Assembly: GCA_964501265.1 (NCBI GenBank)
Contig: CAZCSK010000003.1
Coordinates: 67,480-131,479 of the forward strand
Length of the DNA: 64,000 nucleotides
DNA from: an uncultured Actinomycetes bacterium
GTDB lineage: Bacteria; Actinomycetota; CADDZG01; JAHWKV01
Reading direction: 5' to 3'
Shown: positions 1 to 64,000 of the stretch, piece by piece
How the letters are laid out: the number at the start of each line of letters is the position of its first letter
Numbering within the stretch: the stretch's first letter is position 1
Made by a program: the position numbers and the translations under genes
The notes under the pieces: model-generated
Told to the model about the DNA's origin: nothing
Seen by the model: the letters and a program-made list of their open reading frames with translations, nothing else
Database searches by the model: none

Positions 1-64
1 GAGATCTTCCCTGGGCCTGGCGGTCCAGCACCGGAGGCATTCGCCTGGTAGGTGCTGGGAAGCC

Positions 65-1039
65 CTAACGGGTCCTGGTCACCTTGGATAAGCCGCGGTC
101 GGCGTCGGGATTCTCACCCAATTGCAGGGCCCACTCAAGGACGACTCTCTGGCCGACGACAAGACGAAGGATCGCGTCCATCGACGGATCTCCTAGAGGG
201 CGCGTAACGACGTCGAAGTCATCGTCGGGTCCAACAGTGACGACCCCGCGTCCTGCGAGCAGGAATTCGAGGTTGGGGTCATCTGGGTCAATAAATGCCA
301 GAGAAGATGCGGTCGCGGCCGTCGGTCCGTGTAGGAATTCAACGACAGGCTCGGCGGAAACTAAGCGGCCGGCCATCTCGGCGAATTTGAGTGCAATCTC
401 ATCGGCGATCCACTCGGCCGCAAACCCTGAGCAGATCACCGATTCCGGTGGCCCTTGATTCAAGGCGCCCGAAACATCCATTTTCGTGATTGTCCATTCG
501 ACTTCGCTGCAAAGGTTCGCAACAAGGTCCGCATCGAGAGGCTGGGCGATCGCACGGAGAAGAAGTGCCGCCGCGGTTAAAGACTTAGTCGCAGCGACCA
601 CGCGCTCCGATCCTGCATCGCACGTAAGCTCGATCGTCGCAAGAGCTCCAAGACGAGAACCCGGCTGGTTTGTAATCGATATGACGGGAAGCCCTCGCTC
701 CCGCGCTTTCGAGACTGCCTGCACCAGAGCGGGAGTCTCGCCCGACTGCGACAGGGCGATTACGACTTGACCGGCGACGAGAGCCGGCATAGGCACGGCA
801 GCTCCGGGGGCAGGCAGTACCGTAGCCGGGACGCCTGCAAGGATCTCAAGGGCGGCTCCTCCGTATCCGGCAACATGCCTGCTCGAGCCGACTGCGAGCA
901 GCCTGACAAGGTCAGCCTCGGCAACTAAAGCGTGGGCCTGCTCCAACAGGTCCGCGTTCTGATCGATTACCCGCGCTAAGACCGAAGGCTGTTCGGCGAT
1001 GTCGGCGGCGACCCGTAAATCGGACCGCCGAAGCGTCAT
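65..1039 (-). CDS. SIS-domain sugar-phosphate isomerase family protein (AgaS/GlmS-C-terminal-like; possible NagB-II-type deaminase)
   Basis: 324-aa ORF. SIS signature: VGSSRH...ISQSGET...ISITN...AATKS. Start overlaps upstream gene stop (ATGA coupling at 1036-1039). Confidence 0.6.
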   Translation of the reverse strand: MTLRRSDLRVAADIAEQPSVLARVIDQNADLLEQAHALVAEADLVRLLAVGSSRHVAGYGGAALEILAGVPATVLPAPGAAVPMPALVAGQVVIALSQSGETPALVQAVSKARERGLPVISITNQPGSRLGALATIELTCDAGSERVVAATKSLTAAALLLRAIAQPLDADLVANLCSEVEWTITKMDVSGALNQGPPESVICSGFAAEWIADEIALKFAEMAGRLVSAEPVVEFLHGPTAATASSLAFIDPDDPNLEFLLAGRGVVTVGPDDDFDVVTRPLGDPSMDAILRLVVGQRVVLEWALQLGENPDADRGLSKVTRTR

Positions 1040-3732
1040 AGAGTGCGCGCTTTTCTCCTGTGGAGGACAAGGAGCCCTAAGAGAAGCAACAGCCCAACAC
1101 TTCCACTCGCGGCGAACGTCCCAGCGAACTGTGATTCCGAATCGACCGACTCGGCCTGATCACCGGTAGAGGCGGCGATCGCGCTTGCTCCCGGCGGATC
1201 CTTAGTCTCAACGGGCAGGGCCAGATAGATCGCGGAAGTCAGCGCCGTAACGAGGACGTGGTTGCGGCAATAAGTTGTTTGGAGGCCCACTATCGAGTCG
1301 CACGTCCCTGCCCGTTGGGCGGCTGCGTCCGGCTGAAGCAGCGTAGCCCTCACCCAGCCTGGATTTGCCGGCGCTGCGAAGCGAACCTCGCCGGCAGGCA
1401 GGAGCACAGTATTGTCTTCGCTCAGAAGGGTGGCCCCATTGGCTCGTACCTGAACCATGCTGGGCCCCGGCAGTCCCGTTGCCCGAACCCGCATTGGGGT
1501 ATTTGGCGGTACCGTATCGCCAATCATCGACTCATAGAGTCCGTCGCGGTTGATGTCGGCTTCGAGGAGGAGTTGCACTGCTCCCTCTGCGGGCGGGGTG
1601 ACCGATATGGATGTCCGTCCCTCTTTGAGAGCTTGAAGGATTCCACCGACGCTCCGCTCTCGCGCAAAGACCCACGTCGTGGGGTTACCGGGGCCCTGGA
1701 TCAGCGCAGTCGAAAGCCAGTGCGAGTCGCTTCCTCCGGTCGCTGCCACCCGATTACCGCGTTGCAACCAGCACTCCCAGTAACGGGTCGCGTCCTCGTT
1801 CGAAGTACCCCCAGGCAGCGGGGGCTGAAGTTGGTGCGATATGTTCCAAACTTCGACGGTGTCGACACGAACATCAAACCCGTACCTCCAGTGCAGGCCC
1901 GACGTGTCGGAACAGTTGGCGTCGAGCGGCGTTGCGAGACCATCGGCGGGGTGGTTGGCCTGGAAAACGCCGCCGTCGGCGCGCAGGGTGTCGGCCATGC
2001 GGTTGATGGCGGCGGCCTGCATGTCCCCGGCGTTGTAGGCTCCGGCTACCGCCGTTCCGGAAACGAAAGACTCCCACTTGAAGCCCAGCATCTGGGCATG
2101 GCCACCGATCGAGTTCTCATAGCCCGGCACTCCGATCACTCCGTGAGTGCCGAATCCCGGATCGTTAACCGAGTGGGCGCCACTTTCCTCGGGATGGTCG
2201 TCGCTGTGGTGATCTGTAATGGCGAGGAAGTCCAAACCGCGAGCAGATGCCTCGAGGAATCTCTCATCCACTGTTCCTGAAAGCGTCCAGAAGTCCTCCG
2301 GAGCGGTGTTGAAATCGTCCGGCGGACAGTAGGCGTCGTGGGAGTAGCAGGTGTGGATATGAAGGTCGCCTGCCAGCCATTCGCCCGCCGGCGCGCTGGG
2401 GGCAGCGATAGAAACCCAGACCGGACTGGAGTAAGCGACGTAACGACCCGCCGCGTTCTGCACACGAATGAAGTAGTAGGGATCGGAGTAGCGGGCTTTG
2501 AGCGCAACGTCGATCGATCCAGTCCCGGACGCGACGATGCGGTTGCGCCCGGTTACGGGGTCGATGCCGCTTGTCACGACCTCGATTTGCAGGCCCGAGC
2601 GGTCGATGGTCGGGTCGGCGCTCGTAACCGATGCCCGCAGTTTCAATTTGCTGCCGTTCGGGCGTGCCAAACGCGACCCCATCAGGTTGCCGTCCACGGT
2701 AAAGTCAAGCCGGAGGTCGTTGTGGTCTCCGTCGGCCGTATTGTTAAAGTCAAAGTCTCCGGCTACGGCATAAAAGCGCCGAGCAAGCATCGCCTTACGG
2801 AGCGACGCCTCGGACCGGTCAGGGGCGAGAATAATCGTTTTCGCCCAGCGCGGCGCTCCCCAGTCGCCGTCCTCTTCCGGTTGGCCATGCAGGTCTTCTG
2901 CCCCGATCGCGCCTACATGCCAGCCTTTGTCGAGAGCGCGCACATAGTAGCCCTCAGGTGGTCCCTTGGCGCCGTATTCATTCTGACGGTTGTACATCTC
3001 GATCCCAACCATGCGGTCGTCGGCTTCGGGCACGAATCGAAAGTCTTCCCAGTCCTTCGAGGGGTCAGTTTGGGACTGCCCGGCTGCTCTTATTGCGTCC
3101 TCGACTATCTCCTTATCGCCGGGATGGTTGAAAGTGGCCAAACCATCGCTTCCGCCACCTAATTCCGGGCTATCGGTGAACCACTTCCAGAAGGTCTCCA
3201 TGGTGGCCGCGTAGCCGCCATCTGTCTTGGCGTTGGCGTCGTTCTTCGAGTAGTAGACGTTGATATGGCCGTAACGGTCAGAAGTCCATTCGAACCCGCG
3301 GATGCCGGTAAAGTCGGCGGTCGTTGCTGCTCTTGCTTGCTCAAGAGTAGCTTCCCATTTTCGTAGCGAGTCAGCAGGGTTGTGGGCACCACCCTCGGGC
3401 CCCGGACATTGCACGACCCTCACGGGGTCGAGGCATCCATCACTAACGGTGAATGGGATATCCGTGTTGTCCGAATGCTCACTTCCTGCGAGGAAGTCGA
3501 GGCCGAAGCTCTTGCCGGAGGCGTAGTAGTCGGCCGGACGCGTGCCGGGCCACCCGTCGGAGTAGGCGCTGTGCTCGTGCATCGCTCCGATCAGTTGTTG
3601 AACTTTGACCTTAGGCGTCGACGGTTTGCCGGCCCCCGCCGATTGAGGAAGGATGGTCAGCAACGCCAACGGGATCGCAAGGAGGGCAGTTCCCCTTTTG
3701 AAAAGTCTGGTCGGTTTGCTCGATCTATTCAT
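1036..3732 (-). CDS. Secreted metal-dependent phosphoesterase with two PHP-like domains and C-terminal TM anchor
   Basis: PHP motifs GDLHIHTCYSHD and LDFLAITDHH, plus an N-terminal second H-x-H region (MHEHSAYSDG). Signal peptide after MNRSSKPTRLFKRGTALLAIPLALL; the ORF-track start at 3765 was trimmed to the ATG at 3732, which has an AGGAAA RBS. C-terminus is hydrophobic helix + HRRKAR. Confidence 0.6.
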   Translation of the reverse strand: MNRSSKPTRLFKRGTALLAIPLALLTILPQSAGAGKPSTPKVKVQQLIGAMHEHSAYSDGWPGTRPADYYASGKSFGLDFLAGSEHSDNTDIPFTVSDGCLDPVRVVQCPGPEGGAHNPADSLRKWEATLEQARAATTADFTGIRGFEWTSDRYGHINVYYSKNDANAKTDGGYAATMETFWKWFTDSPELGGGSDGLATFNHPGDKEIVEDAIRAAGQSQTDPSKDWEDFRFVPEADDRMVGIEMYNRQNEYGAKGPPEGYYVRALDKGWHVGAIGAEDLHGQPEEDGDWGAPRWAKTIILAPDRSEASLRKAMLARRFYAVAGDFDFNNTADGDHNDLRLDFTVDGNLMGSRLARPNGSKLKLRASVTSADPTIDRSGLQIEVVTSGIDPVTGRNRIVASGTGSIDVALKARYSDPYYFIRVQNAAGRYVAYSSPVWVSIAAPSAPAGEWLAGDLHIHTCYSHDAYCPPDDFNTAPEDFWTLSGTVDERFLEASARGLDFLAITDHHSDDHPEESGAHSVNDPGFGTHGVIGVPGYENSIGGHAQMLGFKWESFVSGTAVAGAYNAGDMQAAAINRMADTLRADGGVFQANHPADGLATPLDANCSDTSGLHWRYGFDVRVDTVEVWNISHQLQPPLPGGTSNEDATRYWECWLQRGNRVAATGGSDSHWLSTALIQGPGNPTTWVFARERSVGGILQALKEGRTSISVTPPAEGAVQLLLEADINRDGLYESMIGDTVPPNTPMRVRATGLPGPSMVQVRANGATLLSEDNTVLLPAGEVRFAAPANPGWVRATLLQPDAAAQRAGTCDSIVGLQTTYCRNHVLVTALTSAIYLALPVETKDPPGASAIAASTGDQAESVDSESQFAGTFAASGSVGLLLLLGLLVLHRRKARTL

Positions 3733-3773
3733 CCAAGTTTTCCTTTCTTTCAATGCTGCGTGCACCGATCATC
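3721..3773 (-). promoter_or_regulatory. Conserved ~53-nt leader/RBS/start region shared with the adjacent GDPD gene (partner at 5006-5058)
   Basis: Plus-strand 3721-3773 and 5006-5058 align at about 45 of 53 positions; downstream coding sequences are otherwise unrelated. Contains RBS AGGAAR and the first 5 codons (M-N/S-R-S-S/N-K). Confidence 0.3.
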
Positions 3774-3831
3774 TGGTACGCACTCCGGCGCATTCGGGGA
3801 ACGGAGCGTAGATGAGCGGAGCCACGGTGCG

Positions 3832-5016
3832 TCAGCGCCCGGCGTCGACAGCTGTCGACGCCAACGCCGAACCGTCGCCAGCGAATCGGATGCGACCGGA
3901 CCGTCCTGGGGGTAGCGGCGCGCAGCCATCCCGGGCCGTGACCACCGTGGAACCGTCGCCCAGCCGCAGCGCCTTCCCCGGCAGGCCCATCCTGTGTTCG
4001 GCGTCGAGCAAACACGCCAATGCCTCGCCTGCGGGTCGCAGCGACAATGTCGTCGCGACCGGCTCACCGAGCACTGCAGCGGCGACATCGGGGTTATTGA
4101 CCTGGGCGCCGTCCGCCCCGATGGATCGGGCGTAGGCGAGGTCACCGGCTTCGGAGCCGGTTACTTCGCCTTGGTAGACATTGGGCAGCACGAGTCCACA
4201 GCCGTCGTGGATCTCGGCGATGTCGCCCGCGTCGAACGCCGGCAGGCTCGATCCAAAGGACCAATACTCCTGGGTCAGCGCGTACAACGAGCCCGGCGGC
4301 GCTCCGTCGGGCAGGTTGCCGAACTGGTTGGAGAAGTTCAGCCGCGCCGTCGGTTGGGCCGCGAGAATCACCTCACCTCGCGGTGGGAAGTAGGGGATGA
4401 ACACGGAGCGGTCGAGCACGCCGTAGGCGGCGGCCAGGTTGGCCAGGCCAGCCAGGTTGCGGACCGACTCCTTTATGTCGAACATCACCCCAGTCCCCGT
4501 GTCCTGGGCAAGGGCGAGGATCTCCTCGAGCGAGGGGATCTGGGCGGGGTCGTACTCGGAGCCGCGCCAGCGGTCGTTGTCGGCCGCGTTCAGCGCCCGC
4601 ACTTGGTCGTAGGTAAGGAGAAAGATCTTGCCGGTGCCGTTGGTCTTGGAATCGACATCGAGGTCGTGGAACGAGACGAACCGGCCGTCGAGGGTCTCCT
4701 GCACGTCGACCTCGATCATCTCGACGTCGTAGGCAATGGCGTAGCGGTAGGCGTCGAGCGTGTTCTCGGGGGCCAGGTTGGCGGCGCCCCGGTGCACGGC
4801 GATGATCGGGCTGTCGGCGCCGCGGTCGGGCACCGAGGGATTTTCCCACCGGGTGGGGTCGGGCAGTTGGTCGCATCCCGCAGGAAGAGCCGTGACTGAG
4901 GCGGGAAACACGGCGGCAGCCAGGAGGAGCGCGGCGGCAATAGCGACGGGCCGGTGGATACCCATTAATGCCATCCTTCGGTTAAATGGATAACCCCACT
5001 TGTTCGATCTACTCAT
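3832..5016 (-). CDS. Secreted glycerophosphodiester phosphodiesterase (GDPD) family protein
   Basis: GDPD catalytic motifs IIAVHRGA...APENTL...EVDV...HDLDVD. Signal peptide. ORF-track start at 5049 trimmed to the ATG at 5016 with RBS GAGAGGAAG. Confidence 0.7.
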   Translation of the reverse strand: MSRSNKWGYPFNRRMALMGIHRPVAIAAALLLAAAVFPASVTALPAGCDQLPDPTRWENPSVPDRGADSPIIAVHRGAANLAPENTLDAYRYAIAYDVEMIEVDVQETLDGRFVSFHDLDVDSKTNGTGKIFLLTYDQVRALNAADNDRWRGSEYDPAQIPSLEEILALAQDTGTGVMFDIKESVRNLAGLANLAAAYGVLDRSVFIPYFPPRGEVILAAQPTARLNFSNQFGNLPDGAPPGSLYALTQEYWSFGSSLPAFDAGDIAEIHDGCGLVLPNVYQGEVTGSEAGDLAYARSIGADGAQVNNPDVAAAVLGEPVATTLSLRPAGEALACLLDAEHRMGLPGKALRLGDGSTVVTARDGCAPLPPGRSGRIRFAGDGSALASTAVDAGR

Positions 5017-5058
5017 CGAAGTCTTCCTCTCTTTCAATCCTGCCTGCACTGATCAGCG
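5006..5058 (-). promoter_or_regulatory. Conserved leader element, paralogous copy of 3721-3773
   Basis: See 3721-3773. Roughly 85% identity over 53 nt spanning the 5' UTR, RBS and first codons. Confidence 0.3.
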
Positions 5059-5104
5059 AGTGAAGGTCGATAGGTAGGGCGGATTCTCGTAAACGCTTTC
5101 AGTG

Positions 5105-6991
5105 CTAGACGTGTGCCGGTCCCGCCCATTCCGGGAACGAGCCTGAACCGGGTTCTTCCACTTCTGTGTAGTACCGGATCATCCAGTAGGGAAGGAGATA
5201 ATCGACTCCGGGGTATCGGTGAGAGGCGCCCACGTACCCGTTGAGTTGGGTGGAGGGACGTTGCCAGAGAAAGTCGCTCGGGGGCCTTAGGGCCACAGGC
5301 AGCGGATAGCGGCTCCGAACTTTTGGCTTAGGCTGGCCCGGGAATTGGCTCTGGATGTCGCTGAGCCCCGGAATGATCGCGTTCCTTGGACCGGCCGGAG
5401 TCGACTGGCTGACCTCCATTTGATCTTGCGGCACGCATTCGAGCGGCTGCGGGCACCCAATCCGATCACTGCAGTTTCCGTTAGCATCCCGAAGACCGTT
5501 ACACGTTTCCCCGCCCTGATCGATTCGCGCACGGTATTGGCGCCATTCGCGCAGATGCTGAGCTGCGGCGTCAAGTCGGCCTTCCTCACCGGTCAGGGCC
5601 CAGGTGATGGTCTCGAAATGGGCGTTGATGTCGTCACCGGTCGTGCGGTCCATCACGCCGAGTGCTTGCTTGAAAAGCGTTCTCACCGCCGGGTCGTTCT
5701 CGAGGCGTGTGATGTTGAAGGCGTTCAGGTGATGCAGATTGTACTTGTAGTAGCCGGAGTGGCCGGCGTCGGCCGCGTCGACTTCCATCGAGAAGGCCAG
5801 GATGGGCCCCTGCGAAGCGAGTTCCTCGGCCCAGACGGCGTCCCACTTCTGGCGGTCGGCCTCGGTCCCGCCGTCTTTCAGGACATGACGGACCGCCTGC
5901 ACCATGTTCAGGCGAGCCATCGGGACGTAGACCATCAGCGGGGAGATCGCGCCGTCGAAGTCGTGGTCTGCGCTGACGTACCCGTGCGGCCGGGGGTAGT
6001 TCCAGCCGTACTTCACCAGGAAGTTGCCCATCGACAGCAGGTCGTCGCGAATTTGTTTGCGCAGTGCCGGCTCGTCCGGGCCGACGAGGTCGAAGGCGGT
6101 GAGCAGGCCGAAGGTCAGGCCGGCGTACGTGTCGCGGCTGGGCGCGGTCTCGCAGTTGTAGGCGACATCGTCGACGGTCGAGGTGATGGTGAAGACCCGG
6201 TAATAGTTGTCATTCACAGGTTGCTCGTCGGGGCCGGGTGTGTCCTCGATGCCCATCGCGCCAAGGCCGACCGGGGTGCAGGAACGCATGATCATGCCGC
6301 GCTCGCCCTTGATTATCCCGCCGCCAAAGTTAGCGGCGTGTCTCTGATTGATCGGATCGACGGTGTTAACGTCCGGCGGGATCTTCAGGCTGCCAGTCCA
6401 GTCTTCGGCGATGTTGATGTCGCGGTGCTCGGCGGCAAGGATCGTCTTCAGCCGACTCAGAGCCTGGTCGCGCTGGCCCTTCCAGAACTTGAGCTCTTGT
6501 CCCGGGGCGCTGTCGGAGTTGTCCTTGCCGGAAGACCGGATCTTGTCTCTCAGGTTCGCCAAGTTGGTCTTCGCCACGGCGTAGCGCATCGCCTGGGCGG
6601 CCACATACGTACCGGTCCACAACCCGCTGTCGCCCCACCCACCGGTGCCCACGACATCACCGGGTACCTTCTGAGTCGATCCAAAGTTGATCTCGACGAC
6701 GTGTCCCTGTTGCAGGGAGTCGGCCATCTTCGTCTCAAGGTCTACCGCGGCGGCGAGAGCCTCGTCGCATTCGATCAATGTGCAATTGTCGTTGGGTGTC
6801 GTGGTCGTCCCGGCCAGCGCTAGCCCGTTTGCTGTCGCCGCCCTCGGCTGCTCCATACCGCGAACATCTCCGGAATCTGGGCGGGCATTCGTACGCGAAT
6901 CGATGACTACCGCCTGAGCCGCGACGCCTACTGCAAGTGCAAAGGTGATGAGGGCGACGAGTGCGCGTCGCTTGCCCGAAATATCTCGCAT
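5105..6991 (-). CDS. Secreted hypothetical protein (628 aa), function not recognised
   Basis: Long ORF with clear N-terminal signal peptide (MRDISGKRRALVALITFALAVGVAAQA) and RBS GGAGGGGAAG upstream. No motif I can assign. Confidence 0.5.
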   Translation of the reverse strand: MRDISGKRRALVALITFALAVGVAAQAVVIDSRTNARPDSGDVRGMEQPRAATANGLALAGTTTTPNDNCTLIECDEALAAAVDLETKMADSLQQGHVVEINFGSTQKVPGDVVGTGGWGDSGLWTGTYVAAQAMRYAVAKTNLANLRDKIRSSGKDNSDSAPGQELKFWKGQRDQALSRLKTILAAEHRDINIAEDWTGSLKIPPDVNTVDPINQRHAANFGGGIIKGERGMIMRSCTPVGLGAMGIEDTPGPDEQPVNDNYYRVFTITSTVDDVAYNCETAPSRDTYAGLTFGLLTAFDLVGPDEPALRKQIRDDLLSMGNFLVKYGWNYPRPHGYVSADHDFDGAISPLMVYVPMARLNMVQAVRHVLKDGGTEADRQKWDAVWAEELASQGPILAFSMEVDAADAGHSGYYKYNLHHLNAFNITRLENDPAVRTLFKQALGVMDRTTGDDINAHFETITWALTGEEGRLDAAAQHLREWRQYRARIDQGGETCNGLRDANGNCSDRIGCPQPLECVPQDQMEVSQSTPAGPRNAIIPGLSDIQSQFPGQPKPKVRSRYPLPVALRPPSDFLWQRPSTQLNGYVGASHRYPGVDYLLPYWMIRYYTEVEEPGSGSFPEWAGPAHV

Positions 6992-7066
6992 TTGACTTCC
7001 CCTCCAGGAGCTCTCGGCCTTGAGGCGCCCAGGGATTGGACGGCCAGCCGAAGAATTAATGTAGCT

Positions 7067-7080
7067 TATACATACAAATC
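7067..7080. promoter_or_regulatory. AT-rich motif TATACATACAAATC, also at 24362-24375 with a related copy at 12625-12637; candidate operator or -10 region
   Basis: Exact 14-mer shared by two promoter regions in a GC-rich genome. Flanks also similar (AATG-N5-TATACATACAAATCyC). Confidence 0.25.
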
Positions 7081-7136
7081 CCTAAGCGTCAACACCTAAG
7101 CAGCAAATTGGACCGTTTGTTCCAAAGTTGATCCTC

Positions 7137-7167
7137 GCGGGTCACAATCAATGACCCGCACGGGTCA
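7137..7167. promoter_or_regulatory. Overlapping palindromes GCGGGTCA-N7-TGACCCGC-AC-GGGTCA (three GGGTCA/TGACCC half-sites)
   Basis: Perfect 8-bp inverted repeat with 7-nt spacer, immediately followed by a second 7+2+7 palindrome. Lies 3' of rbsK and within the promoter region of the 5105-6991 gene. No flanking T-tract, so operator more likely than terminator. Confidence 0.3.
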
Positions 7168-7212
7168 CCAAGGCTATCTTCTGGCTCTCAAAACGCCCAC
7201 TTTTAGGGGTCT

Positions 7213-8133
7213 TTAGCCGCCCTGGGCGCTCAAGATTTGCTCCAGCCGGGTTCGGGACGGCAGCGACGGCTGGGCCCCTTTTACCGTAGCCGCCAGGGAC
7301 CCCGCAGCGCATGCCCATCGCAAAGACTCTTCGACAGAGTGGTTTTCGACAAGGGCGGCCGCCAGGGCGCCGTTGAAGGCGTCGCCAGCGGCGACGGTGT
7401 CGACCGCGTCTATCAAGGGGGCAGAGACGAAGGCAGTTTTTTCAGCCGTGGCCAAGAAGCATCCTCGGGCGCCAAGTGTGATCACAACGTTCTGGGCCCC
7501 GCCTGCCAGGAGAAAATCTGCCGCCCTTTTTGTCGATTGCTCGTCGGTAAGCGTGAAGCCACACAAAGTTGCGGCTTCGGTTTCGTTCGGCGTGATCCAG
7601 GTACAAACGGAGAGAAGTGTTTCGGGTAGCCGAAGCGCCGGAGCGGGATCGAGTATCACAGTTACTCCGGCAGAGGCTGCGATCTGCGCCGCTGCCGTTA
7701 CGGTCTCAAGCGGCACTTCGAGCTGAAGCAAGAGCGCCTTCGCGTTCGGTAGCAGTCTCTCGAGCGCGGCCAGCTCTTCCTTGCCCATGCGTCCATTTGC
7801 GCCGGGCACGACGACGATCGAGTTTGCGCCGTCCTCTGCAAGTGAGATGAGCGCCGTGCCGGTCTCTGCCTCCGGGTCGACGGTGACCGCACTCGCGTCG
7901 ACGCCGTCCGCTTCAAGTGAACGAAGTAATGTCTCGCCGAACGGATCTCTGCCCACTCGTCCGATCATCGTCGTCGGTGCTCCAAGGCGCGCCGCGGCGA
8001 TCGCTTGGTTTGCTCCCTTGCCTCCTGGAGCCGTGAAGAAGCTGTCCCCAATAACAGTCTCTCCGGACTGGGGAAGACGGGATGCTGTAACGACCAAATC
8101 CATGTTGATACTACCGAGTACAACGATGCTCAC
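7213..8133 (-). CDS. rbsK: Ribokinase (PfkB family)
   Basis: N-terminal VLGSINMDLV...GGKGANQA and C-terminal DTVAAGDAFNGALAAAL anion-hole motif typical of ribokinase. Confidence 0.8.
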   Translation of the reverse strand: MSIVVLGSINMDLVVTASRLPQSGETVIGDSFFTAPGGKGANQAIAAARLGAPTTMIGRVGRDPFGETLLRSLEADGVDASAVTVDPEAETGTALISLAEDGANSIVVVPGANGRMGKEELAALERLLPNAKALLLQLEVPLETVTAAAQIAASAGVTVILDPAPALRLPETLLSVCTWITPNETEAATLCGFTLTDEQSTKRAADFLLAGGAQNVVITLGARGCFLATAEKTAFVSAPLIDAVDTVAAGDAFNGALAAALVENHSVEESLRWACAAGSLAATVKGAQPSLPSRTRLEQILSAQGG

Positions 8134-8139
8134 GTTCCC

Positions 8140-9471
8140 TTAGGTCTCCCCCGCGATGCGGCTCGGCAGTTCGGCCATTCGATCGACTAATCGAGAGAGA
8201 GAACGGTCGTGAAACACGGCCAGCGCCGTATGGATGTCGTCGCGAAACGGATCAACCCACCGAGATTCGAGATGCCCCGGCCCGAAGAACACCCCGAGAA
8301 TCGATCCTGCGGTTGCGCCGAAGCTGTCGGTGTCGTTTCCCTGACTGACCTGCTTGCAGATCCCGTCGCCGACGCTCGTCGCGAATCGCAGTGTGTTGAT
8401 GACGGTGCCGACCTCTTGAATGATGCGGCAAAAGCCGTAGCTCTCGTACTTGCTGTGGATCCTTCGGTAGCCGTCGAGCCAGTCGGAGGCGTCGCTCACC
8501 TCGCGAATCGAATCGGCAACCGCTTCGTGAAAACGGCTTCGACTAGGAACGAAACTGAGCGCAGTGCGAAATATCTCGAGCGGATCTTTCGCCACGAACG
8601 CGGTTGCGATCGCTGCTGCGACGAACATCGATCCATAGACGCCCGTCCGGCGGTGAGTCATCGACGCATCACGGTGAGCAAGAGACGCTGCGAGCGCCGG
8701 CTGTCCCGGGCACGCGTAGCCGTATGCGTCGGCCCGGATCAGCGCACCACAAAGTTCGTCGCCCGGGTTAAGTACCGTTACCCACTCTTCGAATTCAGGG
8801 GCGAGTTCTGCCAGGCTGTGCGCGCCCGCCTTGAGCAAAGTGGTTCTCTCTGAGCCGAATGTGGCCGCCACAGGCAAGTTGTACAGCCACAACTGTAGAA
8901 GGTCGGCGTGGGTGAAGTTAAGGCCGTGCTCCTCCAACGCGAGCATTGCGAGGATGGTGTAGTTGATGTCGTCGTCGGGAGCAACATGATCGATGCGCTC
9001 GCGCACCAGTTCTCTCCACTGCCCTTGCTGCTCCTTGAGAGAAAGGATCGCTCGCTCTGATGGATAGTCGTCAAGCGGCCATTCGCCGCCAGGTTCGAGC
9101 GCCTCGCGGATCTCATCGAACGAGGCGTCGATTTCGAAAGGCTTGCCGAGCATGCATCCGCACACGCGCCCAAGGAACGCAGCCCGAACCCGCTGGCGTG
9201 CGTCTTCCGCGTCTATCTGCGCCATGACGCCTAGGGGTCGCTCCGGGTCGCACTCCGTCCAGATCGCGTCGAGGCCCGGTGGCTCAAAATATGGCCAGTC
9301 ATCGCGCATGGGGAGCTCGGATAAGCGGTGAGCGAACAGCGCGAACGAGTCGAGGTTTTCGGGAAGAGCGGCAAGTTCCTCATCGAGGCTCTCCGTCATG
9401 TGTCCTTGCTCGCGCTTGTCGGAAATCACCATCGTCAGGAGCTTTCGAAGCAACTCTACTGAGGGCAGCAT
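8140..9471 (-). CDS. ADP-ribosylglycohydrolase family protein
   Basis: C-terminal GNDTDSFGATAGSILG motif and N-terminal G-rich loop characteristic of ARH/DraG. Start chosen at Met24 of the ORF (9471) to abut the upstream stop; the ORF-track start is 9540. Confidence 0.55.
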   Translation of the reverse strand: MLPSVELLRKLLTMVISDKREQGHMTESLDEELAALPENLDSFALFAHRLSELPMRDDWPYFEPPGLDAIWTECDPERPLGVMAQIDAEDARQRVRAAFLGRVCGCMLGKPFEIDASFDEIREALEPGGEWPLDDYPSERAILSLKEQQGQWRELVRERIDHVAPDDDINYTILAMLALEEHGLNFTHADLLQLWLYNLPVAATFGSERTTLLKAGAHSLAELAPEFEEWVTVLNPGDELCGALIRADAYGYACPGQPALAASLAHRDASMTHRRTGVYGSMFVAAAIATAFVAKDPLEIFRTALSFVPSRSRFHEAVADSIREVSDASDWLDGYRRIHSKYESYGFCRIIQEVGTVINTLRFATSVGDGICKQVSQGNDTDSFGATAGSILGVFFGPGHLESRWVDPFRDDIHTALAVFHDRSLSRLVDRMAELPSRIAGET

Positions 9472-9473
9472 CG

Positions 9474-11650
9474 TCAATCGGCAATGAGAAGTTTGAGCGG
9501 CAGAGCGCGCAGCACTCCATCCACCGGGGCGAAAACGCATAGGTCACCATTCACCGCGAGTGACGAGGTAATCGGGACTCCAAAGTTGATGTCCGAACGG
9601 ATCTCTCCTGAAGTAGAGAGCGTCACGATCCGGCCGTCTCCGAGCGGAACGAGGATGTGTTCATCGATCACGCAAGCGGAAGCCAGAAGCGCTCCGCCCT
9701 CATCGCGATACGGACCCACAGCGATAGGGGCGGATTCTGTAAGGACGGTCTTCCACCGGACCGACCCATCTAAACGGTCGAGACACCAAAGGCTTCCAAT
9801 CCCGGCCGAAGCCAGGAGGCCATCACCGCTCACCACCGGCGCGGCGGGGTTGAACCAGCCAGAGAACGGCGACGACCAGACGATGCTCGCGTCATCAGCG
9901 GACATGCGGTCAATGCGCGATCCCAACCTGATGACGTAGAAATCGGTCGAGCCGGGTTCTCGGCAGAAGCCCGAAACCGGAGTCTTCGGCAGATTGTCTG
10001 CGATTCCCTGCCCGTCCAAGCGATAGATGCTTTCCGGCTTCACATCCTGGGGCCAGATCGTCCTTCCGGTCGACGCCTCGAGTGCCCAGATGTCGGGGAC
10101 TTGCGCCGCGAAGGACAGGATCAGCGTTTCTCCCACGAGTATCGGATGCGCATGGCATGTGATGTTCTCGCGGCTTCCGAGGTCGTCCCGGCGCCACACC
10201 ACTGCCCCGTCCGAGACATCCAGCGCGACAAAACGCGCCACGTCCCCTACGAAGACTCGCTTGCCATCTGTTGCGGGGCGCAGATACGTCCAGAGCCTGA
10301 GAGGCTCGTCGATTTCGGCGCGCCATCGCACGCTACCGTCGGATGGATCGATGCAGACCGTCTCGCCGGTAACGGCGACCGCGACAACAGCGTCGTCTGC
10401 GATCACAACCGATGACTTAACCGCGCTCCCAAGCGCCACCGACCAAACGCGCCGGCCGCTCGATAACTCGAACGCCTCGACGTAGCCTCCGGGCAGGTCC
10501 TCGTTCGCCGACGTTGCGATCGCCAAGTCGCGGTGGATGATCGGCGCGCCGCGAAGGACTCCACCGGATAGGCCGGCGGTCCAGGCGTAGCCCGGATCAT
10601 CGGAAGAGATTCTGCCTGAACGAAAAGTGGCACCCGAAAATTCCTCAGCCCCACGCGCATATGTCGTGACACTCAAGCCCTTACCGTCCCATGTGCCCAC
10701 GCGATAGTGGGCCGGCGAGTAATCGAGTCCTCCGAAATTGGCCGATCCGGTGTTGTAGTGAACTGTCCCGGCTGCCTCCACCACGCGGCTGGTATGCCAG
10801 TGACCAGAGAACGAGGCCAATGGCGTCACTGGCAACCGACCATAAAAGTCACCCAGCATCTGATCATGCGTGAGGAGGATCACCGGCGTCTCGGGGACAA
10901 GAGCAGCAAGGTCCGCCTGCATCCAGCTTTCCTGCGCCTCCGCATCGAAGCCGAGATGATGAGTGGTCCAATCGATAGCTGCGAAATGGACACCGCCGTA
11001 GTCGAACGAATACCAGCGGGGCCCCAGGTGATGATCGTATGGAGTCGTCGGGATTGGGCCGGGATGATTGCCAGGGGCAGGAGCGAACGACATGTGATCG
11101 TGGTTACCGGGGATCGAGTGCACAGGCACAGGCGCCTCAGCGATGCAATCAGCATACGCGCGTAACTCATCGTCCGCGCCGGTATTCGTGTGATCTCCTG
11201 TTGCAATGATGAACGCCGCGTCGTGATGGTGGCGGCCGATCTCCGCCAGGAGTTTACGAAGAACAGCAGGCGTCGTCACGATGCGTTCATGCAGCCCGTC
11301 TTCGTCAGACCAATAGGCAGCGTCACCGGCTTCCCTGCCGAAAGCGCGATCCCCCAGCGAGAGATGGAAATCTGTGATCTGCACGAACTTAAAGGGCACC
11401 GGCTGCTCTTGGAACTCGAGCCGGAACTCCAACGACGAAGAGTCGTAAGGCAAAAACCAGGGATCGGCCGAGTAGCCCGTGGGGCGGGTGATGGTTATGA
11501 AAGGTCCGAACCCCAGTACCTCAAAACTTCCGTCGGCGCCGGTTCGAGTTACGTTCAAGCCATCGGTGACGGTGACACCCTTAGCGCCGCGATCCCCGAT
11601 AAGTACGCGCCCTGCGAGAGGACGTGCCTGCGTCGAGGTCTGGGACATTG
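9474..11650 (-). CDS. Calcineurin-like metallophosphoesterase fused to a PQQ-repeat beta-propeller
   Basis: Metallophosphoesterase motifs ITDFHL...GDHTN...GNHDH. C-terminal half has repeated D-G-x-x-x-W PQQ-like blades. Start trimmed to the ATG at 11650 with GGAGAAAAG RBS; the ORF-track start is 11768. Confidence 0.6.
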
Positions 11651-11754
11651 GCGCTTTTCTCCGATTGTCGAGACTCACTCGACCGCATGGTCGAGCGGTT
11701 GAAGTATAAGTATGAGAAGACCACGCAAAAGCAGGCGGACCCGAGGAGAGAGGG

Positions 11755-12597
11755 ATGAGGTTCCCCAAGTTAGGTCACGAATCGCTGGAGGATATCTTCG
11801 ATCTTTGCCGGCGATCGCTTACCGATCCCCCTGAGAAAGAGGATTTGCAGCGAGCATTGTTCGGCCCGTCCACCGATGCCACTGTGACCGGCGACCCGGA
11901 GCAGGGAGTCGTAGTAACGGTCGTGCGCAACGGCAAAGGTTATGTACGGCTGCTGGCCGTCGATCCAGTTCATCGCGGCAAGGGGATCGGGCGCGCCCTC
12001 ATTGAAGACGCAGAGCAAGATCTCGCGGACTTAGCATCGATTACCGTGGGGGCCGATGCCCCGGATTACTTATGGCCCGGAGTCGACATCCGCGAGACTG
12101 CGGCGATATGCCTTTTCGAAGCGATGGGCTACACGTGTTCTGAAGTTCACTACAACATGTTGGTTGACCTTTCTTCGATCCCGCGCTTTGAGGGAGGCGC
12201 CGAACGCCCAAGGTCCACTGAGCGCGATTCCATCTTGGAATGGTTGGCGCTTCATTGGCCCAACTGGCTGGACGAAGGCATGAGCGGATTCGACCGAGGG
12301 AATTTTCTGGTCGCGCGCGATGAGGAAGGGATAGCCGGCATCGCCGCGTGGAACGTGAATCGCCAAGGATGGTTCGGTCCGACTGCAGTGCGGCCCGCTC
12401 TGGTTGGAAAAGGGTACGGGCGGCCACTGCTCCTCGGCGCCTTAGAAGAGATTCGCCAGGCAGGTGTGAAGAATGCTGAGATCGCCTGGATTGGACCACA
12501 CAAGTTTTACGCGAGGACCGTCGGCGCAACAATCCACCGGACCTTCTGGGCACTCGAAAAGAAGAGGGAGCCGGGAATCGGCAGTGGGCAGGAGTAG
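11755..12597 (+). CDS. GNAT family N-acetyltransferase (possibly tandem GNAT-like halves)
   Basis: Acetyl-CoA binding motif RGKGIGRALIE in the first half; a second similar G-x-G region (GKGYGRPLL) in the C-terminal half. Confidence 0.6.
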   Translation: MRFPKLGHESLEDIFDLCRRSLTDPPEKEDLQRALFGPSTDATVTGDPEQGVVVTVVRNGKGYVRLLAVDPVHRGKGIGRALIEDAEQDLADLASITVGADAPDYLWPGVDIRETAAICLFEAMGYTCSEVHYNMLVDLSSIPRFEGGAERPRSTERDSILEWLALHWPNWLDEGMSGFDRGNFLVARDEEGIAGIAAWNVNRQGWFGPTAVRPALVGKGYGRPLLLGALEEIRQAGVKNAEIAWIGPHKFYARTVGATIHRTFWALEKKREPGIGSGQE

Positions 12598-12624
12598 CCG
12601 TGACGGCTTGGAAATGGTAAAAGG

Positions 12625-12637
12625 TCTATACAAATTC
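12625..12637. promoter_or_regulatory. TCTATACAAATTC, related to the TATACATACAAATC motif, upstream of the Liv-type ABC operon
   Basis: AT-rich island about 50 bp upstream of the livG-like start (12687). Confidence 0.2.
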
Positions 12638-12686
12638 TTGTTTCCCTGACCTTAAGATCGGAAACCGTGACAAGGCGACCGCTGAA

Positions 12687-13544
12687 TTGAGCGATTCACC
12701 AGGGCAAACGCCTGCCCTTGTGGCTCGGGGCGTTGGCGTTTCCTTCGGCGGACTTCGAGCGCTCGACCACGTCGATCTCGATGTTGCCCCCGGCGAGATC
12801 GTCGGCATCATGGGCCCCAACGGCGCAGGCAAAACGACTCTGTTCGACTGCATTAGCGGCTTCATCCCCTCCGAGGGTCACGTCTGGATAGGGGGCCGCG
12901 AGATAACCAGCCTCCCGGCCCACGCACGCGCCGGAGCGGGACTGGGACGAAGCTTTCAGGACGCGAGGCTGTTTCACACGATGACAGTTCTTGAAACATT
13001 GCGGGTGGCATCGGAGCTAACGATGAAGCACGCCGGCGTCGTGTCGGCCCTGCTCGCCCTCCCATCCTCTCGCTCTGCCGAAGGGAGCGCGAGGAAGATT
13101 GCGCTCGAAATGGTCGACGTGATGGGCCTCGGCGCATTCCGTGACAAGTTGATCAAAGAATTGTCAACAGGGACACGGCGAATCGTCGACATTGCTTGCA
13201 TCTCCATCCAAGGTCCTGCAGTCGTGTTGCTCGATGAGCCCTCTTCGGGGATCGCACAGCGAGAGGCCGAGGCCCTGGCCCCGTTGCTCAGAAGACTTCG
13301 CGATCGCCTCGGTTGCGCCATGGTGCTCATCGAACACGACATGCCTCTTCTACTCGGCCTGGCCACCCGCGTCTATGCACTCGAAACGGGAAGGGTCATT
13401 GCGGTCGGCGCGCCGGACGCAGTCGTTCGTCATCCCGCCGTCGTACGCTCTTACCTCGGCGACGACCCTGCCGCGATTGGACGGTCGGGTGTCCTCGCCA
13501 AGAAAACAAAGACAGCGCGCGCCTCCCAGACGCGGGCCGGCTGA
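12687..13544 (+). CDS. HAAT-family ABC transporter ATP-binding protein (LivG-like)
   Basis: Walker A GIMGPNGAGKTTLFDCISGF, LivG-type; signature motif and Walker B present. Confidence 0.75.
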   Translation: MSDSPGQTPALVARGVGVSFGGLRALDHVDLDVAPGEIVGIMGPNGAGKTTLFDCISGFIPSEGHVWIGGREITSLPAHARAGAGLGRSFQDARLFHTMTVLETLRVASELTMKHAGVVSALLALPSSRSAEGSARKIALEMVDVMGLGAFRDKLIKELSTGTRRIVDIACISIQGPAVVLLDEPSSGIAQREAEALAPLLRRLRDRLGCAMVLIEHDMPLLLGLATRVYALETGRVIAVGAPDAVVRHPAVVRSYLGDDPAAIGRSGVLAKKTKTARASQTRAG

Positions 13545-13553
13545 GGAGACCCT

Positions 13554-15542
13554 TTGGACATCATTACGATCGGCCTGGTGTTCGGAATGGCGAATGCCCT
13601 TCTCGCGATGGGTCTGGTGCTCATTTACATGTCGAACCGAGTGATCAACCTTGCCCATGGGGAATTGGGAGCGTTCGCAGTGGCGATGATGCTGGCGCTC
13701 ACGAGGGCGGCTCGACTGAACTACTGGCTTGCCATTTTGATCAGCCTTGCATCGACTGCGGTTCTGGCGGCAATCATAGAACGTAGCATTCTTCGAAGGC
13801 TCTTCCGCAGTCCCCGCCTAATCGTCCTAATCGCAACGATTGGTATTGCGCAACTCATTATCGTGGCCCGCTTGATTCTGCCCAAGCCAACGGCGGGGGG
13901 CGAGAAAGCCTATTTGGTGGGATCGCAAGTCTTCCCGGTGCCTTTCTCCTTCCAGCCGATCGAGTTTGGAAGGGTCGTTCTGCAGTCCCAGCACTTCATC
14001 GCGCTCATCGTGGGGCCTCTCGTTGCCGGCGCCGTCCTTCTTTTTCTTCGCCATTCCTCGTACGGAATCGCGCTCCGCGCGGCGGCACAGAACATGCCGC
14101 GGGCGCGCCTGCTGGGGATCCCGGTCCTTAGAGTCTCGACCATGGCGTGGGTGATTGCTGGGGTCATGTCGGCGATTGCCGCGATACTGCTGGCCCCCCT
14201 CATCGGGTACTCCTCGACCGAAGCGATTGGGCTCCCCCTATTGATGAGGGGCCTGGCCGCCGCAATGGCCGCCCGAATGGAGTCCGTGGGGACCGCCTTC
14301 GGCGTCGGACTCGGGCTCGGGGTTCTGGATCAATTGGTCTTCTTTTGGACGGGAAAGGCCGACCTCACCGAGATCGTTTTATTCGCAGTGATCTTGATCA
14401 CGCTTCTCTCTCGAAAAGGCGTGCTGAAGCGAACGGTTTCCTCGGAGGAATCTTCCTGGGAAGTCGCCGAACCGATTCGACCTCTTCCTCTAGAAGTCGC
14501 CGCTCAAATGAAGTGGCGTCTGGCCGTCGCGGCGGGGGCAGTTGTTCTCGCCGGACTGACCTTGAGGGCACCGTTTTCGCTCGGCGACTCGTCGGTTTTC
14601 TTCCTTGCAACCGTGCTGCTATTGGCAGTGGTTGCCGTCTCGGCGACTGTACTGACCGGTTGGGCCGGTCAGATGTCACTCGGCCAATGGGCGCTCGCAG
14701 GGGTCGGAGGAGTTTTCGGAGCCAAACTCATCGTGAGTTTCGAGTTGCCCTATTGGGGAGCGTTCGTCCTGGCCGCCATCACGGGGGGCATAGTTGCTCT
14801 CATCATCGGCCTTCCGGCGCTTCGGTTGGAGGGAACGGCTCTTGCGGTCATTACGCTCGGCTTCGCGGTTGCAGCGGAGGGATGGCTCTTCAAGCAGCCC
14901 TGGTTCCAAGGATCTGGATTCCTGCTACGGCCAGCCTTCATGACCACACGGGTTTATTACTTCGTCTCACTTGGTTTGCTGCTCGCCACAATCCACGCAA
15001 CACGCGCCTTTCAGCGCACGCGCGTAGGACGCAACATGATTGCCATGCGCGACAATCCCCTTCAGGCGTCGGCAATGGGGGTCCCCATCGTGCGCGCAAA
15101 GCTCACGGCCTTTGTTATGTCGGGAATGCTGGCCGCTGCGGCGGGGTTTCTTTGGTCGACCGGTATCGGATTGGCCGACAACAGCGTGTTTGGCCCGATA
15201 CGTTCACTCACGATCATCTCCGCAGTCGTAATCGGGGGGCTCGGCTCCATATCCGGCGCTGTTATCGGAGCGTTCTATTTGCAAGGGATTCCCTTTTTCG
15301 GCGCCATGATCTCTCCTCATTTGGCGCTACTCGCGACCGGATTGGGACTGCTGCTTCTCGTGATCCTGCTGCCCGGGGGATTGGCTCGTTTGGTTTTCGG
15401 CGCCCGCGACCTGCTGGCGCAATGGATCACCGGGATCGAAGTCAAACCTAAAGTGGTGCCTGTCTCGTCTGTCCTGGATGCGCTGGGCGGAGACTTTGCG
15501 CCGGCTGCGGAGGAAACCGTGACTCAGGCGGCACATCAGTGA
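13554..15542 (+). CDS. Fused LivH/LivM-type branched-chain-amino-acid-family ABC permease (two BPD_transp_2 domains)
   Basis: 662 aa, two tandem blocks of about 8 TM helices each with Liv-permease-like composition. Adjacent to LivG/LivF ATPases. Confidence 0.7.
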   Translation: MDIITIGLVFGMANALLAMGLVLIYMSNRVINLAHGELGAFAVAMMLALTRAARLNYWLAILISLASTAVLAAIIERSILRRLFRSPRLIVLIATIGIAQLIIVARLILPKPTAGGEKAYLVGSQVFPVPFSFQPIEFGRVVLQSQHFIALIVGPLVAGAVLLFLRHSSYGIALRAAAQNMPRARLLGIPVLRVSTMAWVIAGVMSAIAAILLAPLIGYSSTEAIGLPLLMRGLAAAMAARMESVGTAFGVGLGLGVLDQLVFFWTGKADLTEIVLFAVILITLLSRKGVLKRTVSSEESSWEVAEPIRPLPLEVAAQMKWRLAVAAGAVVLAGLTLRAPFSLGDSSVFFLATVLLLAVVAVSATVLTGWAGQMSLGQWALAGVGGVFGAKLIVSFELPYWGAFVLAAITGGIVALIIGLPALRLEGTALAVITLGFAVAAEGWLFKQPWFQGSGFLLRPAFMTTRVYYFVSLGLLLATIHATRAFQRTRVGRNMIAMRDNPLQASAMGVPIVRAKLTAFVMSGMLAAAAGFLWSTGIGLADNSVFGPIRSLTIISAVVIGGLGSISGAVIGAFYLQGIPFFGAMISPHLALLATGLGLLLLVILLPGGLARLVFGARDLLAQWITGIEVKPKVVPVSSVLDALGGDFAPAAEETVTQAAHQ

Positions 15543-17611
15543 GCACTCCTCCAATCGTTCCAGTTCTAGGCTGGGGGCCGCGCGCGCTCGCTGCCCGGTT
15601 CTCCAGATATCTAGCCGGCGAGGCAACCTTCCCAATCGTCGTCCTGTTCTTGCTGAATGCCGTCGACGAGTTCGACAGCAAAACTTTCGAAGTTGCCAGT
15701 CCCGAGATCGCCAAGCACTTCGGCGTTGGGGTCGGGACGTTCGGACTGATCACCGTCATAGCGATCCTCTTGGTCCCGTTTGTTAGTGTTCCTGTGGCCT
15801 ATTTGTCGGACCGCCGCAAACGCATGCCTTTCGCGATCGCCGGCGCCGCGGCCTGGGGCGCTTTCTCGCTGGCCAGCGGGTTTGCGCCCACGCTTTTCAT
15901 ACTGATGGCTGCGCGCGTCGGATCGGGTTTCGGCAAGGTTGTTAACGAACCTGTCCACAGCGCTCTCATCGCTGATTTCTATTCTCCGCGTTCTCGGGTA
16001 AAAGCATTTGGCATTCACAGCCTCGCGAATCCCGCTGGCGGGGCCATAGCGGCAGTTCTTACGGGCTTCATCGCCGAAGCCTTCGGGTGGCGCGCGCCGT
16101 TCTTCGTGCTGACGATCCCCACGGTCATAGCGTTGTTCGTCGGTTCACGCCTCAAGGAGCCGGAGCGAGGTCGATTTGAAAAACTCGAAACACCCAAAGC
16201 GCCCCCCTTCATGCCGACTGCGCGCCGTCTATGGGCAGTGCGATCTCTGCGTTTTCAATGGATAGGTCTTGCGTTCACAAGCGGATCGGTGCTCGGCGTG
16301 GGAATACTGATCCCCTTCTTTCTTGAAGAAGAGTTCGGCGTCGGGCTCGGGCTACGCGGTGTGCTAATCGGGATCGGCACCTTGCTCTCGGCGATTGGAG
16401 TGTTGGTGGGTACAGCATTCGCGCAAAAGGTGATCATCGAGCGTCCAAGCAGCGGCCTCCGCTTGCTTTGCTGGACGGCGATCGTGGCGGCGATTTCGCT
16501 CCTCGGGGTTGCTGTGTCTCCGACTCTTACCTTGGTGATGTTCTTCATATGGATAGTGATGGTGGTGTTTGCCTTCGTCAACCCGGGTCTGCGCGCGATC
16601 ACAGCGATGGTGGCGCCCCCCGAAATTCGGGCCTCGGCCTTCGCGCTCGGCGGGCTGGTTGCCCTTTCCGGCGCGGGGTTCGCACTCGGAGGGTTTGCGA
16701 TCGGCGAAGCATTCTCAGTTCGCTGGTCTCTCGCGGTGATGTCTCCCATCTTCTTCCGCGGTGTTCTCTACTTCTTCAAGGCTGCGAAGTATCTCGACGA
16801 CGATGTCGAACGGCTCGACCCAGCCCATGTAGATAAGGCACGCGGCACCGCCGGAGACTCGGGACCCGTGCTGCTTGAAGTGTCGAGGCTGACGGTCTCC
16901 TACGACGGAGTGCAGGTTCTTTTCGGCGTCGACATGGAGATACGCCGCGGCGAGATGGTTGCTCTGCTTGGGACCAACGGCGCGGGTAAATCGACCGTTC
17001 TAAATGCGATCTCAGGGATCGTTGAGCCCGACGGAGGTAACGTCTGGTTCGAGGGCGAAGCCGTCACCGGAGAGGCCCCCGAACGCACCGCCGCGCGCGG
17101 GATTATCCAGGTGCCCGGAGGCCGGGGGATCTTCCCTGGGCTCACCGTCGAAGAGAACCTCAGGATGGGAAGCTTTCTCATCCGGCGCGACGGCGCCCTG
17201 GTCACGGAACGGATGAATGAAGTCCTCGACTTGTTCCCTCGCCTTGCCGAGAGGATGCAGCAGCGGGCGGGGCTGCTCTCGGGCGGAGAGCGACAGATGC
17301 TCACGCTGGCCCAATCGTTCGTGCTTCACCCCAAGCTTCTTCTCATCGATGAACTCTCGCTGGGACTCGCGCCGGCGCTCATACAGGAGCTGCTCGTGGC
17401 GGTTCGGCGGATGAACGAATCCGGTATCACGATCGTCCTTGTCGAACAGTCGGTGAACCTCGCGCTGACGCTGGCCGACCGCGCATATTTCATGGAAAAA
17501 GGCGAAGTGCGTTTCTCTGGCCCAACCGCGGGGCTCTTTGAAAGAGACGATCTCCTGAGGTCCGTTTTCCTTGAGGGGGCGAGCGCGGTGAGCAAAGCAA
17601 AGAAGACCTAG
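15539..17611 (+). CDS. Fusion protein: N-terminal MFS-like 12-TM domain + C-terminal LivF-type ABC ATPase
   Basis: N-terminal ~420 aa hydrophobic, with MFS motif-A-like LSDRRKRMPF and R-x-x-x-G-x-G (ARVGSGFGK). C-terminal Walker A GTNGAGKST (LivF-type), LSGGERQ signature and Walker B LLLIDE. Confidence 0.65.
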   Translation: MSTPPIVPVLGWGPRALAARFSRYLAGEATFPIVVLFLLNAVDEFDSKTFEVASPEIAKHFGVGVGTFGLITVIAILLVPFVSVPVAYLSDRRKRMPFAIAGAAAWGAFSLASGFAPTLFILMAARVGSGFGKVVNEPVHSALIADFYSPRSRVKAFGIHSLANPAGGAIAAVLTGFIAEAFGWRAPFFVLTIPTVIALFVGSRLKEPERGRFEKLETPKAPPFMPTARRLWAVRSLRFQWIGLAFTSGSVLGVGILIPFFLEEEFGVGLGLRGVLIGIGTLLSAIGVLVGTAFAQKVIIERPSSGLRLLCWTAIVAAISLLGVAVSPTLTLVMFFIWIVMVVFAFVNPGLRAITAMVAPPEIRASAFALGGLVALSGAGFALGGFAIGEAFSVRWSLAVMSPIFFRGVLYFFKAAKYLDDDVERLDPAHVDKARGTAGDSGPVLLEVSRLTVSYDGVQVLFGVDMEIRRGEMVALLGTNGAGKSTVLNAISGIVEPDGGNVWFEGEAVTGEAPERTAARGIIQVPGGRGIFPGLTVEENLRMGSFLIRRDGALVTERMNEVLDLFPRLAERMQQRAGLLSGGERQMLTLAQSFVLHPKLLLIDELSLGLAPALIQELLVAVRRMNESGITIVLVEQSVNLALTLADRAYFMEKGEVRFSGPTAGLFERDDLLRSVFLEGASAVSKAKKT

Positions 17612-18531
17612 GAGCTGTTAGTCCCGTCGGTTCCCCTTAGAAATTCCAAGATCCTTTGCGTCGCCTCCGCGCGGCGAGTGAAGAGAAATACATGGCCGGC
17701 TTGTTCGTACACCCCGAGTTGAGCGCCCTTGATCGCGTCGGCGTGAAACTGTGCCTGTTCGAGAGGCACGGTGGGATCTGTATCGCCGTGAAGGATCAGG
17801 GTGGAACAAACGATTTCGCTTAGATCGGGCAGCCCGTCGCCGCGGGCGAGATCAATCTGAGCCAAATCGTTACGAAGTCCAGCGAGTCCAGGAGGAGCGT
17901 CGAGATGACTAAGGGCAAAGCGGGTCAGTTCCTTGGCCATAGACGGGTCTTCGGCGCGACGCAGCATTTCGTCCGGTGTGAGATTCTTCTCCGCTTCCCG
18001 TTGGAACGAACGAGGGTCATCGACCCTCTTTCGAGCAAGGGAGCGCGTGAGGGCACTCACGGCCTCTCCGAGTCCAGGGATTCTCAAAAGAATCCGCATC
18101 TGAGTCGGGGGCCGGATCATGTGGGCCGCCAATGCGCAGACCAGAACTAGAGCCCGCGTGCGCTCATGATGTTTTTCGGCAAAGGCGATCGCCGAGGGAC
18201 CGCCTCCGGAGATTCCGACCACGGCGCAGCCTTCGATGCCTAAAGCATCCAGCGCGGCGGCAAAAGCATCCGCCTGCTGCACGAAGGTCCGCCCCGTGGA
18301 AACCGGAGTTGCGCCGTAACCCGGACGGGAAACGAGCAAGACCGTAAAGCAGGACGCGATGTCTTCTGCCAGCGATATCGCCTGTCGCCAGCTACCCGGT
18401 GTTCCGTGGACAAGAAGCACCGCGGGGCCTTCACCTGCCTTCGCCACCTCGATCGGTCCGCGTGCCGTGTCGAGCATCTCGACACGCAATCCTTCGAGCG
18501 ATGTACCCCAAGCCTGTGGGTGAACGGTCAT
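17608..18531 (-). CDS. Alpha/beta hydrolase fold protein
   Basis: HG oxyanion motif LLVHGTPGS and nucleophile elbow GISGGG. Confidence 0.65.
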   Translation of the reverse strand: MTVHPQAWGTSLEGLRVEMLDTARGPIEVAKAGEGPAVLLVHGTPGSWRQAISLAEDIASCFTVLLVSRPGYGATPVSTGRTFVQQADAFAAALDALGIEGCAVVGISGGGPSAIAFAEKHHERTRALVLVCALAAHMIRPPTQMRILLRIPGLGEAVSALTRSLARKRVDDPRSFQREAEKNLTPDEMLRRAEDPSMAKELTRFALSHLDAPPGLAGLRNDLAQIDLARGDGLPDLSEIVCSTLILHGDTDPTVPLEQAQFHADAIKGAQLGVYEQAGHVFLFTRRAEATQRILEFLRGTDGTNSS

Positions 18532-19661
18532 TTTTTTGGGGCTACGTCGGTGAGCGCCTCGAGGATTCCGAGCACCGCACCTTCGCCGAAGCTGACGGTT
18601 TCCTCATAGCCCGCGCCGAACGGCTGAGGAAGGTAGCCCTGCCAGCTCGGAGAGATTCCCGCGAGCAAAGTGCGTCCTCCTCGGGCCTCGTCAACCGCTT
18701 TCCCGAAAGCTTGAAAGGCCTCGCCTGGAATCGATACCAGACTCACCGATCCGAGCGACCATTCGATCAGCTCGACGGTGAGGAGCGGGTCTTTCATGTC
18801 GATAAGTTCGACGAGAGGTGTCGGCGAGACCGGGACTTCGATCGTTCGCGAACTCGAAACCGCGATATGGCCTTCAAGAGGTTCACAATCTCCAAGACGC
18901 GCAAGTACCGCGGATGCGATGTCTTGCCCCAGGGCTTCAGTGTTCAAGAAGTTTCCTTCAGGTCCGGAAAGACCTTCCCATCCGCGCGGGTTCACATCTC
19001 CGAGGGCTCCCGAGAGCATGATCGTCGTGCCTCCGGCGTTCTGCTCCACGGCAGAGCGAAAGGGGCTCACCCAATCGCCGGAAACCTCTAGCCACTCCGA
19101 ACCCAACGAAACCGGATGAATAGCGAGATTGACGAGGACCCCGATGCGCGAATCGTCTGGACGCCGAATATCGAGCGCGCTGAACCAGGGGTCATACGGA
19201 TAGCCTCTCCGGTTGACGGAAAGTCCATCGGGCAATGGAGCGCGGACGAAGGAAAGTCCGGCGGGCTCCGCCGCGCCACGGGCCGCAGCAGCAGCGTCCC
19301 TGCACGCGTCGGAAAGGACATCTGCGTAGCCCTCGAGCGTTGTCCACCCCAACGCATCGCCGCCTTTCATGACATTGGGGCCATGGTGGGTGTGAGTGCA
19401 TGATGTAAGGACTGCGTCCAGCGGAATATTCAGGGCGCTCGATATGGACCGTCGCACCGGCTCCGAGAACTCAACCGACATCCCCAGCAAGTCGCAGACC
19501 ACAAGACACAGTGCGATGCCGCCCTCTTCGAGATAGAGAACGCGGACTTCAAGATCGTCGTGAACCTTGCTCGCAGGCAGGGTCCGGTCGCCGAAACCGG
19601 CGAGCATAACGGGCGTCGAGGGTGTGATGACGCTACGTCCGAAACCAGCTTTAAGACTCAT
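18528..19661 (-). CDS. Neutral/alkaline ceramidase-like amidohydrolase (N-terminal domain family)
   Basis: N-terminal ITP...MLAGFGDR...HDDLEVRVLYLE...VVCDLLG resembles the neutral ceramidase N-terminal domain; assignment tentative. Confidence 0.4.
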   Translation of the reverse strand: MSLKAGFGRSVITPSTPVMLAGFGDRTLPASKVHDDLEVRVLYLEEGGIALCLVVCDLLGMSVEFSEPVRRSISSALNIPLDAVLTSCTHTHHGPNVMKGGDALGWTTLEGYADVLSDACRDAAAAARGAAEPAGLSFVRAPLPDGLSVNRRGYPYDPWFSALDIRRPDDSRIGVLVNLAIHPVSLGSEWLEVSGDWVSPFRSAVEQNAGGTTIMLSGALGDVNPRGWEGLSGPEGNFLNTEALGQDIASAVLARLGDCEPLEGHIAVSSSRTIEVPVSPTPLVELIDMKDPLLTVELIEWSLGSVSLVSIPGEAFQAFGKAVDEARGGRTLLAGISPSWQGYLPQPFGAGYEETVSFGEGAVLGILEALTDVAPKK

Positions 19662-20638
19662 ACGTTGATCGCTACCGTGCGTTTTTCAGCGGCCGATCGA
19701 TACGCGGCGACGACGATGGCAAGGGCCGCTCGTCCGTCTTCGCCGGTCACGCCGGGCGCCAATCCTGACCCAACTGCTTGCACGAATGCCGCGCAAGGAT
19801 CGGTCACGTCGCCGGGCATCGCTATCTCCCGCGGCTCACCGGACTCGGGTCGAAGTACAAGCGGAGTCACAGAGTCGAAGTGGAGCGTCCCTTTGGATCC
19901 GAAGATCGTAAGCTGGTGATCGGGGGCCGGGAGCGCGTTCCAGGCCACATGCATGCTTCCAATCGCTCCACTCGAAAAGCGCATGATCACCTGTGCCGCC
20001 TTCTCGACCGAATTGGCCCCGGGCTGCAACACTGCCGAGACTTCCGTCACTTCGTCAGCTAGCACAGCTCTTAGAAGGTCGGCAATGTGGATTCCGAGAT
20101 CCAACAAGGCCCCTCCTCCGGACTGAAGGGGGTCGAAGAACCAGGTCGCCTCGGGAGCCCAATCTTGTGGGCCTGAGTGACCGAACGCCGCCCGTACTCC
20201 CACCAGGTCCCCAACGGATCCGGAAGCGACCTCATCGCGCATCGCAACAAACGGCGCCGCGAAGCGAACGTTGTGCGCGGTCATCAAGGTAGTTTCTGAG
20301 TCGCTCGCCGCCGAGATCATCGCATCGGCGTCATCGACAGTTGTTGCGATCGGCTTTTCAACAAGGACATGTTTGCCGGCCTTCGCTGCGGCAATCGCCA
20401 TCTCGGCATGAAGAAAGTTAGGCGTACAGATGTCGACGGCATCGATGTCCTGGAGTGTGAGCATTTCGCGCCAATCTCCGAACACCTTGCCCGAGCCCCA
20501 CTCGTCGGCGGCAGCCTGCGCAGATTCGGTTCTGCGGGAAGAGAAAGCGACGATCTCCGCGCCTGCCGCGCGGAAGGCAGGCAGGTGAAGACGACGGGCG
20601 ACTGCGCCGCACCCGATGACGCCGATGCGGACCGTCAC
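19658..20638 (-). CDS. Gfo/Idh/MocA family NAD(P)-dependent oxidoreductase
   Basis: N-terminal Rossmann motif IGVIGCGAVARRLHLPA and the EKP motif typical of the family. Confidence 0.75.
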   Translation of the reverse strand: MTVRIGVIGCGAVARRLHLPAFRAAGAEIVAFSSRRTESAQAAADEWGSGKVFGDWREMLTLQDIDAVDICTPNFLHAEMAIAAAKAGKHVLVEKPIATTVDDADAMISAASDSETTLMTAHNVRFAAPFVAMRDEVASGSVGDLVGVRAAFGHSGPQDWAPEATWFFDPLQSGGGALLDLGIHIADLLRAVLADEVTEVSAVLQPGANSVEKAAQVIMRFSSGAIGSMHVAWNALPAPDHQLTIFGSKGTLHFDSVTPLVLRPESGEPREIAMPGDVTDPCAAFVQAVGSGLAPGVTGEDGRAALAIVVAAYRSAAEKRTVAINV

Positions 20639-21905
20639 TTCAGGATGTGCCGCGCGACCTTGAGGACCGCTTCGGTGACGTCGTCGCAGTCTTCATCGGT
20701 GAAAGCCGCGCCGACGCCAACAGAAATCGACCGAGATGCGAGGTCTTCGGTACGAGGGCACATGCCCATTCGGTATTCGACATTGCTCGGATGTTCGGCG
20801 CAATTCCACGGCCCTCCCTTTCCAGATGCTGTGCGCTTCGCCAGGATCGAAGGCGTGGCGTAGACGGGTTTACCGTCGTAAATTTGGCCCGATGGGATTC
20901 CTTCCGCTAGAAGCGCCTTCACAAAGAGGCGAGCGGTCTGGGCGTCTGGAAGAAACCAGGTGATGCTTGAGGATCCGTCGCCATCAGGATCAGGGATCCT
21001 TCTTCGTTGCATTCCCGGCACTTCTCCGACCGATCCAAGGATTCTCGTCTTACGTTCTCGCATTCGCTCGAGGAGGCCGGGAAGCTTCTTGAATTGAGGT
21101 CCCGCTATCGCTCCCGCGATTTCCGTCATCCGAAAGTTCTCGCCTACGAAGGGCTCGTCGAGTTCGGCTCCTCGGGTCGACCCGTGACTCGTGACGAACT
21201 GCCCGCCTTGGTCCTGGTAACGGGCGGCGCGCAGGTACAGCTTCTCGTCGGAAGTGACAACTACACCACCTTCTCCGGTGGTCACGTTTTTTTCGAGCTG
21301 AAGCGAAAAGGTGCCGAGTTCACCGAGCGTTCCGAGCGACTTGCCGCGATAGGTCGAACCCATCGACTGAGCGGCGTCCTCCAGGATCGGAATCCCCCGG
21401 CGGTGTGCGATGTCAAGGATGGGATCCATGTCGCATGCCACGTTCTCTAGGTGCACCGGGATAACTGCCGTAGTACGTTCGCTGATCTTTGTCTCGAAGT
21501 CCGCCGGGTCAAGGCCAAGCGTCTCATCGACCTCGGCGAAGACCGGCACTGCTCCGGCAACAACCACGGCGTTCACTGTAGCGATGAAGGTGAATGCAGG
21601 AACGATGACCTCGTCGCCGCAGCCCACCCCAAGCGCCGCCAAGGCGGTGCGCAGAGCAGCGGTTCCGCTCGATGTTGCTACTGCAAACCCGGCTCCCAGC
21701 GTCGCACAAACCGACTTCTCGAAGGCGGCTACTTTTCCCAGGAGATTGGGCCCGTAATAACGGAAAAGCGAGCGGCTCTCGAGCACTTCGAGCACTTCGG
21801 CGCGCTCCTCATCGCCGAGCAGGGCGACGCCCTTTCCAAGAGGCAGCGGATCAAGACGCACAGGCTGGCCGCCGTCTACGGCCAGTCGCTCCGCGGTCTG
21901 CATCC
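20635..21905 (-). CDS. DegT/DnrJ/EryC1/StrS family PLP-dependent sugar aminotransferase
   Basis: Motifs ATSSGTAAL...DEVIVPAFTF and a conserved active-site Lys region. ORF-track N-terminal extension to 22233 rejected (it overlaps the SBP gene); start placed at MQTAERL. Confidence 0.7.
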
Positions 21906-21929
21906 GGATATTTTGTGGCTCGGGCGTTG

Positions 21930-23519
21930 CTATTTGAACCCGAGGTCTTCGCATCCGCCGTTGTTCGGTCCGAAGACTCGGTAATAGCAAGGGTATTTGG
22001 GGAAGAGGTACCTCGCTTCGGCCGTCGACCAGTCGGCCACTGTCCAGTGGCTGAAGCCCCGGGTCTTGTAGGGCCCGCCCGCCGGGAACTTGTACTCCAT
22101 TGGCACGTGCGCGTCCCAGAAGAAATCGTTGCGGATCATATCGGCACCGAGCATGAATGAGTTGGCGTCGAGCACACCGGTCCTCTTGTAGCCTCGGTTC
22201 ATGATTTCCGAGGTCGAAAGGATTCCCGTGCACGCAATGAGAACCGCCGCCGACTCGCTCTGTCCGTCATTCCCGTTGTAGGACTCGTAGATCTTCTTGC
22301 AGTTTTGAAACTTGGGGTGACCGGGAACCCTTGTCGATAGTCCGATGGCGTTCTCCCATTGCACCTGATCCATTAGCTTCGAAATATTGTCGTCGTCGCT
22401 TAGAGCGGTGCGGGAAGTCCAAGTCCACTTTGGAAAATAATTGTTCTGTGTGGCGGCATCGGTCATAAAAATGAGCCCGATGGTGTTGCCGGCCATGAAC
22501 CAAACCTGCCCGCACCCTTTGTTCTTGGCACGGACGACGATGGTGTTGGACTGCGATTGCGCGGTTTCGAGTTTGTCCTCGAAAACCATGATGTCCCCAA
22601 ATTCCAGACCGTACTTTTTCATCTTGCTTACGAGGATTTGCTGGGGAATGTCCCAGTTGCCGCTGGCTCCGGTTTCTATCCGGATGAGGCACGGCAGGTT
22701 GCCGGGAGCAACTTGGCTTACATATTTGGTAGTACCAGTTTGCAGGTAATTCTTCCCGAAGCTCGCCCACGCCTCCAGCGTTGGGTCGGCGGGGGCGAAA
22801 AGCGCAAGCCCGTTTGGCCCAGACTTTTCGAGCGAAGCGGGGTCGTCGCGCCCGCCCCAAACCGGGACCTTGCGCGAGATGACGTAATCGGATGCGATGT
22901 CGAGACCAGGGATGGCAAGGAAAACTTTCTCTTCGTCGGCCATCTTGATTGCTGCAGCGACGTTTTTTTCAGGGCAGCCCGAACCTCCGTCATCGAAAAT
23001 CATGGCCTTATAGGTTCGGCCCCCGGCAACCCCTCCTTTGTCGTTCACATAACGCGCGAACGTTTCGATTGCCTTTTTTATGTCTCCGGCCTGATTGGCG
23101 AACATCGCCTCGAGAACTCCTGCGTCGCCACAGGCAGCCACGTTGTAAGAGATCCCCACTTTGACTTCCTTCGCAGTGATCCCTTGAGTTTTTAGTCCGA
23201 AGTCCAGCGCCCCGCCGCTCGTGGTTCCCCCACCCGTACCCGCGCCCCCGATTCTCTTAACGGTAGGACCGCCGGATACTCCCGGGATGGGCGAGCCATC
23301 AATAGTGCCTGGCGCCGTGGCCTCCCCTAGCGAAGGATCGGACGCGTTGCCTTGTTCACCCGTGGCGTTTGGGCCGGTAGTGATCTTGTCGGAATTCGGT
23401 CCGCGTGCCCCAAAGGACGCTATCGCGGTGATGATCAGCACCCCCGAGGCGATCAAGAGGCCTCGAACCCATGCTTGCGTTTTGAGGAGCTCGTTGAACG
23501 CTTTGAGTCGACCCATCAT
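21930..23519 (-). CDS. Liv-type (Peripla_BP_6) ABC substrate-binding protein with N-terminal membrane anchor
   Basis: N-terminal TM/signal segment, G/T-rich linker, then ITAKEVKVGISY... typical of LivK/amide-urea family SBPs. 529 aa. Confidence 0.6.
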   Translation of the reverse strand: MMGRLKAFNELLKTQAWVRGLLIASGVLIITAIASFGARGPNSDKITTGPNATGEQGNASDPSLGEATAPGTIDGSPIPGVSGGPTVKRIGGAGTGGGTTSGGALDFGLKTQGITAKEVKVGISYNVAACGDAGVLEAMFANQAGDIKKAIETFARYVNDKGGVAGGRTYKAMIFDDGGSGCPEKNVAAAIKMADEEKVFLAIPGLDIASDYVISRKVPVWGGRDDPASLEKSGPNGLALFAPADPTLEAWASFGKNYLQTGTTKYVSQVAPGNLPCLIRIETGASGNWDIPQQILVSKMKKYGLEFGDIMVFEDKLETAQSQSNTIVVRAKNKGCGQVWFMAGNTIGLIFMTDAATQNNYFPKWTWTSRTALSDDDNISKLMDQVQWENAIGLSTRVPGHPKFQNCKKIYESYNGNDGQSESAAVLIACTGILSTSEIMNRGYKRTGVLDANSFMLGADMIRNDFFWDAHVPMEYKFPAGGPYKTRGFSHWTVADWSTAEARYLFPKYPCYYRVFGPNNGGCEDLGFK

Positions 23520-23521
23520 CT

Positions 23522-24334
23522 TTATTCCCCTCCCACAGACATAGACATATTACTCGCCTTGAGACGCTCGGAATTGCCCTCGTATGCTGGGACGATCGTG
23601 TCAAGATTCGAGACGAGATGTAGAAGGCCCCACGGTGCGGCCGACTTGGCGTGCTCGGGCGCGCGTGTGGTTTCGACTTGCAATCCTTTGAGGCCAGCGC
23701 GAACGAGATCTACTATTCGCGGGTAATCGCGAGCAATGCCCCCGCCTAATACAACGATTGATCCAACGGTAGCGAGTGGCTCTCGATGGATCGCCTCGGC
23801 GATGGCCGAAGCCGCCGCAACGATGGAAGCGCTATCGATTGGTTTGGGCAGAGCCCATCCTGCAGCGACGGTCTCGAGACAACCCCGGCCCCCGCACGGG
23901 CAAACGGTAGACCCAAATCCCCCCATATGACCGAAAAGATTTTCCGCGATCAATTCTCCATCCTCGACCACCGCACCGCCGATGCCGGTCCCAAGGCCCA
24001 AGTAGATCAGACGACCCAACACCTCGGCCCCGCGCAGGCGCGCTTCCCCAAGCGCCGCGGCGCCGGCGTCGTTGACGACGATACAAGCGGGCCCCTCGAG
24101 GCCCAGCTTCTCGACGGGGTCGATGTCGGTCCACCCGAGGTTGGACGCTTCCAGGACACGGCCGTCTTCAATCAAGCCGGGGACCGCTATAGCAAGCTCA
24201 TGGCAAGTCGGACGGTGGGCGGCATCAACAAAGCTATGGGAGCCATCGGCCCTGAAAAGGACAGTCTGGATGCTACTTGCGCCGACCTCCACGCAGGCTA
24301 CGGATCGGTTCAAGACGCGATCACCTTTCCCCAT
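23522..24334 (-). CDS. ROK-family sugar kinase (no HTH domain)
   Basis: ROK motifs VACVEVGASS (ATP-binding beta-hairpin) and the C-x-C-G-x-x-G-C zinc motif (CPCGGRGC). Start uncertain: no strong RBS at 24334. Confidence 0.55.
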   Translation of the reverse strand: MGKGDRVLNRSVACVEVGASSIQTVLFRADGSHSFVDAAHRPTCHELAIAVPGLIEDGRVLEASNLGWTDIDPVEKLGLEGPACIVVNDAGAAALGEARLRGAEVLGRLIYLGLGTGIGGAVVEDGELIAENLFGHMGGFGSTVCPCGGRGCLETVAAGWALPKPIDSASIVAAASAIAEAIHREPLATVGSIVVLGGGIARDYPRIVDLVRAGLKGLQVETTRAPEHAKSAAPWGLLHLVSNLDTIVPAYEGNSERLKASNMSMSVGGE

Positions 24335-24361
24335 GTCAAGATAGCGAATGTGAATGCAAAG

Positions 24362-24375
24362 TATACATACAAATC
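24362..24375. promoter_or_regulatory. TATACATACAAATC motif in the divergent ROK-kinase/nagA promoter region
   Basis: Identical 14-mer to 7067-7080. Located between divergent starts (24334 minus, 24421 plus). Confidence 0.25.
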
Positions 24376-24420
24376 TCGGAAGGTTGCGCAGACTTGGGCG
24401 CCGGATACACTGCCCCAACG

Positions 24421-25638
24421 ATGACCAGCACCGTCCTTGCAGCGACGAGGGTCCTCGGCCCCCCAAAAGGGGACTTGCACCCGAAAGGGGACTTGCACCC
24501 GAAAGGGGACTTGCACCCGAAAGGGGACTTGCACCCGAAAGGGGATTTGGCGGCCGAAACCGATGGTCGTCCTACCGCCGAAGGTCGGTGGATAGCGATC
24601 GAGGATGGTCGGATCACCCAGGTGGGGCTCGGAACGCGGCCGCGGGGCGCCGAAGAACTCTCCGGATTCCTTACTCCCGGGTTCATCGACCTGCAGGTAA
24701 ACGGGATCGGCGACGTGGACTTTGCCGACGCGACCACCCAGGATTGGCAGCGAGCGAAAATGGAATTGCTGTCCCATGGGGTCACCGGCTTTCTTCCGAC
24801 GCTGACTTCGGGCCCACTCGATTCATATTCCGAAAAACTGACCGCTATTGGAGGAGCCAAGCGCGTAAATGTGGGGGCTACTGTTCTGGGCGCGCACCTC
24901 GAAGGGCCTTTCCTGGGAGGCGCTCCAGGCGCGCACACCAAAGAGTTCCTGCGCGCTGCCGACCCCGACTGGCTTGCTGGACTATTGAAAACATTCCCGG
25001 ACCTGATTGCCTTGATGACTCTGTCCCCTGAAGCCGATACGAACTTGCAAGCCACCCGGTTGCTGGCACGGTCAGGCGTGGTAGTTGCGCTCGGACACTC
25101 GACCGCGACTTACGATGAAGCGCGCGCCGCGGTCGACGCGGGCGCCGTGATGGTCACTCATCTCTTCAACGCAATGTCCCCCCTTGCCCATCGCGACCCC
25201 GGGCTGGTCGGCGCAGCGCTCGACGACGACAGGCTCACGCCCACTCTCATCGCGGATCTCGTGCACGTACATCCGGCCGCGCTCCGGCTAGCCATCCAAC
25301 GCAAAGAGAATGTTGTAATTGTTAGCGACTCCATCGGGCCGGATTCCAAGCTGGCGCTAAGCCTTGGGGTGCGCGTTGTCGGAGGCGCTCCAAGACTGTC
25401 CGACGGAACTCTCGCCGGATCGGTGCTCACGCTCGATGTCGCGATCGCAAATCTCGTTCGCATCGGTATCTCACTTGAGCGCGCAGTTGAAATGGCCTCG
25501 GCCATTCCGGCCGCGATCCTGGGCCTGACCGACAGGGGGGCGATTGAGCCTGGTCGACGCGCCGATCTCGTGCTGCTCGAGCCCGAGTCTCTGCGAGTCC
25601 TGAAGGTTTGGGTCGAGGGGCAACTCGTTCATGGCTGA
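24421..25638 (+). CDS. nagA: N-acetylglucosamine-6-phosphate deacetylase carrying an in-frame (PKGDLH)x5 repeat insertion near the N-terminus
   Basis: NagA motifs GFIDLQVNG, HLEGPFL, GHS(T)A and HLFNAM. N-terminal beta-strand VLAATRVL aligns to E. coli LTQGRIF. An 18-bp tandem repeat sits between strands 1 and 2. Confidence 0.75.
   Translation: MTSTVLAATRVLGPPKGDLHPKGDLHPKGDLHPKGDLHPKGDLAAETDGRPTAEGRWIAIEDGRITQVGLGTRPRGAEELSGFLTPGFIDLQVNGIGDVDFADATTQDWQRAKMELLSHGVTGFLPTLTSGPLDSYSEKLTAIGGAKRVNVGATVLGAHLEGPFLGGAPGAHTKEFLRAADPDWLAGLLKTFPDLIALMTLSPEADTNLQATRLLARSGVVVALGHSTATYDEARAAVDAGAVMVTHLFNAMSPLAHRDPGLVGAALDDDRLTPTLIADLVHVHPAALRLAIQRKENVVIVSDSIGPDSKLALSLGVRVVGGAPRLSDGTLAGSVLTLDVAIANLVRIGISLERAVEMASAIPAAILGLTDRGAIEPGRRADLVLLEPESLRVLKVWVEGQLVHG
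24462..24551 (+). repeat. 18-bp tandem repeat x5 (cccgaaaggggacttgca; three perfect central copies) encoding PKGDLH hexapeptide repeats inside nagA
   Basis: Direct reading of sequence 24462-24551. Each unit contains CCC-GAAA-GGG (GNRA-tetraloop-like mini-hairpin). Confidence 0.85.
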
Positions 25639-26944
25639 CCTGCCCGGGGGATCCGGCCCGAACGGACAGCCCTGGCTCGGCGCTGTGGAGGGCTACTACG
25701 GGCCTCCCCTCAAACCGGCCGATCGCCTCGAACTGATCGCATGGCTGGCCCATCACGGATACAACTGCTACGCCTACGGGCCCAAAGACGATCCTTTCCA
25801 CCGCGATAGCTGGAGGGAGCCATACCCAATTGAGCGCGAGTCGGAGATCAAGGAGCTGATAGCGACGGGTGCGCGAGTCGGCACCGAGGTGGCGATGGGC
25901 ATTTCGCCGGGCCTTGACTGGAAGGGCGGCGACGAAACGCCATTGGTCGCCAAGCTCGCCCGCTTCCGCGAACTCGGCGCGAAAGTGCTAGCAGTCGCCT
26001 GGGACGACGTTCCACCCGGAGGTGCCGAACTGGGGGCCGCTCACGGTTCGGCGGTTGCGCACGCAGTAAAGGAGGTCGGTGACGACCTCTTATGGTTCAC
26101 CGTCCCGACCGATTACGCCACCGCCCATGCGACAGATTACTTAAAGGCATTCGTCGACCGACTGCCCATGGAAGTCGAGGTGGCGTGGACCGGCCCCAGT
26201 ATTGTGAGCCCTCGTGTTACCGGAGCCGACGCGGCCCGTCTCGCAGCGCAGTTAGGTCGCAAGCTTCTCTTCGCCGAAAACTTTCCGGTGAATGACGGTG
26301 CCATGGGCGGAGTGCTCCACCTCGGCCCATACCCCGATCGCTCGCCCGATCTGGTGAACGAAACGACGGGTGTCTTCTGCAACTTCATGTCGTTACCAAG
26401 AGCGAGCAGAGTGGGGCTGTCGGTCGCAGCTCGCTTCTGGAAGGAGCCTCACGTAGATCGAGAAGCAGCATGGCTCGAAGCACTTAGCGATTTTTCAGGA
26501 CTCGAGCCCCTGGCTCGCGCAAGCCGGAGTTGGATCGACTCCCCCGGCCCCGACGCGGAGTTGTCGTCGTGGGCGGAGTCGGTGGTCGACGGAGACGACC
26601 GGCTCGGCTCCTATCTACAAGCCGGCTGCAGAGACCAATTGGATCCATTGCTCGCGGCGGAAGTTGAACCGTGGCTCGACCAGTGGGACCGTGAATCTCA
26701 CGCGATGCAGGCCGCCATCGCGATGCTTTCGCATCCGCATCCCCGACCGGTCGAGCTTTCCTTCCTCACTGCGACGCTCTGGGATCTCGCCCGACACGCG
26801 CGGCAACAGTTGTTCGGAATTCGATGGGCTTACTACCCGGTGACCGCTCGCGTCGGTGATCAACTCGTCGCAACACCGGAAGCGCTGGTGCGTGGCGAGA
26901 ATCTTACCGATCGCCTTTGCGCGCAAGCACTTTCAAAGAGTTAG
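25631..26944 (+). CDS. GH84-family beta-N-acetylglucosaminidase (O-GlcNAcase/NagJ-like)
   Basis: N-terminal GAVEGYYGPP...YAYGPKDDPFHR and catalytic Asp-Asp in LAVAWDDV match GH84. Start overlaps the nagA stop by 8 nt. Confidence 0.65.
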   Translation: MADLPGGSGPNGQPWLGAVEGYYGPPLKPADRLELIAWLAHHGYNCYAYGPKDDPFHRDSWREPYPIERESEIKELIATGARVGTEVAMGISPGLDWKGGDETPLVAKLARFRELGAKVLAVAWDDVPPGGAELGAAHGSAVAHAVKEVGDDLLWFTVPTDYATAHATDYLKAFVDRLPMEVEVAWTGPSIVSPRVTGADAARLAAQLGRKLLFAENFPVNDGAMGGVLHLGPYPDRSPDLVNETTGVFCNFMSLPRASRVGLSVAARFWKEPHVDREAAWLEALSDFSGLEPLARASRSWIDSPGPDAELSSWAESVVDGDDRLGSYLQAGCRDQLDPLLAAEVEPWLDQWDRESHAMQAAIAMLSHPHPRPVELSFLTATLWDLARHARQQLFGIRWAYYPVTARVGDQLVATPEALVRGENLTDRLCAQALSKS

Positions 26945-28158
26945 ATCGAGAGGTGGAAAGTCTCCGAGAGCACGAGTCCTGCGGCCCCAAGGAGGCCGGC
27001 GCGCTGGTCGAGTTCTGAGAGAACAACCTCGACGTAATCGCGGAGGTTTACAAGAACTCGTTCCTTTGTCTTTCGATCGATCAGCGCACGCAACGTCTCT
27101 CCCCCGCCAACCGCATCCCCATGGATTATGAAAAGGCCCGGATTGAGAATTTGAGTGAGGTTGGCAAGACCGATCGCCAAGTGGTCCGCATACTCCTCGA
27201 GCAAACCCGCAGCCTCAGTGGAACTCTCGGCCTGGCCTACCAGCGCCCGAGCATCGAGGCTCTCGGCGTCGCTCAATGCCCGACGCGCTGCCTCAGCGCG
27301 CAACCACCGCAGAGTCGCGATTGTTTCCCAACAGCCCTTCAGTCCGCAACGACACATCTCGCCGTCAGGAACGACAGCGCAGTGCCCGGCCTCGCCGGCC
27401 TCTCCCTGTCGCCCGCGATAGATCGTGCCCCCGACAACCATCCCCACGCCGATGCCGTGACCGGTTTGAATCGAAGCGAACGTTGAAATGCCGCGTCCTT
27501 TGCCGAACCACTTCTCCCCCAACGCTTGCGCACGGGAGTCGTTGTCGAGCAAGACGGGTAATCGGAATTTCGCGGCGATGCTGTCGCTGAGCGTGGTACC
27601 GGCAAGGCCCGGAACCTGGCCGGATCCCACGATCCTGCCGGAAGATGTGTCACAAACCCCCGGAACCGCGATCCCGATACCGAGGAGTTCATCGGCCGAA
27701 CTGGGAATGATTTTTTCAAGGCCCCGAGAGATGGCTTCTATCGCGGAAGTGCCGTCCGGATCGGTAGGGTCAAACTCACCCTCGACTTCTTCCAGGAAGT
27801 CGCCGCGCGCGTTAACTAATGCCGCCTGAAATGTTCCCTCGGCTATAGCAACCGCTCCAGTGAGCCCCGCCCTTTCACCGAACCAGAGCGGACGCCCGCG
27901 CTTGCCAACTTGACCCGTGCTTTCGCGAGGCTCTCCTTCCTCTATTAACCCTGCCTCAAGAAGCACAGCGACGATGTTGCCTATGGTCGCCCGCGTAACA
28001 TGGGCCATCTTTGCGAGCTCGGCGCGAGACAGGGGGCCGTGGTCGCAGAATGCCTGCATCACCCGCGAACGGTTCACGTCGCCAATCTTGCTCGGTGTTA
28101 GCAGCCGACCGTTGAATGTGCGGGTTGGTTGCGCGGGTCTTTCGCCGGAGGTCTTCAT
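26941..28158 (-). CDS. ROK-family transcriptional regulator (NagC/XylR-like; N-terminal wHTH + ROK sugar-binding domain)
   Basis: HTH: RSRVMQAFCDHGPLSRAELAKMAHVTRATIGNIVAVLLEAGLI. ROK zinc motif CRCGLKGCWE. Confidence 0.7.
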   Translation of the reverse strand: MKTSGERPAQPTRTFNGRLLTPSKIGDVNRSRVMQAFCDHGPLSRAELAKMAHVTRATIGNIVAVLLEAGLIEEGEPRESTGQVGKRGRPLWFGERAGLTGAVAIAEGTFQAALVNARGDFLEEVEGEFDPTDPDGTSAIEAISRGLEKIIPSSADELLGIGIAVPGVCDTSSGRIVGSGQVPGLAGTTLSDSIAAKFRLPVLLDNDSRAQALGEKWFGKGRGISTFASIQTGHGIGVGMVVGGTIYRGRQGEAGEAGHCAVVPDGEMCRCGLKGCWETIATLRWLRAEAARRALSDAESLDARALVGQAESSTEAAGLLEEYADHLAIGLANLTQILNPGLFIIHGDAVGGGETLRALIDRKTKERVLVNLRDYVEVVLSELDQRAGLLGAAGLVLSETFHLSI

Positions 28159-29609
28159 GAGCGCAGGCGTTTGCGCAGAAGGTCATTGATCATCGCTGGA
28201 TTGCCGCGGCCCCCAGTTGCCTTCATAACCTGTCCGACCATGAAACCGAAGGGTTTGTCTTCGCCCGCCCTGATCCGTTCGGCAACTTCGGGGTTGTCAG
28301 CGATGGCCCTATCTACGGCCACTTCAATTTCGGTGGTGTCCGATACCTGACTGATCCCACGTTCCTGGACGATTTCCGATGGTGGTCGTCCGCTCGTCAG
28401 CGCTTCGGCCAGCACCTCGTTGCCCTGACTCTTGGAGATGTCTCCGCCAGCGACGAGGTCGGCTACCTCCGCCAAATGCGCGGGGGTGGCATGCGTATCG
28501 GTAAGAGATCTCTCGCCCAACAGACCAAGGAGGTCGTTTACAAACATATTGGCCACCTGTTTTGAGTCCGCTACTCGCGTCGCGGCCACTGTCTCCTCAT
28601 AGAAATCTGCGATCGTCCTCGATGACGTAAGCACGGCCGCTCCCGCCGGGCCGGCATGCTCGCCAAGTCGCCTTCGTCTCTCTGCCGGCAATTCGGGGAT
28701 CTCCTCATGCAACTGCCGCAGCCACTCGACCGACGGCTCAATCGGGACGAGGTCCGGTTCCGGAAAATAGCGGTAATCGAACGCTTCCTCCTTGGAGCGC
28801 AGGGGCTTGGTGACGCCGGCCTTCTCGTCCCAGTGTCGCGTCGACTGCTCGACCGGCGCTCCCTTTGCAATCAGTTCGCTCTGCCTTTTTTCTTCGTAGA
28901 CAAGAGCCCGGTGCACCGAGCGCAGGGAGTTCATGTTCTTGACCTCCGCCTTCGTCCCGCGCTCTCCCGCTCGAGCAACCGAGATGTTGGCATCGACGCG
29001 CATCGAACCCTCTTCCATGCGCACGTCGGAGACTTCCAGATAATCCAAGATTGCCCGCAATTCCGCGGCGAAAGCGCGCGCCACATCCGGCGACGGAATG
29101 TCGGGCTCTGTGACGATCTCCACCAGCGGCGTGCCGGCGCGGTTGAAATCTTCCAACGAATACTCAGCGGCGTGGATGCGTCCCCCCTCTCCGGCGTGAA
29201 GCGACTTACCGGTGTCCTCCTCGAGGTGGACCCGAGTGATTCCAACCGCATGGACCGACCCGGCCACTTCGATATTCACCGCCCCCCTCGAACCAATCGG
29301 AATGTCGTACTGGGAGATCTGGTAGTTCTTCGGCATGTCCGGATAAAAGTAATTCTTCCGATGGAAGATCGAGCGCGGTGAGATGTCGCATCCCACGGCC
29401 ATGGCGATCTTTGTTGTGAACTCAACCGCGGTCTCGTTCGCAACGGGCAACGTGCCGGGATGGCCCAGGCAGACCGCGCACACACGAGAATTGGGCTCTC
29501 CAGCAAAGGCGACCGCACAACCGCAGAACATCTTGGTCGCAGTCCTGAGCTGGACATGGATCTCGAGGCCTATTGTAGTGACGAGATCGCTCACGTCGAC
29601 GCGCCCCAC
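28155..29609 (-). CDS. gatB: Asp-tRNA(Asn)/Glu-tRNA(Gln) amidotransferase subunit B
   Basis: [10 protein letters not shown]...KMFCGC...[13 protein letters not shown], the GatB N-terminal signature. Confidence 0.85.
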
Positions 29610-31054
29610 ATAGCTGGTTTGTCCGAGAAAGAAAGTTCCTGCTCAAACGCGTAGGCGGCTCGCAGCATTGTCGATTCATCGAGCGGCTTCGCCATGATCT
29701 GCAGTCCAACAGGCAGGCCATCTTCCGGCGCCAGGCCGCAAGGAACCGATATCGCCGCGGCGCCCGCAAGGGATGTCGGCACATTGCAGATGTCGGATAG
29801 GTACATCGTCAATGGGTCCTCGGTCTTCTCGCCAAACCGAAATGCGGTAGTGGGAGATGACGGCGAGATGAGCAGGTCGAAGTCCTTGTAGGCGCGCTCA
29901 AAATCCCGGATTATCAAAGTGCGGGCCTTCTGGGCCTTTCCGTAGTACGCGTCGTAATAGCCGGCGGAGAGCGAATAGGTGCCCAGCATGATTCGCCGTT
30001 TCACCTCGGGACCGAAACCCGCTGAGCGCGTGAGTGAGTTCATTGAGGTCACATCTTCGGCTTCGACCCGAAGCCCGTACCGGACCCCGTCGTAACGCGC
30101 CAGATTGGACGAAGCTTCCGCCGGAGCGATCAGGTAGTAGATGTCGATCCCATATTCGAATGTCGGCAACGACACCTCCCCAATCTGCGCCCCAAGTCCT
30201 TCCAATATCGCTACGGCTTCCTGGAACTTGGCGCGCACTCCGTCTTGAAGGCCCTCTCCGGAGATCTCCTTCACCACACCGATTCGAAGTCCGTCGATCC
30301 CGCCCTTCAAGGCGGCGCTGTAATCGGGAACCTCCCCAGGCAACGATGTGGAGTCGCGGGGATCATGGCCCGCGATTGCCTGAAGAAGCAGGGCTGCGTC
30401 GGTGACGTCGCGAGTTATCGGGCCAGCTTGATCGAGCGAGCTTGCGAACGCGATCAACCCATACCGCGATACGAGCCCGTAAGTTGGCTTCAATCCCACT
30501 ACCCCGCAAAGGGCTGCCGGTTGGCGGATACTTCCGCCGGTGTCGGTGCCCAGACTCCAAATCGCCTGACCCGACGCCACCGCCGCAGCGCTTCCCCCGG
30601 AGGACCCTCCCGGAACGCGCGAGGTATCCCATGGATTGGAAGTCGGAAAGAATGCCGAGTTCTCAGTCGACGAGCCCATCGCGAACTCGTCGAGATTAGT
30701 CTTGCCCGTCATCGGCATACCGGCCCGGTCCAGTCGTTCGGCAACGGTGGCGGAATAAGGAGGAACGTAGTTTTCTAGCATCTTCGAGGAAGCCGTCGAC
30801 CGAATCCCCTTTGTGCAGATGATGTCCTTCAACGCGACGGGGACGCCCATGATGGGGCCGAAGTCTTGACCGCCTGCGTCCACCAACTTGGCTTTGGCCC
30901 TGGCGGAGTCTGCAGTCTGAGTAACGAAGGCATGGATCGATTCCTCCACCTCTTCCATGCGCCCGACCACCGAGGAGGTGACCTCACTCGAACTCACGTC
31001 GCGGCTTCGAATCATCCCGGCGAGCGCGGCCCCAGTATGTTGCCAGAGATGCAT
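29591..31054 (-). CDS. gatA: Glu-tRNA(Gln) amidotransferase subunit A (amidase signature family)
   Basis: [10 protein letters not shown] and the [12 protein letters not shown] amidase signature. Confidence 0.85.
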
Positions 31055-31347
31055 CAGGGAAGGTCGAGGATTCTTGGGACCCGGAAATGACCGGACTCGG
31101 CCAAAGGTGCGTTAGCGAGGGCCTCGTCCTGAGTTAGGGAAGTGGCAACCTCATCGGGCCGCAAAACGTTGGAAAGCGAAATGGCATGCGAAGTCGGCTC
31201 CACGTCTTCCGTGTCCAGGGATGTGACGCGCGCGGCGTGGTCAAGGATCTTCGACAACTGGGCTCGCAAGGTTTCGGCCTCGTCATCGGAAAGCTCGAGC
31301 CGAGCCAAGCGAGCGACGTGATCGACGTCCTTTCGTGTGATCGACAT
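31054..31347 (-). CDS. gatC: Glu-tRNA(Gln) amidotransferase subunit C
   Basis: [23 protein letters not shown], typical GatC. Start trimmed to Met37 of the ORF (31347); the ORF-track start is 31455. Confidence 0.7.
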
Positions 31348-31387
31348 GGGCCAAAGCTTATCTTGGGAACCCGGTATCCTTCCCGGC

Positions 31388-32026
31388 ATGACTGCACAAA
31401 GGCTGACCCGGCAAGGCCATAAGCGACGGCAGCAACTGATGTCCGAAGCCGCCAAACTCTTTGCTCACAGCGGCTATTACGCGACGCGCGTCATCGATAT
31501 CGTCAAATCGGCAGGTGTTGCAAAGGGTCTCTTCTATTGGTACTTCGAAAACAAGGAGACGCTGTTTCGCGAGATCATCAAGGCCGCCCGGGACGACCTC
31601 CGGCGCGCGCAGGCGCGAGCAATCGAAGGTGAGAAAGATCCAATCCGCCGGATCTCGAAAGGCATCTCGGCTTCCCTTCGCTTCAACGCTGCTAACGAAC
31701 ATCTGTATCTTCTCTTTCGGTCTGCCGGCAGGCAGGACCGATTCGCCGCGCTGATAGAAGAGTCGCAACTGATTCACGCCGAAGATACTGCGGCTCACAT
31801 TTCAGCGGCGATCGAGCGGGGCCAGTTGCCCGCCGGCGATCCCTTGCTACTGGCACATGGAGTCGTCGCAACCGTCTTTCAATTCGCACGTCTTTCCGCA
31901 TCCGGTTCGATCAGCATGAATCTCGATGACCTGTGCAAGTTCGTCGACTCTTACTGTCTGCGGGCACTTGGGGGGTCAATCAGCGTCCCGGTGGCGCCGG
32001 TTTTGCGCAAGAGAGCGAGAGCCTAA
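31388..32026 (+). CDS. TetR/AcrR family transcriptional regulator
   Basis: HTH: LFAHSGYYATRVIDIVKSAGVAKGLFYWYFENKE. Immediately upstream of and overlapping hemE. Confidence 0.7.
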   Translation: MTAQRLTRQGHKRRQQLMSEAAKLFAHSGYYATRVIDIVKSAGVAKGLFYWYFENKETLFREIIKAARDDLRRAQARAIEGEKDPIRRISKGISASLRFNAANEHLYLLFRSAGRQDRFAALIEESQLIHAEDTAAHISAAIERGQLPAGDPLLLAHGVVATVFQFARLSASGSISMNLDDLCKFVDSYCLRALGGSISVPVAPVLRKRARA

Positions 32027-33045
32027 TCTCACACGACCTTTTCCTGAAAGCGTGCCGCCGCGAGGCGGTAGACACAACGCCGGTCTGGTTGATGCGCCAA
32101 GCAGGACGATGCATTCCCGCCTACCGCGCGTTGCGCGCAAAAAATAGCTTTGGCGACCTGATTAGCAGGGCAGACCTGATCACCGAGGTAGTCCTCATGC
32201 CGCTTGAGGTTTTTGATGTCGACGCTGCGATTCTGTTCGCCGACATCATGACACCGGTCGCGGCGCTCGGAATCGAATTCGACATTGTCGAAGCAGTCGG
32301 CCCGGTGGTCAAGAACCCGATCGATTCTCTTCGCTCGGTGGATAAGCTCAACGTCGTTTCGACTGCCGAAGCCGTTCCCCAACTCTTCGAAGCCATCAAG
32401 ATGGTGAGAGAAGCCACACCAAAACCTTTGATCGGATTCGCTGGCGGGCCATTCACGCTGGCCTCATACTTGGTGGAAGGCAAGGCCGATCGCGCTTTCA
32501 CAAAGACCAAGGAGATGATGCAGTCCGATCCGGCCACTTGGCATGCGCTCCTGGCCAAACTGACCCAGGTTCTTATTGATTACCTGCGCGAGCAGGTACG
32601 CGCCGGAGCTCAGGCCCTGCAGATATTCGATTCATGGGTGGGCGCGCTGAGCGCAGCCGAATATAAAGAGTTTGCCCTCCCCTACTCGAGACTCATTTTC
32701 GAGCAAACCGCAGACCTGGGTGTGCCGCGGATCCACTTCGGGACCAATACGGCCGACCTGCTCGAGCTGATGGCGTCGCCGGAACCGGAGGTGATCGGAG
32801 TCGATTGGCGTATCCCTCTCGATGAGGCTTGGCGGCGCATCGGTCCTGAAATAGCAATCCAGGGCAACCTCGATCCGGCCGTCCTGCTTGCCTCACCCGA
32901 CGCAGCCGCCACCGAAGCCCGCGAGATCCTTCGTCGCGCTGGCGGGCGAGCGGGACACATCTTCAACTTGGGGCACGGCGTCGCGCCGAACACGCCGGTG
33001 GACAACATAAAAGCGCTCGTCGATGCGGTGCGCTCTTTCCGATGA
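31933..33045 (+). CDS. hemE: Uroporphyrinogen decarboxylase
   Basis: PVWLMRQAGR signature. GTG start at 31933 per ORF track; alternative in-frame TTG at 31951. Overlaps the tetR 3' end. Confidence 0.75.
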   Translation: MQVRRLLLSAGTWGVNQRPGGAGFAQESESLISHDLFLKACRREAVDTTPVWLMRQAGRCIPAYRALRAKNSFGDLISRADLITEVVLMPLEVFDVDAAILFADIMTPVAALGIEFDIVEAVGPVVKNPIDSLRSVDKLNVVSTAEAVPQLFEAIKMVREATPKPLIGFAGGPFTLASYLVEGKADRAFTKTKEMMQSDPATWHALLAKLTQVLIDYLREQVRAGAQALQIFDSWVGALSAAEYKEFALPYSRLIFEQTADLGVPRIHFGTNTADLLELMASPEPEVIGVDWRIPLDEAWRRIGPEIAIQGNLDPAVLLASPDAAATEAREILRRAGGRAGHIFNLGHGVAPNTPVDNIKALVDAVRSFR

Positions 33046-33929
33046 AAACCGCAGTGTTGCTGATGGCATACGGAAGCCCGCGCAACTCAGGCGAAATCGA
33101 ACCCTACTTCACAGACATTCGCGGGGGCCGGCCCCCTAGTGCCGAAGCGCTCCAGAAACTGAATGATCGCTACGCGGCTGTCGGAGGCAACTCCGGGTTG
33201 AATCAGATTACCGAGCGACAAGCCGCAGCGCTCGCGAAGCATCTGGGTCCCTCCTTCGCCGTCTTTATCGGGATGAAGCATTGGCATCCATTCATCCGCG
33301 ACGCGGTGAGCAGAATAGTCGATGAAGGTTTTGACAAGATCGTTGGGTTGGTGCTGGCCCCCCATTTTTCGTCAAAGAGCATCGGTGAGTATGAGAGGCG
33401 GATTCTGGACGCACTCGGGACTCGCCAAGTTGCGATCACGATGGTCAAGTCATGGTACGACGAACCTGTCTTCGTAGATCTCGTCGCCGCCAATTTGCGC
33501 GAAGCGGTCGAGGGCTGGCAAGAAGCGCGCGTCTTTTTTACAGCGCACAGCATCCCGGCTCGAATTGTTGAGAACGGCGATCCTTATCGCGAGCAGCTGG
33601 CGGATTCCGCGAAGTTGTATGCGGAAGCGGCGAATATCGACGATTACGAAATTGCGTGGCAAAGCGCAAGCGCCACTGGGGAGCCGTGGATCGGTCCGGA
33701 CATCGCCGACTCGCTCGAACTCTTTGGCGCATCCGGCGGGAAAAGAGCCGTGATAGCTCCGGTAGGTTTCGTCTCCGATCACTTGGAGATCCTGTACGAC
33801 ATCGATCTTGAGGCCAAACAAGGCGCCGAGGCCATCGGGATCGAGTTCCGTCGTATTCGGTCCCCCAATGACGATCCTCGGTTTATTTCCGCCCTTGGCA
33901 ACATCGTGATGAGATACGCTCACCCTTGA
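33042..33929 (+). CDS. cpfC: Ferrochelatase (coproporphyrin ferrochelatase type expected in this lineage)
   Basis: MAYGSP N-terminal motif and ferrochelatase fold hallmarks. 295 aa, no C-terminal extension. Confidence 0.7.
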   Translation: MKTAVLLMAYGSPRNSGEIEPYFTDIRGGRPPSAEALQKLNDRYAAVGGNSGLNQITERQAAALAKHLGPSFAVFIGMKHWHPFIRDAVSRIVDEGFDKIVGLVLAPHFSSKSIGEYERRILDALGTRQVAITMVKSWYDEPVFVDLVAANLREAVEGWQEARVFFTAHSIPARIVENGDPYREQLADSAKLYAEAANIDDYEIAWQSASATGEPWIGPDIADSLELFGASGGKRAVIAPVGFVSDHLEILYDIDLEAKQGAEAIGIEFRRIRSPNDDPRFISALGNIVMRYAHP

Positions 33930-35125
33930 TGATCGTGGCACTTTCGGCCGGACGGGACTCCCCGGCAGAACTCCGGGGCCGCCTGGCTCTGGATGAACCG
34001 CGCTTGCGTGAATTACTTGAAGCTCCACGGCCGGGGATCTCGGAAATGGCCGTCCTATCGACATGTCATCGGACTGAGATCTACGCCACTGGCGACGGTT
34101 TCGACGCCGATGTAGTCCACGCCGTCGCAGCGACCTTGCCCGGCCTTGCCCCAACCGACCATCACGATGTCAGATTCCTGCACGGTCCCGAAGCGGTCGA
34201 GCACTTGTTTCGAGTCGCCTGTGGGCTCGACTCCTTGGTGATCGGTGAGTCCCAGGTGCTGGGACAGGTGCGTCGTGCGCTCGTTCTCGCACAAGAAGCG
34301 AAAGCGGTTGGCCCAGTGCTGACGAACATCTTCGGACGGGCGTTGCGCCTCGGCCGCGATGTGCGGACTCAGACATCGCTCGGGCGGCTGAGCGCGTCGA
34401 TTGGCTCGGTCGCAGCCGATTATCTGGAAGCTCGCTTCGAGGGCTTGGCGGGTCGCAAGGCTGTGATCGTCGGGGCCGGCGAAGCTGCGGCCGACGCGGC
34501 CAAGGCTATCTGGAAAGCGGGCGCGCAACTTGTCATCGTGAGCCGAACGACCGAATCGGCGGAAAGTCTGGCGGCTCTAGTCGAGGGGACCTTCGCCCCG
34601 ATGGGCGAACTCGAACAGGCGCTTGATGGATCCGACTTTGCCGTTGTCGCCGTCCTGGGCGGAACGCTGATCGAGGCCTCGCAGCTTCCCAGGCGATCTC
34701 CACAAGCCCCCTACCTTGTTTTGGACCTGTCGCTACCGCGCGCGATTGAAGCGAACGTTCGAGACGACGTCGAGGTCAGAAATCTCGAAGAGATTCCCGG
34801 CCCCCGGGGGCCGGAGGTCACAGACGCCGTAATAGAGGCGGAGACTCTTGTTAAAAAGGAGGTCGCGGATCTCCTACATTGGGCCGATACGCGTGCGGCC
34901 GGACCCACGATCCGCGAGCTGCACAAATTTGCCGAGGAACTGGTGCGCGATGAGGTCGAACGCGCCGCGCCGGGCCTCCAACTCGATACCACTCAGATTG
35001 AAAGCATTGAAGCGTTGACGATGCGGGTAGTCAACAAACTGCTTCACGGACCAACAACGGAGCTTCGACGAGCCGACCACGAAACCCTCGCAACCATCCG
35101 AAGGATCTTCCACCTCGGAGAATAA
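33926..35125 (+). CDS. hemA: Glutamyl-tRNA reductase
   Basis: STCHRTEIY active-site motif (Cys nucleophile) and NADPH-binding GAGEAA. Confidence 0.8.
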   Translation: MMIVALSAGRDSPAELRGRLALDEPRLRELLEAPRPGISEMAVLSTCHRTEIYATGDGFDADVVHAVAATLPGLAPTDHHDVRFLHGPEAVEHLFRVACGLDSLVIGESQVLGQVRRALVLAQEAKAVGPVLTNIFGRALRLGRDVRTQTSLGRLSASIGSVAADYLEARFEGLAGRKAVIVGAGEAAADAAKAIWKAGAQLVIVSRTTESAESLAALVEGTFAPMGELEQALDGSDFAVVAVLGGTLIEASQLPRRSPQAPYLVLDLSLPRAIEANVRDDVEVRNLEEIPGPRGPEVTDAVIEAETLVKKEVADLLHWADTRAAGPTIRELHKFAEELVRDEVERAAPGLQLDTTQIESIEALTMRVVNKLLHGPTTELRRADHETLATIRRIFHLGE

Positions 35126-35126
35126 A

Positions 35127-36020
35127 TTGGACACGCGTCGGCGCGTGGGCGCTTCCCAATTCAAGGCGGGAACCCGAGGCAGCCGTCTGGCGCTGGCGCA
35201 AACAACCTGGGTGATCGAACAACTCGCTCGGCATGCGGGTCTAGAAGTCGAGCCCGAAGTCATCGAAATGAGGAATGATCACGAACCCCTTGGCGACGGT
35301 ATCTTCGTCAAAGACATTCAACGTGCACTACTCGAAGGCGATGTCGACCTTGGCGTGCACTCTCTCAAAGACCTTCCCACCACGCCCGTCGAAGGCCTCT
35401 TGATTGCGGCGATCCCTGTACGGGCCGATCCGCGCGAGGCTCTAGTGGGAGCGACGCTTGAATCGCTTCCCGAAGCCGCACGGGTTGGAACATCGAGTCC
35501 GCGTCGCAAGGCGCAGCTGCTTAACCTTCGGCCCGACCTTCGCGTGGATGCAATAAATGGAAATGTAGATACGCGAATACGCAAGGTGGAAGCGGGCGAC
35601 TATGACGCCGTGATGCTCGCCGCGGCGGGCCTTGAGAGGCTAGGGCTCAAGGCCGACGAATTCCTACCGATCGACCGCGTGCTGCCCGCACCCGGACAGG
35701 GTGCCCTGGCGGTCGAGGTGCGCGCGGTCAACGGCGATCTCGCAGAGCTCGTTTCCCGCATCCACGACTCACAGACCCGGAACTGTGTGGTGGCCGAACG
35801 AGTCGTTCTTTCAGAGCTGGGGGGAGGATGTCTGTTGCCGGTGGCGGCTTACGGACGCATGGAAGACGGCAAGCTGGTTTTAGACGCCACGGTGATCTCG
35901 GCGGATGGCAAGGCTCGAATCACGGAGCGCACCGAAGGCGACCCCGCCAAATATCTGGCGCTCGGCAGACAAGTCGCGCGTGGTCTCATCAAACAAGGCG
36001 CTCGAACCCTGCTCAAATGA
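35127..36020 (+). CDS. hemC: Hydroxymethylbilane synthase (porphobilinogen deaminase)
   Basis: GTRGSRLAL...VHSLKDLPT motifs. Confidence 0.85.
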   Translation: MDTRRRVGASQFKAGTRGSRLALAQTTWVIEQLARHAGLEVEPEVIEMRNDHEPLGDGIFVKDIQRALLEGDVDLGVHSLKDLPTTPVEGLLIAAIPVRADPREALVGATLESLPEAARVGTSSPRRKAQLLNLRPDLRVDAINGNVDTRIRKVEAGDYDAVMLAAAGLERLGLKADEFLPIDRVLPAPGQGALAVEVRAVNGDLAELVSRIHDSQTRNCVVAERVVLSELGGGCLLPVAAYGRMEDGKLVLDATVISADGKARITERTEGDPAKYLALGRQVARGLIKQGARTLLK

Positions 36021-36820
36021 GTCTCGCGGGAAAACGGATTCTCGTGCTACGCCCCGCGCATCAAGCAGCGGAGTTGGCAGGACGCATCGAAGCGATGGGT
36101 GGACTGCCCATCGTAATTCCCGCTATTGAGGTTGAGCCCGCGCACGACTTTAACCACATAGACGAGCTGCTCGCAAAGCTGGACGAGTTCGCCTGGCTCG
36201 TGTTCACGAGCGCGAACGGAGTCGATGTGATCGCGCCGCGCATCGCCACCCAACCTGCGAACCCCCCGAAGTCAATTGGGGGGCCCGGGGGGGTAGCAGC
36301 CCCCTTCGGTAAAGACCCGCGCGCGCCAGAAGGTGCGAACCCCCCGAAGTCAATTAAGGTCGCCGCTGTCGGTCCGGGTACGAGCGCGGCTTTAAAACTT
36401 CACGGTTTCACAACCGATTGGATGCCGTCGAGTTTCGACATCGAGACACTAGCAAACACGTTGCCGGGCACGGGGCGCGTCTTGATGGTCCGGGCGCTAA
36501 GCGCTGACGCCGAAGGCGACGAGATTCTCACGCGCCGGGGGTTCGGGGTCGAACGTATCGACGCTTATCGCACGAAGCAAGTGAATGCGGTCGAGCTGGC
36601 GGAGGCCGTCACCAATATTGACGCCGTCGCATTCACGAGCGCGTCGACCGTCGAATCCTTCAGGGCCGCAATCCCCGGCGAGATAGGCGCCGTGGTCTGC
36701 AGCATCGGCCCAGCCACGAGTGCCGCGTGCGCCCGCGCCGGGCTCAAAGTCGGAGTACAAGCCCCTGAGCACACTATCCCCGGTCTCGTAAAAGCCATGG
36801 ACGAATATCTGACAAACTAG
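36017..36820 (+). CDS. hemD: Uroporphyrinogen-III synthase with a 26-aa in-frame insertion
   Basis: RILVLRP...FTSANGV typical HemD. Start at the ATG 36017 overlapping the hemC stop (ATGA); ORF-track start 35828 rejected. Confidence 0.65.
   Translation: MSLAGKRILVLRPAHQAAELAGRIEAMGGLPIVIPAIEVEPAHDFNHIDELLAKLDEFAWLVFTSANGVDVIAPRIATQPANPPKSIGGPGGVAAPFGKDPRAPEGANPPKSIKVAAVGPGTSAALKLHGFTTDWMPSSFDIETLANTLPGTGRVLMVRALSADAEGDEILTRRGFGVERIDAYRTKQVNAVELAEAVTNIDAVAFTSASTVESFRAAIPGEIGAVVCSIGPATSAACARAGLKVGVQAPEHTIPGLVKAMDEYLTN
36256..36355 (+). repeat. 22-bp perfect direct repeat (tgcgaaccccccgaagtcaatt) at 36256-36277 and 36334-36355 flanking a 56-bp GC-rich hairpin-prone segment; net 78-bp in-frame insert in hemD
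   Basis: Direct reading of sequence. Encodes ANPPKSI...ANPPKSI. Internal G6CCCG7...C5TTCGG has stem potential. Confidence 0.8.
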
Positions 36821-36826
36821 AGTTCC

Positions 36827-37798
36827 ATGAGCGAGGCACGACTGCGGCGTTTGCGTCGCAACGAAAACATCCGCCGACTGGTCGGCGGCCCGCGCCTCGA
36901 CCCCGGCCGCTTCGTCTTGCCCGTGTTCGTCGCCGATGGGATCGAGACGGAGACACCCTTAAGTTCCCTGCCCGGCCACTACCATTGGCCCGCGTCGCGA
37001 GTGGGCGTCATCGCTAAGGAGGCCGAGTCGTTGAGCATTCCGGCCCTTCTTATTTTCGGCGTCACCAAGAAGAAAGACGAGCGAGGCTCGCAGGCTTGGG
37101 CATCCGACGGCCCAGCCCAGCAGGCGATATCGGAAGCCAAGGCCGCGGCTCCGGATCTAGTTGTGTTCGCCGACACCTGTCTTTGCGGATACACATCGCA
37201 CGGACATTGCGGGTTCGTCGAGAACGAAGAAGTCCTGAACGACGCAACCGTAGAGTTGCTCGCCAAAACCGCCGTCTCGCAAGTGGAAGCCGGCGCCGAT
37301 TTCGTCGCCCCTTCCGACATGATGGACGGGCGGGTGCGCGCAATTCGCGATGCACTCGATAGCAGCGGTCACCCGACCGCCGGCATCATGAGTTACTCGG
37401 CCAAGTTCGCATCTTCAATGTACGGGCCCTTTCGTGAAGTGGCCGATTGCGCGCCCACATTCGGCGACCGGCGCGGCTATCAGATCGACCCGTCCGCGGG
37501 GCGGCAGGCCCTCGCCTCGATAGAGCGCGACATCAAGGAAGGCGCCGACATCGTGATGATCAAGCCAGCCCTGCCTTATCTCGATGTGATTCACGAAGCA
37601 CGGCGCCGGTTCGACATTCCGATCACCGCCTACAACGTGAGCGGTGAGTTTGCGATGGTAAAAGCAGCGGCCGAGAGGGGCTGGATCGATGAGAAACAAG
37701 CTGCCCTCGAGAACCTGACCTCGATCGTTCGGGCAGGGGCGGACTTCGTGATCACCTATCACGCCCTCGAGGCCGCTCGATGGCTCGGCGAACATTAA
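36827..37798 (+). CDS. hemB: Porphobilinogen synthase (delta-aminolevulinate dehydratase)
   Basis: Active-site region DTCLCGYTSHGHCG and the Schiff-base lysine region. Confidence 0.85.
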   Translation: MSEARLRRLRRNENIRRLVGGPRLDPGRFVLPVFVADGIETETPLSSLPGHYHWPASRVGVIAKEAESLSIPALLIFGVTKKKDERGSQAWASDGPAQQAISEAKAAAPDLVVFADTCLCGYTSHGHCGFVENEEVLNDATVELLAKTAVSQVEAGADFVAPSDMMDGRVRAIRDALDSSGHPTAGIMSYSAKFASSMYGPFREVADCAPTFGDRRGYQIDPSAGRQALASIERDIKEGADIVMIKPALPYLDVIHEARRRFDIPITAYNVSGEFAMVKAAAERGWIDEKQAALENLTSIVRAGADFVITYHALEAARWLGEH

Positions 37799-39067
37799 TT
37801 GAACGAATACTCGAGGGCTCGGGCGGTGATGCCAGGCGGAGTTTCATCTCCCGTCCGCGCCTTCGGCGCGGTCGGCGGCGACCCCATTTTCATTAGATCG
37901 GGAAGTGGAAGTCGTGTAACCGACATCAAGGGCCGCGAGTACATAGACATGCTCGCGTCTTGGGGGCCGCTGATTCTGGGACACGCCGACACAAAGGTGG
38001 TCGAAGCAATAAACCAAGCTGCGGCGCGGGGAACATCTTTCGGAGCGCCGACGACTACAGAGACCGACCTCGCCGAGGCAATCGTGGCCGCACTGCCGTC
38101 GGTCGAGATGGTGCGGTTTGTATCTTCGGGAACCGAGGCGGCGATGAGCGCGATTCGCCTCGCACGAGCGGCCACCGGCAAGCCGAAGATACTCAAGTTC
38201 GCAGGCTGCTACCACGGACACGCGGACGCTCTTCTGGTGTCCGCTGGCTCGGGGCCGGCAACCCTCGGCCTCCCCGATTCGCCTGGCGTAACCGAGGGCA
38301 CTCGAGCCGATACCGTCGTGGCTCACTTCAACTCAACCGAATCGGTGACGCAAGCCTTCGATCAATTCGGCCCGGACCTAGCGGCGATCATCGTCGAACC
38401 AGTCGCGGCCAACATGGGCGTGGTGCCACCGGCATCGGAGTTTCTTGCACAACTGCGCCGCCTCTGCGACATCAACGAATCCCTGTTGATCTTCGACGAA
38501 GTCGTGACCGGCTTTCGCGTCTCGTACGCGGGCGCCCAAGGAATGTATGGGATCGATCCTGATCTCACCATCCTCGGCAAGATCATCGGCGGAGGTTTGC
38601 CGGTGGGCGCGTACGGGGGCCGGCGCGATCTCATGGAGATGATCGCCCCTTCGGGTCCCGTCTATCAAGCGGGAACGCTGTCGGGCAATCCGGTCAGCAT
38701 GGCCGCCGGCCTCGCCACCATCAACCAACTTAGTCGGAACGATCCCTATGAGCGGCTAGAGAAGATGGGAACAGTGCTACAAGAGGGGCTCGAAGCGGCT
38801 GCCCACGATTCAGCAACGCCAGTGACCGTGCAGCGAGTAGGCTCGATGCTGACGGTATTCTTCACCGATGCGGCCCCAGTTGATTTTCAAGGTGCGAAAC
38901 GCTCCGATACTGCGGCCTTCGCCAAGTTCTTTCATTCGATGCTTAAACAGGGCGTCTACTGGCCGCCCTCGCAATTTGAGGCGGCGTTCCTGAGTACCGC
39001 CCACACGGAAGCCGACATCGAGCAAGTCATTTCCGCCGCTGCAATTTCATTTGAAAGGATAAGTTGA
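37799..39067 (+). CDS. hemL: Glutamate-1-semialdehyde 2,1-aminomutase
   Basis: N-terminus MPGGVSSPVRAF and class-III aminotransferase motifs. Confidence 0.85.
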   Translation: MNEYSRARAVMPGGVSSPVRAFGAVGGDPIFIRSGSGSRVTDIKGREYIDMLASWGPLILGHADTKVVEAINQAAARGTSFGAPTTTETDLAEAIVAALPSVEMVRFVSSGTEAAMSAIRLARAATGKPKILKFAGCYHGHADALLVSAGSGPATLGLPDSPGVTEGTRADTVVAHFNSTESVTQAFDQFGPDLAAIIVEPVAANMGVVPPASEFLAQLRRLCDINESLLIFDEVVTGFRVSYAGAQGMYGIDPDLTILGKIIGGGLPVGAYGGRRDLMEMIAPSGPVYQAGTLSGNPVSMAAGLATINQLSRNDPYERLEKMGTVLQEGLEAAAHDSATPVTVQRVGSMLTVFFTDAAPVDFQGAKRSDTAAFAKFFHSMLKQGVYWPPSQFEAAFLSTAHTEADIEQVISAAAISFERIS

Positions 39068-39753
39068 TGGCTGAAGATCGTAAAGTGATGCGTTACGCGT
39101 TCTATTCTGTGGATTCCTCCTGGCGAAATCTTCCCGATGAGGAGCGCACGCTTCACAAAAAGGAGTTCATCGAAGTCGTATCCCACGCACCTTGTGAAGT
39201 GCACCCCTATTCCACGGTGGGCCTGCGCGCCGATTCGGATCTCGCCCTTTGGGAAATCGCGGACGGGGCGGAGCAAATTCAAAACTTTCAGGCCGACCTC
39301 AACGCCACCGCCCTAGGGCGAGCGCTGAAGCCTAGCCACTCATTCCTGGCGATGACCAAGAAGTCCACATACTTGAAAGATCATAAGCACGAAGGCCAGG
39401 AGTTCAACATGCCGGCCGGACCGAAGGGCAGCTCCTACCTGTTCGTCTATCCGATGGACAAACTGCGCCCGTGGTATCGCCTGCCCTTCGAGGAGCGCCG
39501 CAAGATCATGGGAGCGCACTTCAAGACCGGTCATCACTACCCAGGGATAGCAATCCACACGGGTTACTCATTTGGCATAGACGACCAAGAGTTCGTGGTC
39601 GCATTCGAAGGTGAATCTCTCGGCGAATTCTTGGATCTGGTGCAGGAGTTGCGGGAGTCGGAGTCGTCGAGTTACACGGCCCGCGATGTCCCCATCTTTA
39701 CCTGCATTAAGATGCCCCTGGAACAAATCCTCAACCAACTGGATGGAGCGTGA
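39064..39753 (+). CDS. chdC: Coproheme decarboxylase (HemQ/ChdC, chlorite dismutase family)
   Basis: 229 aa, N-terminal YAFYSV...WR, chlorite-dismutase-like. Terminal gene of the heme operon. Confidence 0.7.
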   Translation: MMAEDRKVMRYAFYSVDSSWRNLPDEERTLHKKEFIEVVSHAPCEVHPYSTVGLRADSDLALWEIADGAEQIQNFQADLNATALGRALKPSHSFLAMTKKSTYLKDHKHEGQEFNMPAGPKGSSYLFVYPMDKLRPWYRLPFEERRKIMGAHFKTGHHYPGIAIHTGYSFGIDDQEFVVAFEGESLGEFLDLVQELRESESSSYTARDVPIFTCIKMPLEQILNQLDGA

Positions 39754-39773
39754 ATCGAGCCGGATTGGGGGTT

Positions 39774-40169
39774 CTATCTCGGAGCCACAACCCGTAGGCC
39801 CAAGCCGAGCGCAGCTTCAGCCATCCTCTTGTCGTAAGTGACGACCTCCTCTAACTCCGATCCCAAAGCGAGAGCCGATGCCAGGTGTATGGCGTCGAGG
39901 GTTCTGAGGGTCAGGGGTTCGAGGAAGGCTGCGCGCTCGAGCAACTCCTCATCAATCGTCAACAGATCTAATCGTCTGAGCACATCGCGGGCCCTTAGAA
40001 GAGGCTCGGGCCCAATACCGTAAGCGGCCCTTAGAACCTCCGCACGAGCCAACGCGCTCGACACTCTTCGTCCGAGCAACTGCCAATACCGACGCAGGGC
40101 AGTCGATTCCGGCTCTTTGGCGACAAGTTTCAGCAGAGCGGAGGAATCTAGGTAGACGATCGATGCCAT
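39774..40169 (-). CDS. vapC: Type II toxin VapC (PIN domain ribonuclease)
   Basis: MASIVYLDSSALLKL with conserved acidic PIN residues. 131 aa, directly downstream of the antitoxin gene. Confidence 0.7.
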   Translation of the reverse strand: MASIVYLDSSALLKLVAKEPESTALRRYWQLLGRRVSSALARAEVLRAAYGIGPEPLLRARDVLRRLDLLTIDEELLERAAFLEPLTLRTLDAIHLASALALGSELEEVVTYDKRMAEAALGLGLRVVAPR

Positions 40170-40445
40170 CTAGCGCTCGGACTTCCGCATTTCCTCAAGG
40201 ATCTCCGAGAGTAGCCGGGAGCCTTTCGGGAGACGAATCGGCGGAGGGAGTTCGGCCAGATCCTTCTCCGCCTCTCGAAGCTTGCCCGATGCCCTGAGCC
40301 GTTCCCACGCAGTGTCCTCACGGATGGGGACCAGATGGGCTACCGGGCGGCCGCGATCCGTCACCTCAAAGCTCTCCCCGCGCATGACCCGTGAGAGAAA
40401 CTTGCTGGCATTTTGCCGCAGTTCGCGCACCCCGATACGGTCCAT
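40170..40445 (-). CDS. vapB: Type II antitoxin (Phd/YefM-VapB family)
   Basis: MDRIGVRELRQNASKFLSRV...FEVTDRGRPVAHLVP, typical Phd/YefM N-terminus. Stop abuts the vapC start. Confidence 0.65.
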   Translation of the reverse strand: MDRIGVRELRQNASKFLSRVMRGESFEVTDRGRPVAHLVPIREDTAWERLRASGKLREAEKDLAELPPPIRLPKGSRLLSEILEEMRKSER

Positions 40446-40446
40446 G

Positions 40447-40461
40447 TGCTACATAGTAGCA
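40447..40461. promoter_or_regulatory. 6-3-6 palindrome TGCTAC-ATA-GTAGCA adjacent to the vapB start codon; candidate TA autoregulatory operator
   Basis: Perfect inverted repeat 2 nt upstream of the vapB ATG (40443-40445). TA operons are typically autoregulated at such sites. Confidence 0.3.
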
Positions 40462-40607
40462 TATCAATCTCCTTTAGAAGGAAGCGCATATCTTCAATTG
40501 TAGGGATGGGGTGTGACATCGCCTTCGCGCGAGGGATAGTTCTTGGGATCGGTGTATTAGGATGCCGCTGGAGCCAATCCTCAACCAACTGGATGGAGTG
40601 TGATCGC

Positions 40608-40907
40608 ATGCTGCGAATGGCTATCTACTATCGGCCCTCAGAAGACTCGGAAGCCTTTGAGAAACGTTACCTAGAAGGACACCTGCCGCTCGTGCAGGCT
40701 TACGACAACATCAAGGATACGAAGTTCTTCAAGGTGTCACGATCGATCATGGGCGAGTTCCCGTACTCCCACGCGTTCGTCGGATCGTGGGCCGACAAGG
40801 ACGGCTGGAAGTCCGATATGAACTCAGACAAGGCCAAAGCCGCTACTGAAGACGCCCAGAGCTTCGCCCCGGCCTTCGACGTGGTGGTCTTCGAAGAACT
40901 AGGCTAA
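40608..40907 (+). CDS. Small dimeric alpha+beta-barrel (EthD/Dabb-like) protein, tentative
   Basis: About 100 aa starting MLRMAIYYRPSEDSEAFEKRY, composition typical of the EthD-like stress family; weak call. ORF-track upstream extension to 40413 rejected. Confidence 0.35.
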   Translation: MLRMAIYYRPSEDSEAFEKRYLEGHLPLVQAYDNIKDTKFFKVSRSIMGEFPYSHAFVGSWADKDGWKSDMNSDKAKAATEDAQSFAPAFDVVVFEELG

Positions 40908-41009
40908 CTAGTTCCTTCGGGCGCCAAAAAACGCCCTTGGGCCTTCACCTCCAGTTGTTTCGGGCCGACTTATCTTTGGAGGCACGTTCCCGCCCATGGA
41001 GGTTCCCCG

Positions 41010-41780
41010 TTGAAAAGACTCGCCACTCTGAGCGCGATTTTGATCTTCGCCGCTGGATATATAGGACTGACGGCCACGCCCGCCCACGCCAAGTGCACGG
41101 ACGTGAAGTTCAGCAAGTCCAACTATCACGTGAACGAAGTAGACGGGGAAGTGGCGATCACGATCAAACGTGATATCAGTCTGCTCGGATGCCCTGGGAC
41201 GTTGAACTACAGCACCCAAGACGACAGCGCCACCGCGCCTTTCGATTACACGCAAACGAGCGACGAGTACATTTTTACCGAACCTACGCAGTCGACATAC
41301 ACGTTCACTATTCCGATCGTGAATGATGTCCTCCTTGAAGGCCCGGAGAGATTCAAGGTGAGCTTCGAGGCCTTCAACGACGCAACGACCGAACGCGGGA
41401 CTGCGACCGTCACGATCGCCGATAATCGCTTCGCTACTCCACCGCCTCCTCCTCCGCCTTCGACCACGACTTCGACTTCCGGTTCCTCTTCATCAGTCGT
41501 CTTGTCCAACAAACCGGCCCGGTCGGGGTCAACCCCCGCTGCAGCACCTTCCCCTCCGATTCAGCAGGAGCCGGTTGAGGCCGAGCCCGCGATCCAGATC
41601 GAATCCGAATCAGCTCCCATTGTGGCCCGCTCTCTCGCTTTGGCACAAGGAAAGGACCGAAACATGAGCGGAAAAAAGCTTTGGGCTTTTCTGCTGGTCG
41701 TACTGCTCGCCGCGACAGCGTTTTTACTCGTCGCGTGGCGTGTTCGTAGGAGCCCAAGAGAACACTTCAGTACTCTCTAG
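41010..41780 (+). CDS. Surface protein: signal peptide + Calx-beta domain + Pro/Ser/Thr linker + C-terminal TM anchor
   Basis: TTG start with GGAGG RBS. Calx-beta-like pattern (Y.V.E..G.V.I.R...DGTA-like DDSATAPFDY...F.V). C-terminal LWAFLLVVLLAATAFLLVAWRVRR. Confidence 0.5.
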   Translation: MKRLATLSAILIFAAGYIGLTATPAHAKCTDVKFSKSNYHVNEVDGEVAITIKRDISLLGCPGTLNYSTQDDSATAPFDYTQTSDEYIFTEPTQSTYTFTIPIVNDVLLEGPERFKVSFEAFNDATTERGTATVTIADNRFATPPPPPPPSTTTSTSGSSSSVVLSNKPARSGSTPAAAPSPPIQQEPVEAEPAIQIESESAPIVARSLALAQGKDRNMSGKKLWAFLLVVLLAATAFLLVAWRVRRSPREHFSTL

Positions 41781-41836
41781 ATCCGAGGATTGCCCGCGTC
41801 GAGTACTCTTGAGGTACCGCCCCGGGGAGGAACGAG

Positions 41837-42553
41837 ATGAGGAAGTTTGTCGCTCTTGTCGCCATGTTGATCCTGACAGCCACCTTCTTAGTTGTTTCAG
41901 CCGATCCTGCCGCAGCCGCTTGCCATGAAGCAGCTTTTAGCCCCACAACTCAGCAGGTCAACGAGAGCGCCGGGACTGTGAAGTTGAAGGTCATTCTCGT
42001 GGGCGGTGCTTCAACCTGCTCGGGTACGGTCAATTACCAAACAGAGAACGGAACAGCTGAAGGAGGGCAAGATAAGGATTTTGCCCCTGCCCAGGGATCT
42101 CTCACTTTCGTGGCGAACGACGATCGGCAGGAGGAGATCACCGTCCAGATCTTGGAGGACACGAACTTCGAGAACAACGAGACTTTCAAAGTCAAGCTCA
42201 CCGGATGCAACGGCGCGATCACAGTTTGTTCCAGCCAGGCAACCGTCACTATCGCCGACAACGACTCGGCACCGTCTCCCCCTCCGCCCGCTACGACTTC
42301 TCCGAGTCCGAAGAAGTCTCCGTCCCCATCTCCCTCACCTTCGCCTTCGCCGTCGCCGTCCCCAAGCCCTACTGAATCAGAGGACCCTGAGGAATCGCCT
42401 TCGGCTTCACCCGAGGCCTCGGCTTCGCCGAGTCCCCTCATCCAAACCCAGGGCAAGTCCGGCGGCGGCAAGAAGGTGGCGATCATCGCCCTAATCGCCG
42501 CGCTGGTTGCGGGCGGCGCTGGATTTGGTCTCTGGAAGTTACGCCAAACTTAA
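41837..42553 (+). CDS. Paralogous Calx-beta surface protein with (SP)n linker and C-terminal TM anchor
   Basis: GGGAGGAACGAG RBS. Calx-beta-like core (VNESAGTVKLKV...NGTAEGGQDKDF). SPSPSP low-complexity linker. C-terminal GGGKKVAIIALIAALVAGGAGFGLWKLRQT. Confidence 0.5.
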   Translation: MRKFVALVAMLILTATFLVVSADPAAAACHEAAFSPTTQQVNESAGTVKLKVILVGGASTCSGTVNYQTENGTAEGGQDKDFAPAQGSLTFVANDDRQEEITVQILEDTNFENNETFKVKLTGCNGAITVCSSQATVTIADNDSAPSPPPPATTSPSPKKSPSPSPSPSPSPSPSPSPTESEDPEESPSASPEASASPSPLIQTQGKSGGGKKVAIIALIAALVAGGAGFGLWKLRQT

Positions 42554-42563
42554 ACGGGGCACG

Positions 42564-44393
42564 CTAAGAAACTGGGGCCAGAACTCGGTCTAGGAAATCG
42601 GCGACTTTCGGGTACGCGTCCAGGCGGTTGCGGAGTTTCGCTAGCCCGTGGCCCTCGTCCTCGTAGATGAGCAGTTCGCAGTCGATGCCTCTCTCGCTCA
42701 AAACACGGTGTATCTGCTCCGCTTCCGTCACAGGCACTCGCGGATCATTTCGTCCGTGGATTATGAAGAGCGGCGCGCGCATGTTGTGCACATGGTTGAT
42801 CGGTGAGACCTCTTCGAGAAAGTCCCGGTCCATCTCCAACGACCCGTATTCCCGCTCGCGGAACTTTCGGCGCCACGCCGACGTGTTCTCGAGAAACGTA
42901 ACAAGGCTCGATACGCCGACGATGTCCACTCCTGCGGCCCACAGTTCCGGCTGAAAGGCCAGCCCAGCAAGAACCATGTAACCCCCATACGAACCGCCGT
43001 AGAGCGCGGCCCTCGAAGTGTCGATGTCTGTTTCGCCGAGGTAGGTGTGCAGAGCCGCAAGGTCTTTCACTGAATCGAGCCGCTTTCGGACATCGTCTAA
43101 ATGGTGGAACCTCTTGCCGTATCCCGTCGACCCGCGGACGTTGGGGCCCGCGACGGCAAATCCTCTGTGCAGGAAGTACTGCGCCAGCGGATTGAACATC
43201 CCCGACGTCTGACTCTCCGGCCCTCCGTGCACCATGACGACAACCGGAGGGCGGCTTCCTTCAAACACCCGCGGCCGAGAGAGAAAGGTTGGAATCGTCT
43301 CGCCATCGAAGGACTGGAATCGATGGACTTGCGTATCGACGAAGTCTTCGACGGGAATGGGGCTCGGACTGGTCGTTAGCCTTGTCTTTTGCTTCAAAGA
43401 AAAATCGTAGAGCCAAACGTCTCCCGGTTCGGTCGGGCCACTAAATGAGTAGGCAAGATAGCGTCCGTCCCGGGAGAATCCGCCTGCGGCGACACCTTGC
43501 CCAGGAAGCGCGATCTCCCCGATGAGCTCCAGGGTGATTGGGTCGTACAAAGCAAGCCGCGAGAACCCGTCCTCGTTTGTTGAAACGATCAATCGTGTGC
43601 CCGTCCAATCGAGGTCGCAACTTGCGTCGAAATCCTGTTCAAGAACATACGTCGCGTCGCGCTCCGCCATGCTGTATCGAGCAACGCAGTGATGCTCGCG
43701 GTCTTGATCGCAGGTGAAAAAGAAGGTCGATGAGTCAGGCATCCAATGCGGGGCGGTGAACGAAGCCTCGTCGTCGTGAGGAGTGACATGCACGGTGTCG
43801 CCCGCCACTAGATCGACGAGGTAGATGTCGTTGTCGGCGTTGCGGTCGGTCATGCGATAGATCGAGAGAAAACGGCCGTCGGGTGAAAATCCTACCGGTT
43901 GGCACCATCCGCCCATGTCGAACACGCAACGCTCTTCACCGGTTTTGAGGGCCCTGACGAACACGTCAAAGTCAACACCGTTGCGCCGGTTGCATGCGAA
44001 TGCGATCGAGGCGCCGTCTCTCGTGACGCCTCCAAGCCGGTGGATCCACTCGGGGTCGTAGATAACCGGACGGAAATTGCCGCCGTCGTCGTCCATCAAA
44101 TAGATCTGAAGCCGTTCGTTTCCGCCCTCGTCTTTTTGAACGAGAATTTCGTTAGAGGTCGGAAGGTATGCGCCACTAACCGGCTCGGAGAAATCGGTGA
44201 TCTGAGTAAGACCTCCGCCCGCCCGGGGCACCCTGTAAAGCTGCATGGTCCCAGTGAGATTGGATGAGACCAGGACCTTCGAGGAATCCGGGCTAAATCC
44301 CGACGCCCAGGCAGTCTTGATGTTCAGAAAGTCCTCGATGGTGTTTGGCCCAGGCATACCCGGAGTATAGATGCCATCCACCGCGATCAGCAA
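42564..44393 (-). CDS. S9 family serine peptidase (prolyl oligopeptidase/DPP-like) with N-terminal beta-propeller
   Basis: GGSYGGYM nucleophile elbow; downstream Asp (RNDPRVP) and His (DEGHG) complete the triad. Start codon uncertain (TTG at 44393 vs ATG at 44357). Confidence 0.75.
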   Translation of the reverse strand: MLIAVDGIYTPGMPGPNTIEDFLNIKTAWASGFSPDSSKVLVSSNLTGTMQLYRVPRAGGGLTQITDFSEPVSGAYLPTSNEILVQKDEGGNERLQIYLMDDDGGNFRPVIYDPEWIHRLGGVTRDGASIAFACNRRNGVDFDVFVRALKTGEERCVFDMGGWCQPVGFSPDGRFLSIYRMTDRNADNDIYLVDLVAGDTVHVTPHDDEASFTAPHWMPDSSTFFFTCDQDREHHCVARYSMAERDATYVLEQDFDASCDLDWTGTRLIVSTNEDGFSRLALYDPITLELIGEIALPGQGVAAGGFSRDGRYLAYSFSGPTEPGDVWLYDFSLKQKTRLTTSPSPIPVEDFVDTQVHRFQSFDGETIPTFLSRPRVFEGSRPPVVVMVHGGPESQTSGMFNPLAQYFLHRGFAVAGPNVRGSTGYGKRFHHLDDVRKRLDSVKDLAALHTYLGETDIDTSRAALYGGSYGGYMVLAGLAFQPELWAAGVDIVGVSSLVTFLENTSAWRRKFREREYGSLEMDRDFLEEVSPINHVHNMRAPLFIIHGRNDPRVPVTEAEQIHRVLSERGIDCELLIYEDEGHGLAKLRNRLDAYPKVADFLDRVLAPVS

Positions 44394-44410
44394 TCTAGTA
44401 ATTTAGAAAA

Positions 44411-44445
44411 ACATCTTGCTATTTTGGTAAGCAGAGCTATAATCT
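44411..44445 (+). promoter_or_regulatory. Sigma-70-like promoter TTGCTA-N16-TATAAT upstream of the DUF4097 gene
   Basis: Near-consensus -35/-10 hexamers in an AT-rich island, followed by AAGGAG RBS and ATG at 44472. Confidence 0.35.
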
Positions 44446-44471
44446 CCCACAACCTAGGTAAGGAGATCCCT

Positions 44472-45314
44472 ATGAGTCCACAAGGCATCGACGAAAAGCG
44501 ACAGCTCCTCGAAATGGTAGCCGAGGGCAAAGTGACCCCCGAGGAGGCCGCCAAGCTGCTAAATGTCCTCTCCGGCCAAGCCGCTCCCGACCGTCCAACG
44601 GACGTCTCCGATGGCCCGGTCACTGCGGTCAAAGTGATCGGTACTTTCCGCACAGTCAAAGTAACCGGGGACTCGAGCGTGCAAGGCGCAATTGCCGAAG
44701 GACCGCACAAGGTACGCCTCTTAGACGGCACTCTCGTTTTCGAGGACGACATCACCGAGGATGAGGACGGTTACACGTTGTTCGGCCCAGGACGCGTGAC
44801 GCGGCGCAAGGGGTTTGACATGCGGATCAACAATCGCAAATTCCAATGGGGTCAGGGTTTCGATCCCGCGCACCCCCCAGTCCTTCGCATCAGAATGAAT
44901 CCTTCACTGCCGCTATCGCTGGAACTCATGGCAGGAACCGCGAATGTGAGCGATGTCAAGGGCGAGATCAAAGCGAGAATCGCCGCCGGCACGGGCAAGT
45001 TCCAAGGAGTCACGGGCCCCATACAAATCAGTGTCGAGGCTGGGACAGTCCATGTCGACGGCAAGCTGACGCAGGGCGAGTCCGAGATTTCTTGCACCGC
45101 CGGCAAAGTCCGCGTTCAGCTCGACCCCAGCTCGGACGTGCACGTAGTTGCCAAATCAACGCTCGGGCGCATCTCCTTGCCGCATGAGTACTCAAGCAAT
45201 CCCGAATGGTCGGGTCTTGGGGGGGCCGAACGCGAGGCAACCATCGGAAAGGGCACCGCTCGCCTTAACGTCAGCGCAGTCACAGGGTCGGTTCAGGTCG
45301 AGGTGGGACCGTGA
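44472..45314 (+). CDS. DUF4097-family (YvlB/LiaG-like) putative cell-envelope stress protein
   Basis: N-terminal EKRQLLEMVAEGKVTPEEAAKLLNVL motif typical of YvlB-like proteins, then beta-rich repeats. AAGGAG RBS. Confidence 0.5.
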   Translation: MSPQGIDEKRQLLEMVAEGKVTPEEAAKLLNVLSGQAAPDRPTDVSDGPVTAVKVIGTFRTVKVTGDSSVQGAIAEGPHKVRLLDGTLVFEDDITEDEDGYTLFGPGRVTRRKGFDMRINNRKFQWGQGFDPAHPPVLRIRMNPSLPLSLELMAGTANVSDVKGEIKARIAAGTGKFQGVTGPIQISVEAGTVHVDGKLTQGESEISCTAGKVRVQLDPSSDVHVVAKSTLGRISLPHEYSSNPEWSGLGGAEREATIGKGTARLNVSAVTGSVQVEVGP

Positions 45315-45694
45315 CTCCACTCAAGCAAGCCCCGCGGCAGTGTCCTGTGTGCTCGGAGGAGTTGACTCTCACGCGCCTCGCGTGCGACGAGTGCGGCACG
45401 GAACTGTCCGGTCACTTCCCCACCTGCGAATACTGCAGCCTTTCTCCGGGGGATCGCGGGACCTTGAAGGTATTTCTAGCGTCACGGGGAAACATGAAGG
45501 AAGTCGAACGTCACCTTGAGGTCAGTTATCCCACGGCTCGCATCCGCTTCGATGCGATCTTGTCGAAGCTTGGGCTTCCCGCGGGCGGTGATGCGGAGTC
45601 AGACGAGAATGAAGGCGACGGCAAACTGGATGTGCTCGGGGAACTCGCTTCGGGGACCATTAACGTGGACGAGGCCCTTAAGCGTTTAGGTTAG
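45311..45694 (+). CDS. DUF2089-family zinc-ribbon/HTH protein (YvlA-like)
   Basis: CPVC...C..C zinc ribbon, then HTH-like MKEVERHLEVSYPTARIRFDAIL. 4-nt overlap with the upstream gene. Confidence 0.55.
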   Translation: MTPLKQAPRQCPVCSEELTLTRLACDECGTELSGHFPTCEYCSLSPGDRGTLKVFLASRGNMKEVERHLEVSYPTARIRFDAILSKLGLPAGGDAESDENEGDGKLDVLGELASGTINVDEALKRLG

Positions 45695-45741
45695 TTAGTT
45701 CGGCGCGGTAGGCTGGAGTCCCAACCCACAGGAGATCACAG

Positions 45742-46584
45742 TTGCATCGACGTCTGCTCGCGCTCGCGTGTTTAAGCGCTCTCACACTTTCGGGATGCAG
45801 CCGACTCGGATTGGTTCGCCGCTCCGACGCTCCCCCTAGCCCGCGTCCCACCGCGGCCCAGATTGGCGATCCGTCGGCAACCGCAATCGAAGTCCCTTCC
45901 CCAACTCCTCCTCAGGCGTCGCGAGCGCCGGGGGCCCCGCCCGGCGACTACACCAAGATCAACGATTTCGGCGATGTCGGATCCGCCTCCAGGCAGTTGC
46001 TCCGCCCTTCCCCGTTTACCGAGATCATTGTTGAGATCGATTTTCTGGCGGGGTTGGAGCCGAGTCAGAAGGCGGTCACCAACGTCATCGCAAGCCTGAA
46101 AAGAGTCACGGGCAAAAGGATCGTCCTTGAAGGAGCGAACCAGATGACTCCGACAAGGTCGGGCTGTTACTCTTCGGGCGATGTCGCCGCGAGCGCCGCA
46201 AGCCGGTCGATCTCGAGCGAAGGCAAGAGAGCCGCGATCTACGTCTTCTATCTGAACGTCTATTTCTGCGACAACGACAAAGCCCTCGGCGCTGCGACCA
46301 ACGCGACCGTGGCGGCGGTATTTCCGGAGACTTACCGTGGGAAGGGCGGTACCGATGCGGCTGTGGAAGAAACCGTACTCCTGCATCAAATCGGCCACTT
46401 GCTCGGCCTCGTTAACTTTTCCTACGTGGGCATTCGCCCCCACCACGACGGAAACGGGCATTCTAAAAACCCGAACTCGGTAATGCACCCCTCGGCGGAA
46501 ACGGACTTCTCAAGAGGCGCCCCGCTCACGTTTGATTCTGACGATTTGGCCGACATGGCCGACCTCGCTGCCGGACGCCTCTAA
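45742..46584 (+). CDS. Probable lipoprotein with metzincin-like domain; variant motif HQxxHxxGL...HSKNPxSVMH (catalytic Glu replaced by Gln)
   Basis: TTG start with AGGAGA RBS. Signal peptide + Cys (LTLSGCS). HQIGHLLGLVN...HSKNPNSVMH. C-terminal FDSDDLADMADLAAGRL. Confidence 0.5.
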   Translation: MHRRLLALACLSALTLSGCSRLGLVRRSDAPPSPRPTAAQIGDPSATAIEVPSPTPPQASRAPGAPPGDYTKINDFGDVGSASRQLLRPSPFTEIIVEIDFLAGLEPSQKAVTNVIASLKRVTGKRIVLEGANQMTPTRSGCYSSGDVAASAASRSISSEGKRAAIYVFYLNVYFCDNDKALGAATNATVAAVFPETYRGKGGTDAAVEETVLLHQIGHLLGLVNFSYVGIRPHHDGNGHSKNPNSVMHPSAETDFSRGAPLTFDSDDLADMADLAAGRL

Positions 46585-46628
46585 ATGGGAAGGCACGGTA
46601 GACTTTGAATCTAGTGGGGAGGCAAACC

Positions 46629-47579
46629 TTGAAGATTCGTAAACCGGCCGCAGTTCTGATGGCATTGCTCCTTGTAGCTGGAGCTTGCTCAAAGGCCAAG
46701 GAAGTCAAGACAGGACCGCGCACCGGAAAATACGGCGACCCGAACGCCGTCGATGCCTCTCCCACGGCTAAGGCGGCGGCGGGCGGAGCGCCAGCCGGAG
46801 GAACCTCAACTGGAGGCACGTCCGGCTCGGCTCCAACGAGTGCCACGACCAAGCCGACTCAAAAGGCAACGTCGTCCGGAGGATCGACTGGGGGGGCAGC
46901 CGCGGGGCCGAAACTAATCAACGACGCTGGGGGCAACGCCTGCAAGCCGATCCTTCAGCAAAGCGCCTACACCGAGATCGTTGTAGAGGTCGACTGGGTT
47001 GCGGGCCGCGAACCCAACCAACCCGCCATCAATCATTTGGTTAGTCTGTTAAAGCGTGAGACGGGGAAGCCCGTAACCCTGAAGGGCGGAAACCTACTTC
47101 CGGCCCAGGGTGGCAAATACGACGGCGAAAAGGTCCATCAAATCGCCGCTGGACGAAACACAAAGAGCGAAGCTCCGGTCGCGTCCCTTTGGGTCGGATA
47201 TCTTGACGGGGCTCCTCCGGCCCCTCCTGGCTACGCCACTTTGGGCACCGCTTATGGGGGTACCGTTTCCACTGTGTATAGGGACAGCATCAAGGCCACG
47301 GGGTTTCCGGACCTGGTCCAAGATGGGATCGAAAGAGCCGTCCTCATTCAGGAGATTTTTCATCTTCTTTGCATGACAAACATTGGCTACAAGAGCCCTC
47401 GGGACCATGAAGACAAGGACCACCCTCGTCATTCCAAGAACCCGAGCTCGGTCATGTATTGGGCCCTGATGACTCAGGACGGAATCGTCCCTTTCATCAC
47501 CAATGGCGGATCCCCTCCGGCTGATTTCGACGCCGACGACCGCGCCGACCTGGCCGATCTAAGGGCCGGCAGACTCTAG
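46629..47579 (+). CDS. Paralogous probable lipoprotein; degenerate motif QEIFHLLCM...HSKNPSSVMY (first zinc-ligand His lost)
   Basis: TTG start with GGGGAGG RBS. LLLVAGACS signal/lipobox-like. Conserved YTEIVVEVDWVAGREP block and C-terminal FDADDRADLADLRAGRL. Confidence 0.5.
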   Translation: MKIRKPAAVLMALLLVAGACSKAKEVKTGPRTGKYGDPNAVDASPTAKAAAGGAPAGGTSTGGTSGSAPTSATTKPTQKATSSGGSTGGAAAGPKLINDAGGNACKPILQQSAYTEIVVEVDWVAGREPNQPAINHLVSLLKRETGKPVTLKGGNLLPAQGGKYDGEKVHQIAAGRNTKSEAPVASLWVGYLDGAPPAPPGYATLGTAYGGTVSTVYRDSIKATGFPDLVQDGIERAVLIQEIFHLLCMTNIGYKSPRDHEDKDHPRHSKNPSSVMYWALMTQDGIVPFITNGGSPPADFDADDRADLADLRAGRL

Positions 47580-47581
47580 GG

Positions 47582-48430
47582 ATGCGCATCCGGGCGGGCG
47601 CCCTGGCGGCCGCCCTTTTGCTTCTGGCTGGGGCCTGCAGCCCGCGCCCTCCGACGCGGCCCCCAGAACCTCGGAGCGGCAGTTACGGATCAGGCGTTCG
47701 GTTGCCCGCCGACCGGCCCTCCCCAGCACCTGAGGCAACAACCGCCGCGGACACGCCAGAGACGAGAGACGATCGAGCGCGTGTTGACGATCTCGACTCT
47801 GTTGGGCAGGCCGCCCGAGCCCTATTGCAGCCTGGGCCCTTCTCTCAAATTGTCGTCGAAGTGGATTGGGTCGCCGGAAGGGAGCCCACGGCAAAGGCGA
47901 AGGAAATACTGGCAGCGCGCCTCCAAGAAGTGAGCCATAAATCCGTCAAGTTTGCAGGCGGCAACCCGATCAACCCAGGGGGCCCATGGACGATCGACGA
48001 CATCGCAACGCTGTCGCTTAATCGCAATACCCACAGCGTCGAGCCAAGCTTAAGTCTTTACATTGCGTTTCTCGATGGGAGGGCGCAGGAGAACAAGTTC
48101 GCCCTCGGGCGGGTAGTTGCCTCAACCGTCATCGCCATTTTTCCAGATGTGATCCGCAATTTCACTCCTCCGAACGTGGACGTTGCCGACGTTCAGGCCG
48201 GCTCGATGGTCCATGAACTGGGTCACCTGTTGGGCCTGGTCAACCTCATTTACGACAGCCCCCGCCCACACGGCGACCCGAACAACCCGCAACATTCCAA
48301 GAATCCAAAGTCGGTGATGTATCACGCCTACGAGCAGTCCTTTGGCGCCAGCGTTTTCGGCGCCCCGCCCAACCAATTCGACGCCGACGACCTCGCAGAC
48401 TTGGCTGACCTGGCGGCCGGCCGCCTCTAA
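47582..48430 (+). CDS. Paralogous probable lipoprotein with intact HExxHxxGL...HSKNPKSVMY (putative active zinc metalloprotease)
   Basis: LLLLAGACS signal. HELGHLLGLVN...HSKNPKSVMY: the third-His-to-Met spacing (+8) matches the matrixin Met-turn. C-terminal FDADDLADLADLAAGRL. Confidence 0.5.
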   Translation: MRIRAGALAAALLLLAGACSPRPPTRPPEPRSGSYGSGVRLPADRPSPAPEATTAADTPETRDDRARVDDLDSVGQAARALLQPGPFSQIVVEVDWVAGREPTAKAKEILAARLQEVSHKSVKFAGGNPINPGGPWTIDDIATLSLNRNTHSVEPSLSLYIAFLDGRAQENKFALGRVVASTVIAIFPDVIRNFTPPNVDVADVQAGSMVHELGHLLGLVNLIYDSPRPHGDPNNPQHSKNPKSVMYHAYEQSFGASVFGAPPNQFDADDLADLADLAAGRL

Positions 48431-48520
48431 CCTCCCAACCAGGGGGCGCGTGTCTCAATTTTTGCCATTTTTTCTCCATGGCATATGCTTACCGGCGCTC
48501 ACCAATGGGAGGAAGATCGC

Positions 48521-49828
48521 ATGGTTGAACTAACTACCGACTACCCGAAGTTTCAGTTCAGTGACGAACGACTAAAGAACGGCTTACGGCTGATCATGTC
48601 CGAGAGTCATCTAGTGCCGGTGGCCGCTGTCAACCTCTGGTACGACGTCGGCTCCAAGAACGATGCCCCCGGTAAAACGGGCATCGCTCATCTTTTCGAG
48701 CACATGATGTTCGAAGGCTCAGCGAACGTCACCAAAGGTGAGCACTTCAAATTAGTTAACTCAGTAGGGGGAACGAACAACGCCTCGACCTCGACCTTTC
48801 GGACCAACTACTTCGAATATGCTCCCTCGCATAATCTCGAGATGCTGATGTGGCTAGAAGCAGACCGCATGGGCGGCCTACTCCAGGCCCTGAGCCAAAA
48901 GACTCTGGACAATCAGCGCGATGTCGTAAAAAACGAACGACGCCAGGTAGTCGAGGACGTGCCTTATGCGATATGGCAAGAAAAGGCCTTCGAATTACTT
49001 TTCCCGGAGGGTCACCCCTACCGTTACCCAATCATCGGCTCCATGGATGATCTCTCCGCAGTTTCGCTAAAGGACGTCAAGGATTTCTTCAGCAATCACT
49101 ACGCTCCCAACAATGCGGTACTAAGCATCGTGGGGGACATTGATCCCGCCCAGGTACGCAAGTGGGCGGAGAAATATTTCGGCAAAATCCCGGCGAATCC
49201 CAAGATTCCGGCGCTCCGAGACCTTGAGCTGCCCTTCTCCCTCGGGGGCGAGGTGCGCGAAACCATCCGTGACAGGGTGCCTTACGCGGGCGTTTTCATG
49301 GCGCACAGGTCCCCTGGGATTGAGACCCGAGAAGACGACGTACTGACAATGGCCGGCGCTGTCCTTTCTTTCGGAAACGGAAGCAGGATGCATCAACGCT
49401 TGGTGCGAGAAAGAATCACTCTTGCCGCGGGTTTCCAGACTTTTTCACAACCTGGGGTCTCCATGAGCTACGCCTTTGGCATTGCCAACCCCAGCATCTT
49501 CGAGGACCGAGTCGAGCAGGGATTAATAGCACTCATCGACAGCCTCAAAACCGAACCCGTGAGCGCAGATGAGTTGGCCAGGGCAAGAGCACAGGTCGAA
49601 CGATCCTTGATCGACGGTTTGACAACAGTCGCGGCCAGGGCCGATTGGCTGTCGCAGCACGCCACAATCTTTGATGACCCGGGCAAGGCCAACGAGAAAC
49701 TCGATGACCTGATGAGCGTCACCGCAGACGAAATCCGTGACGTTGCAAACGAGATCCTCGTTAAAGAAAACCGAGCCGTGATTACTATCTTGCCCAAGCC
49801 ACCCAAGCCCAAAGCACGGAACAAGTGA
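48521..49828 (+). CDS. M16 family zinc peptidase (active subunit, HxxEH inverzincin motif)
   Basis: HLFEHMMFEGS zinc-binding motif. GGGAGGAAG RBS before the ATG at 48521. Confidence 0.75.
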   Translation: MVELTTDYPKFQFSDERLKNGLRLIMSESHLVPVAAVNLWYDVGSKNDAPGKTGIAHLFEHMMFEGSANVTKGEHFKLVNSVGGTNNASTSTFRTNYFEYAPSHNLEMLMWLEADRMGGLLQALSQKTLDNQRDVVKNERRQVVEDVPYAIWQEKAFELLFPEGHPYRYPIIGSMDDLSAVSLKDVKDFFSNHYAPNNAVLSIVGDIDPAQVRKWAEKYFGKIPANPKIPALRDLELPFSLGGEVRETIRDRVPYAGVFMAHRSPGIETREDDVLTMAGAVLSFGNGSRMHQRLVRERITLAAGFQTFSQPGVSMSYAFGIANPSIFEDRVEQGLIALIDSLKTEPVSADELARARAQVERSLIDGLTTVAARADWLSQHATIFDDPGKANEKLDDLMSVTADEIRDVANEILVKENRAVITILPKPPKPKARNK

Positions 49829-49840
49829 GGAGACCCCTAG

Positions 49841-51232
49841 ATGCCGGCGCTACCTAAACTGATCGCAAAGACTCCAACAGAGGGAACTCCAAAGACGTGG
49901 AAATTCCCTGGCTTCACTAGAACACAGCTCGATTCAGGCTTCACGATCATCGTCGCCAATGCTCCGGGTCGTACGCTCGCAGTTGCCCAGCTTCTTCTCG
50001 ACGCTGGGGCGAGCAACGAAAAAGCCGAAGAAGGTGGCGTGGCCAACATCACCGCTAACGCGCTACTCGAGGGCACCGATAACCACAAAGGCGAGAAGTA
50101 CGTACAGGCCTTGGAGCGTCTAGGGGCGGACATTGACGGGGGGGCAAACTGGGACTCCTTCGGGCTGAACCTGCGGGCCCCAGTAAGCAGACTGGAGCCA
50201 GCACTCGAACTCTTGGCGGAAGCGGTTCGCAGTCCGGAGCTGCCCTGGCGCGAAGTCGACCGCCTCACGCAGCAAACAGTTGGCGGAATCATGCAGGACT
50301 ATGCAAGCTCAGCCAGCCGCGCGACGATTGCATTCAACAAGCTGATATATACCCCTTCGTCACCATACTCCCGCTCGGCTGGAGGCAGTTTCTGGTCCGT
50401 GAGCACGATGGGTAAAAAGAGCGTCAAGAAGTACTACGAGCGGTTCGCCGCTTCAAGCTCGGCGACGCTCGTCGTGGTCGGAGACCTAGAGGGTGTTCCA
50501 GTCGAAAAAATCGCAGAGAAACTCTTTGGGGGCTGGAAAGGCAAGGACCCGGAGCGGACGCAACTACCGGTAGCCGAGAGCCTCAGACACACCTCTGCGC
50601 TGCTCGTCGAACGGCCTGACTCGACCCAGTCTCAGATCGCGATAGGCCACGTCGGAGTTTCGCGCTCGTCGCCGGACTACCTGCCGGTCCAGATGGTAGC
50701 GACTGCCCTCGGAGGCCTTCCCGACTCCCGTCTCAACCGGAAGCTGAGGGAGGAAAAGGGCTTTACATATGGCATCCAAGCTGGGTTCGACTTCCGACGA
50801 CAGGCCGGACCCTTTCGAATCAGTACGTCAGTTGACACCAACAAAACAGTAGATGCGATTGCAGAGATAGTGAAGGTCCTTGAAAAAGTCCACGATGAAG
50901 GCATCACCAAACAAGAACTCGAGTTGGTAAAAGGCTTTCTCACTGGCATCTTTACCCTTCGTTACGAGACGCCCGAGGCCATCGCATCGGCACTTTCAAG
51001 CTTGGTTACCTATGGGCTACCTGACGACTACTACGCAACCTACAGAGAACAAGTGCAAGAAGTGACGCTAGACGATTGCAATCGGGCCGCGGCCGAGTAC
51101 CTGCATCCCGATCGACTGGGTATCGTCGTGGTTGGCGACGCCAAAAAGGTGCGCGATCCACTCCACTCTGCTGGACTTGGGACTGTGGCCTACATCGAAG
51201 ATCCAGAGCCTGGGAATCCTCCGACACACTAG
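49841..51232 (+). CDS. M16 family peptidase-like protein (non-catalytic partner, no HxxEH)
   Basis: Same fold-level composition as the upstream M16 but lacks the inverzincin motif; typical M16B pair arrangement. Confidence 0.6.
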   Translation: MPALPKLIAKTPTEGTPKTWKFPGFTRTQLDSGFTIIVANAPGRTLAVAQLLLDAGASNEKAEEGGVANITANALLEGTDNHKGEKYVQALERLGADIDGGANWDSFGLNLRAPVSRLEPALELLAEAVRSPELPWREVDRLTQQTVGGIMQDYASSASRATIAFNKLIYTPSSPYSRSAGGSFWSVSTMGKKSVKKYYERFAASSSATLVVVGDLEGVPVEKIAEKLFGGWKGKDPERTQLPVAESLRHTSALLVERPDSTQSQIAIGHVGVSRSSPDYLPVQMVATALGGLPDSRLNRKLREEKGFTYGIQAGFDFRRQAGPFRISTSVDTNKTVDAIAEIVKVLEKVHDEGITKQELELVKGFLTGIFTLRYETPEAIASALSSLVTYGLPDDYYATYREQVQEVTLDDCNRAAAEYLHPDRLGIVVVGDAKKVRDPLHSAGLGTVAYIEDPEPGNPPTH

Positions 51233-51290
51233 CTTCGGCCCACAACACCAGTCAGAATTGGTAAAAACTGAGACACGCGCCCCCGGGAGA

Positions 51291-51793
51291 TTAGGAGCGG
51301 GCTGACAGTTGAACTATCTGCTTGGCTGCTGCGTCTAGATAGACGAGCACTTGTTTACCTGGCTCGGGTGGCGTCACGCCCTGCGCCAGTTTCAGTACGG
51401 TGCCGTCGGCGAACACTGCACGGCCCTTGGCGTCTAATTTGTTGAAGACTCCCGAATACACGACCCTTGGATCTGAGCCGTCTTTGGGTACGACGCCGAT
51501 GCCAGCCACCCATAGGGCCACCTTTGCTTTGTTGACCCCAACGTGAACGTATCGATCTTGCCAGTGGACGAGCGGCGTGACTGTATGTTCATTGGTTGTA
51601 AAGCTCTCGACGCTCTTGGAGATTTCGTACGTCCTGGCGCCATCAAGTGTGATGCTTTCGAAGGTGACAGCGGTAACGACACCTTCATCGGATGGTACGC
51701 GCGGTCCTTTGTCGAGGATGCTCTCGAGGGCGGGAGGGGTTCGCGCGCACGCTATCGCTAGGAGAAAAACAAGAACAGAGAACCTGCGCAATC
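51291..51793 (-). CDS. Probable lipoprotein, unknown function (167 aa)
   Basis: TTG start giving MRRFSVLVFLLAIAC; the ORF-track 5' extension to 52130 rejected (it overlaps the upstream gene). Last gene of the minus-strand supraoperon. Confidence 0.45.
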
Positions 51794-51795
51794 GA

Positions 51796-52815
51796 CTATG
51801 CCGCGGGAGTAACCGTTGAGGTCGAGATTTCGGATGTCTCCTGCGGCGGGGGTGCTGCGTCCGGTGCGGCTTGCGGGCCGAAGATTCCTCGGAGCGGCGC
51901 GGTGAGGGCCGCCGCTGGCAGGACGATCGCCAGCTTCGTATCGCCAAGACGCGAAATTTCAAAGAACATCGTTCGAGGACGGATCGGCTCGCGGGCTTGC
52001 CCCGCTCGAACTGCCGCAAGCAACTGCAACGGATAGCGCGGGCCGTCTCCACGCGCGGCCCGCTTAAAATCCTTGTGAGTCTCGAAGTCAATCTCCTCAG
52101 CAACTTTGATGACCTTGCCGTCAAGCACATAGAAAGACATCTTTCGAAAATGGGCTATTCCCGGCAGTGAGCCGGACGAGCCGCGAGTGCTTCGGGCAGG
52201 CAGGTTGGGAGGTATTACATCAAAGCGCTTGACCCCCGCGTCCTCATTGGGGTGCTCAAAGGGGTCTTCTCTGGGGAAATAATCGGGGCTGTCCTTGTTG
52301 AATTCCACAACACCGGCTGCTTCGGAAATTGACCGCCGAAAATACTGGAATGCGTAGATGGAATCGAGGATGAAATTCTGCCCCACCTGGATAACGCCGC
52401 TGCGGTCGCGGGGTGCGAGCACCGGGGGGGCCCCAGCCGGATCAGAGACCCATTGTCCCGCCTGCAGGGTCTGGGCGACTTTCTTGCTTCCGGCCACCTC
52501 GAGACCCTGAGCTGAGGGCACTTTCGACACATCGGCCACCCGAATGGCTATCGTGTCGTCGGATATGTATTCCTCGAACACTTCCGTATCGTTGAACGTC
52601 AGAAGGGCTCGAGCCCGAAGGTCGTCTTCAACTTCGCCAGTCACTACGGCTTTGCCGGCAGGAGTATCGTCGGTGTAGCTGAAAGCGTGTGGGAGACCCT
52701 CCGATGCCGCCAGAAACTTGAGCACCTTCTCTTCCGCTGTTTCGTCTCTGCTACCGCAGGCAGCGCCAAGCACAATGAGAGTCAGGCAAACTAAAACTGC
52801 AACGAGGCGGCGCAT
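51796..52815 (-). CDS. Probable lipoprotein, unknown function (339 aa)
   Basis: MRRLVAVLVCLTLIVLGAACGS signal + Cys. Start trimmed from 52914 to 52815. Confidence 0.45.
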   Translation of the reverse strand: MRRLVAVLVCLTLIVLGAACGSRDETAEEKVLKFLAASEGLPHAFSYTDDTPAGKAVVTGEVEDDLRARALLTFNDTEVFEEYISDDTIAIRVADVSKVPSAQGLEVAGSKKVAQTLQAGQWVSDPAGAPPVLAPRDRSGVIQVGQNFILDSIYAFQYFRRSISEAAGVVEFNKDSPDYFPREDPFEHPNEDAGVKRFDVIPPNLPARSTRGSSGSLPGIAHFRKMSFYVLDGKVIKVAEEIDFETHKDFKRAARGDGPRYPLQLLAAVRAGQAREPIRPRTMFFEISRLGDTKLAIVLPAAALTAPLRGIFGPQAAPDAAPPPQETSEISTSTVTPAA

Positions 52816-53321
52816 TATTGCAGTTCCAGGGCCACTACTTTGCGCAACAAAGTCCGCGGAAATTCGTAGTCCTGGTGGATGGACAGAATGAACATTCCTC
52901 TGCCGCGAAACCACACAAAGATGTTTTGCTTGTTGCCAGCGGTGGAACTCACGCTTGTGTCCCCCACGCGAAGCTGCGACGGCGTTGTGCCGCCCAGCAG
53001 CGCTGCGATCGATTTGCGGAATCCTTCGCTCTGGGGCCGAGCGAATCTAGAAAGACGGCTCACTTGAAGAGTTGCCCGCAATAGTTCGTCATCGCGCATC
53101 GAGAAAAGCCCGTTTGAGTCGACATATGACTGTTTGATTCCAACCGCTTCCTTTCTGATGTCCTCCGGCTGCACAACAAGGCCCAGAATCTGCTTGGGAA
53201 TCCGAATACCCGATCCTTCGACGAACCCAGCACCGGTGTCAGCCGCCTTCGAGCATCCGGCGGCAACAAGCAATGCGGCACAGGCGAGGGCGACGGCGAT
53301 ACGCGCCGTTGTCTTCCTCAT
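52815..53321 (-). CDS. Probable lipoprotein, unknown function (168 aa)
   Basis: MRKTTARIAVALACAALLVAAGCS signal + Cys. ATGA overlap with the upstream gene. Start trimmed from 53405. Confidence 0.45.
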   Translation of the reverse strand: MRKTTARIAVALACAALLVAAGCSKAADTGAGFVEGSGIRIPKQILGLVVQPEDIRKEAVGIKQSYVDSNGLFSMRDDELLRATLQVSRLSRFARPQSEGFRKSIAALLGGTTPSQLRVGDTSVSSTAGNKQNIFVWFRGRGMFILSIHQDYEFPRTLLRKVVALELQ

Positions 53322-53845
53322 TGAACGGTCAGTTTGGCCCGGATAAAGCCCGCGGCTCGGTCGGTGATTTCCCAGGTTCCGGTTTGTCCAAATGTCTGAG
53401 ACCAAACCGCCCCCGGTTTCATCGGCCCCGAGTCGAAAGCGCCCGAAGCGGTGAAACTGCGGATCGGGCGGCCATCAGTGCGGTCCTCGTTTTTCACCCG
53501 CAGAGTAAATCCCACCGGCATCGTAAAGTCCTGGCCAAGTTCTTTGTTGGGCCCGAACGCGTAGAAGGGACTTTCCTCGACCAGGAAGACGTCAAAGAAC
53601 TTTTCGTCTGGCGCTTTCGTGGGTGCTACTGTCGCGGCTGTTGGCGATGGATTGCCGACACCCAGCTTGTCAGTTGGCTGCGGTGAGGGCTCAGGCGACT
53701 TGCACTCGCCAAGCCGGCACGCAGGAGTTGCATCACCGATCTTGTCCAGATCGATGTCGCCCCCGATGCTGTTGGGTTTTCCGCACGCTGCCCCTATCAT
53801 CGCCAAACAAGCAACTAACACTGTCCATCGCTTCATACTTCTCAT
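53318..53845 (-). CDS. Probable lipoprotein, unknown function (175 aa), beta-rich C-terminal domain
   Basis: MRSMKRWTVLVACLAMIGAACGK signal + Cys. 4-nt overlap with the upstream ABC fusion gene. Confidence 0.45.
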   Translation of the reverse strand: MRSMKRWTVLVACLAMIGAACGKPNSIGGDIDLDKIGDATPACRLGECKSPEPSPQPTDKLGVGNPSPTAATVAPTKAPDEKFFDVFLVEESPFYAFGPNKELGQDFTMPVGFTLRVKNEDRTDGRPIRSFTASGAFDSGPMKPGAVWSQTFGQTGTWEITDRAAGFIRAKLTVQ

Positions 53846-56835
53846 GTTAGGGCACCCGAGCGTTTAATGGCCTCCTCGGAGGTCCCCAGGTACGCCTGGA
53901 TCAGTCGCTCATCGTTCAATACCTCGGCTGGTTGACCGCGCATCAGCACCTTGCCTTGAATCATTGCGACTAGCTCGTCGGAGACGGCCGAGATCAGAGG
54001 CATATCGTGCTCGATTATCAGCATGCTGCACCCCGTCTCGAACCTCACCCGACGAAGGAGTGGCGCAAGCCCCTCCGACTCGGCCTGGGCGATTCCGGTT
54101 GAAGGCTCGTCAAGCAGAAGCACTTTGGGCTCGGCCGCGAGGACGCAGGCAAGGTCGGTGATTCGGCGCAAACCAGTGGAGAGTTCACGCACAAATTTGT
54201 CGCGATATCCCCCAAGGTCAAGCAGTTCGATAAGCCTGTCTGCCCGTAATCGGATGCGGCGCTCCGCCTGTCGCACCTGCGGTACCTGCAGCGCGGTCAG
54301 GGCCATATTGCGAACTTCCAACTTGGGCTCTAGAGCGACAAGTAGGTTTTCGTAAACCGTAAGAGCCGGAAACAGTCTGGCGTCCTGGAAGCGTCTCACC
54401 AAACGCAATTTTGCCCGCTCGTCCGGACGCAGCGAAGAGATGTCGTTCCCATCAAAGATGATCTGGCCCTCGTCGGCGAACTGAAATCCACAAATGATGT
54501 CGAACAAGGTGGTCTTGCCAGCTCCGTTGGGCCCTATCAGCCCGAGTGCTTCGCCCTCACGAAGATCGATACTCACATCCGTCAGAGCGTCGATCCCGCC
54601 GAAACTCTTGCTAATCGAGCGAACCTGCAAGACGGGCCGCGCTTCAGCCAGTTCGAACTGCCGCTGCTCGCGTGCAGACCGCATTGCGCCTGCGGGAGCG
54701 CCATCCGTAAGTGCTCCGGTTCCCTTGACGTAGACAGCGCGCAAGATGTCGGGGCGGCGCATCAGTTCCTCGGTTTTGCCGATGAACTTAACTTCACCCT
54801 TCTCCATGAAGATCGCATGTTCCGCCACTGTCAATGCGACATTGACCGATTGCTCGACGATGATGATCGCCGTTCCCTGGCGGTTGATCGCCCGAACGAC
54901 TTCGATGAGTTGGCCCACCATTGCTGGAGACAATCCCAACGACAGTTCATCGATCATCAATAACTTTGGCTTGGAAAGAAGGGCTTGAGCAAGTGAAAGC
55001 ATCTGTTGCTCTCCGCCCGAGAGCAGACCTGCAAGTTCACTTCCCCGCTCCTTGAGGATTGGGAAAAGCCGGTGAACTTCCTCCATACGCGTCTTCGCGT
55101 CGGCCTTGTCGCTGGACATCCAACCGCCGAGTTCCAGGTTCGCCTTCACCGTCAAACCAGGGAAAACGCCACGCCCTCCAGGCATGTGGATAACTCCTCG
55201 CTGTGTAATCTCGTGAGGAGGCATGTGTGTTATGTCGCGACCGTCGTGAACGATGGCACCTGAAGATGCCTCCTGGGTGCCGCTGATGGCGCGAAGCAGC
55301 GTGGACTTGCCTGCGCCGTTGGTACCGAGTAGGGCAATCGTCTGACCCTCTTCGACATCGAAGTCCACGCCGAAGAGCACCTGTACGTTGTCGTACGCCA
55401 CATCCACATCGCGGCAAACAAGCATCTTGCCTTGGCCCGACGCCTTGGCATAGCGCCATTCCGCCGATGCCGACTGACTGGCCTCAGCCGATCTGACATC
55501 TCTTGCGTACTTGCCTGCCGCACTCAGACTTATCAGGCTTGAAAGGACGATGAAAGGCGTCGCGAATCTAAGAGCTCCTTGAATACCAAAGCGCTGAATG
55601 ATTTCAGCCACGGCGAAAAATTGAATAACGTTCGAAGGGATGCCGGTTAGAACGAAAAGCGACCCACCCTGCGTCCTCACGTGCGCGGGAAGGATGTTCG
55701 CTCTCAATACTCCTCCGGCAGGGCCCAGGAGCGCGCCGCCGATGCCGAACACAATGCTGCTTGCGATAAGTACCGGAAGAGGTGGTGCCGCCGCCAAGAC
55801 CAAAAGAAAGAGTGCCGAGGCGACCCCAAGGAGCCCCGAATACACGAGTACCCGCTGGGGTCGGTAGCGGAGCAAGACATCGATAAGTCCGCCTGACAGG
55901 AAGCCGAACGGCAGCAAGACAAGGGTGATGGCAATGCTGATGTATGCGCGCTCCTTGATACCGAGCCCGTACTCGGCCCTAAGGAACTGCGCAAACAAGA
56001 GCGCATAAATGTAAGTGCCAACGTTGCCCGGAATCGCGGCAAGGAAGAACGTGCGAATGGTCCTGATCGCCCATATTGTTCTGAAGGCCTCGCCGAAGCT
56101 AACTGGCTCCTCAGGTTGGCGCGCCTCCTCCTCGGTGGCGCCGTTTGCTCTCCGCTCCATGTAGCCCCTAATTGGTTCCTTCAGTCCGATGAAAGCGAGT
56201 AGCGTGGCGGCAATCATCAGCGACCCCGAAACCACGAATGGTGACCGCCAACCGAATGTGGTGACCAGATAGACAATGAGCAACGAAGTGGTAACGCTAA
56301 TTGCGTCGAAGGTCACTCCGAATAGGGCGAAGACCTTTCCACGGGAGGTCGCGGGATAGTAGTCGGCGATAAGCGAGGAAATCGGAATTCCGCGAATCTG
56401 CGATCCTAGGTTGTCCCCCATTCGAGAAAGGGCAAGCGGAGTGAGGGAGTACGAGCGCGCTGTAAACAACGAGAAAATGCCACCCAGCGCCGTTCCAATG
56501 GCAACTAGTGGCACCCTCTTATGACGGTCTGCGTAATAACCCAAGCCCAGCGTAGCGAAAATCAAGACAAAACCTGTAAGGCTTGTGGCCTGCACAAGGC
56601 GACTGAGTGTGATTTCCAAATCTCGAATGATCTCAGGAGCGGCCGCACCGAAAATGCCGCCGTCGAAAGCGCTGACGATCCCGAGTAGGACAAAAACCAA
56701 GATCGGCTTCAGGCCGTAAGGAGTGTTTTTAAGTTCCTTGTAGTTCGCGGCCTCTTTGAGCGTGCGCTTGAAGCTGAGTTTGCCCACGGCAAGGGTGCTG
56801 GGCCGGCCCGCGGAAGCATCTTTGACTTCACTCAT
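53842..56835 (-). CDS. Triple fusion: MFS-like 12-TM domain + LivF-type NBD + LivG-type NBD
   Basis: 997 aa. N-terminal hydrophobic domain with MFS-like GYYADRHKRVPL. First NBD Walker A GTNGAGKST (LivF-like), second NBD GLIGPNGAGKTT (LivG-like); each has LSGG signature and Walker B. Confidence 0.65.
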   Translation of the reverse strand: MSEVKDASAGRPSTLAVGKLSFKRTLKEAANYKELKNTPYGLKPILVFVLLGIVSAFDGGIFGAAAPEIIRDLEITLSRLVQATSLTGFVLIFATLGLGYYADRHKRVPLVAIGTALGGIFSLFTARSYSLTPLALSRMGDNLGSQIRGIPISSLIADYYPATSRGKVFALFGVTFDAISVTTSLLIVYLVTTFGWRSPFVVSGSLMIAATLLAFIGLKEPIRGYMERRANGATEEEARQPEEPVSFGEAFRTIWAIRTIRTFFLAAIPGNVGTYIYALLFAQFLRAEYGLGIKERAYISIAITLVLLPFGFLSGGLIDVLLRYRPQRVLVYSGLLGVASALFLLVLAAAPPLPVLIASSIVFGIGGALLGPAGGVLRANILPAHVRTQGGSLFVLTGIPSNVIQFFAVAEIIQRFGIQGALRFATPFIVLSSLISLSAAGKYARDVRSAEASQSASAEWRYAKASGQGKMLVCRDVDVAYDNVQVLFGVDFDVEEGQTIALLGTNGAGKSTLLRAISGTQEASSGAIVHDGRDITHMPPHEITQRGVIHMPGGRGVFPGLTVKANLELGGWMSSDKADAKTRMEEVHRLFPILKERGSELAGLLSGGEQQMLSLAQALLSKPKLLMIDELSLGLSPAMVGQLIEVVRAINRQGTAIIIVEQSVNVALTVAEHAIFMEKGEVKFIGKTEELMRRPDILRAVYVKGTGALTDGAPAGAMRSAREQRQFELAEARPVLQVRSISKSFGGIDALTDVSIDLREGEALGLIGPNGAGKTTLFDIICGFQFADEGQIIFDGNDISSLRPDERAKLRLVRRFQDARLFPALTVYENLLVALEPKLEVRNMALTALQVPQVRQAERRIRLRADRLIELLDLGGYRDKFVRELSTGLRRITDLACVLAAEPKVLLLDEPSTGIAQAESEGLAPLLRRVRFETGCSMLIIEHDMPLISAVSDELVAMIQGKVLMRGQPAEVLNDERLIQAYLGTSEEAIKRSGALT

Positions 56836-56844
56836 CTTTGGCTG

Positions 56845-59190
56845 TCACTCCTGTTCGGTCGTTGGCTCGGTGATGTCGACAAGGCCCGCAGACTCCTCGT
56901 CTTCGGCCTGGATGCTCTTGGCTGCCCCGCCGAAGGCTCGCTCTTCACTGTTCTTGCTCGGCCCGCCGCCCAACATCTTGCCGCGCTCGCCGTAAAGCCC
57001 AGAAATACCCTTATACCGCTGATGGACAGGCAAGAGGGCAAGTCCGGAGTTCGGAATCGTTTCCGCAAGCGGAATAAGCCGTCGGGCTAACGCCAGTGGG
57101 TCGTAGTCGGCAAACAGGCTCGGCACTACCAGTTGCCTTCTTTGAGCGATGATTCGCAGTATCCCGTCGCGAAGACCAAACAGAAGCGAAGCCAGGCCGC
57201 CGGGCGCGAAGTAAAGCAGGGCCAAGACGCCGACGCTACCAACCAGGAAGGGCAGAGAACCAGTCGTGGGCAAGAACTGGGTAAGCGCAAAATAGCCCGC
57301 TCCCAGCAAGGCGCCCGGAACCGAACCAACCCCTCCGACTACGGTGAAGAGGAATATCTGGAAGCCCAAGAATGGGTCAAAAGAGGACTCAGCGACAGCC
57401 CTTTGGTGAACCGCCAGGAGAACTCCGCAGAAACCGCAGAGCAGCCCGGAAAAAGCGAATGCTGCAAGTCGCGTCCTTACAAGATTGACGCCGAACGATT
57501 GAATATTGGCTTCATTCTCCCGAGCAGCGATCAGCACCCTGCCAACCCTACTGCGCCGAAGCACCGACACCAGCGCGATAGCCAACAGCAAACCGCTTAG
57601 AGCAAGGTAATACATGCTTCGCTCATCTTCGAAATCAATAAATTGAAACAAGCTCGGGCGATCGACGCGGTCGGGCAAAAGCCACCCGAAATATTCCTCC
57701 TTAAAGAGCGTCGCGTTGATGGCGAAAGCAAATGCGGTAGTAGTGACTGCCAAGAACAGGCCTTTGATTCGCAGGGCCGGGAAACCAACGAGAACCGCGA
57801 AGACAGCAGTCAGGATTGGAGCGAGGGGTAGTGCTACCCAGAAAGAATATTTCGAGGCAATGGCTCCGCCTATGACTGCCCCTACCGCAACAAACGCGAA
57901 TTGGCCAAGGCTCACCTGCCCGGCCCACCCCGTCAGTACGACCAACGACAGCGAAGTTATGGCAACAATCAGTAGATAGCCAGAAAGGTTCACTTGGCGG
58001 GGCGAGAGAACGAACGGAAGACCGACGAGGGCCAAGACTCCAACTGCAATTAGGGCCCGCCGCCACACCCGCACTCCACCAACTTCCAACATCTCCTTGG
58101 GGGTGGCTCGCTGCTCCTCGGTAGCCTTCCAAGCCGTCGTTTCGCCGGCCTCACTTCTAGTTACGCGACGGCGCTGGAACAGGAGCGCCCCAATGATCGC
58201 GAACAACATCCCAACCTCCAAGAGCGCCAAATGTTGTTCGTAACTCCACTTGACCGCCTCGCGAAGAACAGAAAGCCCGATTGCCGAGGCAATAGCAATC
58301 GGAAAGCTGTACATCCTGGCAATGACGGCCGCCGCAAGCGCCCCCAAAAGCACCTCGGGGGAAGAAATTCCTGAACTAAAGCTCCCCGAAACGCCGCCCG
58401 TAAGAATTACCCCAAGGCCCGAGAGCGCTCCCGCGATCGTCCATACCACCATCGAGAGCGTCCCAACGTTGATTCCTAAAAGGCGCGCCCGTTCCGCGTT
58501 CTCCGAGGAGGCACGAATGGCATACCCGAGCCGCGAGTACCGCAGAAACAGCACCAGCGCAATCATCGCGGCGACCGAAGCGAAGATGGCGAACAGATGA
58601 GGAAACCCGAAGCTCAGTCGGTTCGAACCAATTTGGAATTTGAAGTCGTTGAAAGGAAACGTCACAAGCACTTGCCCTTGGATTTGCTCCACCGTGCGGT
58701 CCGCGGGCGGTGGGAAGATGGGAAGCGTGGTCACGTATCCAATCGCTCCCCCGAGCACGCCGAGAGTCGCGATAGTCAGTACCGTAAGCACAAGCCGCGG
58801 GGCGTTGAAGAAGCGCCTGATAAGGGCGATCTCTATAAGGAAACCAAGGAATGCTGACACGATCACGCCGCCCAAAGCAGCCAAAAGGAATGGCCATTTA
58901 TTGAGAACGGCGAGATTGTAGGTAAATACACCCCCAGCGGCGCCAAGGGCGCCTTGGGAGAAATTGATGATACGGGTTGACCTGTAAATGAGAACGATCC
59001 CGACGGCAATCAAACCCGTAAGAAGTCCTGCAATCAAGCCCTGAAATAGGATCGCCAGGGGGGTTCCGTTCTCGGAACCGGTTCCAGGTAAGACTAGCTG
59101 GGTGATGACCAGAACACCGGCGCCAGCAGCTACTCCGATGACAATCGACCGAATCTTCTCGCTCTTGAGGCCCAGGGCGGCGGTAGCCAT
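56845..59190 (-). CDS. Fused LivH/LivM-type ABC permease (781 aa)
   Basis: Two tandem polytopic Liv-permease-like domains separated by a charged linker; paralogue of 13554-15542. Confidence 0.7.
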   Translation of the reverse strand: MATAALGLKSEKIRSIVIGVAAGAGVLVITQLVLPGTGSENGTPLAILFQGLIAGLLTGLIAVGIVLIYRSTRIINFSQGALGAAGGVFTYNLAVLNKWPFLLAALGGVIVSAFLGFLIEIALIRRFFNAPRLVLTVLTIATLGVLGGAIGYVTTLPIFPPPADRTVEQIQGQVLVTFPFNDFKFQIGSNRLSFGFPHLFAIFASVAAMIALVLFLRYSRLGYAIRASSENAERARLLGINVGTLSMVVWTIAGALSGLGVILTGGVSGSFSSGISSPEVLLGALAAAVIARMYSFPIAIASAIGLSVLREAVKWSYEQHLALLEVGMLFAIIGALLFQRRRVTRSEAGETTAWKATEEQRATPKEMLEVGGVRVWRRALIAVGVLALVGLPFVLSPRQVNLSGYLLIVAITSLSLVVLTGWAGQVSLGQFAFVAVGAVIGGAIASKYSFWVALPLAPILTAVFAVLVGFPALRIKGLFLAVTTTAFAFAINATLFKEEYFGWLLPDRVDRPSLFQFIDFEDERSMYYLALSGLLLAIALVSVLRRSRVGRVLIAARENEANIQSFGVNLVRTRLAAFAFSGLLCGFCGVLLAVHQRAVAESSFDPFLGFQIFLFTVVGGVGSVPGALLGAGYFALTQFLPTTGSLPFLVGSVGVLALLYFAPGGLASLLFGLRDGILRIIAQRRQLVVPSLFADYDPLALARRLIPLAETIPNSGLALLPVHQRYKGISGLYGERGKMLGGGPSKNSEERAFGGAAKSIQAEDEESAGLVDITEPTTEQE

Positions 59191-60173
59191 CAGGACCTAA
59201 AGTATTCGGGTAGAGGAGCGAAGATATTCAGCGCGCCAATGTTTTGGGTTGTTGTGAGTCTGGCGCTGGACTCAAAAACGTTCTCGAATGCGATGTACCC
59301 ACCAAATTGAGTTGCCACGGAGTAGTTGTAATCGATTGAATAGCTTGTCCCGCTGGGAGCCGTGTATTGCTGATCACCGTCCACGAACCAGCTGTCTATC
59401 ACGACGCCGCACACATCCACCCGCTTGCGACCTGTGACTGTGCCCGTCTGCCTTAGCACTGCCAGCGACCCGCCATCTACTCCCGCATTGTTGTCGCCCA
59501 GGGTTAGGCCGGCTCGCACTGGCAGAGGGAGAATCTTAATGGATGGCTCAGGCGTGAAGGTTGTAGGGGTCCTGTCGTCAAGGCTTGAGTACTCACTGAT
59601 TCTGGTGAGAAATATTCCGTCGGCGCTCCCCCCATCCTGAACGATTTCAAAGTCCTGAACTATGACCCTGAACTGTCCTCCACGAACTCGGAATTCGCCC
59701 ACCCAGAATCTGGAGCCAGTAGCCGTTACTTGCCGGATTCCACCGATTCCCTTGCCGCTGTCGGTGGTGCTGGTCTGAGTCACCCCTTGAGCATTGGTGG
59801 TCGTAACCGTTGCTCGCCATCGATACAGGCCCTCCTTTGGCAAACCCTTGACCGAGGTGGAGGCCTCCTCTTCGGGAAAGGTCTGATCTGAAGCTTTGGG
59901 GCAAGACTCCTGAGGGGGTTGCGGGGGCTTCGTCACAACGGCCTTAGTGGTTGGACTAGGACTCGGCTTGCTTGCCTCCTGCACTTCAAACTCCCCGAAA
60001 CTCGGAGGAGCCACCGGCTCAGGAAGCGGGGGCACTCCGAAGACGAGACCGGCAGTGACGGCCTTCACCGCAACTCCCGATGGCGGAATCTTAAGGCACG
60101 CCGACAAGGCGAAGATCACAGACGTCAAAAGAAGGGCGGATGCCCGACGGCTACGCAGCTTTGCGCGAGACAA
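59190..60173 (-). CDS. Lipoprotein, unknown function (327 aa); not a recognisable Peripla_BP_6 SBP
   Basis: Canonical lipobox FALSAC after a basic N-terminus. Pro-rich linker then beta-rich domain. Overlaps the TgpA-like gene 3' end by 23 nt. Confidence 0.45.
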   Translation of the reverse strand: MSRAKLRSRRASALLLTSVIFALSACLKIPPSGVAVKAVTAGLVFGVPPLPEPVAPPSFGEFEVQEASKPSPSPTTKAVVTKPPQPPQESCPKASDQTFPEEEASTSVKGLPKEGLYRWRATVTTTNAQGVTQTSTTDSGKGIGGIRQVTATGSRFWVGEFRVRGGQFRVIVQDFEIVQDGGSADGIFLTRISEYSSLDDRTPTTFTPEPSIKILPLPVRAGLTLGDNNAGVDGGSLAVLRQTGTVTGRKRVDVCGVVIDSWFVDGDQQYTAPSGTSYSIDYNYSVATQFGGYIAFENVFESSARLTTTQNIGALNIFAPLPEYFRS

Positions 60174-62409
60174 CTTTAAGCTCCCTTCTCGACGGTGCGT
60201 TCAGCGTAGGGGCGTAGGGATGACGCAAGGACAATTTGGAAATTATTGCAACGGCTCTGAGGGTAACGGTGTGGGCTTGGCCCATCCGCCGTCTGAGGGC
60301 ACGGGAGAGTTCTTCCGCTGCAGCCGCATCCTCGACAGTGACCTGTTCCTGCAGATCTCCCCACAGAGTTCGAGTTACCAACCATGCGAGTTCAGTGTGC
60401 TCGTCGTCTGGAATCACGCGGTCCAAGAACATGAGCGGCGTATCTCCCTGATACCGATATCCAAAGTCTGTTGCGAGATCTCGAAATTCGGCATATGCAA
60501 GCCCGATCCTTTCCCTTACTCCACTCTGTAGCGCCCACGTGCGGCGCCGCGCCCGACGATAGGCCTTGACGACCCCGGGTATTGAGAAATAGATGATGGC
60601 GATCAGCGTGATAAATGGCAAGGCCACCAGAACTGCGTAGCGAATCTGCTCGAACAAGAATCGCTCGGGGTCGGTAGCCACGGGGAAAAACACCTTGACG
60701 GATATGTCATCGCTGGGAAGTAGGTTGCGATCCGCCTGGGTCTGGTCTGCGCCTATGTTGGTGGTCGACTGGCGTGGAGTTCCGATGATCGGCAGCCACT
60801 TGTAGCCAGTGAAGTAAACCTCAAGAAAAGAGGCGCCATGCTTGGGACGTACCTCGACCACGTCCCCCACTCGGTCACCCCCATCAAATCCATACCCCAT
60901 GCGCGAGGGCACTCCAGCCCACCTGGCAAGCATGGCCTGTCCAGCAACAATCTCGTATGGGGTGCCCTTGTGACTGCCCGCAAGCATGTCCTGCACCCGA
61001 TCCGGCGGCACTGCCTTCGGTCGACCCTGGCCGTCCGCTATAACGATGTCCAAGAACTCGTTGCGGACGAAGTCGAGTCGGTCCCACAATGGCTCTTTTG
61101 GCGCCTTCGCAAGAAGGGCCCTCACTGCTGGCGGAGGGTCGGGAATTTCAAGAAACTGACCGATGGCCTTTGGTGGATCTGCGTTCACATTTTGCAGTTC
61201 CTCAACGGTTGGGATGCGCGCGGCGGTAACTGTGTATTTCTGGCCCGCCTCAACCTGGCCTTCAGCGAGTCGGATAGTCCCGGCCCTTTTGTCGTAAGCA
61301 AGGAATGGGCCGTCGGCGACAACTCCAGCAAGGTTTGGAAGTCCGGGGAGAACGGCGCCCTCCATATCGACGATTTCGAAGGAAGCTTTGATGCCTTGGG
61401 ACAGTTCACTGTCGACGATGCCGGACGGGTCAACTTCTTCAATCTGGCTGTCCTTAAATGCCGGCAATCGCCACTCTTCGCCATCGTACACATCCAAGCC
61501 TCCCATGCGCCAGGGACCCGTGATCGACGACTTCGCGGTAAAGAGAACCCGGTCGCGAACGTTGTCGAGCGGGATGTATTTGGGCTTCTGGGCCTCCTGC
61601 GCGGGGTCGTATATGGGAGGCGGAAACAAGAAATCAGTGTTCAGAGCCAAGAACCCGAGCGCTCCAGTGATCCCGAGAATCAGAGGGACTGCTCGGGCCG
61701 CTCGCCGCAGTTCGTATCCTAAGGATCGCTGCTCCGCATCGCCGGTGATATCGACCCCGGAGAGAAGCCCAAGTCCCACCGCAAACATGGCGAAGGCAAT
61801 AAGACCGCTAACAATCTTGGCGTTGCCGGGAACGCTGATCGCTGCAATCATAACAACGGGCAAGGACGAGAGGATGCCAAGCGACGGCCGCCGGAGTTCA
61901 ATTGCCACCCAAGCCCCCGCGAACCCTAGTCCACCCATCAGCCAACCCACGATTGCGCGCCATCCCAAATCGAAGGGCACCGGCGGGCGTAGCACATCGC
62001 CCGACGTCACTGACCGCCTCACGAAGGCCCCGAGGTCGACTATGTCGTTGAACGATCCGGCCGGCAAACTGATGATGACTCCGGCCATGACAATCCCGCC
62101 AATGATTGCAAGATTGGAAAGGATCGCATTCTTTAGACGACGCGCGAGGATTGCTACTGCGATGCCTATAAGTCCGGCGATGGCTGCCCAGAACCTCGGT
62201 GTTATTCCCTTGAAAATGCCGCCCACCATGACGGCAGCGGCCAGGATTGGAAACGCCATGACTATCCCAAGGCGCAATGCCGGGATCGGAAATTCCTGTT
62301 TTTCTTCTTCGAAGACGAGGTCGCCCTCGGGACGCTCTTCCTCGAGATGCTCTAACGCGTGTTCCTCGAGTTCCTCCAGTTCGGAATGCGCTTCGCCGCG
62401 AAGCGCCAT
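60151..62409 (-). CDS. TgpA-like transglutaminase-domain membrane protein (DUF3488 N-terminal TMs + transglutaminase-like core + DUF4129-like C-terminus); catalytic Cys apparently absent
   Basis: About 6 N-terminal TM helices. Core region GTPYEIVAGQAMLARWAGVPSRMGYGFDGG aligns to TgpA G-x-C-E-x-F...G-I-P-A-R-x-V-x-G-Y but with no Cys. Follows DUF58 and MoxR genes as in the canonical triad. Confidence 0.6.
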   Translation of the reverse strand: MALRGEAHSELEELEEHALEHLEEERPEGDLVFEEEKQEFPIPALRLGIVMAFPILAAAVMVGGIFKGITPRFWAAIAGLIGIAVAILARRLKNAILSNLAIIGGIVMAGVIISLPAGSFNDIVDLGAFVRRSVTSGDVLRPPVPFDLGWRAIVGWLMGGLGFAGAWVAIELRRPSLGILSSLPVVMIAAISVPGNAKIVSGLIAFAMFAVGLGLLSGVDITGDAEQRSLGYELRRAARAVPLILGITGALGFLALNTDFLFPPPIYDPAQEAQKPKYIPLDNVRDRVLFTAKSSITGPWRMGGLDVYDGEEWRLPAFKDSQIEEVDPSGIVDSELSQGIKASFEIVDMEGAVLPGLPNLAGVVADGPFLAYDKRAGTIRLAEGQVEAGQKYTVTAARIPTVEELQNVNADPPKAIGQFLEIPDPPPAVRALLAKAPKEPLWDRLDFVRNEFLDIVIADGQGRPKAVPPDRVQDMLAGSHKGTPYEIVAGQAMLARWAGVPSRMGYGFDGGDRVGDVVEVRPKHGASFLEVYFTGYKWLPIIGTPRQSTTNIGADQTQADRNLLPSDDISVKVFFPVATDPERFLFEQIRYAVLVALPFITLIAIIYFSIPGVVKAYRRARRRTWALQSGVRERIGLAYAEFRDLATDFGYRYQGDTPLMFLDRVIPDDEHTELAWLVTRTLWGDLQEQVTVEDAAAAEELSRALRRRMGQAHTVTLRAVAIISKLSLRHPYAPTLNAPSRRELKVVSRKAA

Positions 62410-63770
62410 TACCGGTTACCTGCGCCGATGTCGTGGTACAGGGCAGTGGCAAGATCCTGTCCCGGATGCACAGAGGAAACTTGGCATCCAAGCGAAGCCG
62501 CTCGTCCGACGGTGTCGGCATTCTCGTCGTCCCACAAAAGCGCTATCACTAAGATTGAAATGCCCTTGTTCAAAAGGATGCGGAGTTGGGCCGCAGCCGT
62601 TATGTCGAGTTTCGGCGTGATCAGAATGTTGTGAGCATCGCGGCGCGTATCCGAAATCTTTCGCGTGATCGCCTGAGTCAACGGCTCACGACCCATTTCA
62701 ACACGAGCGAACGCGTCGAGAGCGCGCAGTTGCGTTTCCGCGCCACGCATGTGCCGCGTCAAGGGACCACCATTCGCCTCGAGGCGAATCTCATAACCCT
62801 CGCGCAAGTGGCGGACGGCAAGCGAAGCAGCGGCCCGCACACCGGTTTCAAAAGATTCCGAGTGGTCGCCGTCTTTGGAGTGGGAGCCACGGTCGGTATC
62901 CAAAATTATCGTGACGTGGTCGGTGATGCCCTGCTCAGCTTCGCGAACCATCAATTTCCCCGTGCGGGCAGATGCACGCCAGACAACACGCCGCAGGTCG
63001 TCGCCACGCACGTACTCGCGCATTCCGTAGAACTCAAGGCCAGAAGGCCACGGTTTGGACACCGGTGGGCGGATGGGCGGGTCTTCGTACTGGCGAGTTA
63101 AGGGGCGGTCTGACACAAACTCGATGCGCGGGTGAACCATCAATTCGAACTTCTCTGCGATCACGTTCTCGCGCTCGGTCAGGCCTAGGGGGTCGCTTGT
63201 TACGGCAACCAGGGGGCCTACTTCGTACACACCACGCCGACTGCAACGCAAACCGTAACGGTGAGAAACAGTGCGGTCTCGGGACAATTTGGGAATAGGC
63301 ACCTTGACCTTGGTTCCTAGCCGCTCCGGAAGCCGTTCTTCCAAAGTGAATGCGCCAATCCGGCGCTTTGCTGTGAGTTGCACCTCCACCTCCATGCGGT
63401 CTCCCTCGCGGGCCCGGGGGTAAAGACCAGCACGGATGCCTTCAAGTTTCAGTTTGCGTGGCGCCAACAAGTAGCTCGTCACGACAAGAAGAAAGGCACC
63501 GTAAGCAAACAGATAGAGGGCCTTGCCCGCAACAATAAAGGCAACTAGCCAGGTTAAGAGGGCAGCGACGATGGCCAGAACGCCCGAACGCGTAAGTCCT
63601 ATTTTTCGCTGGACGGCCTGGGAAACGAGCCTTATGTTGTGAGGCGCAAGCACCGCGGTTGTTCGGTCGACGAAAAGAAGAAACTTGCCCTTCCGACCTA
63701 TGCTGGTCGCGATTTTGCGCGTGGGAGTCTTGCCCTTCTTGGTTTCGCCCGACCTAGACAGCTTTGCCAA
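62409..63770 (-). CDS. DUF58 (vWA-like) domain protein
   Basis: DUF58 signature EFYGMREYVRGDDLRRVVWRASARTGKLMVRE. N-terminal TM helices. TTG start with GAGGAAGGAAA RBS. Confidence 0.7.
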   Translation of the reverse strand: MAKLSRSGETKKGKTPTRKIATSIGRKGKFLLFVDRTTAVLAPHNIRLVSQAVQRKIGLTRSGVLAIVAALLTWLVAFIVAGKALYLFAYGAFLLVVTSYLLAPRKLKLEGIRAGLYPRAREGDRMEVEVQLTAKRRIGAFTLEERLPERLGTKVKVPIPKLSRDRTVSHRYGLRCSRRGVYEVGPLVAVTSDPLGLTERENVIAEKFELMVHPRIEFVSDRPLTRQYEDPPIRPPVSKPWPSGLEFYGMREYVRGDDLRRVVWRASARTGKLMVREAEQGITDHVTIILDTDRGSHSKDGDHSESFETGVRAAASLAVRHLREGYEIRLEANGGPLTRHMRGAETQLRALDAFARVEMGREPLTQAITRKISDTRRDAHNILITPKLDITAAAQLRILLNKGISILVIALLWDDENADTVGRAASLGCQVSSVHPGQDLATALYHDIGAGNR

Positions 63771-63813
63771 GTTTTTCCTTCCTCACCTACTTACTTGCTT
63801 ACTTGGACTTTAG

Positions 63814-64000
63814 CTATGACTTGGACTTGCCGCCACCGCTCGGAGGCTTCACCTTGCTCACGAATCGCTCGATGGCCGCGTCGATGGTCTCGCCTCTTAG
63901 TATTGCATCAGGATTCAAAATAATCCTGTGCGAAAGGATGGGCACTAAGACCTGCCTAACATCGTCAGGATAGACATCTTCTCTTCCATCGCTCGCGGCA
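63814..64000 (-). CDS. MoxR-family AAA+ ATPase, C-terminal fragment (gene continues beyond window end)
   Basis: Translation of the minus strand gives ...REDVYPDDVRQVLVPILSHRIILNPDAILRGETIDAAIERFVSKVKPPSGGGKSKS*, matching the MoxR C-terminal lid region. Confidence 0.55.
   Translation of the reverse strand, partial: AASDGREDVYPDDVRQVLVPILSHRIILNPDAILRGETIDAAIERFVSKVKPPSGGGKSKS

Follow-up and report, generated by a model that had tools for sequence, protein, structure and literature searches.

The archetype of the HAAT importers (TC 3.A.1.4) is the E. coli LivHMGF transporter with its binding proteins LivJ and LivK, and its building blocks recur at the locus described here: LivH-like and LivM-like BPD_transp_2 domains, a heterodimeric ATPase made of a LivF-like and a LivG-like domain (H-loops EQ in LivF and EH in LivG) and, putatively, a Peripla_BP_6-type binding protein. 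However, the parts are joined differently. In the present case LivH and LivM form one chain and LivF and LivG another, a membrane domain of the major facilitator superfamily (MFS) with 12 transmembrane helices (TMs) is placed ahead of LivF, and the binding protein is a TM-anchored polypeptide of 565-630 aa, most members of which are missed by Pfam. Moreover, all scores against the LivF, LivG, LivH and LivM equivalog models lie far under the cut-offs.

Two further systems resemble the locus in part. The UrtABCDE transporter provides the top NCBIfam models, UrtE and UrtD, for the two nucleotide-binding domains (NBDs). The UrtD score of 292.7 is nevertheless under the cut-off of 304.1, and the UrtE score of 302.4 (cut-off 285.8) is inflated, as it represents a whole-protein sum over two NBDs. 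The permease reaches only 63.6 bits with UrtB (cut-off 250) and 82.9 bits with UrtC (cut-off 296), and genes for UrtA and urease are absent at the locus. For these reasons, assignment to the urea transporters was rejected. In structural comparison, the AlphaFold model of the entire fusion protein is matched best by the tandem-NBD subunits of mycobacterial OppABCD and DppABCD (PDB 8j5q_D and 8wdb_D), in which a single polypeptide of a binding-protein-dependent importer likewise carries two ABC ATPase domains. However, these importers form a separate ABC family, with BPD_transp_1 permeases and SBP_bac_5 binding proteins, and their ATPases lack a fused membrane domain.

The window, i.e. the whole stretch of 64,000 nucleotides that was analyzed, contains the following genes around the fusion; the last entry lies beyond the window end, on contig L001 of the same genome.

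51291..51791, minus strand: lipoprotein-like ORF of ~166 aa, TTG start, lipobox AIAC, conserved synteny
51796..52815, minus strand: lipoprotein-like ORF of ~339 aa, start MRRLV, lipobox GAAC, conserved synteny
52815..53321, minus strand: lipoprotein-like ORF of ~168 aa, start MRKTT, lipobox AAGC, conserved synteny
53318..53845, minus strand: lipoprotein-like ORF of 175 aa, signal ...MIGAAC-GK
53842..56835, minus strand: fusion gene, intact ORF with ATG start, 997 aa
56845..59190, minus strand: fused LivH-LivM permease, 781 aa, two BPD_transp_2 matches (Pfam, E=1.8e-54)
59190..60173, minus strand: lipoprotein X, 327 aa, lipobox Cys26
60151..62409, minus strand: TgpA-like multi-TM transglutaminase-like protein, 752 aa (Pfam TgpA_N E=5e-12, Transglut_core E=3e-5)
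62409..63770, minus strand: DUF58 protein, 453 aa (Pfam DUF58 E=6e-10)
63814..64000, minus strand: MoxR AAA+ ATPase, C-terminal ~62 codons, cut by the window end, mapped from L001
L001:1-1810, minus strand: gene of the anchored Peripla_BP_6-like binding protein, ~1 kb past the window end

A preliminary description of this DNA had placed a fused LivHM permease beside the fusion gene. Indeed, both halves of the permease are BPD_transp_2 domains, the first matched by LivH/UrtB models (aa 47-338) and the second by LivM/UrtC models (aa 368-667; NCBIfam). Its stop codon lies 9 nt ahead of the fusion ATG, and all related loci likewise have a LivHM gene directly upstream of the fusion. The candidate binding protein possesses an N-terminal TM-helix anchor and is very divergent. 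Homologues are encoded at 39 of the 41 MFS-type loci with enough flanking sequence and at all nine MFS-less sister loci for which this could be judged (9/9). The Pfam scan of the window-type homologue itself was negative and the family profile produced only a weak match in the PDB (E=0.09 to a LivJ-like solved protein). However, the homologue of Actinomarinicola tropica scores above the Peripla_BP_6 cut-off (34.5 versus 31.7 bits, E=2e-8), and the window-type homologue aligns with it over 487 aa (BLASTP E=2e-25). The window-type protein is therefore a putative binding protein by homology to one Pfam-positive member. As regards the substrate, a census of the flanking genes revealed no consistent metabolic partner.

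In MFS-less sister systems LivFG is either free-standing or fused directly to LivHM, often as a single LivH-LivM-LivF-LivG polypeptide. Since LivFG accompanies LivHM in these sisters, the MFS domain would have been added to an importer that was complete without it, and since the putative cognate binding protein is encoded just past the window, the system at hand would be a complete HAAT importer plus this extra domain.

The domains of the fusion protein follow each other in the order MFS domain, linker helix, LivF-like NBD and LivG-like NBD:

55522..56709, minus strand: MFS domain, aa 43-438, 12 TM helices (Pfam E=6e-27, AlphaFold helices)
56065..56184, minus strand: central cytoplasmic loop between TM6 and TM7, aa 218-257, best-conserved element of the MFS part
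55441..55518, minus strand: linker helix between TM12 and NBD1, aa 440-465, 26 residues, a single continuous helix in the AlphaFold model
54730..55428, minus strand: NBD1, LivF/UrtE-like, aa 470-702 (NCBIfam LivF and UrtE models, PDB 1ji0)
54637..54729, minus strand: inter-NBD linker, aa 703-733, first part predicted disordered
53845..54636, minus strand: NBD2, LivG/UrtD-like, aa 734-997 (NCBIfam LivG and UrtD models, PDB 1g9x, Pfam)

The claim that a LivF-like and then a LivG-like ATPase are carried by one polypeptide held up. Pfam found two ABC_tran matches (E=2.9e-60). LivF/UrtE-type NCBIfam models cover aa 470-703, and in sequence comparison the Thermotoga LivF-type protein (PDB 1ji0) matches aa 474-702 with E=1e-57. 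LivG/UrtD-type models cover aa 733-985, the LivG protein MJ1267 (PDB 1g9x) matches aa 733-984, and BCA_ABC_TP_C gave a weak match at the C-terminus of NBD2. Each NBD has retained its Walker A motif (GTNGAGKS in NBD1, GPNGAGKT in NBD2), ABC signature (LSGGE; LSTGLRR), the D-E pair of Walker B (LLMIDE; VLLLDE) and the H-loop typical of its family (VEQ; IEH). The linker between the NBDs is variable (conservation 0.25), with pLDDT values below 50 for aa 703-719.

The preliminary description had named a frameshift or an assembly artefact as a condition under which its hybrid architecture would fall. Could a frameshift, a chimeric assembly or a lost stop codon have joined separate MFS, livF and livG genes? 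Split forms do occur: the relative P0001 encodes its LivG-like part in a gene of its own, and this half is the sole part ever seen split off. However, the identical 997-aa protein is present in an independent assembly, the junction helix is conserved, and the frame is uninterrupted in hundreds of homologues from different samples, including one complete isolate genome. A profile search retrieved 326 protein clusters at E<=1e-60, and MFS_1 together with ABC_tran is present in all of the best 120 of them, so that the architecture searched for belongs to a large family with at least these 120 clusters. Fusion lengths in the best 120 clusters are ~970-1090 aa, the exception being one ORF of 1430 aa that includes MoxR. 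With clustering at 50% identity, 38 of the 150 top-ranking representatives are 900 aa or longer and contain two Walker A motifs. MFS domain and NBD1 share one frame without a stop codon between them in 49/49 determinable metagenome loci. These loci and the best 120 clusters effectively refute an assembly artefact, which we consider practically excluded.

Carriers of the fusion number hundreds and are mostly uncultured Actinomycetota; A. tropica, represented by the complete isolate genome, is the one cultured carrier. Judged from these homologues, the fusion is obligate and old. In public databases the family bears uninformative names such as 'MFS transporter' or 'branched-chain amino acid transport system ATP-binding protein', and a literature search found no published study of an MFS-LivFG fusion.

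The N-terminal domain likewise proved to be what had been proposed, a 12-TM MFS domain with motif A. Pfam matches the N-terminal part to MFS_1 (94.9 bits versus a cut-off of 33.4, E=6.1e-27, aa 49-345 and beyond), and BPD_transp_2 has no match within the 997-aa fusion, so that the first 420 aa do not represent a BPD_transp_2 fold. The AlphaFold model (mean pLDDT 80.7) places 12 TM helices in aa 43-438, arranged as 6+6 around the central cytoplasmic loop with pLDDT values of ~85-92. Both termini of the domain are assigned to the inside. The C-terminus must be cytoplasmic, as the chain runs on into the NBDs, and the density of lysine plus arginine is 0.18 in segments predicted inside versus 0.12 in those outside. 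Motif A (consensus G-x-x-x-D-R-x-x-R-R/K) in the TM2-TM3 loop reads G99-Y-Y-A-D103-R104-H-K-R107; in alignments of 36 and 58 homologues, D103 and R107 never vary and R104 is conserved to 97-100%, all three being invariant in the set of 58. A second motif-A-like loop is present (G316..D318..R323-P-x-R326). Invariant or nearly invariant residues occur in both motif-A loops as well as between TM4 and TM5 (D158, R165) and between TM10 and TM11 (P383, R387), and both gating loops are invariant across homologues that are only 34-56% identical. From this pattern, the MFS domain looks to be under selection and conformationally competent. Conserved motif A and cytoplasmic loops are equally expected for an ordinary, independent MFS carrier.

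NCBIfam offers no named subfamily into which the domain fits (AAHS, DHA1/2, ACS, OPA and others). The nearest are the aromatic acid/H+ symporters (PcaK, MhpT; E=7e-13) and UhpC (E=1e-8), a protein in which the MFS fold is used as a signalling device. Scores of 35-48 bits against cut-offs of 400-560 put the domain outside these families, the best model, aromatic acid/H+ symporter, reaching 48 bits where 418.6 are required and all others less. In contrast to the fusion described here, neither the symporters nor UhpC are joined to an ATPase.

These relationships bear on the idea that two transporters share one chain, with the MFS domain working independently as a secondary carrier, either to move the same substrate with low affinity and high capacity or to export a product or a toxic analogue, and with the fusion to LivFG serving co-expression and co-localization only. 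It would fit the intact motif A and other generic MFS motifs, the proximity to aromatic-acid/H+ symporters and drug exporters among the named families, and the existence of free-standing relatives of the domain, which are ordinary genes such as P0083 (469 aa) beside a patatin gene. However, an operon alone would give co-expression, and yet the fusion is never undone in the 49 determinable loci. A proton-coupled carrier with a fixed substrate should also display a conserved titratable or polar residue in mid-membrane, but no such position reaches >=80% conservation in the homologue alignments. Finally, conservation peaks in the central loop and the linker helix, a pattern uncommon among MFS carriers. 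We regard independent transport by the MFS domain as fairly unlikely.

The mean top-residue frequency is 0.53 in the central loop and 0.49 in the linker helix and thereby exceeds that of every TM helix (0.34-0.45). The loop carries the family motif L-K-E-P-x-R-G-Y-x-E-R-R ... E-P-x-S-F-G-E-A-x-R. Six of its residues (P221, R223, G224, G232, E249 and R252) do not vary among the 58 sequences of alignment A3, and in the more diverse alignment A2 strict invariance is confined to R223, G224 and E249. Within the linker helix, D446 is invariant.

A membrane domain followed by an NBD across a short rigid helix mimics the layout of ABC half-transporters, and one could accordingly imagine the MFS domain as a third translocation pathway whose alternating access is powered by the NBD dimer. 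The conserved cytoplasmic face would agree with this, and there is a precedent in the arsenite pump ArsAB, in which a membrane carrier able to act as secondary transporter is likewise combined with an ATPase and thereby turned into a pump. ArsA falls outside the ABC ATPases and ArsB outside the MFS, and the two are separate subunits; moreover, that pump operates without a second, complete ABC permease. In the fusion, LivH and LivM are expected to occupy the coupling grooves of LivF and LivG, the covalent link involves just one half of the MFS domain, and no coupling-helix-like element was identified. An ATP-driven MFS pathway is thus very unlikely.

Further hints come from the genomic neighborhood. 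The 3' portion of the window encodes adjacent MoxR, DUF58 and multi-TM transglutaminase-like proteins, i.e. a three-gene module of the TgpA/YebA type; the full MoxR gene (L001:1985-3022) is matched by Pfam bpMoxR, AAA_3, AAA_5 and AAA_lid_2. The MoxR-DUF58/vWA-transglutaminase module has been described (PMC3495828, PMC12067865), and neither paper mentions an ABC transporter. Lipoprotein X, which travels with TgpA, has two invariant cysteines (Cys91 and Cys255), a linker rich in proline and an all-beta domain. On the other side, the start of the 175-aa ORF overlaps the fusion stop codon by 4 nt, and homologues occupy the same position in seven related loci (L002, L004, L006, L008, L009, L014 and L017), those in L014 and L017 being genes of 158-173 aa. 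In Pfam, the ORFs at 53318..53845, 51796..52815 and 51291..51791 have no match and the one at 52815..53321 has no significant match. A simple nutrient importer would not account for such strong linkage to MoxR-DUF58-TgpA and five lipoprotein genes.

The MoxR/TgpA block is found only with MFS-bearing systems, in 19/33 loci as compared to 0/8 MFS-less loci (Fisher p=0.004, not corrected for phylogeny), and one ORF, P0171, runs on from NBD2 into MoxR. Both observations would suit a passive anchor or assembly scaffold, in which an MFS fold devoid of transport function tethers the NBDs or docks proteins of the cluster, the candidates being TgpA, DUF58/MoxR and the anchored binding protein. The frequent fusion of the NBDs to LivHM in MFS-less sisters likewise suggests that tethering is favored in the clade, and the lack of conserved cavity residues points the same way. 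However, 12 helices with gating loops that stay invariant at 34-56% identity far exceed the needs of an anchor, and 14 of the 33 judged MFS-bearing loci as well as the A. tropica locus are devoid of the MoxR/TgpA block. A mere scaffold is therefore rather improbable.

The same neighbors could also be partners of a cell-envelope machine, in which LivHM and MFS-LivFG export or flip a hydrophobic or lipid-linked substrate, or transmit ATP-driven force, in concert with the transglutaminase-like enzyme TgpA, MoxR/DUF58 and the lipoproteins. Lipoprotein X might then act as a LolA/LprG-like carrier, by analogy to the mycobacterial LprG-Rv1410c pair of a lipoprotein and an MFS protein. We consider this scenario distinctly improbable.

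Our preferred reading, to which we assign a probability of roughly 0.4, is that the fusion is the energizing subunit of a binding-protein-dependent HAAT importer and that its MFS domain serves as a transceptor-like regulator. We infer the composition of the complex and the direction of transport as follows. The importer would comprise the fused LivH-LivM permease, the MFS-LivFG polypeptide and the anchored Peripla_BP_6-like binding protein. In this lineage the LivF-like and LivG-like ATPases are fused in tandem, and the tandem may have gained, at its N-terminus, a complete 12-helix domain whose ancestors were free-standing MFS carriers of one family. The ABC part would operate like an ordinary Liv importer, in which the binding protein hands the substrate to LivHM and closure of the LivF-LivG dimer on ATP drives translocation. 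Beside LivHM in the membrane, the MFS domain would constitute a third, accessory membrane domain that has retained its rocker-switch machinery.

An extra membrane domain N-terminal to a canonical ABC core is likewise found in ABCC/SUR proteins. Their TMD0 is thought to serve regulation or partner binding rather than the main pathway; it is a 5-helix bundle without transporter ancestry. In contrast, the domain described here has the complete fold of an MFS carrier and is joined to the NBDs rather than to the TMDs.

In the proposed importer, the rigid, conserved helix would tie the MFS domain to NBD1, with the conserved cytoplasmic face turned towards the ATPases and probably in contact with them. 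Because both the rigid linker and the cytoplasmic face are conserved, we propose that the conformational or ligand state of the MFS domain is signalled to the NBD dimer, e.g. for trans-inhibition by internal substrate. The evidence thus narrows the roles originally listed (regulatory sensor, second pathway or scaffold) without settling the choice, and a regulatory role appears most likely from the conservation pattern. Taken together, sequence comparisons indicate that the MFS-LivFG fusion is a real, uncharacterized hybrid of the two main transporter classes, in which the MFS domain may regulate the pump in a transceptor-like manner instead of merely anchoring it.

The reading frame at positions 53842 to 56835 (minus strand) comprises 997 codons without interruption. 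Its product had been described beforehand as an MFS-like domain fused to a LivF-like and then a LivG-like nucleotide-binding domain (NBD), and domain scans as well as structure prediction bear this out. In the Pfam scan, the N-terminal part was assigned to MFS_1 (E=6.1e-27; 94.9 bits, gathering score 33.4) and ABC_tran was matched twice (E=2.9e-60). No match to BPD_transp_2 was found in the protein, and the N-terminal part is thus assigned to the MFS and not to the Liv permease fold that had been considered as the alternative. NCBIfam models of the LivF/UrtE type cover residues 470–703 and those of the LivG/UrtD type residues 733–985. The closest solved relatives are the LivF-type protein 1ji0 of Thermotoga for NBD1 (aa 474–702, E=1e-57) and the LivG protein MJ1267 of Methanocaldococcus (1g9x) for NBD2 (aa 733–984). 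Both NBDs carry Walker A, the ABC signature and the D-E pair of Walker B (with E630 in NBD1 and E910 in NBD2); their H-loops read VEQ, which is typical of LivF, and IEH, which is typical of LivG. With these catalytic motifs complete, both ATP sites look competent.

An AlphaFold2 model of the fusion protein, computed with 58 homologues as input, reached a mean pLDDT of 80.7 and values of 85–92 in the membrane part. It shows twelve long helices (aa 43–438) in a 6+6 arrangement with a central loop at aa 218–257, followed by a single continuous helix of 26 residues after TM12 (aa 440–465; the linker helix), NBD1, a partly disordered linker (aa 703–733) and NBD2. Fold searches with the whole model yielded matches that were all driven by the NBDs, with nothing on the MFS part; the top matches were mycobacterial OppD and DppD, which are likewise tandem NBD chains. 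The motif-A-like pattern G-x-x-x-D-R-x-K-R noted in the preliminary description is present as G99-Y-Y-A-D-R-H-K-R107. By sequence, fold and motif A, the N-terminal domain is therefore a member of the MFS, and it belongs to no described subfamily: among the NCBIfam models of named MFS subfamilies none fits, the best being that of the aromatic-acid/H+ symporters with 48 bits against a cut-off of 418. The fused permease reported next to the gene was found as well. The LivHM gene (56845 to 59190, minus strand) lies 9 nt upstream and encodes a LivH-LivM fusion of 781 aa with two BPD_transp_2 halves.

A frameshift or an assembly join had been raised as a trivial explanation of this architecture. However, an independent assembly contains an identical protein, and homologues with the same uninterrupted architecture number in the hundreds, which renders an artefact virtually impossible. 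When the MFS part alone served as query, an exhaustive HMMER search returned 53 representatives at E<=1e-30. Among the best 150 representatives (50% identity clusters), 38 had a length of at least 900 aa and two Walker A motifs, and about 15 further ones combined the MFS domain with one NBD. A profile built from 36 full-length members retrieved 326 clusters at E<=1e-60; all of the best 120 of these contain MFS_1 and ABC_tran and measure 970–1090 aa, except for one ORF of 1430 aa that includes MoxR. A LivHM profile was further used to collect 80 metagenome loci. The MFS domain is present in 61 and absent in 11 of them, 8 being too short to judge, and in all 49 judgeable loci it shares one stop-free frame with NBD1, and with NBD2 if the contig reaches that far. 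Only the LivG-like half was ever seen as a separate gene, for instance in the homologue P0001. Taken together, the fusion is real and its initial interpretation is supported.

Carriers are Acidimicrobiia or Acidimicrobiales, Microthrixaceae, unclassified Actinomycetota and MAGs of Candidatus Dormibacteria. A single cultured carrier is among them, Actinomarinicola tropica, in whose complete genome (CP045851.1) the gene lies at about 2,017,406-2,020,414. Members are deposited as ‘MFS transporter’, ‘branched-chain amino acid transport system ATP-binding protein’ or ‘ABC-type ... ATPase component/MFS family permease’, and annotation pipelines have therefore seen both halves. In the full-text literature searched, in which subscription journals are sparsely represented, no description of a fusion between an MFS domain and ABC ATPases was found, nor were ABC ATPases bearing a complete secondary-carrier fold. 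We know of no characterized ABC system whose ATPases carry such a fold; the TMD0 of ABCC proteins is likewise an extra N-terminal membrane domain.

Gene tables listed no Peripla_BP_6 protein and had suggested a system without a binding protein. This was overturned by A. tropica, in which a divergently oriented gene adjoining LivHM encodes a Peripla_BP_6 protein of 565 aa, and by homologues of the latter at nearly all loci. These homologues (565–630 aa), which have diverged strongly from Peripla_BP_6, share an N-terminal TM anchor with the motif R-Y-x-P ... L-P-S-A-L and a Cys-rich extracytoplasmic domain, the cysteines being conserved (alignment A6). Of the MFS-type loci with sufficient flanking sequence, 39 of 41 have one, as do 9/9 loci of MFS-less sister systems. 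Apart from the A. tropica member, none is detected by Pfam, so that the putative binding protein of these transporters goes unnoticed in current annotation. The window-type protein matches its Pfam-positive A. tropica counterpart by BLASTP at 2e-25 over 487 residues, and the family profile finds a marginal match in the PDB, a solved LivJ-like protein (E=0.09). The following members were located in the window's own genome (contig L001) and in two related loci:

L001:1-1810, minus strand: putative binding-protein gene of the window's genome, on the opposite strand just past MoxR, about 1 kb outside the window
L004:888-2756, minus strand: further family member
L018:5400-7097, minus strand: further family member

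With these homologues at nearly all loci, all parts of a Liv/Urt-type (HAAT) importer appear to be present, plus the MFS domain. The two permease domains and the LivF/LivG-type ATPase pair of the family are found, and the transporter is predicted to work like a HAAT importer. Scores of its subunits stay far below the Liv equivalog cut-offs of NCBIfam, and assignment to the urea (Urt) system was rejected on curated cut-offs.

In the MFS-less sisters, LivF-LivG are either free or fused straight to LivHM. Six such loci (L042, L044, L052, L058, L066 and L087) encode LivH-LivM-LivF-LivG as one chain of ~1250–1340 aa, for which a single stop-free frame was confirmed; chains of this kind represent a full-length single-chain HAAT transporter. 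Stop-free frames of 1500–1835 aa had also suggested a giant LivH-LivM-MFS-LivF-LivG polypeptide. This was rejected because the LivHM and MFS frames differ, the long frames being high-GC read-through in another frame.

The LivHM gene precedes the fusion gene in every locus. In the window, the operon runs on the minus strand in the order MoxR (cut at 64000), DUF58, TgpA-like transglutaminase protein, lipoprotein X, LivHM, MFS-LivF-LivG and four lipoprotein-like ORFs, with stops and starts that overlap or nearly abut. Its flanking features are:

59190-64000, minus strand: MoxR-DUF58-TgpA-X block
51291-53845, minus strand: four lipoprotein-like ORFs (~175, 168, 339 and 166 aa), directly downstream of the fusion gene
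48485-49828 and 49841-51232, plus strand: pair of M16 (insulinase-type) peptidase genes, just past the lipoprotein genes
42564-44393, minus strand: prolyl-oligopeptidase-family S9 peptidase gene, past the lipoprotein genes

The block also lies beside LivHM/MFS-LivFG in the related loci L002, L004, L006, L008–L015, L017, L019 and L021 and in 19 of the metagenome loci (L022–L101). Nine genome loci and several metagenome loci have the gene order of the window, with only 38–51% identity in the MFS part. Distant members (Dormibacteria and others) have the swapped order LivHM, MFS-LivFG, MoxR, DUF58, TgpA, X; relative to the transporter genes, the block is thus upstream in loci like the window and downstream in those of Dormibacteria type, still adjacent in both. 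Among judgeable loci, it accompanies 19/33 MFS-type versus 0/8 MFS-less systems (Fisher p=0.004, uncorrected for phylogeny). This association speaks for the reading of the MFS domain as a passive anchor, or as a platform on which the MoxR/TgpA module, for instance, might dock. The block is absent in A. tropica and in many loci in which the putative binding-protein gene comes straight after the fusion gene, and we consider this reading distinctly unlikely. The triad of MoxR, vWA/DUF58 and transglutaminase is known and unexplained; a membrane-proximal protein-processing system has been proposed (PMC3495828), and its occurrence in mycobacteria and bifidobacteria is the subject of a further discussion (PMC12067865). 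An ABC transporter is mentioned in neither paper, and no description of a Liv-type transporter linked to MoxR/TgpA was found in the full-text literature searched, which covers few subscription journals.

Protein P0171 (L019:1886-6178) is one ORF of 1430 aa reading MFS-NBD-NBD-MoxR. Either transporter and MoxR are truly joined here, as a Rosetta-stone fusion, or the metagenome scaffold contains a frameshift or has lost a stop.

Including X, the cluster holds five lipoprotein genes. The four downstream ORFs have overlapping or abutting stops and starts, are syntenic in related Acidimicrobiia loci and gave no significant Pfam match. The transporter could also be a machine for envelope export or a flippase that works together with TgpA, X and these lipoproteins, a reading that we regard as quite improbable. 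X itself was rejected as a novel binding protein, since it is predicted to adopt an all-beta LolA/LprG-like barrel fold rather than a periplasmic-binding-protein fold and goes with TgpA, not with the transporter; its family profile matched no PDB sequence. In swapped-order loci, X is followed by an SBP_bac_5 gene for a peptide/oligosaccharide-type binding protein (L015:16346-18052, L021:19465-21363, L050:21796-22095), for which no BPD_transp_1 permease partner is encoded in the vicinity; in L015, this gene is followed by one for a Peptidase_S15. A Pfam census of 75 flanking genes at 15 loci without MoxR revealed no consistent metabolic partner from which a substrate could be inferred, the most frequent families being alpha/beta hydrolase (5), TetR (4), acyl-CoA-synthetase-like AMP-binding (3) and luciferase-like monooxygenase (3).

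Evidence on the role of the MFS domain is evolutionary. The domain is conserved about as well as LivHM and was never seen in degraded or detached form; judged from this record, it is under purifying selection. Positions conserved at >=80% lie nearly all on the cytoplasmic side: D103, R104 and R107 in motif A, D158-Y-Y and R165 in the TM4-5 loop, E220, P221, R223, G224, R228, G232, E249 and R252 in the central loop, P326 in a second motif-A-like loop, P383 and R387 in the TM10-11 loop, and D446 in the linker helix. Mean top-residue frequencies of the central loop (0.53) and the linker helix (0.49) exceed that of every TM helix (0.34–0.45). In MFS carriers, the central loop is usually the most variable part, the reverse of what is seen here. 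At the same threshold, none of the polar or titratable mid-membrane residues is conserved. Set beside this pattern, a second pathway that works independently of the importer appears unlikely. An MFS domain truly driven by ATP we regard as highly improbable.

Free-standing relatives of the MFS domain with ~28% identity exist as ordinary genes. One of them, P0083 (L102:717-3224; 469 aa, ~28% identical, no NBD), retains the D-x-D-I start of the helix that follows TM12; its gene adjoins genes for a patatin-like phospholipase and a ChsH2-like hydratase. An ancestral free MFS carrier gene may have been fused to livFG. The MFS domain would have been retained as a module that is conformationally active and communicates with the ATPase dimer through its cytoplasmic surface and rigid tether, and its role would be regulatory and transceptor-like, trans-inhibition being one example. 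Trans-inhibition of other ABC importers operates via C-terminal NBD domains, which LivFG lack. A transceptor-like regulatory module that talks to the ATPase dimer appears to be the most economical fit, with a probability of about 0.4. A broader formulation has the MFS domain wired mechanically or allosterically into the ABC ATPase cycle, its alternating-access state gating hydrolysis or the NBDs driving it, in a machine tied in most lineages to MoxR-DUF58-TgpA and X; this we judge rather unlikely.

In conclusion, under-studied Actinomycetota widely carry a putative HAAT importer to which an accessory MFS domain is fused and which is misleadingly named in databases. Acidimicrobiia and related Actinomycetota of soil and water, all poorly studied, harbour the family in abundance; its database names hide the architecture, so that metabolic reconstructions of carriers mis-assign it. 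The two largest classes of transporters, ABC pumps and MFS carriers, are usually treated as separate mechanistic worlds. Here, their covalent union is under selection in hundreds of lineages, with fused LivHM and the putative anchored binding protein as obligate partners. The architecture is likely to surprise transport specialists; the mechanism is what we infer, and the cultured carrier A. tropica makes the question testable. The conserved neighbourhood provides a new functional handle on the MoxR-DUF58-TgpA module. If the MFS domain is wired into the ABC cycle, this would be the first case of a transporter whose secondary-carrier fold and ABC engine form one machine. Should the domain control the ATPase, or be powered by it, a principle new to the control or energization of transporters would emerge.
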